From the NCBI GenBank assembly GCA_965644295.1, contig CBFFRP010000250.1, positions 1 to 25,344 on the forward strand: 25,344 nucleotides of DNA, in the 5' to 3' direction. Numbering within the stretch: the stretch's first letter is position 1; each line of letters opens with the position of its first letter. This document shows, in pieces, positions 1-25,344 of this stretch. Both the position numbers and the translations under genes were made by a program. The notes under the pieces were generated by a model. The model worked only from the letters and a program-made list of their open reading frames with translations, had not been told where the DNA came from and did no database searches. This stretch comes from Paraphysomonas bandaiensis (taxonomy: Eukaryota > Protista > Chrysophyceae).

Positions 1-3000
1 CAATGGCTTCGTCGGTGGTCATTGTCAACTGTAGTGTCGTGTCGTGTGGACACACTAATTATTCTCCTGCACTGTATAAGTGGCGACACACAAGGGAAGC
101 CTCTTTTCAGTTAGCCGAAAGAATCGACCTGATCAGGGTTCAGCTGTATCCGCCTCAAACATCGCACTTTCTGCATCACTTCTGGAAACTGTTCGATGCG
201 CTATATCATCTGTTCTGCCATCGTCGATTGACTTTGATGATCAGGATAGTTTGGTTTCGCTAGGTATTGACTCTTTAGGTGTGCTGCAGGTGCGTAACGA
301 GCTATCAAGGGAGTTTGGAGGAATTGATCTTCCGTCGGCTCTTGTCTTTGAATATCCTACTGTGGCGAGTGTCGCATCTTGCATTCAGCAGTTGCAGCTG
401 GGTTCGCAAAAGGGGTAGACGAAAATCCCGTGCAAACTCTCTGCTGCTGGAATTGCAACAACACAATAGGAAAGTTACATTTGATATGCCCAAGGAATAT
501 GAAGCGATGGCTTCTGCAACTCGTATGCAACAAGCGATGCTATTTCATTACATGTCAGACCCTTCTAGTGGGACATTCCTTGAAACGTTTTCATGGTACA
601 TCACTTCTGATGGTAGGATGAATCGCGTTAAGTTTGATGTTGCTGCGTTTCGTAACGCTTGGGTTGACACTATTATTGACCACGCCTCTCTGAGATCGTC
701 TTTTGATATGGAAGCATCCCCGCCAATAACTTGTGTGGAAGCCACATGTAATCGGCCTCAACAAGTCACAATATGAGGCTCAATATTCGTGGTTTGAATT
801 CTCATCTACAGTGTCTAATAGTAAGGATGGACCGTAAAATCAAAAATACAGGAGCATCGGCGATCAGGATGTGTGCATCCGGGAGATCCACTGTCGTTTA
901 AAGTCAGCTTGGTGAAATTGTCACAGAGTCAAACGGTAGAGTATGCACCTGATATTTTCTGTGCACCATGCCATAGTGGACGGTTGGTCGATACGCAATT
1001 TATTGCACTGTTTACGTGATAACTACACGCGATACGCCAGTGTACAAGGCCACTACCTCGATGAGCAATGTCAGCTGTTTCCATCATTCGAAGCCTATGC
1101 AATGTATGAAAATAGCTTGTTGGAATTTCCGGAAGCCCACGATCTGGATCTTCTTAAAGCGTTTTGGAGTAATAGTTTGAGAGGATGGAAGATACCGAAT
1201 GTATTTAATAATATGCTCCCTCTTATGATTAATACTTGATGAAGAAGTTATGCGCTGCGCTAAGTACTTGTCATCAGATTTGCTTATTGTATGCAGAAAA
1301 GCAGCTAGTCTAGTTGGTGTGACATTGGCATCTTTTTTCATGCATCATGGTCAGTGGTGTACAACTCATGGTTACGTTAGGACTTGGACACACCAGAGTT
1401 TTATACGGCTGCACTGCCACAGGACGATCGGCCGCGGTACAAGACCTAGGAGAAATAATTGGTCCTGTCATAAATACGTTCCCTGTTCGGCTGACGTGGG
1501 ACAATGATGAAAATGTGAAGTCATTCTTGGCAAGAGTTCACAAGCACCTACTGGATTGCATAAAGCATGAGAATCTTCCCTTTAACAGAGATTCAAAGGT
1601 TGACATCTACCCCTGTCAAAGGGTCTTTGTTTCCTGTAGTTTTTGATTATCAGCATGAGCAGCTTTTCAATTGTGAATTTGTGTGATCTTTATATTAAAA
1701 ATGACTCCTTGATCGATCGCATTGGTTGCCCACTTTCAGTCAGAACTGTTGTTGGGAGTGAGTCTGCGCAATTGATTGCAACTTCAGAATGTTTGAATAT
1801 AACTCGTCCTTCCTTGAAGGATTACTTTGTTCAGTGGAAATGTCGCTTCAGGCTCTTGCGTCCTGCATCGATTCAGATGATGGCCTTAAAACGACAATGC
1901 AGGACTTTGAGCGAAAAGTTTCTAGAAAGCTCATACCACTCCCCATTACCCACGACTTCCCAATCCTATACTTCCTGAGCGTCAGGTTGCAACGGGAGTC
2001 AAACATTGTACCCGGGTTGAATTGGTAAAGGCAATTGCTGGGACTCAGTTCACAAGGGCCTTATCTAATTGTTCTTATTATAAGTTGGAGTCCTTGAATT
2101 CGTGTATGTTGAGCGCCTTTTTAGTTGCAGTTAAACGCCACAGTAGCTCATCACTCTTCTCCATCGATTTTCTGATAAGGCATCATCCAGCCAGCACATT
2201 ACATTTAGTTTACACTCGAAGCTATCATGGTATGAGATGACCTTATTGGATGTCTTAAAACAGAGCGAGCTGGAGGAGCAACTTGCTATGAATAGGATAA
2301 ATATTTCTTCTGTGAAAAATCGTCAGAGATGTGTAATGTGGTATTCTGTGAATGGTCCAGTAACAACGAAGGTAATTACTTAGCCGGGGGCGTAAAAAAG
2401 GAAAATGACCCTGTTCTGTTTCCACACTGCTGGTGGAAGCTCTGCTCAATTCACGGGTTGGAAAGACGTGCTAACCAACATGGCCCAATGCAATGACGCA
2501 ACGAGTGTGTGGAATGTTGAGCTCGTTAGTGTCGATCTCCCTGGTCACGGCACGAAACTTTCTGAACCTGTTATGAAGGACTTATCTAGTATTGTAAACC
2601 ACTTGTTGATTTCATTGCGAGAAATGCTGTGGACAGAATCGGGGCATCCTAATCATTTTTGTTTCCTCGGATATTCGATGGGTGCTCTTGTAGCTCTATG
2701 CGAGCTTGCTCTTGCCGTGACAAAAAGCTTACGGTACTGGTCCTGACCACATATTTGCACTTCGCTGAAGCAGCCCCGATGCACATCAAATCTCGATGCG
2801 GACCCCTTTGGCTGACACAGGGTCTCTGATGAAGGATCTCACCAACCAGGGCTGGTATTCTAAAGATTTTCTTGACCTTTCTACTTCTGATGCTGAATTT
2901 TTCCTTACCACTGCACGGGCTGATTTACTGGTAGGAGAGCACTTATGTGTGGGATCCGGACAGCGCACAACAGTTGCATTGTCCTGTGACTGTTTTCTAT

Positions 3001-6000
3001 GGATGCGATGACACCACCCTAGTAGGACGAAGTGATATTGGTGAAGAAGCTGTATGGCATTGGAAAAAAGCGTCTGCTGGAGCATTCAACGTTCACGCCG
3101 TCCCTGGTGGGCATATGATCATGGACAGCGAAAGTAATAAAAAGTTCGTACTTGAGGAAGTATATTGTTCTATCAACCGTATTGACATCCATCCTGATGA
3201 AATATTTGCTAATTACTTAGTTTGCAATGTCATTCATGCGTCCCAGGATAAATTCACCTGCAAGCTATCTTTTTCTGATAAACTGGATACAACTGTAATT
3301 GAGAGCATTCACAAGACGTACTCTGCGATGCTTGATTTGGTTTGCTCGGATGACCCCCAGGTGTGGAAGAACCCTGTGTCCGAAGCAATCGCTCCCCTCC
3401 ATCGCCTGTGCCTGTTTCACCTCCATGTCCTCTCAGCAAAGATCTCATGTGACGAAGGGTTTATTCGTGTGTATGTAAGACTGCGACGAATTGTGATATT
3501 ATGCCTGCGGTTGTAAGTTACGATGAGTTGGGTGAGAGAGAGATGTCGTTATGTACTCTGATATGCAGCGATATGCTACGATAGTAGCTAGTGAATTGCT
3601 CAATAAAGTGCCTCTCTTTGATTGAGTCAAGCGTGGTGGCAGTTTTGATGGATATGGTTGGGGAACAAGTTGTAGCTGTACTGGGTGTGCATATGGCTCA
3701 ATGTGTCTATCTTCCTATGGATAGTCGTTCGTGGCCGGAGCATCGTGTTACTCAGGTTCTGGACCTTAGCAAGTGCGCAGCAAGCCGTGACTCAGTCTCG
3801 TGTATCATGTCGTCCTGTCAGTGGCTTAACGAAATTAGCATTCCAGTCATGGATGTGAACTCAGTAATAACTCGGCATGGGAAGCACCACACACCTGATG
3901 TAGATTCAGTTCTGTGTCGTAGAAAACGAGTAGATCCAACTGACCTTGCGTATCTAATTTACACCTCCGGTTCTACGGGTGTACCGAAGGGTGTGTGCTG
4001 CCACCACCAGGGAGCTGTGGAATACTATTGCGGATTTGAATGAGCGATTTTCGGTGACATCGTCAGATAGGGTGTTTGGCTTGTCATCATTAAGTTTCTG
4101 ATTTGTCGGTGTATGATATATTCGGCTTGCTCTCCGCCGGCGGCACGGTCGTGCTCCTCTGTCTAATTGTATACACCCCCCAGATCCTGAAGAATGGATA
4201 GGGATTCTGACAGCAGAGATGATTACAATATGGGACACTGTTCCAGCTTTCATGGAGTTGATGGTGACACACTGGTGAGTATTCAAATACCAGCTCCCTG
4301 CTAGCTTGCGTCTGGTATATGAGTGGAGACTGGATTCCGTTGTCTCTTCCAACGTATACGTGCCGTGTCTGCATGTCCCGATATTCGCATCATTAGTATG
4401 GGCGGGGCGACAGAAGCGGCAATATGGTCGAATATGTTTGAGCTGAGTAAAGAGGGATCTGGAATACCACCGGGGTGGTCCAGTATACCGTATGGTCGAC
4501 CACTCCGCAACCAAACAATGTATGTTCTCAATGAGGAACTGGACAACTGTGAATCATGGGTGACTGGTGGTATCTATATTGGTGGGGCAGGTGTAGCAAA
4601 AGGATATTATAATAACCCCGAGAGGACTCGATACCAGTTCATTGTGCACCCGCGAACTGGTGAGTCGCTGTTTCGCATTGGCGATTTGGGCCGTGTGCGT
4701 CCCTGTGGAAATATAGAGATATTGGGGCGTGAGGATTCACAGGTCAAGGTGTAAATGGGTTCCGCATAGAGCTAGGTGAGATCGAGCGTGTGCTGATGAA
4801 GGGATGTTGAGTATCATCGGCTGCGTTGACAGTGCATCATAATGCCCTGGGTGTGCGTATCTCGTATTAAATGATTATGGTGATGATTATTCCGCCCCAC
4901 ATGACGACATTATTGTAAGTCTTCGTGGTCTGTGTAAGGATTCATTAACCGACTATATGATTCCGCGGTATTTTATGTGTTTGGATGAACTTCCCCTCAG
5001 TTCAAACGGAAAAGTGGAGAGAAGTCGTTTGCCGACAATCACTGATGCGGAGACTTGCTATGACGATAGTATTGCGGACGTCGATTCTGAAGCATATTTC
5101 TCCCGCAATCCATTGGCAAGAGCATTACGCAATGTATGGGCAGAAATTTTGCATTGATTTTGTCTCTATACTTCCGGTTTCTAATTTCTTTTCCTTGGTG
5201 GGGACTCCTTATACCAATGCAAGTAGTGTCGCATGCTCGAAAGAGAGGAATCGTTGTCACAGTACCTCAGATATTCAACAATCCTACTATCAAGTCGCTT
5301 GTTGGTGTTGCCACGTCGGCAGCGTCATCTGGTCCCACTGTTCTGGGGACGAGTAGTGATAAGTCAAGCGGTAAACCTATTTTTGAGATAAAACCTGGAA
5401 AGCATAGTATGCTCAACGCTTATCCACTTATCGGTATCAATAAGGCTCACTTTGTCGGTCTACACACATCTTCTTATTCCCAGAAAGGCATTGCGCCCCA
5501 GATTTATTTCGAATGGGTTATGGGTGCGGAGGATGGGGGCTCTGATCCTGGACCTGGTAGATGTGCATACACTCGAGGAAGCTGTTACCCTTTTCGTGGG
5601 AAGGCATCCCCATTTCCGATCCTATGTGCTTCCAAGTGGACAAATGATGATGGATTAATTTTTGTCCAAAGTATAAGGTGTCCACATGTTGCACCGTGGA
5701 CTGGAGATGCTGCTGCTGCGGAGGCTAGTGCTCTAGAAACGCGGAGAGCTGACATGACTGCCAATGGGCCGAATGTGTACAAATGGCCGCTCTTTGATTT
5801 TCGTGTCACGCATATTGGCCCCACCACGTCTGTTATCCACGTCACAGTTTCATTATTCCTAATGGTCGCAATGGGAGATCTCATGTTCCGCCAGGAACTG
5901 TCAACCATATACAGAGCAGCTCTGTCTTGTGTGAGACAGGAAAAGCTGGGCGCGCTCACGGCGGCAAAGCTATCGTAAGAAGGAATTACCAGCTCCTTCA

Positions 6001-9000
6001 GAGGCTAATGTTCGCTGATTACTCCCACGCCATTGAGGAGTCCTTTACCCCTCTCAACAGAGTACATGCGTGCAAAAGAATTTTGGCTTGGGGAGATTGT
6101 CTACGCCTCCCTTCGGGGCCTGATTTGCCTTCTCTTTTCAGTGATAGCACCTAACTCAATTGTCTGACTCTGGAAAGTTTTGTAATTGGCACAGGTGGCT
6201 GTCAGTGGATGAATGGAATAACGCGGAAAGCTAATTGTGCCGCTCATTCAGTAACCATCCCTGCAATGTTGCTTGCTGTCTATTCGCTAACTATTGCCCA
6301 TTGGTCAAGGACAAAAAAGGTTTTTGCTAAATATTTTACAGTGTCTGAGACACCAGGTGCACCCCGATGTGAATAAGACTGTTGGCAACTGTAGTTCGAC
6401 CATACTGTGTGACATTGATATGACCCGAAAGAGCACAGACGAACCATTGTCTTTTCTTGTGGCCATCCAACGTGTTGCCAAAGAACTCTCTCAGAATCTA
6501 GAGCATGCATGCATGAGTGGCGTAGAGGTTATGCAAGAGCTAAATAGAGTTCAGGGTAAAACGTTTCAGGCGGTAGCCCCATTCATTTTCACAACTCCGA
6601 TTGGCGTCGAACAGGGAAATCAGCAAGTGTCGTCAAGAAATTGGATGTTCAAAGAGAGATTCTTCTCTGAAAGAGTACCTCATACGGCCTGTGTCAATGC
6701 AATTAAATCAGACCCCGCCGGTACAGCATGTGCTTCCATGGATATAGTAGAGGGAACTTTTCCAGATGAAGTAGTTCATGGGATGCACAAGACGTACTCT
6801 GCGATGCTTGATTTGGTTTGCTCGGATGACCCCCAGGTGTGGAAGAACCCTGTGTCCGAAGCAATCGCTCCCCCTCCATCACCTGTGCCTGTTTCACCTC
6901 CATGTCCTCTCAGCAAAGATCTCATGCACGAAGGGTTTATTCGTGTATGTAAGACTGCGACGAATTGTGATATTATGCCTGCGGTTGTAAGTTACGATGA
7001 GTTGGGTGAGAGAGATGTCGTTATGTACTCTGATATGCAGCGATATGCTACGATAGTAGCTAGTGAATTGCTCAATAAAGTGCCTTCTTTGATTGAGTCA
7101 AGCGTGGTGGCAGTTTTGATGGATAAGGGTTGGGAACAAGTTGTAGCTGTACTGGGTGTGCATATGGCTCAATGTGTCTATCTTCCTATGGATAGTCGTT
7201 CGTGGCCGGAGCATCGTGTTACTCAGGTTCTGGACCTTAGCAAGTGCGCAGCAGTTTTGACTCAGTCTCGTGTACTGTCGTCCTGTCAGTGGCTTAACGA
7301 AATTAGCATTCCAGTCATGGATGTGAACTCAGTAATAACTCGGCATGGGAAGCACCACACACCTGATGTAGATTCAGTTCTGTGTCGTAGAAAACGAGTA
7401 GATCCAACTGACCTTGCGTATCTAATTTACACCTCCGGTTCTACGGGTGTACCGAAGGGTGTGTGCTGCCACCACCAGGGAGCTGTGAATACTATTGCGG
7501 ATTTGAATGAGCGATTTTCGGTGACATCGTCAGATAGGGTGTTTGGCTTGTCATCATTAAGTTTCGATTTGTCGGTGTATGATATATTCGGCTTGCTCTC
7601 CGCCGGCGGCACGGTCGTGCTCCCTTCGTCTAATTGTATACACCCCCCAGATCCTGAAGAATGGATAGGGATTCTGACAGCAGAGATGATTACAATATGG
7701 GACACTGTTCCAGCTTTCATGGAGTTGATGGTGACACACTGTGAGTATTCAAATACTCAGCTCCCTGCTAGCTTGCGTCTGGTATATATGAGTGGAGACT
7801 GGATTCCGTTGTCTCTTCCAAATCGTATACGTGCCGTGTCTGCATGTCCCGATATTCGCATCATTAGTATGGGCGGGGCGACAGAAGCGGCAATATGGTC
7901 GAATATGTTTGAGCTGAGTAAAGAGGGATCTGGAATACCACCGGGGTGGTCCAGCATACCGTATGGTCGACCACTCCGCAACCAAACAATGTATGTTCTC
8001 AATGAGGAACTGGACAACTGTGAATCATGGGTGACTGGTGGTATCTATATTGGTGGGGCAGGTGTAGCAAAAGGATATTATAATAACCCCGAGAGGACTC
8101 GATACCAGTTCATTGTGCACCCGCGAACTGGCGAGTCGCTGTTTCGCACTGGCGATTTGGGCCGTGTGCGTCCCTGTGGAAATATAGAGATATTGGGGCG
8201 TGAGGATTCACAGGTCAAGGTAAATGGGTTCCGCATAGAGCTAGGTGAGATCGAGCGTGTGCTGATGAAGGACAAGCGAGTATCATCGGCTGCGTTGACA
8301 GTGCATCATAATGCCCTGTGTGCGTATCTCGTATTGAGTGACATGAATGGATCTGTAGATATAGAGGGTAGCAGCGATTATAGTGATGCTAGTCATGATG
8401 AGGTGTTTCAGAATTTGCGAGAGTTATGTCAAGATACACTTACTGACTATATGATTCCACGCCATTTTGTTGTATTAGATGAGATACCACTCAGTGCCAA
8501 CGGAAAGGTAGAACGAAGTCGACTTCCTCTTCCAGATGCAGTGTCCTCTGCATTTTTATCATCATCCATCCTTGATTCTAAAAAAGTTGATCCTTCGTCG
8601 AGATTAGAGGCTGCCATTGTGGAATCGTTTGCTGCTGTGTTGCAAATGGAAGAATCTCAAATATGCTGCCAAAGTGACTCGTTTTTCGCCCTAGGGGGGA
8701 ATTCTGTTTCGGCAATTCAGTTGTTATTCCGGATACGGAGTGATAGTGGAGAGTCTATTAGTGTTCAGGAGCTATTCGCTGCGCCCACTGTATGTGGTAT
8801 TGCAGCAACCATCTCTGCTAGAAGCGCGAAGACATCTCAAAATGGCGCGCAGGTCATAGAAAGTGATGGTTACGAGATCATTTGCCTGCAGGCAGGGTCT
8901 TCTGACGAAGTTCCTCTTCTTCTCTTTAATCCTGCAGGCGCAACTGGACTCTGGTAAGTTTGATAGTGGAAAATACCATATTGCTCTAAAGTGTATTCAC

Positions 9001-9792
9001 AGTTACTCTGACTTGTCCGAGCATCTAGATGGGAAGTATCCCGTCTACTGTCTCGATGACGGGGCGATTCTGAAGAATGTTGAGCGTAATGAATCCAGTA
9101 TTGATGCAGTGGCCGAAAAATGCCTACCTCTCGTTGTCAAATTTGCAAGTGCATACGGGTGTGTTTTATCAGGTAGAAATTCGCCCGATAGTGCAGTGAA
9201 AAAGGTAGTTCTAGGCGGATGGTCGTATGGTGGGGTCGTGGCTACAGTTGTGGCTGAAAAACTCTCCAGCACACCCACTCTCACGCGTTACAATGTGGAC
9301 GACGCGTGTTCTTTGGAAATAGCGGGGATAGTACTTTTTGATGCTCCTCTACGGAATGGTTCTTCAAATCTGAATGATATGCAAAGTGCAGACGAAAATG
9401 CTACTGCTGATGATGTGAGGTCTTGGATAAACCAATTCCATGGGCAAAGTGAGGAACTTTCTACTGAGAAAACGGTTGCCTCACATTTTTCCTACTGCAC
9501 ATCACTCTTGCGAAGGTTTTATGAACGCCAAAAGCGTGAGCGTCCCCTGTTATCGTGTCCTGTGCTTGATATTAGAGCTTCGCAATCGACATATAACTGT
9601 AGTGTTGAAGATGTGGAGGAAGTTTCATCCGGCGTTATCAGCACACACAAAACTGCAGGCAGTCACTTTACCATGTTATTTGGAAAAAACACTGCAGGGG
9701 TTGCTAAACTGGTTAAAAAATTCAATCGATTCGTGGAGAAATGTATTATAATCGATGGAACGCTCGTATCAGAGGTATTTTTTTCGTGTTGA
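1..9792 (+). CDS. Hybrid polyketide synthase / nonribosomal peptide synthetase, 5'-partial (ACP-C-Cy remnant/TE-A-PCP-Cy-A-PCP-TE); many apparent frameshifts in 1-~6300; one intron at 8954-9002
   Basis: Collinear domain motifs across the fragmented ORFs: GIDSL, HHAIVDG, GYSMG...GGH, YTSGSTGVPKG (x2), GGDSL, Cy-like motifs, FRTGDLGR, NGKVERSRLP (x2), GGNS, GWSYG...GSH. ORF 6294..8957 splices in frame to ORF 8863..9792. That the whole span is one gene is inferred. Confidence 0.85.
170..390 (+). other. PKS-type acyl carrier protein domain
   Basis: LVSLGIDSLGVLQVRNELSREFGGIDLPSALVFEYPTVASVA: GxDSL with the Ser at 272-274, plus the type I PKS ACP-typical LPxxLVFxYPT helix-III motif. Confidence 0.85.
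490..1900 (+). other. NRPS condensation domain with intact active-site motif (frameshifted in this assembly)
   Basis: ATRMQQAMLFHY (C1), FRNAW...HASLRSSF (C2), HHAIVDG at 964-984 (C3), YGCTATGR...IGPVINTFPVR (C5), HENLPF. Confidence 0.85.
2400..3180 (+). other. Internal thioesterase domain of type II (GrsT/RifR-like) appearance
   Basis: LFCFHTAGGS, VDLPGHG, FLGYSMGALVA (Ser 2675-2677), RADL, CPVTVFYGCDD, VPGGH (His 3112-3114). ORF 2947..3516 runs in frame from the TE C-terminus into the sequence preceding the first A domain. Confidence 0.85.
3310..4868 (+). repeat. Direct repeat copy 1 (~1.56 kb), near-identical to 6786-8335
   Basis: Starts cacaagacgtactctgcgatg and ends tgcgtatctcgtatt in both copies; differences are mostly 1-2 nt indels plus a few substitutions. 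Confidence 0.95.
3440..5035 (+). other. Adenylation domain 1, cysteine-type family (frameshifted copy)
   Basis: LAYLIYTSGSTGVPKGV, SMGGATEAAIWS, IPYGRPL, GGIYIGGAGVAKGY, GDLGR, LGREDSQVK, PLSSNGKVER. Near-identical at DNA level to A domain 2 over most of its length. Confidence 0.9.
5105..5310 (+). other. Peptidyl carrier protein (PCP) domain of module 1
   Basis: LRNVWAEIL...NFFSL, ggtggggactcctta (GGDSL) at ~5197-5211, then MQVVSHARKRGIVVTVPQIFNNPTIKSL; reading it requires small indel corrections. Confidence 0.85.
5415..6830 (+). other. Heterocyclization (Cy)-family domain, atypical
   Basis: YPLIGINKAHFVG, LEEAVTLFVGRHPHFRSYVLPSGQ, WPLFDFRVT, FADYSHA, LPSGPDLP, RFLLNILQCLRHQVHPDVNKTVGNCSS, LEHACMSGVEVMQEL and PFIFTT align in order with Cy-domain consensus blocks. 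There is no HHxxxDG. Confidence 0.8.
6786..8335 (+). repeat. Direct repeat copy 2 (1.55 kb), near-identical to 3310-4868
   Basis: Same boundaries as copy 1; this copy keeps an open reading frame. Confidence 0.95.
6915..8530 (+). other. Adenylation domain 2, cysteine-type family (intact frame)
   Basis: Core motifs present: YTSGSTGVPKG, SFDLSVYDIFG, SGDWIP, SMGGATEAAIWS, FRTGDLGR, GREDSQVKVNGFRIELGEIE, DYMIP, NGKVER. SGDWIP and GGATEAxIWS typify Cys-activating A domains of Cy modules (PchE/HMWP2/EpoB type). Confidence 0.95.
8590..8820 (+). other. PCP domain of the terminal module
   Basis: DSFFALGGNSVSAIQL (Ser 8703-8705) ... ISVQELFAAPTV. Confidence 0.9.
8900..9760 (+). other. Terminal type I thioesterase domain
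   Basis: After splicing: LLLFNPAGATGLCYSDLSEHL; GGWSYGG (Ser 9223-9225); LFDAP; GSHFTML. Confidence 0.9.
8954..9002 (+). other. Spliceosomal intron (49 nt) in the PKS-NRPS thioesterase
   Basis: GTAAGT...TTCACAG; removal joins ORF 6294..8957 to ORF 8863..9792 in frame and restores a TE N-terminal motif (PAGATGLCY). Confidence 0.9.
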
Positions 9793-10237
9793 CAAATTTC
9801 TCCATCATATGACACCTCTAATAGAGCATTCTACAATCAATATGTGTTTTGACTTTTCGGCGTCTTGTTGCTTTTGCACTCAGCATGGAATATCATGTGG
9901 TTTCACACATTATCATTCCATCGTGCTTTGTGTTAAACACAACGAATACGTTTTCTATCAGTAATAAATATATATATCATTAACGATAGATACTGGCTTG
10001 TTATTTCTAGCTGATACCTTTCGATTTGTACTATATATTGGTTGGATTTATTTCGAGTAAGATTTAAGTGTATTTGAGAAGTACGATATGAATAGAAAAT
10101 TAGTACAATTGTCTACAAGAATACTGTATATAATATATTCCTTCCACTCATAGAAATATATGTATGACGCCAAAAAAATTAATTAGATTATATGATACAA
10201 TAGTATGTATCGTAATATTTGTTGTATACTTCAACTG

Positions 10238-11752
10238 TCACATAACAGTACATCCATCCTCTCGACGTTGTGCTCTTTCTAGCAACGGAACAATATCTCT
10301 GGCGTGTAAGTAATTCGAGCTGTCGGCAAATTTTTTGTGAAGATCGACATAGAACTTGCTGCGAGGGTTGTTGTAAAAGTATATATCATACTCCTTCGTG
10401 GTATGGATTCTACCCAGTAATTCATCAAGTGTGTACTTGGAGAACGGAAGGTCTTCATACATGGCATTGATATCGTCTGGGTTAAGAGATGCAACAAGAT
10501 GACTAACAAGCCAAAAACCCCTCGTGTAAGGAAAAGTTGGACCTTCGAATCTTTACAAGATACAATAAGTTCAAATATATATGGGCCTGAAGCAGACTAC
10601 CTTAAGACGCGCTCCTTCTCTTCTTCATAGGACGCAATTTCATTAGTAAAACTTAGGGGATCAACTCCGCGCATCTACAAAAAGAAACTCATAAATTGCA
10701 ATATACCCCTACGACTAGTTCACCTTTAGTACGACATCTCCTTCGTCCTCTTCCAGAAGCGCTTTACGGCCTACATCTCTCATCCAATCGCAACCCGAAC
10801 TTTGTGCCCCAACACACGATATGAAGGTCAGCGGTGTGTGGGAGCTGTCACTACGCTCCCAAACAAAAGATCGTAGTTTCTCTAGAGAGGCATCAGTTGG
10901 AAGTGTTGCAGCTAGAACATAGTGGGCAGTTGGCTCATGCAGGTGTTGCGTGTGCCCTATACTTTCTTGTAGGGCAGTTAATACCGGGCAAGAAGTACTG
11001 AGAAGCCCTCCTTCTCGCTCTACTGCTCTAAAAGCGGACGCTATAGTCGAATGAGCTTCTCTCATAAACTCACTTGGAGGGCGCCCTCGGGGGGAAAGGG
11101 TCGCCACTCGAGGACACTGCATAAATCGGATAGATATGCTCCGCACTGGTATAAAAGCCAGTAAGTCTACAAATATATGAAGCTTGTTCTGCGTCTCCCT
11201 CCAGCGGGACATGGGAGCTTCTTCATCAGATTCGGAGCCTGAACTATTGTCGCCGTGCTCTCTCTGATGACCAGTGGCAAGAGTATTCCTATCGTAAGAC
11301 ATCACATTGGTACAAAGTGATACATGAAACTCTTACTCAACGTCATCGGTCATAGACGCATTGTCCCCAATGATAAAATTCAAGTGGTAGTTTCTTAGAG
11401 CGAGCAGCTTATCGAGCAGCCCTATGGGTATATTATACTGCTCAAAGTACTGACATATCTCTTCAAATAGATGCATCCGCTCATGAGGGACCCCTGAGAC
11501 AAACTCCCTGCAGTACTCGGGTGATCTCATGGTCCGTCGAGCGGCTGTAACGCTCTCTGCAAGCCTGCATTCCATATTGATCCCTGTGTCCCTCTCTATC
11601 GCTATACTCGCATGCTCCGCCTCATCTATGCTAGATACTATAGCCAGACGATTCGACTCATCGTACTGGTAGTACTTCTCCAACAACATACCAGATGTAT
11701 GCTCTCGTCGCTCATGCAGAGCTCCGTCTTTAAATATATATCTCCTCGGCAT
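10238..11752 (-). CDS. vWA-like domain protein with degenerate MIDAS and C-terminal CaaX (CTVM); exons 11752-11337, 11288-10724, 10674-10601, 10550-10238
   Basis: Three GT-AG introns (11336-11289, 10723-10675, 10600-10551; 48-50 nt) join the ORFs in frame. LNFIIGDNASM...SRWRE resembles a vWA first strand with DxSxS, followed by alternating strand/helix segments. The gene model is firmer than the product call. Confidence 0.7.
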
Positions 11753-13099
11753 TATGAGTTCCTTGTGGCTCTATATATACATACATACATACACAGTGCT
11801 GTGCTGTCGATGTACACTGTCTTCAAAGTCATCTGCAGTTGAAATTGGCTTACCCTCCCGAAGTTGAAGACTCTTCATCATTATGATTTTCTCCACGTTA
11901 CAACCAATTATATGCTAGCTATCATATTTGATTTGCTGGAGTGGGATGTAGTGTTGTTCTTCAACATTGAGAACTGCAGACTCGTAGGAAGTCATATGCT
12001 GCTGCTGGTGTTTCCCTGCGAACAGAATTTCATCCTCTCTGGATTGGTCAAGCCGAAATCTTGAAAAGCAATTGTAGCTACAAATGCTGCTGTATTTGGT
12101 GTATAGACGGTATTCTTATATTCACTGCAATACAATACAGGAATCGATTAATATCCAATGATTTCCGAACTCTTGATGATGATTAGTCTAGTTGTATGTT
12201 GTGGTATATGATGAAGAGTGCATGGAACGATGGGATGTGGTAACTCCTTCTGTGATGTATGGATTTACTTACTGTGTGATTGTGAGGCACGCAACTGGAT
12301 CATCATTCTTTTATCAGCTTGATCTCGCTCTGTGTTGGTTGTTGTCGCTTACACTTTCATCTGTTCAGCGCTTTACATTCCAAGGAAGCTGGTTTATTAC
12401 ATAGGGGTATAACCACACAGAAGATACCAAAAGATCAAATCAATTAGTCACAAAGACTCGATAAAGCTGTATTCCAGTATACAGAAACTACACTAAGTTA
12501 TGATGACTTTGTGTTAGGTTTTTTGGTGTGTCTGAAGGCATTTAGTGCCACAGAAGCTTTAAATAACCCTCTGGTTTCGTATCAGTTATAATTTTTCAGT
12601 TCGGCAATGAGGTTTCAACCTGAGTTCCTCTACAGTAAATTTTCTAGGGTTAAACGCCTCTTAAATTATCGTTGACGATGGATGAAGATGTAACAATTAT
12701 TGGTTCCGTCAATCATCCGAAGATCGATGACTTCCTCTGCTTTGAACTGAGATCCCGTATATAGGACCCTTTTCACTCGACACGCAACCTCATAGTAAGC
12801 CTTTGTTGCTTAACATTAGCATTGATTCAGTTGTCATGATGTGTGTGTAACGCTGGGTATATTGTGTGCACCACATAACCATTACATTGAGCACTAGTTC
12901 CTGCTGTGATTGCTCTATATACAGCGGTTTACTTTTCTGACACCAAAGATATATATTATTATTACAGATAACTACTCATGTTGTGGACGTTATATGTGCC
13001 AGTATTTTTCTGTATCATATATATACAGTTGTATGGTTCATACGTGATGCACAGAAACACTGCGCACTGTGCCGTGTCCTTTTCGGTATACTGATTTTT

Positions 13100-15720
13100 A
13101 GAATTGGACTTTATACTAAAGTTAACTTTGCTCCGCACGTAAACCTTAAACTTTAATTGTTGCACTCAACGTACTTTCAAGGAAGAATTATAATTATTAA
13201 TCTCAACACTTCAAAAAATATACATATATGAATGAAGATATAATCTTAATAATAGTAAGAAGAATGCTGTGATTCTTGGAATGCAAAAAGTGCCTAACAA
13301 TGACGATCGTTATAATAACGTTATTGAATCTTCAACATATACTATTATTAATTCAGTTTGTGATATATTTCATTGAACACTATAATTCACATATACAATT
13401 GTATAATCGAGATTGCCATGATATTAGACTATTACCTATAAAGAATGTGAATGCAGTGGTTGACCGTCGATTGAGGTGGCATCGCATCCAGCCGCTATCA
13501 CAGTATCCTGATAATGTTATGTTGGATCCAGAATATGTCAGTCCTTATTTGGCAATACAGGCAGTTAGATTAGGCAAATCAGAGAATCGTCAAAAGTATT
13601 GACAGCGAATGCAATTTCTGGTCGAGTACACACACCTAAGTGCATCAAAGAGCGAATGAGTTCATTGTAGGGGAAATTCTGAACATAGCTTTGATATGAG
13701 TATGATAGATTGTTGAATTCATGTAGATCATAGTTAAATCAGAGCAACATAGGTGTGGACATGGAATCGCAGTCAGACATGTTAAATTTATCCAGCAGTT
13801 TGATAACATATATTGCTCCTGGCTGAACGTCGTGGTATTTTTGTCGAAATCCTGATTGATGGAAATGCCTAAGTAGTAGTCCAGGGGTCCGAGTTCCGTG
13901 ATTTAGAACTTTTTTTTTGATAAGGCTTTTGAATTCTTGGATGTCGATATCTGACTCCGACGCGATAATGTGGTCATCGACATACATGGCAATTAGCATA
14001 ATTCTGCCGTCGATATGTTTTTTAAATATGCACGAGTCAGATACTAATCTAGTATACCCATGTCTAACATGAAATTAGTACAACATTTATACCAGTTTAG
14101 ACCGGCTTGTTTAGATCCGTAGATACTTTTTAATAATCTGAGTACCTTGATATCGGGGATGTTCATATATGGAGGGGGATACATATGTAGATTTCTTCCT
14201 CAAGGTTGGCATTGATGTAAGCGATGGTAAAATCGATCTCTGGTGGAGTTTGAGATTCACAATAGTTGCAAGGGCGATGATGGTCCGTCGTGATGTCGCC
14301 TTCTTGGCTACAGGGATGTACGTTTCATTGTAATCGATGCCAGGTATTTGGGTGAATCCCTGAGCAACCAGTTGAGCTTTGAATTTTATATCATATATAT
14401 CGCTTTCTTTTAATTTTAAAATTAAGCTTTCCTTTTATGGCTCACGCTCCCGATGGTACCTCTAGTATCCTTTCTTTTGGAGAGTGGAAAATTTTTATTG
14501 ATCGCGTCGATGCAATTTTGAATCGAGAATTGATACGTTTGTGAGCAACTGCTCTATATTCCGTGTATTCCTCGGTATATCGTTAGACGTCGTCTGCAGC
14601 GTGTATAGGTCGTCGAGTTGAATAATACTGCCGCTATTATCCTAGTCCACGGTACGCTACAATTAGTCCTTTTTTCACTTTTATCTGTGTTGTTACGCAG
14701 GTTAGGCCATCATCCGGGCCAATATGTAAGAGTCCTATGAGGTATTTGAAACTCTCAATCGTCCTGGAGGTCTCGTTTTCTATGAATATTTTCGTCAATT
14801 TCTGTAAATATTTTTTATCTGGTGATGGAATACATTCATTGAAGGAAACGTGTCCTGATAATACAAAACCTCTTAGTGCCGGGACAAAGGTTATGTAACC
14901 CGGTCCATCCTCACGATAACCCATAAAATAGCCGGATAAACGATGTCTGTCCCAATTGTTCCTTCGAAGGCTGGAATCAATATTTACAAAACATTTACAT
15001 CCCCAATTCCTGCGTAGCTCAGATCGGGGATTTCATTTTCAACGAATTGTAACATAAATCCCTTTGCAGTTGAGCATGACAATGTGTTTTTCAGATATAT
15101 GTAGATGTGTTTCACAGCATCATGTTCCCAGAAATTGGCCGCAAGGCCAGAATCCATTAGACTGATGAGTGCTCGTTGTTTAATCGTTCTCCAGGTCGTT
15201 CCTGAAATGGATTATCGTCGGGGGTATAGGGAGAATTAACAGTCTACCTATAAGGAGGTAATCCAATGCTTTACTGGATATTAATTCTGGCTACAGTCGG
15301 CGTGATAATGTTTACCTTTACTCCGCAGGTATGTAATGATACTCCGGATAGAATCGATGACAAAGTCTTCATCTCTCGTTTTTACGTAAAAATTTCATTT
15401 GACGGGAGGCTTTTCATTGCTTTTATATGGGACTTTCCGCTCACACAAACCACCAGGGAGAGAGGCAGCACTAATCTCTACCTTCGTAAGCTTGACACCT
15501 AGAGATTGTATTGCTTTCTGTGTAAACCCGATGGAAGCGTGTGCGAGTCTTTTGTATTCTAAGACCCTCAACAAAGTCGGACTCGCACCTTTTCGTGGTG
15601 TTCTGGGGGATAAGTACCGGAGATATTTCTCCGGGAAACTAACGTGAGCCGCAAACATAGTCAGCAGATATATGTTCTGCCCACTCATAGCCAAATGCTT
15701 GTGTGGTACAAGGGACACTA
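13100..15720 (-). mobile_element. Degenerate Ty1/copia LTR-retrotransposon pol remnant (GAG-pre-integrase, integrase, RT, RNase H)
   Basis: Minus-strand order: YKRLAHAS (pre-integrase), WRTIKQRA...SGLAANFW (integrase), WGCKCFV...[45 protein letters not shown] (RT), GYCDSGW...RRSTT, ISWQSR (RNase H). Integrase before RT indicates copia. Many stops and frameshifts; boundaries approximate; LTRs not found. Confidence 0.92.
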
Positions 15721-15766
15721 ATAAGTGTCACTTGTGTAGACGTCTTTGGGCCCTAACGAATAAACA

Positions 15767-15831
15767 GGCATCCGGGAATGGGCCCACCTCAAGGGCATCC
15801 GGGACAGGGCCCACCAGAAGGGTAACCGGGG
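15767..15831. repeat. Short degenerate 27-bp tandem repeat
   Basis: ggcatccgggaatgggcccacctcaag / ggcatccgggacagggcccaccagaag / partial ggtaaccgggg, starting at 15767, 15794 and 15821. Confidence 0.7.
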
Positions 15832-16360
15832 TATTGGGCTGCCTGCTGAAGTTAAGCATCCGGGATGTTCACCTTAAGAACTCAAAAAACCTGAAGTCAG
15901 CAGATGTCAGGTATATCAACATTCTGCTTGCTCCCTGTGTTTGCTTTGAGTGATTGATGCTGAGTATGAGTTCACATTATTCGGTATCTGTGTGGCCAAT
16001 GACCGAGGTAATGCGTCAAACTTTCCTCATGGATGCATGGCAATGACAATGATGTGATTGGACCTGTCATGTCTTCTCACACGTCTACTGCCTAGTCTTG
16101 GTTTCTCCTGACCCAGGTCATTGAGATTATATCAAGGCTCTGGCACTGTTCTCCAAGCAGTGTCAGGTACATTTGTGGTGCTTTTATGTTATTCTTGCTT
16201 AGTAGGTTTTCATCCGAGCGGGGAAGGTGCACGGTTTCCTACTAGTGTAAGTCACTCGGGAGAAGAGTGCAAGGTGGATGCATGTGCTGGACGAGTGCAC
16301 ACAATGGAGGGAAGACATCGGAGTCAGCTTGAATTTGTAAGATTTTGGTAGATGTCTGTT

Positions 16361-17282
16361 TCATGCGTCAGTTGTGGGGTCATCTCCCATTTCCATATAC
16401 ATAACACCTGCAAACGTCGGAGAGAAACGCATCATCACGTCCCCATCACCGGTGGCAGCGCATCCACCTACTGAGCCATTCACATAGCATCCAGATCCTG
16501 CAATAGGGGAGTCACCCACACGACCTCGAACCTTGTGGTTGGCACCATTGGTTGTTGTTCCACAGGACATATGTCCGAACTCATCAATAGCCACAATCCC
16601 AATGGTGTCATGATTATCGTTGGTGGCCCATGGAATGTGTACCCTTGTTTTGTGTTCCCGTTCCAACAGCAATGAAGACGAAGGGTGAGGGTAGGGCCCG
16701 CAGCTGTCTTCACATCCCTCAAGATTCTGATAAAAATTAGGTTGGCATCCACTTTCTCGCCACTGCGCAAACTCTTGCAACGATTCACTTGTCGCTGTGT
16801 TTTGCGCTTGAGCTCCAATCATATGTGCAAATTCTTCTGCGCCAGAACCCACTAAAAGTGTATGGGTAGTATACTCCATCACTGCACGGGCAATGCTGGC
16901 TGCATTTCTGTATCCTGACAAGAACGCTACTGATCCGACATCCATCTAAAATATATTAACTATGAGCATACAATCCATTCGACATAGTTATACTCACACT
17001 CTGTCCATCCATGATCATAGCATCTAACGTAACCCCTGCATGCGTGTCAGGGTGATTGCCGTATCCTACACTTCCATCACACTGATTTACTTCGCATGCA
17101 GTGCATCCAATTTCAACAGCAGTCAGGCAATCTGCCCCGTTACTTAGAGCATCGTATGCAGCTTCTGTCGCCACTGTGAACGGCCCGGCCCATGTGTTGA
17201 CTACTATCTTACACTCACATGTCGCAGCTATACAAAGTAACAGAGCTATTGAACGGCGATGGAACAGAGTGATATGGCTCAT
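16361..17282 (-). pseudogene. AGA: N(4)-(beta-N-acetylglucosaminyl)-L-asparaginase (glycosylasparaginase), C-terminally truncated; intron 16997-16946
   Basis: Signal peptide, VVNTW, CDGSVGYG..PD...TLDAMIMDG, CQPNF, autocleavage site NHDTIG, GRVGDSPIAGSG, ATGDGD. The 52-nt GTGAGT...TTTAG intron joins the two ORFs. Homology ends abruptly at GDDPTT. The family call is strong; pseudogene status is inferred. Confidence 0.85.
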
Positions 17283-17784
17283 TACTCTCTATAGGTGTTC
17301 TGTCACAAGCAATAAACTGAGTTAGGGGAATGTATAGTATGAGCACAGGAATAATTCCAATAGCTAGTAGGCCTATGGCTGGATACTCTGCGCGTGATGT
17401 AGAGGAGTGCAGTGTGGAGTAGATACTGCAGAAAACAAGCATCACAGGAGAGAAATGTTAATATTATTTACAGAAAGTGCGTAAAAATCTTGGAAATCGT
17501 AATAGAATATCCGGATATATAGATAAAAGTTATCACAGTAGGATCCGATCAGCACATACAGCAGTATCTATACCGAGTACTGTACTAGAAATTCCTACAG
17601 AGTATGTATAAAACGTCAGGACGTATGCTGGTCTATACACGAATTCCAACATGCTGTACTCTGCGGACAGTGTATGGCAGCAAGACATAAACTTGTTGCC
17701 ATCATCTATCTATCCATCTCTTTGTCATTGCCCCACCCGCCAAATATCTAACGTCACTACTCTCAACTATATTTTACGCGTAAT

Positions 17785-18609
17785 ATGCTCTCTGTTTTAT
17801 CTATTGTTTCCCTGTTGTTGCTCAGCTCAGAGACAGTATCGTCTCAGTCCTCATCTGCATGCCCCTCATACAATGCAAGCAAAATAAAGTTGGTTACTTT
17901 CGATTGTTTTGCTGCGCTCATGGCATGGGAAGGTATAGTTCTTATTGGTGAACTGCTCGAGATAATGTCTTTTCTTTCAGATTCGATGTTCGCTTCAGTG
18001 GCTGAAGTATTGCCGTATTTGAGCACTAATGATGTGCACACTCTCGTCACGAAGTGGGAAAATGCTTATGGTGCCGCTACCAATTCTGTTTTCGAAGAAG
18101 GGGTCACGGGCGCATTTCCATTTAGTTGGCACATTTCGAATTCTCTAAAGGATATTATAAGGGATATGGGGTTAGACATCAGCCGTGATGAGTTTGATGC
18201 GTTGGTCAAGTGCTGGGGGAAACTTACTCCATGGGAAAATACTCAAGAGACACTTGAGATATTAGCCGATGCTAACTATACTATTGGGGCTCTATCTAAT
18301 GGTGATTATTATACACTGGCAACAGCAGTGTCGATATTTCATACCCCTGTGGAGTTCAGCCACATATTTTCCTCTGACTTCCCAGCGGGTGTATTTAAGC
18401 CCCAGCCTGCAATCTACGAACCAACGAAGCATATTGGGTTTGAAGTTGAGGAAATTCTTCACGTTGCTGGTGGTGGGAACGATGCATCTGGTGCTCGTGA
18501 TGCGGGGCTTTTCTCTGCGCTCTTACACAAGCCACCCAAAGACGGTAAAACGGAACCGTGTTTCGTCCTGAATGACATCACTGAGCTTCCCGCTGTACTG
18601 GGACTTTAA
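17785..18609 (+). CDS. HAD-superfamily hydrolase, haloacid dehalogenase type II-like, with N-terminal signal peptide; probable in-frame intron 17933-17980
   Basis: Motif I LVTFDCFAAL, II LSNGD, III FKPQPAIY, IV LHVAGGGNDASGA; hydrophobic leader MLSVLSIVSLLLLSSETVSS; 48-nt GTATAG...TTTCAG segment. Confidence 0.85.
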   Translation: MLSVLSIVSLLLLSSETVSSQSSSACPSYNASKIKLVTFDCFAALMAWEGIVLIGELLEIMSFLSDSMFASVAEVLPYLSTNDVHTLVTKWENAYGAATNSVFEEGVTGAFPFSWHISNSLKDIIRDMGLDISRDEFDALVKCWGKLTPWENTQETLEILADANYTIGALSNGDYYTLATAVSIFHTPVEFSHIFSSDFPAGVFKPQPAIYEPTKHIGFEVEEILHVAGGGNDASGARDAGLFSALLHKPPKDGKTEPCFVLNDITELPAVLGL

Positions 18610-19467
18610 ATTTGTGCATTAAGTATTATCTGTATTTCTATTATAATGGTGCGTTGAGTCTGACGTAGCTGGATGGCTTCGTTATGCTGTGCTATTTTTG
18701 ACGAGGATATCAGTCATACTTGGAAAAAGTAGTGTTGAGTTGTAAACTTAATTATTTACTTTTTTTCTTATAAAGCATAATTATTTCGTGTATACTCTTA
18801 AACATTGTAATACGGGTTTATATATGATGTATATATGCTGGTTTGTAATCGTACTATCAACCTCTCTATGTACATTCACAGAAGAAAACCTGAGAAGAAT
18901 AGAAAGTAATATTCAATGTTTCCCTCGAAATGACACAACCAGAGGTGTAGAGATGGCAAGATATATCCACGTGGAGGAGGAGTAAAACTTAGCTGAAGAG
19001 AGAGTAGTATAATTTGATAAATTGCATTTTCGTTCCTGTTGTACTGTTGCAGTAGTAACAAGTAACAAACACAATATTGCTTCTATTGACAATGATTTTT
19101 CAACGAGATACACTATACAACATTTAACTCTACAACGCACACTTGCAACCAGTACTTACTAATTGCTTCAAACTACTGTTTGTGTTGCCAAATACTTATT
19201 ACGAGAGGAGAATAGACTTCTGTAGTATAGCAATGCAATCATTAGTTCTTACTATTCTAACTACTCTAATGTTTGAAAACAGTTAATTCTGACATTGAAT
19301 AAGCAATCCCCCATTAGGAATTAAACTAATGTAATATATTATATAATCTGACACCTGACGACACACCCACTCAAAGAAATGAAGGCGATCTATGCTACTA
19401 CGTAAACAAGTTTATAAAGTAAAAATAAATGAATTTCAGTGGCCTGTTATGTAATTCGTTAAGAAAA

Positions 19468-19560
19468 TGATCATGCTGTTGACCATCATGCTGTTGACCA
19501 TACTCTAAATCATACAGCTGATCATGCTGTTGACCCTGCTGTAGATCATCCTGCTGATTA
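19468..19560. repeat. Degenerate 12/15-bp tandem repeat (atcatgctgttgacc)
   Basis: Exact copies at 19470-19484, 19485-19499 and 19521-19535, plus decayed copies. Confidence 0.8.
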
Positions 19561-19900
19561 CAACCTCAATCGATTCTGAAGTAATACGTAATGATGTGAA
19601 AAAAATGTAATACGTAGTCAAAAATACTATATAGCAATAACTGTGATACTTAAGTATCATGTCGACTCAAGACACGGAAGTTGATTAGTGGTAGACATGA
19701 AGGAAATATAAAACTATGTTGTTGATATGTTTTACGCGACAACGCACAGTTGCGTATAATAATACTATATCTAGTCTAACAACATTACTATAATTAACGA
19801 TCTAAACCAACAAAATGTTAAAAAGCCAATACCATCATATTGTATAATTGTACTATTTTTCTATTCGCCAATCCGATTACTCCACATCATCTGAAACAAG

Positions 19901-20878
19901 CTACATATGTGGGAAATATTATCAACCTAGTCAATTTGTTAGCAAACCTAGTCATACAAAAATTGGTGAAATAGCCTACTAGTTGAAGAAATAAATGACT
20001 CAACCTAGTCAATTTTGGTATTGAACCTAGTCGTTCTTACATCCATTAATTGCACACTGTGACTGTCTAAGATACCATCTCACACAACATATTATTAGTG
20101 CCTTACAGAGCATCGAAACAAGCATTCAAACAGAACAACTAATTCTTATATACATATATTCTGCTTTTATCCAGCCTATCTATATAGCTGATAACTATAA
20201 AAGAACGGAAGTGGTTGCACCTTGGTGCTTGCGGCGACGCACAAGCAGCTTCTGTAGCGCTAAATAGTAGGATAATAGAATTTGTGCTGATTAGTTATGG
20301 GTAGAGGTCTAGCTAGTAGATCTAGCATTCAACTAGCCACTATATCGGAACGAGTTTTAAACGCCTATTGCCAAATAAAAAGACCTTCAATATATGATAA
20401 CTATAATATTGTAGCGATGGGTCCCTTGTGATTGTCATGGGGAAGTGGGGTCAATGAAGCTGTCGATATAACTCACTCTATGATCTTCAGGACATCATAT
20501 GCTCTGAGTGATAGGTGATAGCGCCCTAGTAAATGATTTCAATGACGGACTGCAATCCCCCTGTTTTTAGACCAGTGAAGAAAAAAAGGAGGTTTTCAGG
20601 GCACACAGTTGATATATTCGTGAAAACAGCATCATTGAAGTGAACTGTTGAGCTGCAGCAGAACATCAGAGCATGAAGTGTGTGTCGTGCAGTGGAGATA
20701 TTAATCATACAGTAACATGAGGTGTGAATACCATAAACATCTGGTCACCCGAATCTGAAAATATAAATGATTAGAGGACTAGGTTTTTCAACCACTTGAC
20801 TAGGTTTTTACACCAATTTCGGTGACTAGGAAATTACACCAAATTGACAAGGTCCAATATTAGATCAGCTACTTGTAG
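19901..20878. mobile_element. Putative non-autonomous DNA transposon with imperfect terminal inverted repeats and subterminal AACCTAGTC motifs
   Basis: AACCTAGTC at 19924, 19945, 20002, 20024; reverse complement GACTAGG(TT) at 20777, 20798, 20824 and degenerate at 20846; ends CTACA... and ...TGTAG. No clear target-site duplication or transposase ORF. Confidence 0.6.
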
Positions 20879-21042
20879 TTGTTGTTGTAGTATTGCATAT
20901 ATATTTTCACAATATAAAAAACTACGGCATTCATTCCAACAATACTGTTGCAATATATAGTGCTTCCTTTATCAGAGTTATAGCATTAAACTTACAATAC
21001 CCTACACTTATATACTATATTATTACTATTCATGAGCGTGGC

Positions 21043-23364
21043 CTACGCAACATCACCACAGCAGCTAAGATATGCAATCAGTAGAACAGGTAAAATAAGG
21101 TGGTAAAAGGCGGCAAAAGGAGATCCTAGTATTCTACCGGCTGAGTCTGACGGGAAGGTGCTACAGTCGCTATTTCTCCAACCATCCTCACACACTCCAG
21201 TAGATTCATCGTCAAATATTCCCGCTAGTTCTGGAAGTATGTTCGCATACAACTGCCTTTTCTCGAGACCGATTTGATTCGCATATATATCGTTATCACT
21301 CCCATCTTCCAATCGCAGAACACGCATATCCTGTTTGAAATTCAAGCAATGAATGCATCCTGGAAGGCCCATGCAAGTTAGTCGCCTCGTAACCATTCCA
21401 CAATCTGTTTGTAAAGGCAGAACATCCATATTAAACGATATGTAATCCTGAAACTGACTAGGGCGAATGTACCTGTACACATCATCAGCGAGTTCTCTAT
21501 TATAACAACACAGACAGCAGATTACGATCACTTACTGGACAGATATAGTTTTCACATCCCATGACGACACCACTCCATCCCACAGTCGTTGCAAAGATGA
21601 CGTGACGTTGAAGGTCATATTGGTACCCGCAGATAGGTTATAGGCAGCTGTTGGCAAGACGATGAAGGGGTCAAGACTCTGGTCAGACGACGCAAGTCGA
21701 AATCGCACGGAGATGCTGGTATTTCCAGAGTTCGCGACAGTGATGTAGGAAATCGTATCGTAGCTCTCAAACGCAGGATAGTAGGTGTGCAACTTCGTAG
21801 GGTCTCTCTGCCCTGTGGTTATTTCTACATGAGTGGGGCATTCCTTGCCATTATCTGTCCCACCACACACGTTGCATGTGTCATAACTCGCCTTGCCTCC
21901 ACAGACACCATTGCAATCGGGTGGATTGTTTTCGGAGCAACACACCAGATTTCCGCTATCACTATTAGTACCCTCTTCAGAGGACCCCCCACACTTACCC
22001 ATACAGTCCATGGTATCAATGGGGCAGCAAATACCATTCTTATCCTCTGCATAATCGAACACATGAATGCACGAAGTATTGCACGAAGGAGAAACGTATA
22101 GTGCATCATACGGTTCAACGTTGGAAGGGAAAGGCACATCCGTAGATGACGATGCGGAATCTGAGTCACAGACAAGCATCATGCAATCAGAAATATTGGC
22201 TCCGTTGCAAATTTCACAGGCAGCGCAACTGCCGACCGCGGAGTTGAGTGAACAGGTAGTGGAGGCGCCAGACGACTGCACAGTGACAGGTATGGGTAGG
22301 GTTTCGCCCAACAGGGTATAATTCCCATTTCCACTAATACTGAGCTCTCTCCAAGCGGGATACACATACCACAATCCTTCGAACAATTGTGAGGACACGG
22401 AGGAGAAATCACACATAAGGGTGTAGGGAGACAATGAATCATCTGAATGGCAGGGCATCACTCCAATGTCACCAGATGACACAATGAATTCTCCATTTCC
22501 GTCAGCAGTCAGTGAACTGATGTTTGATATGTATAGGGCGAGTTCGAGTGTATCAGTGCATGAAGTAGAGAGAGTTGTGGCGTTGAATAAGGCCGGGACA
22601 GCGGACAAGTCGATGGTTGAAGGGGTGCCACACCACGATGTTGACATGGGACAGGCGGTGAATTGTAAACCGGTTGATACATTGCGGGTACTAGGAAAGA
22701 CCCCGTTGTTACTTGAGAACCATACATCTCGCCCAGTCGCTAGCTGATCATCTGTGAAAACAGCGGTATCATTATTCCTAGGGGAAAACAAACCTGTTGC
22801 CCAAGTGCAAGGCTTGTACGAATCGGATGGTAAATCTTCGAGACGAGTTATATTGTCATATGAAATGACAATTTTTCCGTCTGAATAAAATGACGTTCTG
22901 AAAGACCAAAGATAATCAAGGTCCGAGTCGCCGTAAAGAGCAATGTCGTCATACACAATGGTGACTCCGTCCAACTCCTCATACAATGATACCGTTCCAT
23001 TCTGCGAGGGATTCAAATCAGTCAAAAAACCACCTATTACCCCTTCATACGACGCGAATCCATTCTGGCATGAGCTGCAATAGCAGCACCCACAATTATT
23101 TACTGGTGACATCTGAACATATCCATTGGGACTAACATATAGCTTATCTACATATTGCCCGAAGTACGGGAAAACTTGTGGTAAGTCAACTGACACAAGA
23201 GGTGTGTCATCAGCATCAGATGATTTCAGTCGAGTTATATCGGTACTATTAGGAGGACTACTACTGAGAGGAGACAAGAAAGATACATATACCACAACAG
23301 GAGTGAAAGCAAGAGTAGATAAAAGGGAAGTTAACGATATAATGGCTCTTAAATGACCCATCAC
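21043..23364 (-). CDS. Cell-surface protein with NIDO/plexin-domain-containing-like N-terminal domain, DxCxVCGG-type Cys-rich repeats and probable GPI or membrane anchor; probable intron 21535-21497
   Basis: Hydrophobic N-terminus; VDLPQVFPYFGQYVDKLYVSPNGYV...GGFLTDLNPS...FYSDGKIVISY; DCMGKCGG, DCNGVCGG, DTCNVCGG; many NxS/T sites; C-terminal SDSAG followed by a hydrophobic tail. A 39-nt GTAAGT...AATAG removes the stop between the two in-frame ORFs. Confidence 0.7.
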
Positions 23365-24408
23365 TGTTACTGAAACTTTAATTCGAATTGAGGCATTTCT
23401 ATAAGTTCAATAGCAGTTTGTTCGTGAGTTGGTCATAGCTAGCTAACTTATCAGCACAGACATGCAGCAAGAGCTCTTGCATGTTTCAACACCCACGCAC
23501 AGAATACACAATACACAGAAGTACCACCGTACCATACTACCGTACTGCTGCACTACTCTGTATACAGCTGCGGTACACGCACTGCTGTACATTTGTTTCG
23601 GCTAGGATATTCATATCTAGATATCTTGATATGCAGTGTGTTGGGGATCACACCTCAGTGACCACTCTCTTATGTCATGTTAATACATACTGTCTAGTGA
23701 TATTGAATGTACAAGTGTGGATATGGACAGAATGGTCATTGAATAGCTTTCAACATCGTCAATAATTAGAAAACTTTACCTTACAACTTCCATCGCTTGA
23801 TGCGTCTATTTTCCGTTTGAAGGGCGGTTGGCTTATGTAGTTAAGATATAACGACAAGTGCACTGCAGATTCCAACGACGTACATTTATTTATATACAAT
23901 GTTCTTGGCATCAGAAGATCATAATAAGCAACGGTATATTATGTTCTGTATAGTTGTATAATGTATAGATGAGGGTTGAGGCGGCATAGAAAATGAATAC
24001 AATTGATTAATCAATTTACAGTGGTAGCTCTCAATTCCCAGATTAATTAACAGTTAACACACTAGCTTATTTCCCGCATCAAAAATTCACACTCTCGGCC
24101 TTATACATATATCGAATGCTTATCTCACAATAGTACACTACTCAACATTGCTGGAATACACTACAGCATTAATATTATTGCATCTCACTATAAGGCATGA
24201 TCATTTTTACATAGACAACACCATAACTGAATTCAAAGATAGTGTCAAATTATTTACTGGGTCGGTATTAACGAGACTGCTTTCTCCAACAAAGAAAATA
24301 CTATTTGCTGTACGAAAATCTCATGTCATGTTATAGCGTGATGTCTGCGCATCAACAATAACATTATTGCTTGAAAAATGAAAATGCACGGAGATAGAAG
24401 TAGTGATA

Positions 24409-25344
24409 CTATGCCACTGACATAGAGCGAACTCTTTCTCTTTCGTCGTTCTGTGCACTTGTGATACTGGACATACTTGCGACGGATATATTTCTATTGT
24501 ATGCCCCTTGATCTGCTGCAGACTCTTTGTCAGTATCACCGATACTGCATTCGTCATCTACGTAAGGCTTATGTGTACCTTCGGGTGAATCAAATTTACT
24601 CTTCATCTTCCACGCCACAGTGAAAAGTAATAAATTGATAGCCATCTACACAGGACACAATAAGGAAAACCAAGGCCATGATATTAAATCAGACGCTCAC
24701 CATGACCGCTGAGACGTATATAAGAACCGCCCAGCTGAATTGGGAGTATATGACTCCAGATAACAGACTGCCTGCTCCAGCTACCGTAAAGAGAATAAAA
24801 TCGTTGATAGCTTGCACATCAGCTGCTTCATGTGGCTACATACAGTACCAGGTAATCGACAATGAATCTTTTACGGTGGTCGAATCTTACCGCATAGCAT
24901 GTAGTCAACATGATAGTTCCCGCAGAAAAAGAAAGGTTCCAGGCAAACCCCAGTACCATCATACCTCCTAAATAGTTCCATAGGTCGTTTCCAAGAGCAA
25001 ATATGACAGACGACATGGCGAACATAACTGCTCCAAATACACATACGTTGAATGTACCGTAGTCTTGAATTAGCTTGCCGGTAAAGAAGCCAGGTAAGAA
25101 CATGGCCAAAAAATGAAGTTCCAGAACAAGACTGGTGGTGCGAAACGAGTAGTCGTCATCCATGGATATAGCGCAATTGCTCATAATCGCCACCATTACA
25201 GTGTGCGCAATTGTTGCAACAGTGCATGAGAGAATGAAGACAGGGTGTGACACGATCTCATACACCGACCGCCGCCGCAAGAGGGGATTCGCAGGAGATA
25301 ACGTTTCATCTTTCTTTGGAAAATTAACTGAGTAGAGGGTTAGC
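24409..25344 (-). CDS. Major facilitator superfamily transporter, 5'-partial; introns 24890-24836 and 24700-24646
   Basis: Successive TM helices; HFLAMFLPGFFTGKLIQDYG (MFS motif A-like), MMVLGFAWNLSFSAGTIMLT, VQAINDFILF. Two 55-nt GT-AG introns keep the frame, which is open to the window edge. Confidence 0.88.

What the first reader, a model, noticed from the sequence alone, without database searches (positions are those of the whole stretch)
1..9792. Bacterial-style heterocyclization PKS-NRPS assembly line in an intron-containing eukaryotic genome
Seen: a PKS-type ACP followed by C, internal TE, A, PCP, Cy, A, PCP and TE. A real spliceosomal intron sits in the last domain, and typical eukaryotic genes lie next door. 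Known: Cy-A(Cys) modules with SGDWIP/GGATEAxIWS motifs are characteristic of bacterial pathways (pyochelin, yersiniabactin, epothilone, bacitracin) and are poorly documented in protists. Inference: the gene makes an acyl/polyketide product extended by two copies of the same Cys-like residue, possibly a metal chelator or thiol metabolite. No oxidase, methyltransferase or epimerase domain is visible in this window.
Basis: partly seen in the sequence, partly recalled or inferred. Interest (0 to 1): 0.9.

Follow-up and report, generated by a model that had tools for sequence, protein, structure and literature searches.

The report
Spliced protist PKS-NRPS, non-cyclizing Cy domain
The window holds the back two-thirds of a real, transcribed and spliced gene of a marine chrysophyte-like flagellate for a bacterial-type PKS-NRPS. 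Its "ring-forming" Cy domain lacks the key catalytic aspartate, so a thiazoline siderophore is unlikely, and the many frame breaks in the first 6.3 kb are assembly errors.

Summary
Window 1-9792 encodes ACP-C-(type II-like TE)-A-PCP-Cy*-A-PCP-TE. The 49-nt GT..AG intron 8954-9002 is spliced out in two RNA data sets and kept in two DNA data sets. The eukaryotic context is solid.

- **Artefact.** About 67 small indels break the frame in window 1-6313. They are consensus errors at the end of this 25-kb contig. A second contig (C619) carries one 3579-codon open frame, and four independent runs lack the extra letters.
- **Not a heterocyclizing line.** The Cy* domain belongs to the Cy clade (BmdB Cy2, E 1.5e-31). 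However, DxxxxD is SxxxxD, GDFTS is GNCSS, and the cyclodehydration Asp of the Thr-Asp dyad is Val. The same rewriting is conserved in all six eukaryotic relatives.
- **A domains.** A1 and A2 are identical over about 520 residues and carry a Cys-type code with one unique change (DLYDYSMIWK).
- **Most likely chemistry.** A beta-ketoacyl unit is joined to two identical Cys-like residues by amide bonds and released without thiazoline rings.
- **Relatives.** Epipyxis, Cymbomonas and uncultured flagellates. Both intron positions are shared with one of the uncultured relatives.
- **Organism.** Near Paraphysomonas.
- **Earlier reports.** This scan already reported the same gene on other contigs (s1-443460, s1-445149, s1-443531).

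No paper describing the family was found.

The parts
1..6313 (+). Zone of consensus errors at the contig end. About 67 indels of 1-4 nt (about 10 per kb) break the reading frame.
   Evidence: indels against contig C619 stop sharply at 6313, and the third contig C367 starts at window 6280. X1, X2, X13 and X14 all lack the window's extra letters. Depth in 4880-6660 equals depth in 8440-10200, so there is only one copy.
188..385 (+). PKS acyl carrier protein (LGIDSL at 260-277). It follows KS-AT, which lie upstream of the window on contig C619.
   Evidence: (PP-binding, 5.9e-14)
492..1762 (+). Condensation domain C1 with an intact HHAIVDG motif (964-984)
   Evidence: 1e-32; McyB and PvdL C domains
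2408..3141 (+). Internal type II-like thioesterase (GYSMGA at 2669-2686, GGHMIM at 3106-3123)
   Evidence: 5.5e-20; the thioesterase of PDB entry 3qmw/3qmv, RifR, SrfD, FAS TE II
3310..4874 (+). A1 copy of the 1.55-kb identity tract. The A1 core is 3516-4610, and the tract starts in the C-terminal tail of a vestigial Cy domain (HKTYSAMLD).
   Evidence: (A1 = A2 over about 520 residues in C619)
5122..5303 (+). PCP1 (LGGDSL at 5194-5211)
   Evidence: (2.2e-14 on the C619 copy)
5421..6818 (+). Cy-lineage condensation domain (Cy*) with rewritten motifs: YPLIGIN 5421-5441, SLFLMD (read on C619), GNCSS 6384-6398, FIFTT 6582-6596, HTACVN 6681-6698
   Evidence: (BmdB Cy2 1.5e-31, EpoB, HMWP2, PchE)
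6990..8507 (+). A2 adenylation domain (core plus C-terminal subdomain): FDLSVYD 7563-7583, WDTVP 7698-7712, SGDWIP 7791-7808, GGATEAAIWS 7872-7901, NGKVER 8499-8516
   Evidence: (1.8e-64)
8613..8810 (+). PCP2 (LGGNSV at 8691-8708)
   Evidence: (7.9e-10)
8871..8953 (+). Terminal thioesterase, first exon part (…LLLFNPAGATGL)
8954..9002 (+). Spliceosomal intron, 49 nt, GT..AG, phase 2, within a Cys codon
   Evidence: the joint 8952->9002 is seen in RNA runs X13 and X14 and not in DNA runs X1 and X2; an intron sits at the same position in relative L012.
9003..9792 (+). Terminal thioesterase, second exon, with stop codon 9790-9792. Triad motifs: GGWSYGG 9214-9234, VLFDAP 9331-9348, AGSHF 9655-9669.
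9793..9961 (+). 3' untranslated region. RNA contigs end at 9946-9961.
   Evidence: table 8 (X13 record 14, X14 record 17)

Best explanation
Shown. Window 1-9792 is the 3' two-thirds of one nuclear gene of about 13.3 kb in a marine heterotrophic chrysophyte-like flagellate. The nearest named transcriptome is Paraphysomonas MMETSP1103. The full enzyme, read on contig C619, is (GNAT-like)-ACP-KS-AT-ACP-C-TEII-A-PCP-Cy*-A-PCP-TE. It is transcribed and polyadenylated. It is spliced at 8954-9002 (RNA evidence) and probably also inside the KS domain (sequence only). The frame breaks in 1-6313 are errors of this contig, not decay.

Inferred mechanism.
1. The upstream PKS module has no KR, DH or ER domain, so it leaves a beta-ketoacyl chain on the ACP (188-385). 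This is probably acetoacetyl.
2. C1 has an intact HHxxxDG motif and forms an amide with the residue loaded by A1 on PCP1.
3. Cy* keeps the second Asp of DxxxxD and the Thr of the dyad, but has Val for the dyad Asp. It therefore adds the second, identical residue by plain condensation, without cyclodehydration.
4. The terminal TE has a Ser-Asp-His triad and releases the product.
5. The residue is cysteine or a close analogue. The code is DLYDYSMIWK, against DLYNLSLIWK for canonical Cys.
6. The internal type II-like TE most likely edits or unblocks carrier domains.

The expected product is a small sulfur-rich N-(beta-ketoacyl)-dipeptide or a cyclised derivative of it. It is not a thiazoline siderophore.
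For: - Architecture.
- One open frame of 3579 codons on C619.
- Indels confined to 1-6313 and absent from four independent runs, with equal depth on both sides of 6313.
- Intron skipped in RNA only, and transcript end near 9960.
- Cy-clade membership and motif changes.
- The same rewritten motifs, strongly conserved in six eukaryotic relatives, against canonical motifs in 16 bacterial Cy domains.
- Role of the dyad Asp and of the second Asp of DxxxxD: 10.1101/2024.12.18.629141 and PMC8149447.
- The closest solved A domains are those of Cy modules (BmdB, FmoA3, PchE).
- The relatives' codes DLYN(Y/F/M)S(M/L)(I/V)W fall within the bacterial Cys-module range.
- A1 equals A2.
- Active KS and AT motifs with no reductive domains.
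- TE triad motifs.
- Eukaryotic context.
- Organism.
Against: - No product or enzyme assay exists.
- The first Asp of DxxxxD is also lost, so even condensation by Cy* is unproven.
- Asn to Asp at code position 4, unique to this organism, could change the substrate.
- The role of the internal TE is a guess. It is absent from four of six relatives.
- The GNAT hit is weak (E 0.008), so the starter unit is uncertain.
- RNA evidence comes from assembled contigs, not raw reads.
Confidence: 0.65

Rival explanations
1. Cy* is a working heterocyclization domain, and the line makes a thiazoline-containing, metal-binding product like pyochelin or yersiniabactin.
For: Cy-clade membership. Cys-type A domains with SGDWIP and GGATEAxIWS motifs. 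The Thr of the dyad and the second Asp of DxxxxD are retained.
Against: The dyad Asp is Val. GDFTS is GNCSS, and Q-V-x-L-D is H-T-A-C-V. All these changes are conserved across relatives. Mutating this Asp abolishes heterocyclization in studied Cy domains. Module 1 has an ordinary C domain. There is no aryl-cap loading, reductase, oxidase or methyltransferase.
Confidence: 0.07
2. Cy* has been repurposed for non-amide chemistry on cysteine. Examples would be sulfur transfer, C-S cleavage or C-C bond formation, as in TlnC of thiolactomycin or CaeA2 of caerulomycin. The product would then be a new sulfur metabolite class rather than a simple acyl-dipeptide.
For: The rewritten motifs are strongly conserved, which points to purifying selection on a new active site rather than decay. 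There are precedents for Cy domains in PKS-NRPS lines doing other chemistry with Cys. The beta-keto acyl donor resembles the CaeA2 situation.
Against: TlnC chemistry needs the dyad Asp, which is missing here. No partner flavoprotein, P450 or Ct docking domain is seen in the gene or in the flanks examined.
Confidence: 0.18
3. Cy* is catalytically dead. Module 2 is skipped or serves only as a scaffold, or C1 acts twice.
For: Two of the three classical Cy catalytic acidic residues are lost.
Against: The domain and its downstream A-PCP are conserved at 48-56% identity in relatives, with invariant new motifs. A2 is kept identical to A1 by conversion, and PCP2 has its Ser.
Confidence: 0.07
4. The window copy is a decaying paralogue or pseudogene, and its frame breaks are real.
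For: About 67 frame-breaking indels in 1-6313.
Against: Indels outnumber substitutions and stop sharply where another contig starts. No contig in any of four runs matches the window's version. Depth is equal on both sides of 6313, whereas the true two-copy A repeat shows double depth.
Confidence: 0.03

Closest known systems
Hypothetical protein CYMTET_48558 of Cymbomonas tetramitiformis (KAK3241698.1), the EukProt Epipyxis sp. PR26KG protein P005861, and unnamed metagenome proteins P0151, P0006 and P0007
   Same: All are colinear from KS to PCP2 (35-57% identity). All carry the same rewritten Cy* motifs and two near-identical Cys-type A domains, and a terminal TE was detected for Cymbomonas, Epipyxis and the P0006 locus. 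In the P0006 locus both intron positions are shared.
   Different: None of them is characterised. The internal TE is found only in Cymbomonas and the window gene. The relatives keep Asn at code position 4.
BmdB (bacillamide synthetase) Cy2-A module, PDB 5T3E and 7LY7
   Same: It is the best or near-best solved match for both Cy* (1.5e-31) and the A-domain pocket region (9.5e-55). It has the same A-domain signature motifs.
   Different: BmdB has DxxxxD, GDFTS and the Thr-Asp dyad and makes a thiazoline. The window domain has SxxxxD, GNCSS and Thr-Val.
TlnC/StuB (thiolactomycin) and CaeA2/ColA2 (caerulomycin/collismycin) PKS-NRPS lines with non-canonical Cy domains
   Same: A PKS module hands a chain to a Cy-lineage domain paired with a Cys-activating A domain, and the outcome is not a thiazoline.
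   Different: These are bacterial, and they keep DxxxxD and the dyad Asp (TlnC changes the Thr instead). They depend on partner P450 or flavoprotein enzymes, which are not seen here.
Pyochelin (PchE/PchF) and yersiniabactin (HMWP2) synthetases
   Same: Cy-lineage domain and Cys-type A domain family.
   Different: Those lines start from salicylate, use working Cy domains and have reductase or methyltransferase tailoring. None of these features is present here.
Chrysochromulina tobin PKS-NRPS (PMC4580454)
   Same: It is a hybrid PKS-NRPS in a eukaryotic alga.
   Different: It is a far larger, reducing multimodular PKS with a single C-A insertion. No Cy-lineage domain or paired Cys modules are described for it.

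Membership tests
NRPS heterocyclization (Cy) domain | Sequence belongs to the Cy clade of condensation-family domains | tested here: met
   all eight solved matches are Cy domains (BmdB Cy2 1.5e-31, EpoB, HMWP2/Irp2, PchE, FmoA3)
NRPS heterocyclization (Cy) domain | DxxxxD motif in place of HHxxxDG | tested here: not met
   the motif is SLFLMD. The first Asp is Ser (Ser or Asn in relatives) and the second Asp is retained.
NRPS heterocyclization (Cy) domain | Thr-Asp cyclodehydration dyad (BmdB T1196/D1226) | tested here: not met
   Thr is kept (FIFTT). Asp is replaced by Val (HTACVN against bacterial QVWLD). Val or Ile occurs in all six eukaryotic relatives.
NRPS heterocyclization (Cy) domain | Paired with a Cys/Ser/Thr-activating A domain | tested here: inconclusive
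   the code is DLYDYSMIWK against DLYNLSLIWK. It lies in the Cys clade, but position 4 is Asp. No assay exists.
Hybrid type I PKS-NRPS | KS-AT-ACP module covalently followed by C-A-PCP modules in one polypeptide | tested here: met
   on contig C619. The window itself starts at the ACP. KS and AT active-site motifs are present.
Eukaryotic nuclear gene (as opposed to bacterial contaminant) | Spliceosomal intron removed in RNA, polyA transcript, and linkage to eukaryote-only genes | tested here: met
   (joint in the X13 and polyA X14 RNA contigs only). (dynein heavy chain, mitochondrial carrier and DUSP protein on C367). (intron in the neighbouring asparaginase gene).
Type I chain-release thioesterase | Alpha/beta-hydrolase with GxSxG Ser, Asp and His | tested here: met
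   (PF00975). GGWSYGG, VLFDAP and AGSHF. The two exons were searched apart and the joined form was not searched.
Aryl-capped thiazoline siderophore synthetases (pyochelin/yersiniabactin type) | Salicylate or aryl loading, working Cy domains, reductase or methyltransferase tailoring | tested here: not met
   loading is GNAT-like-ACP-KS-AT and no reductase, methyltransferase or oxidase domain is found; the Cy dyad is incomplete.

The most novel reading that the evidence does not exclude
The rewritten Cy* domain (SxxxxD, GNCSS, Thr-Val) would define a new functional subclass of condensation-family domains that evolved inside eukaryotes. It is conserved with invariant new motifs in chrysophytes, a phagotrophic prasinophyte and uncultured marine flagellates. 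Under this reading it performs chemistry other than amide formation plus cyclodehydration on a beta-ketoacyl-Cys-Cys scaffold. That would give an unknown class of sulfur-containing metabolites made by abundant marine bacterivores.
Probability: 0.18. Interest if true: 0.8.

Novelty: new variant of a known kind. Interest (0 to 1): 0.6.

Why it matters
Cy-lineage NRPS modules are almost unknown in eukaryotes. Here one is fixed, spliced and expressed in a cosmopolitan marine bacterivorous flagellate. It is found in sea-water metagenomes and polyA metatranscriptomes from many studies.

Several features mark it as a long-resident, selected eukaryotic pathway whose product is unknown:
- It is shared with distant protists.
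- Intron positions are conserved with one uncultured relative.
- The active site has been rewritten in a conserved way.
- The two A domains are homogenised within every lineage examined.

The finding also has practical value. It offers a natural experiment on what a Cy domain does without its dyad aspartate. It also warns that this contig's frame breaks, and possibly its tail, are assembly artefacts.

Tried and rejected
- **Pfam on broken pieces.** Scanning the window's broken pieces missed PCP1 and Cy*. This was resolved on the intact C619 copy.
- **Pseudogene reading.** Rejected on the indel pattern, the absence of the indels in reads and the depth parity.
- **Contamination reading.** Rejected on splicing and on eukaryotic neighbours.
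- **Specificity code from memory.** I began to place the code using remembered GrsA numbering and dropped this as unreliable. The positions were read instead by alignment to BmdB, PchE and FmoA3 and checked against bacterial Cy-module A domains.
- **TlnC-like sulfur transfer.** Considered, but that chemistry needs the missing Asp.
- **Literature.** Searches for a described protist or algal counterpart found none.
- **Orphan ORF.** The protein-atlas search on the 610-residue ORF 21532-23364(-) gave nothing.
- **Not done.** No search or fold used the joined (spliced) TE sequence. No structure prediction, complex prediction or taxon-labelled phylogeny was run.
Full report
**What the window is.** The window is the whole of a small contig (G000:C250, 25,344 bases) of a 62.5-Mb assembly in 669 contigs. 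On the plus strand, 1-9792 is not one open frame. Only 6291-8954 and 8860-9789 are long and open, and the first 6.3 kb changes frame every few hundred bases. Pfam on the open pieces gave PP-binding, Condensation, Thioesterase, AMP-binding, then AMP-binding plus PP-binding and Thioesterase.

**The frame breaks are assembly errors.**
- The same locus is present on contig C619 (98% identical over window 1-15114) and on C367 (from window 6280 onward).
- On C619 the gene is a single open frame of 3579 codons.
- Against C619 the window has about 67 indels of 1-4 nt and about 55 mismatches in 1-6313, a rate of about 10 indels per kb. There are only two more indels up to 11776. The change falls where C367 begins.
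- Contigs of four public runs were laid on 4880-10200. Two were DNA runs under two organism labels, one was a culture RNA run and one was a polyA metatranscriptome. All omit the window's extra letters, and none matches the window's version.
- Word depth is the same on both sides of 6313 (10.6 against 9.9 in X1; 178 against 161 in X2). The true two-copy A-domain repeat shows double depth (346 in X2). There is therefore one copy per genome, not an intact gene plus a decayed paralogue.
- No contig is error-free. C619 lacks one base inside PCP2 at window 8694.

**Anatomy.** The C619 copy was scanned in two referenced pieces. It reads (weak GNAT)-ACP-KS-AT-ACP-C-TE-A-PCP-C(Cy-like)-A-PCP, followed by TE. 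Mapped to the window:

| Part | Window coordinates | Motifs |
|---|---|---|
| ACP | 188-385 | LGIDSL |
| C1 | 492-1762 | HHAIVDG |
| Type II-like TE | 2408-3141 | GYSMGA, GGHMIM |
| A1 core | 3516-4610 | |
| PCP1 | 5122-5303 | |
| Cy* | 5421-6818 | |
| A2 | 6990-8507 | |
| PCP2 | 8613-8810 | LGGNSV |
| Terminal TE | 8871-8953 and 9003-9789 | GGWSYGG, VLFDAP, AGSHF |
| Stop codon | 9790-9792 | |

- The best solved matches of the internal TE are the thioesterase of PDB entry 3qmw/3qmv, RifR, SrfD and FAS TE II.
- KS (DTACSS, HGTGT) and AT (GHSLG) look active, and no KR, DH or ER domain is present.
- No oxidase, methyltransferase or epimerase domain was found.

**Intron, transcript and genomic context.**
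- RNA contigs of X13 and X14 skip 49 nt, GT..AG, at 8954-9002. DNA contigs of X1 and X2 run through it.
- One X14 RNA contig of 4171 nt covers 5723-9961 with only this gap. RNA contigs end at 9946-9961, giving a 3' UTR of about 170 nt.
- A second likely intron, GTAAGC..TGCAG and about 56 nt long, interrupts the KS domain on C619. This rests on sequence only.
- In the window, an Asparaginase_2 gene has its own roughly 50-nt GT..AG intron, and a copia-type RT fragment lies at 13739-13999.
- On the 95-kb contig C367 the NRPS gene is followed by a xanthine/uracil permease, a mitochondrial carrier, a DUSP protein and a dynein heavy chain.
- One caveat applies to the window's tail. Window 15565-16372 is an 810-nt repeat with at least 40 copies at 97-99% identity. 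C367 matches the window up to 15565 and then diverges. The 290-kb contig C234 matches from 16369 onward and diverges on its other side. The adjacency of the NRPS gene to the asparaginase, HAD and MFS genes therefore rests on this low-quality contig alone. It may be a misjoin or a haplotype variant.

**The 'Cy' domain.**
- Its solved matches are all heterocyclization domains: BmdB Cy2 (1.5e-31), EpoB, HMWP2/Irp2, PchE and FmoA3.
- Read against BmdB, the motifs differ as follows:
  - DALLMD becomes SLFLMD.
  - GDFTS becomes GNCSS.
  - PIVFTS becomes PFIFTT, so the Thr is kept.
  - QVYLDN becomes HTACVN, so Val replaces the Asp partnered with that Thr. I identify this as the T1196/D1226 dyad of BmdB from the spacing of 30 residues. 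The numbering is from my own knowledge.
- An alignment with six eukaryotic relatives and 16 bacterial Cy domains shows that every bacterial domain has the canonical residues. Every eukaryotic one has the rewritten residues, inside blocks that are nearly invariant among them. This indicates a conserved new state, not decay.
- Published mutagenesis reports that the second Asp of DxxxxD is needed for condensation. It also reports that the dyad Asp is needed for heterocyclization, and that a mutant lacking it accumulates the condensation intermediate (10.1101/2024.12.18.629141; PMC8149447).
- I therefore infer condensation without ring closure.

**The A domains.**
- The nearest solved A domains are those of Cy modules: FmoA3 (325 bits), BmdB (321 bits) and PchE.
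- By alignment to BmdB and PchE, the pocket residues read D-L-Y-D-Y-S-M-I-W-(K), against D-L-Y-N-L-S-L-I-W-(K).
- Relatives carry DLYN(Y/F/M)S(M/L)(I/V)W. Bacterial Cy-module domains in the hit list include DLYNFSMIW and DLYNMSMIW. Only the Asn-to-Asp change is special to this organism.
- A1 and A2 are identical in protein for about 520 residues. At DNA level this is the 1.55-kb tract 3310-4874 against 6786-8341.
- In every relative, A1 and A2 are 73-97% identical to each other but only 46-63% identical between species. This shows recurrent homogenisation in each lineage.

**Relatives and organism.**
- An exhaustive profile-free search with exon 6291-8954 found five colinear relatives at 46-57% identity. 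They are ENA and JGI metagenome proteins, Epipyxis sp. PR26KG (EukProt) and Cymbomonas tetramitiformis KAK3241698.1.
- The next-best hits, at about 33% identity, are bacterial NRPSs with repeated Cy-A-PCP modules, for example from Desulfobulbus elongatus.
- The JGI relative lies on a 166-kb contig beside HYDIN/CFAP65, DRC10, COPI-associated and ubiquitin genes, so it is eukaryotic.
- In that relative, the gene calls break at the same two places as here, and GT..AG introns lie at the same codon positions in KS and TE. The introns therefore predate the split of these two species.
- The internal TE is detectable only in the window gene and in Cymbomonas.
- A neighbouring HAD gene is 94% identical to the representative of a 90%-identity protein cluster. 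That cluster also holds a protein labelled MMETSP1103, taxid 36769, which is the genus Paraphysomonas, a colourless phagotrophic chrysophyte. The next hits are Chlorochromonas and Dinobryon.
- This HAD gene sits on the possibly misjoined side of the contig, but it belongs to the same assembly.
- The stretch occurs nearly word-for-word in runs of 13 studies, including sea-water metagenomes and polyA metatranscriptomes.

**Comparison with what is known.** The gene is a hybrid type I PKS-NRPS of bacterial lineage. It fails two of the defining catalytic features of a Cy domain. It lacks everything else that defines pyochelin- or yersiniabactin-type lines. The nearest functional precedents are bacterial PKS-NRPS lines in which a Cy-lineage domain paired with Cys does something other than make thiazoline (TlnC, CaeA2), but those keep the Asp that is lost here. 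Four literature searches and two papers on algal PKS/NRPS found no description of this family. Earlier agents of this scan reported the same gene on the other contigs and reached compatible conclusions. My tests of the motifs, splicing, A-domain identity and relatives were made independently here.

**Verdict.** The finding is a new variant of a known kind, of moderate to high interest. The joined (spliced) TE was never sent to a search, and its exons were searched apart by reference.

Noticed in passing
window 15565-16372: An 810-nt dispersed repeat with at least 40 copies at 97-99% identity across the genome. It looks like a young mobile element. Contigs C367 and C234 diverge from the window at its two edges, so contig C250 may be a misjoin or a haplotype structural variant.
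   Followed up: partly
window 13739-13999 (-): A fragment of a copia-type reverse transcriptase (RVT_2, 1.5e-05). It lies next to a 190-nt stretch (13106-13296) that is present in the window but absent from C619 and C367.
   Followed up: no
window 3310-4874 vs 6786-8341, and relatives P0151, P0006, P0007, P0008, P0158: A1 and A2 are homogenised within every species (73-100% identity) but only 46-63% identical between species. This indicates recurrent intragenic conversion in each lineage, not a one-off event in this genome.
   Followed up: yes
L012:9957-10001 and L012:19600-19660 (JGI metagenome contig, relative P0006): GT..AG introns lie at the same codon positions in KS and in the terminal TE as in the window organism. 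The neighbours there are ciliary and other eukaryotic genes.
   Followed up: partly
window 2408-3141: Among the relatives sampled, the internal type II-like thioesterase is detectable only in Cymbomonas. It is absent from Epipyxis and from the three metagenomic relatives.
   Followed up: partly
window 8694 / C619: Contig C619, otherwise the intact copy, lacks one base inside PCP2. This shifts its frame before the terminal TE. The window and the PP-binding match show that the window is correct there.
   Followed up: yes
window 21043-23364 (-): A large open frame (610 plus 162 residues) with no Pfam family and no usable ESM Atlas hit.
   Followed up: partly
window 10241-11770 (-): A convergent gene of unknown function lies just past the 3' end of the NRPS gene. 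It consists of three same-frame open pieces with no Pfam hit. An RNA contig of X14 begins at 10166.
   Followed up: no
window 16946-16997 (-): A roughly 50-nt GTGAGT..TTTTAG intron splits the Asparaginase_2 gene (16364-17288). It is about the same size as the intron in the NRPS gene.
   Followed up: partly

What the first reader, a model, noticed from the sequence alone, without database searches (positions are those of the whole stretch)
1935..3350. Type II-like thioesterase inserted inside a decayed half Cy domain
Seen: the sequences flanking the internal TE resemble consecutive pieces of the C-terminal lobe of the downstream Cy domain. Before the TE: PLPITHDFPIL vs RLPSGPDLPSL, and QFTRALSNCSYYKLESLNSCMLSAFLVAVKRHSSSSLFSIDFL vs (indel-corrected) WNNAKANCAAHSVTIPAMLLAVYSLTIAHWSRTKRFLLNIL. 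After the TE: VCNVIHASQDKFTCKLSFSDKLDTTVIESIHKTY vs CVNAIKSDPAGTACASMDIVEGTFPDEVVHGMHKTY. The TE keeps GxSxG and GGH and is in frame with the segment leading into the A domain. Known: type II TEs are usually stand-alone editing enzymes, and inserted tailoring domains normally interrupt A domains rather than C/Cy domains. Inference: an ancestral Cy-A-PCP module lost its Cy N-lobe, kept the C-lobe as a scaffold for A, gained an embedded TE, and now uses the upstream C domain. The TE could act as a cis-editor, a transacylase or an early-release enzyme.
Basis: partly seen in the sequence, partly recalled or inferred. Interest (0 to 1): 0.85.

Follow-up and report, generated by a model that had tools for sequence, protein, structure and literature searches.

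The report
Proofreading-type thioesterase nested in half Cy domain
In a marine protist's giant PKS-NRPS gene, a proofreading-type (type II) thioesterase lies in frame inside the leftover back half of a heterocyclization domain, a layout shared by a few distant protists; the broken reading frames in this window are assembly errors.

Summary
Window 1-9792 is part of one eukaryotic PKS-NRPS gene: KS-AT-ACP-C-[half Cy with TE inside]-A-PCP-Cy-A-PCP-TE.

- **Frameshifts are artefacts.** The window's many 1-2 nt indels are missing from an allelic contig of the same genome (C619). They are also missing from Illumina contigs of four public runs, which agree with C619 wherever checked. In C619 the region sits in an open 3579-codon frame.
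- **The TE is type II-like.** It lies at window 2405-3183. This holds by sequence and by fold (RedJ Z 28.5; terminal-type TEs about 18-21). Its Ser/Asp/His triad is kept in all 7 homologues.
- **The flanks are Cy-derived.** A profile of the pre-TE flank finds only Cy domains at the top of the PDB (EpoB 1.1e-5, Irp2 3.7e-5), at the start of their C-lobe. The post-TE flank matches the C-terminal end of Cy domains (HMWP2 5.1e-5). With the TE cut out, the flanks align collinearly to the gene's own Cy C-lobe. No N-lobe is present.
- **The unit is conserved.** It recurs in a green alga, a diplonemid and unnamed marine eukaryotes, twice as single-ORF transcripts. The embedded TEs form one clade.

Function is inferred: most likely an in-cis editing thioesterase held on a vestigial lobe that still supports the A domain. 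The scan reported the same feature earlier on another piece of this genome (s1-443531).

The parts
492..1878 (+). Complete condensation (C) domain of module 1, with an intact HHxxxDG motif (HHAIVDG at about 964-984). In the window it is broken by indels.
   Evidence: Pfam Condensation matches on the window pieces. In the intact allele the match covers residues 804-1189, E 2e-45. The domain's C-terminal end lies at YNSSFLEGLL, window 1798-1827.
1879..2404 (+). Pre-TE flank: remnant of the first part of a Cy-domain C-lobe. The recognisable core is about 1950-2175; the rest has diverged too far to be recognised.
   Evidence: hhalign against the Cy profile: P 3e-6 to 1e-5, 67-73 columns at Cy columns about 230-300. 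hmmsearch against the PDB: EpoB Cy 1.1e-5 and Irp2 Cy 3.7e-5. Pfam finds nothing.
2405..3183 (+). Embedded type II-like thioesterase. Ser codon 2675-2677 (GYSMG), Asp 3010-3012, His 3112-3114. In the window it is split over three frames by assembly indels.
   Evidence: Pfam PF00975: 8.7e-9 on the window piece, 9.9e-20 in the intact allele. PDB sequence hits: RedJ, human TE2 and RifR at about 1e-16 to 1e-14, against Pik TE at 0.05. Fold: RedJ Z 28.5, ClbQ 27.6, BorB 26.4, YbtT 25.6. The triad is kept in 7 of 7 homologues.
3184..3460 (+). Post-TE flank: the last strands and last helix of a Cy C-lobe, plus the Cy-A linker. From 3307 onward it is nearly identical to 6783 onward in module 2.
   Evidence: hhalign against the Cy end plus linker: E 3.7e-25. 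The part before the last helix alone scores 18-20, P 0.013-0.024, at the right place. hmmsearch against the PDB: HMWP2 Cy 404-447, E 5.1e-5. Repeat tract.
3461..5060 (+). Adenylation domain of module 1. Positions 3307-4874 are a near-identical copy of 6783-8341, apart from the window's indels.
   Evidence: Pfam AMP-binding in the intact allele; repeat alignment.
5373..6797 (+). Full Cy domain of module 2, used here as the reference for the flank comparison.
   Evidence: PDB sequence hits: BmdB Cy 1.6e-30, EpoB Cy 1.5e-28, Irp2 and HMWP2 Cy.
6798..8953 (+). A domain and PCP of module 2, followed by the first residues of the terminal TE.
   Evidence: Pfam AMP-binding 1.8e-64, PP-binding 7.9e-10.
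9003..9792 (+). Terminal thioesterase (GWSYG type). It is not closely related to the embedded TE.
   Evidence: Pfam PF00975 1.9e-6. On the tree, the terminal TEs are separated from all others with support 99.

Best explanation
**Gene and artefact.** The window carries part of one eukaryotic hybrid PKS-NRPS gene, KS-AT-ACP-C-[half Cy::TE]-A-PCP-Cy-A-PCP-TE. In this contig it is garbled by long-read indel errors.

**Anatomy (shown).** Between the complete C domain and the first A domain lies the C-terminal lobe of a former heterocyclization (Cy) domain.
- Its N-lobe, and with it the catalytic motif, is gone.
- Its first part and its last strands, helix and linker are still recognisably Cy-like.
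- A complete type II-like alpha/beta-hydrolase thioesterase is inserted into it, roughly after the position of the Cy 'PVVFTS' strand.

**Mechanism (inferred).**
- The vestigial lobe no longer catalyses anything. It is kept because its last helix and linker form the usual platform for the A domain.
- It also carries the TE next to the carrier proteins of module 1.
- The TE, with its Ser1531/Asp1640/His1674 triad intact, works in cis as an editing hydrolase. It clears mis-primed or mis-loaded acyl or aminoacyl groups from the neighbouring ACP or PCP. Stand-alone TEIIs such as YbtT and PchC are generally held to do this in bacterial thiazoline pathways.
- Fusion into the megasynthase is what one expects after such a pathway came to live in a eukaryote, which has no operons.

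**Confidence by part.** Anatomy about 0.85. Frameshifts are assembly errors about 0.9. Cis-editing role about 0.45.
For: **Intact allele and read support.**
- Window 1-13105 is 98.2% identical to contig C619, where a 3579-codon frame is open through the whole region.
- In the tract where indels were itemised (3450-4807), all 12 listed are left out in both organism-A runs at full depth (164-346x in the DNA run), and 10 of the 12 also in both metatranscriptomes.
- In 1800-3400 the Illumina contigs show the same gap counts as C619.
- No public run holds more than 0.68 of the window's 31-mers.

**TE type.**
- PDB sequence ranking favours TEII.
- Fold ranking: TEIIs reach Z 25.6-28.5, against about 18-21 for terminal TEs. 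The Foldseek top hits are all TEIIs.
- Most of the best 150 of 12,824 library hits are stand-alone proteins of about 250 aa.
- On the tree, the 7 embedded TEs form one clade (support 98) among stand-alone TEs and apart from the terminal TEs (support 99).

**Cy origin of the flanks.**. No similarity to the upstream C domain.

**Lengths.** The pre-TE profile has 149 positions and the post-TE part about 65-70. Together that is close to the roughly 228 residues of a Cy C-lobe (Irp2 225-452). This fits an insertion, not a replacement.

**Conservation.**
- The same C-pre-TE-post-A order occurs in P0001, P0002, P0004, P0005 (cluster with Cymbomonas KAK3241698.1), P0006 and P0007 (Artemidia motanka). 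The truncated P0083 shows it as far as the first residues of the TE.
- The triad is kept in 7 of 7.

**Transcription.** RNA-library contigs bridge both junctions (X16 1755-2649 and 2812-3347; X5 1640-2793 and 2804-3339) with no joints. Two homologues are Trinity transcripts.
Against: - No structural proof that the two flanks fold together. AlphaFold gave low confidence for the pre-TE flank, under 50 for much of it, and a mean of 45 when folded alone.
- Only about half of the pre-TE flank is recognisably Cy-like. hhalign probability is 76-88%, not above 95%.
- The short post-TE piece before the last helix is only weakly above background, P about 0.02.
- Part of the post-TE signal in this gene comes from a recent intragenic copy of module 2. 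Other species' sequences and bacterial Cy structures still support it.
- The function was not tested at all. TEII-family enzymes can also transfer or release chains (PMC8748450).
- RNA-library contigs may contain DNA.
- The tree is a quick search with a midpoint root, and the 'stand-alone' label is by length only.
Confidence: 0.6

Rival explanations
1. The anatomy is the same, but the TE is an acyl or aminoacyl shuttle. It takes a unit from one carrier protein onto its serine and passes it to another, as the stand-alone TEII LgnA does between T domains. Here that would be, for example, from the ACP to PCP1.
For: LgnA shows that TEII-family enzymes can translocate aminoacyl units through an acyl-enzyme intermediate (PMC8748450). 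The TE sits between the ACP and PCP1. Its triad is conserved.
Against: Module 1 has a complete C domain with an intact HHxxxDG motif, so it can join the ACP-bound chain to PCP1-bound amino acid without a shuttle. Nothing in the sequence separates a transferase from a hydrolase. Relatedness to LgnA itself was not tested.
Confidence: 0.15
2. The anatomy is the same, but the TE is a mid-line release enzyme. It off-loads the polyketide or the first acyl-amino acid intermediate as a product in its own right, or as a controlled shunt.
For: Some TEII-like enzymes release intermediates; RedJ, the best structural match, acts on a carrier-bound chain in prodiginine synthesis. The line already has a separate terminal TE of another type.
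Against: Two downstream modules and a terminal TE are conserved in the homologues. That would be wasteful if chains left at module 1. There is no chemical data.
Confidence: 0.12
3. There is no single interrupted lobe. The pre-TE and post-TE pieces would be leftovers of two separate truncations or gene fusions, or the pre-TE piece would now be merely a linker. On this reading the TE is simply fused between C and A.
For: The middle of the supposed lobe is unrecognisable. The pre-TE flank is poorly conserved, at 11-25% identity, and poorly predicted.
Against: With the TE removed, the flanks align collinearly to one Cy C-lobe without overlap or duplication. Their summed length is close to one lobe. 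The same split is found in all 7 homologues, and their TEs form one clade.
Confidence: 0.1
4. The window copy is a genuine decaying paralogue (pseudogene) of the intact gene on C619. Its frameshifts would then be real.
For: The window differs from C619 by 141 gap positions but few substitutions. The assembly holds three overlapping copies: C250, C619 and C367.
Against: No Illumina contig in any of four runs carries the window's indels, even at 164-346x in a DNA run of the same organism. The best run holds only 0.68 of the window's words. Far more indels than substitutions is the signature of long-read consensus error, not of decay. Contigs can, however, drop rare variants.
Confidence: 0.05

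Closest known systems
Stand-alone type II thioesterases of NRPS/PKS pathways (RedJ, RifR, ClbQ, BorB, YbtT, SrfD/TEII, human TE2)
   Same: Best matches by sequence and by fold. Same alpha/beta-hydrolase core with a Ser-Asp-His triad and a GxSxG motif.
   Different: Those are separate proteins of about 250 aa that act in trans. This one is a domain in the middle of a megasynthase, nested inside another domain's remnant.
Heterocyclization (Cy) domains (EpoB Cy, Irp2/HMWP2 Cy, BmdB Cy2, PchE Cy)
   Same: The TE's flanks match the start and the end of the Cy C-terminal lobe specifically, not ordinary C domains.
   Different: The whole N-lobe, with the DxxxxD catalytic motif, is missing. The middle of the lobe has diverged beyond recognition. 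A foreign domain is inserted. It cannot be a working cyclodehydratase.
Interrupted adenylation domains (A domains with an embedded methyltransferase, ketoreductase, oxidase or similar)
   Same: One assembly-line domain nested inside another within a single polypeptide (PMC8341866, listed).
   Different: There the host is a working A domain and the guest a tailoring domain. Here the host is a vestigial Cy/C-type lobe and the guest a thioesterase. A full-text search found no paper with the phrases 'interrupted condensation domain', 'embedded thioesterase' or 'internal thioesterase domain'.
LgnA, the aminoacyl-translocating TEII of legonindolizidine biosynthesis
   Same: A TEII-family enzyme integrated into the logic of an NRPS line, beyond simple housekeeping (PMC8748450).
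   Different: LgnA is a free 29 kDa protein. Relatedness of the embedded TE to LgnA's clade was not tested here.
Truncated or remnant C domains next to A domains, and the C-A platform
   Same: [quoted passage not shown] Truncated C domains are mentioned for several clusters (papers listed, not read).
   Different: None of those is reported with a catalytic domain inserted in the remnant.

Membership tests
Type II thioesterase (PF00975, TEII group) | Alpha/beta-hydrolase fold with a Ser (GxSxG)-Asp-His triad | tested here: met
   Pfam PF00975 9.9e-20. The AlphaFold TE core has pLDDT 85-94. The triad S1531/D1640/H1674 is conserved in 7 of 7.
Type II thioesterase (PF00975, TEII group) | Closer to stand-alone editing TEs than to terminal (type I) TE domains | tested here: met
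   PDB sequence hits: RedJ, TE2 and RifR at about 1e-16 to 1e-14, against Pik TE at 0.05. Fold: Z 25.6-28.5 for TEIIs, against about 18-21 for TEIs. On the tree it lies apart from the same proteins' terminal TEs.
Type II thioesterase (PF00975, TEII group) | Discrete protein acting in trans | tested here: not met
   It lies in frame inside a 3579-codon ORF, between C and A. The same is true of the homologues.
Type II thioesterase (PF00975, TEII group) | Hydrolytic editing of mis-acylated carrier proteins | not testable with these tools
   This needs enzyme assays.
Heterocyclization (Cy) domain | N-terminal lobe with the DxxxxD motif | tested here: not met
   Only about 25 residues separate the end of the C domain (residue 1264) from the first Cy-like residues (about 1288-1291). 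No N-lobe match was found in any search.
Heterocyclization (Cy) domain | C-terminal lobe homologous to known Cy domains | tested here: met
   Pre-TE flank: EpoB Cy 1.1e-5, Irp2 Cy 3.7e-5. Post-TE flank: HMWP2 Cy 5.1e-5. Collinear hhalign to the gene's own Cy. The middle third is not recognisable.
Heterocyclization (Cy) domain | Folds as a V-shaped pseudodimer of two CAT-like lobes | tested here: inconclusive
   AlphaFold confidence for the flanks was too low. The fold searches were filled by the TE.
Interrupted (nested) NRPS domains | A guest domain inserted within the sequence of a host domain, with host segments on both sides in their native order | tested here: met
   With the TE cut out, the flanks align to Cy columns 243-515 in one collinear alignment.
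Interrupted (nested) NRPS domains | The host domain remains catalytically active | tested here: not met
   The host lacks its catalytic N-lobe, so it is a vestige.

The most novel reading that the evidence does not exclude
A vestigial Cy C-lobe has been re-used as a docking and scaffold module that presents a built-in proofreading thioesterase to the carrier proteins. This would be a new class of 'interrupted C-type domain'. It arose once and has been passed, vertically or between species, among marine protists of at least three distant lineages: this genome (a stramenopile by earlier notes), a prasinophyte green alga and a diplonemid.
Probability: 0.35. Interest if true: 0.7.

Novelty: new variant of a known kind. 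Interest (0 to 1): 0.6.

Why it matters
- **A new host for nested domains.** Nested domains in NRPSs are known almost only for A domains. Here a C-type lobe survives without its catalytic half and hosts a thioesterase. This shows that the two lobes of C/Cy domains can have separate evolutionary fates, which is the idea behind engineering with exchange units cut between the lobes.
- **A natural design for engineering.** It offers a way to build proofreading into an engineered assembly line in cis.
- **Gene fusion in eukaryotes.** The unit is shared by distant marine protists, so it also bears on how bacterial-style thiazoline pathways were fused into single genes and spread among eukaryotes.
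- **A practical warning.** Contig C250 of this assembly is riddled with indel errors, so apparent pseudogenes on it should not be trusted.

Tried and rejected
- **Pfam on the flanks.** It found nothing relevant: no family for the pre-TE flank, and only a sub-threshold UPF0300 match for the post-TE piece.
- **Pairwise tests.** Smith-Waterman of the short post-TE piece against Cy was at background, z 0.8. Single-sequence phmmer of the pre-TE flank against the homologues was barely positive. Only profiles gave clear answers.
- **AlphaFold.** The whole unit folded the TE well but the flanks poorly. The pre-TE flank alone gave pLDDT 45, so no fold search was run on it.
- **Fold searches.** Both Foldseek and VIA searches of the whole-unit model were filled by thioesterases and say nothing about the flanks.
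- **Co-folding the two flanks.** Complex prediction on the pre- and post-TE flanks as two chains gave no verdict (score 0.18, mark 0.34). That is neither support nor evidence against.
- **TE-excised fold.** A construct with the TE removed could not be folded, because joined sequences are not accepted. The excision was done only for hhalign in a script.
- **Pseudogene reading.** Considered and rejected on read evidence.
- **Duplicate of the terminal TE.** Considered and rejected. The embedded TE is not a copy of the terminal TE.
- **Bacterial counterparts.** No targeted search was made. In the 1.84-billion-protein search, only the eukaryote-type homologues extended into the flanks among the 150 best hits.

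Full report
**What the window is.**
The window is contig C250 of a 62.5 Mb, 669-contig eukaryotic assembly. Earlier notes of this scan call the organism a marine stramenopile; I did not check that.

On the + strand, positions 1-9792 carry NRPS and PKS pieces scattered over all three frames. Window 1-13105 matches contig C619 of the same genome on the opposite strand, at 98.2% identity with 141 gap positions. Part of it also matches contig C367.

In C619 the region lies in one open frame of 3579 codons. Its first 3300 residues carry these domains in order:
- KS (C-terminal part), AT and ACP
- a complete C domain (HHAIVDG)
- a thioesterase
- A, PCP, Cy, A

In the window, a second PCP and a terminal TE follow.

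**The frameshifts are assembly errors.**
- Between window 1800 and 3400 there are 12 indels but only 7 substitutions against C619.
- The same excess of 1-2 nt indels is seen against the internal repeat copy.
- No public run holds more than 0.68 of the window's 31-mers.
- I laid Illumina-derived contigs of four runs on window 600-6500: one DNA run of the same organism, one probable RNA run, and two marine metatranscriptomes.
- In the tract where indels were itemised (3450-4807), all 12 listed are absent from the two organism-A runs at full depth (164-346x in the DNA run). Ten of the 12 are also absent from both metatranscriptomes.
- In 1800-3400, contig gap counts match the C619 differences exactly. 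For example, the contigs over 2812-3347 and 2804-3339 have 1 gap, and the contig over 2943-3339 has none.
- So 'decay' in the sense of broken frames is an artefact.

**The thioesterase.**
- It spans window 2405-3183, residues 1441-1685 of the intact protein.
- By sequence, its best solved relatives are the type II enzymes RedJ, human TE2, RifR and surfactin TEII (E about 1e-16 to 1e-9). Terminal PKS TEs score about 0.05.
- By fold, the AlphaFold core (pLDDT 85-94) matches the TEIIs RedJ (Z 28.5), ClbQ (27.6), BorB (26.4) and YbtT (25.6). Terminal TE domains reach about 18-21.
- A profile search of 1.84 billion proteins gave 12,824 hits. Most of the best 150 are stand-alone proteins of about 250 aa.
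- On a quick maximum-likelihood tree, the seven embedded TEs form one clade (SH-aLRT 98) among stand-alone TEs. They are clearly apart (99) from the terminal TEs of the same synthases.
- The Ser1531/Asp1640/His1674 triad is conserved in all seven.

**The flanks.**
The C domain ends at residue 1264. About 25 residues later a Cy-like stretch begins.
- Pairwise comparison is only suggestive (z 5.6), and Pfam finds nothing.
- Profiles built from eight homologues are clear.
- The pre-TE profile aligns to the start of the C-lobe of the gene family's own Cy domains. Scores are 44-49 (P 3e-6 to 1e-5), whether or not this gene's own rows are included. Column-shuffled profiles reach at most 15, and the upstream C domain scores 16-18.
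- Against all PDB sequences, the same profile puts Cy domains first. EpoB Cy residues 310-378 score E 1.1e-5 and Irp2 Cy 225-292 score 3.7e-5. FmoA3 and PchE follow, and ordinary C domains come only above 0.1.
- The post-TE profile matches the very end of Cy domains: HMWP2 Cy 404-447 of 453 (5.1e-5) and Irp2 409-452.
- The post-TE flank aligns to the Cy end plus the Cy-A linker at E 3.7e-25. The short piece before the last helix alone is weak, but in the right place (P about 0.02).
- With the TE cut out in a script, the flanks align to Cy columns 243-515 in one collinear alignment.
- The summed flank length, about 215-220 residues, is close to one Cy C-lobe of about 228. This argues for insertion rather than replacement.
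- The insertion point falls just after the strand equivalent to the Cy 'PVVFTS' motif (PFIFTT in module 2). It lies before the strand equivalent to ACVNAI in module 2, LVCNVI here.
- The statement that this loop region normally reaches toward the N-lobe rests on my general knowledge of C-domain structures. It was not tested.

**Conservation.**
The same order, C, pre-TE flank, TE, post-TE flank, A, is found in:
- P0001 (ENA, 35% identical over the region)
- P0002 (a EukProt Trinity transcript)
- P0004
- P0005 (same cluster as Cymbomonas tetramitiformis KAK3241698.1, a green alga)
- P0006
- P0007 (Artemidia motanka, a diplonemid; also a Trinity transcript)
- P0083, truncated just after the start of the TE; its cluster includes a 3854-aa member

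In P0007 the unit follows two complete C-type domains. This shows that the unit of pre-TE flank, TE, post-TE flank and A is the conserved block.

The pre-TE flank is much less conserved (11-25% identity to this gene) than the TE (30-42%). That fits a structural remnant under weak constraint.

**Transcription.**
- Contigs from RNA libraries cross both junctions with no splice joints: 1755-2649 and 2812-3347 in one metatranscriptome, and 1640-2793 and 2804-3339 in a probable RNA run.
- DNA carry-over cannot be excluded.
- The two Trinity homologues give independent support for a single ORF.

**How it probably works.**
- Shown: a catalytically equipped TEII-like domain sits within a Cy C-lobe remnant that lacks any catalytic N-lobe, directly before the A domain.
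- Inferred: the remnant survives because its last helix and linker form the platform on which A domains sit. [quoted passage not shown]
- Inferred: the TE acts in cis on the neighbouring carrier proteins.
- I favour editing hydrolysis (about 0.45). My reasons are that the TE is of the editing family, that bacterial thiazoline pathways typically include a TEII (YbtT is among the best structural matches), and that a eukaryote without operons would favour fusing such a helper into the synthase.
- A shuttle role like that of LgnA (PMC8748450) or mid-line release remain open.
- The order of evolutionary events is not resolved. One possibility is that a Cy C-lobe-A-PCP block was placed behind a complete C domain by recombination at the hinge between the lobes.

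**Comparison and novelty.**
- Interrupted A domains are well described (PMC8341866).
- Truncated C domains are mentioned in several clusters (papers listed, not read).
- Full-text searches found no paper with the phrases 'interrupted condensation domain', 'embedded thioesterase' or 'internal thioesterase domain'.
- I therefore rate this a new variant of a known kind: a nested NRPS domain with an unusual host and guest.
- The scan already reported the same feature on another piece of this genome (s1-443531). My tests were run independently and agree.

**What failed.**
- AlphaFold confidence for the flanks was low.
- Co-folding the two flanks gave no verdict.
- There is therefore no structural evidence that the flanks form one lobe.

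Noticed in passing
window 8954-9002: A likely 49-nt intron (GTAAGT...CAG) between the PCP2 linker and the terminal TE. Removing it joins ...FNPAGATGL to ...YSDLSEHL... in frame, so the terminal TE belongs to the same protein. C619 has its own frame break just upstream of this point, so that contig is not error-free either.
   Followed up: partly
window 3307-4874 vs 6783-8341: A tract of about 1.55 kb is nearly identical between the A domains of modules 1 and 2, apart from the window's indels. It starts sharply inside the last helix of the Cy-type lobe (IHKTY). In C619 the two copies are 99.6% identical to the window's module-2 copy. It looks like intragenic gene conversion. Depth in the DNA run doubles over it.
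   Followed up: partly
window 5859-5882 (module-2 Cy): The full Cy domain has MDAMGD where Cy domains normally carry DxxxxD. It is still clearly Cy-family by sequence (BmdB Cy 1.6e-30).
   Followed up: no
whole window; contigs C250, C619, C367: The assembly holds three overlapping versions of this locus with different indel loads. C250 (this window) is the worst. Apparent pseudogenes on such contigs are suspect.
   Followed up: partly
C619 reverse strand, about 2350-2530 of the reverse complement (upstream of the window): The KS domain is split between a 604-codon frame and the 3579-codon frame, which overlap by about 180 nt. This is either another intron or an indel error.
   Followed up: no
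window 16361-17282 (-), 17785-18609 (+), 24828-25280 (-): The neighbouring ORFs are an Asparaginase_2 gene in two pieces, a HAD-like hydrolase and a weak MFS transporter match. No obvious tailoring genes lie next to the synthase.
   Followed up: no
P0007 residues 620-1420 (Artemidia motanka transcript): In this homologue the TE-carrying unit follows two consecutive complete C-type domains (HHLITDG and HHLVMDG). So the unit occurs in more than one module context.
   Followed up: partly
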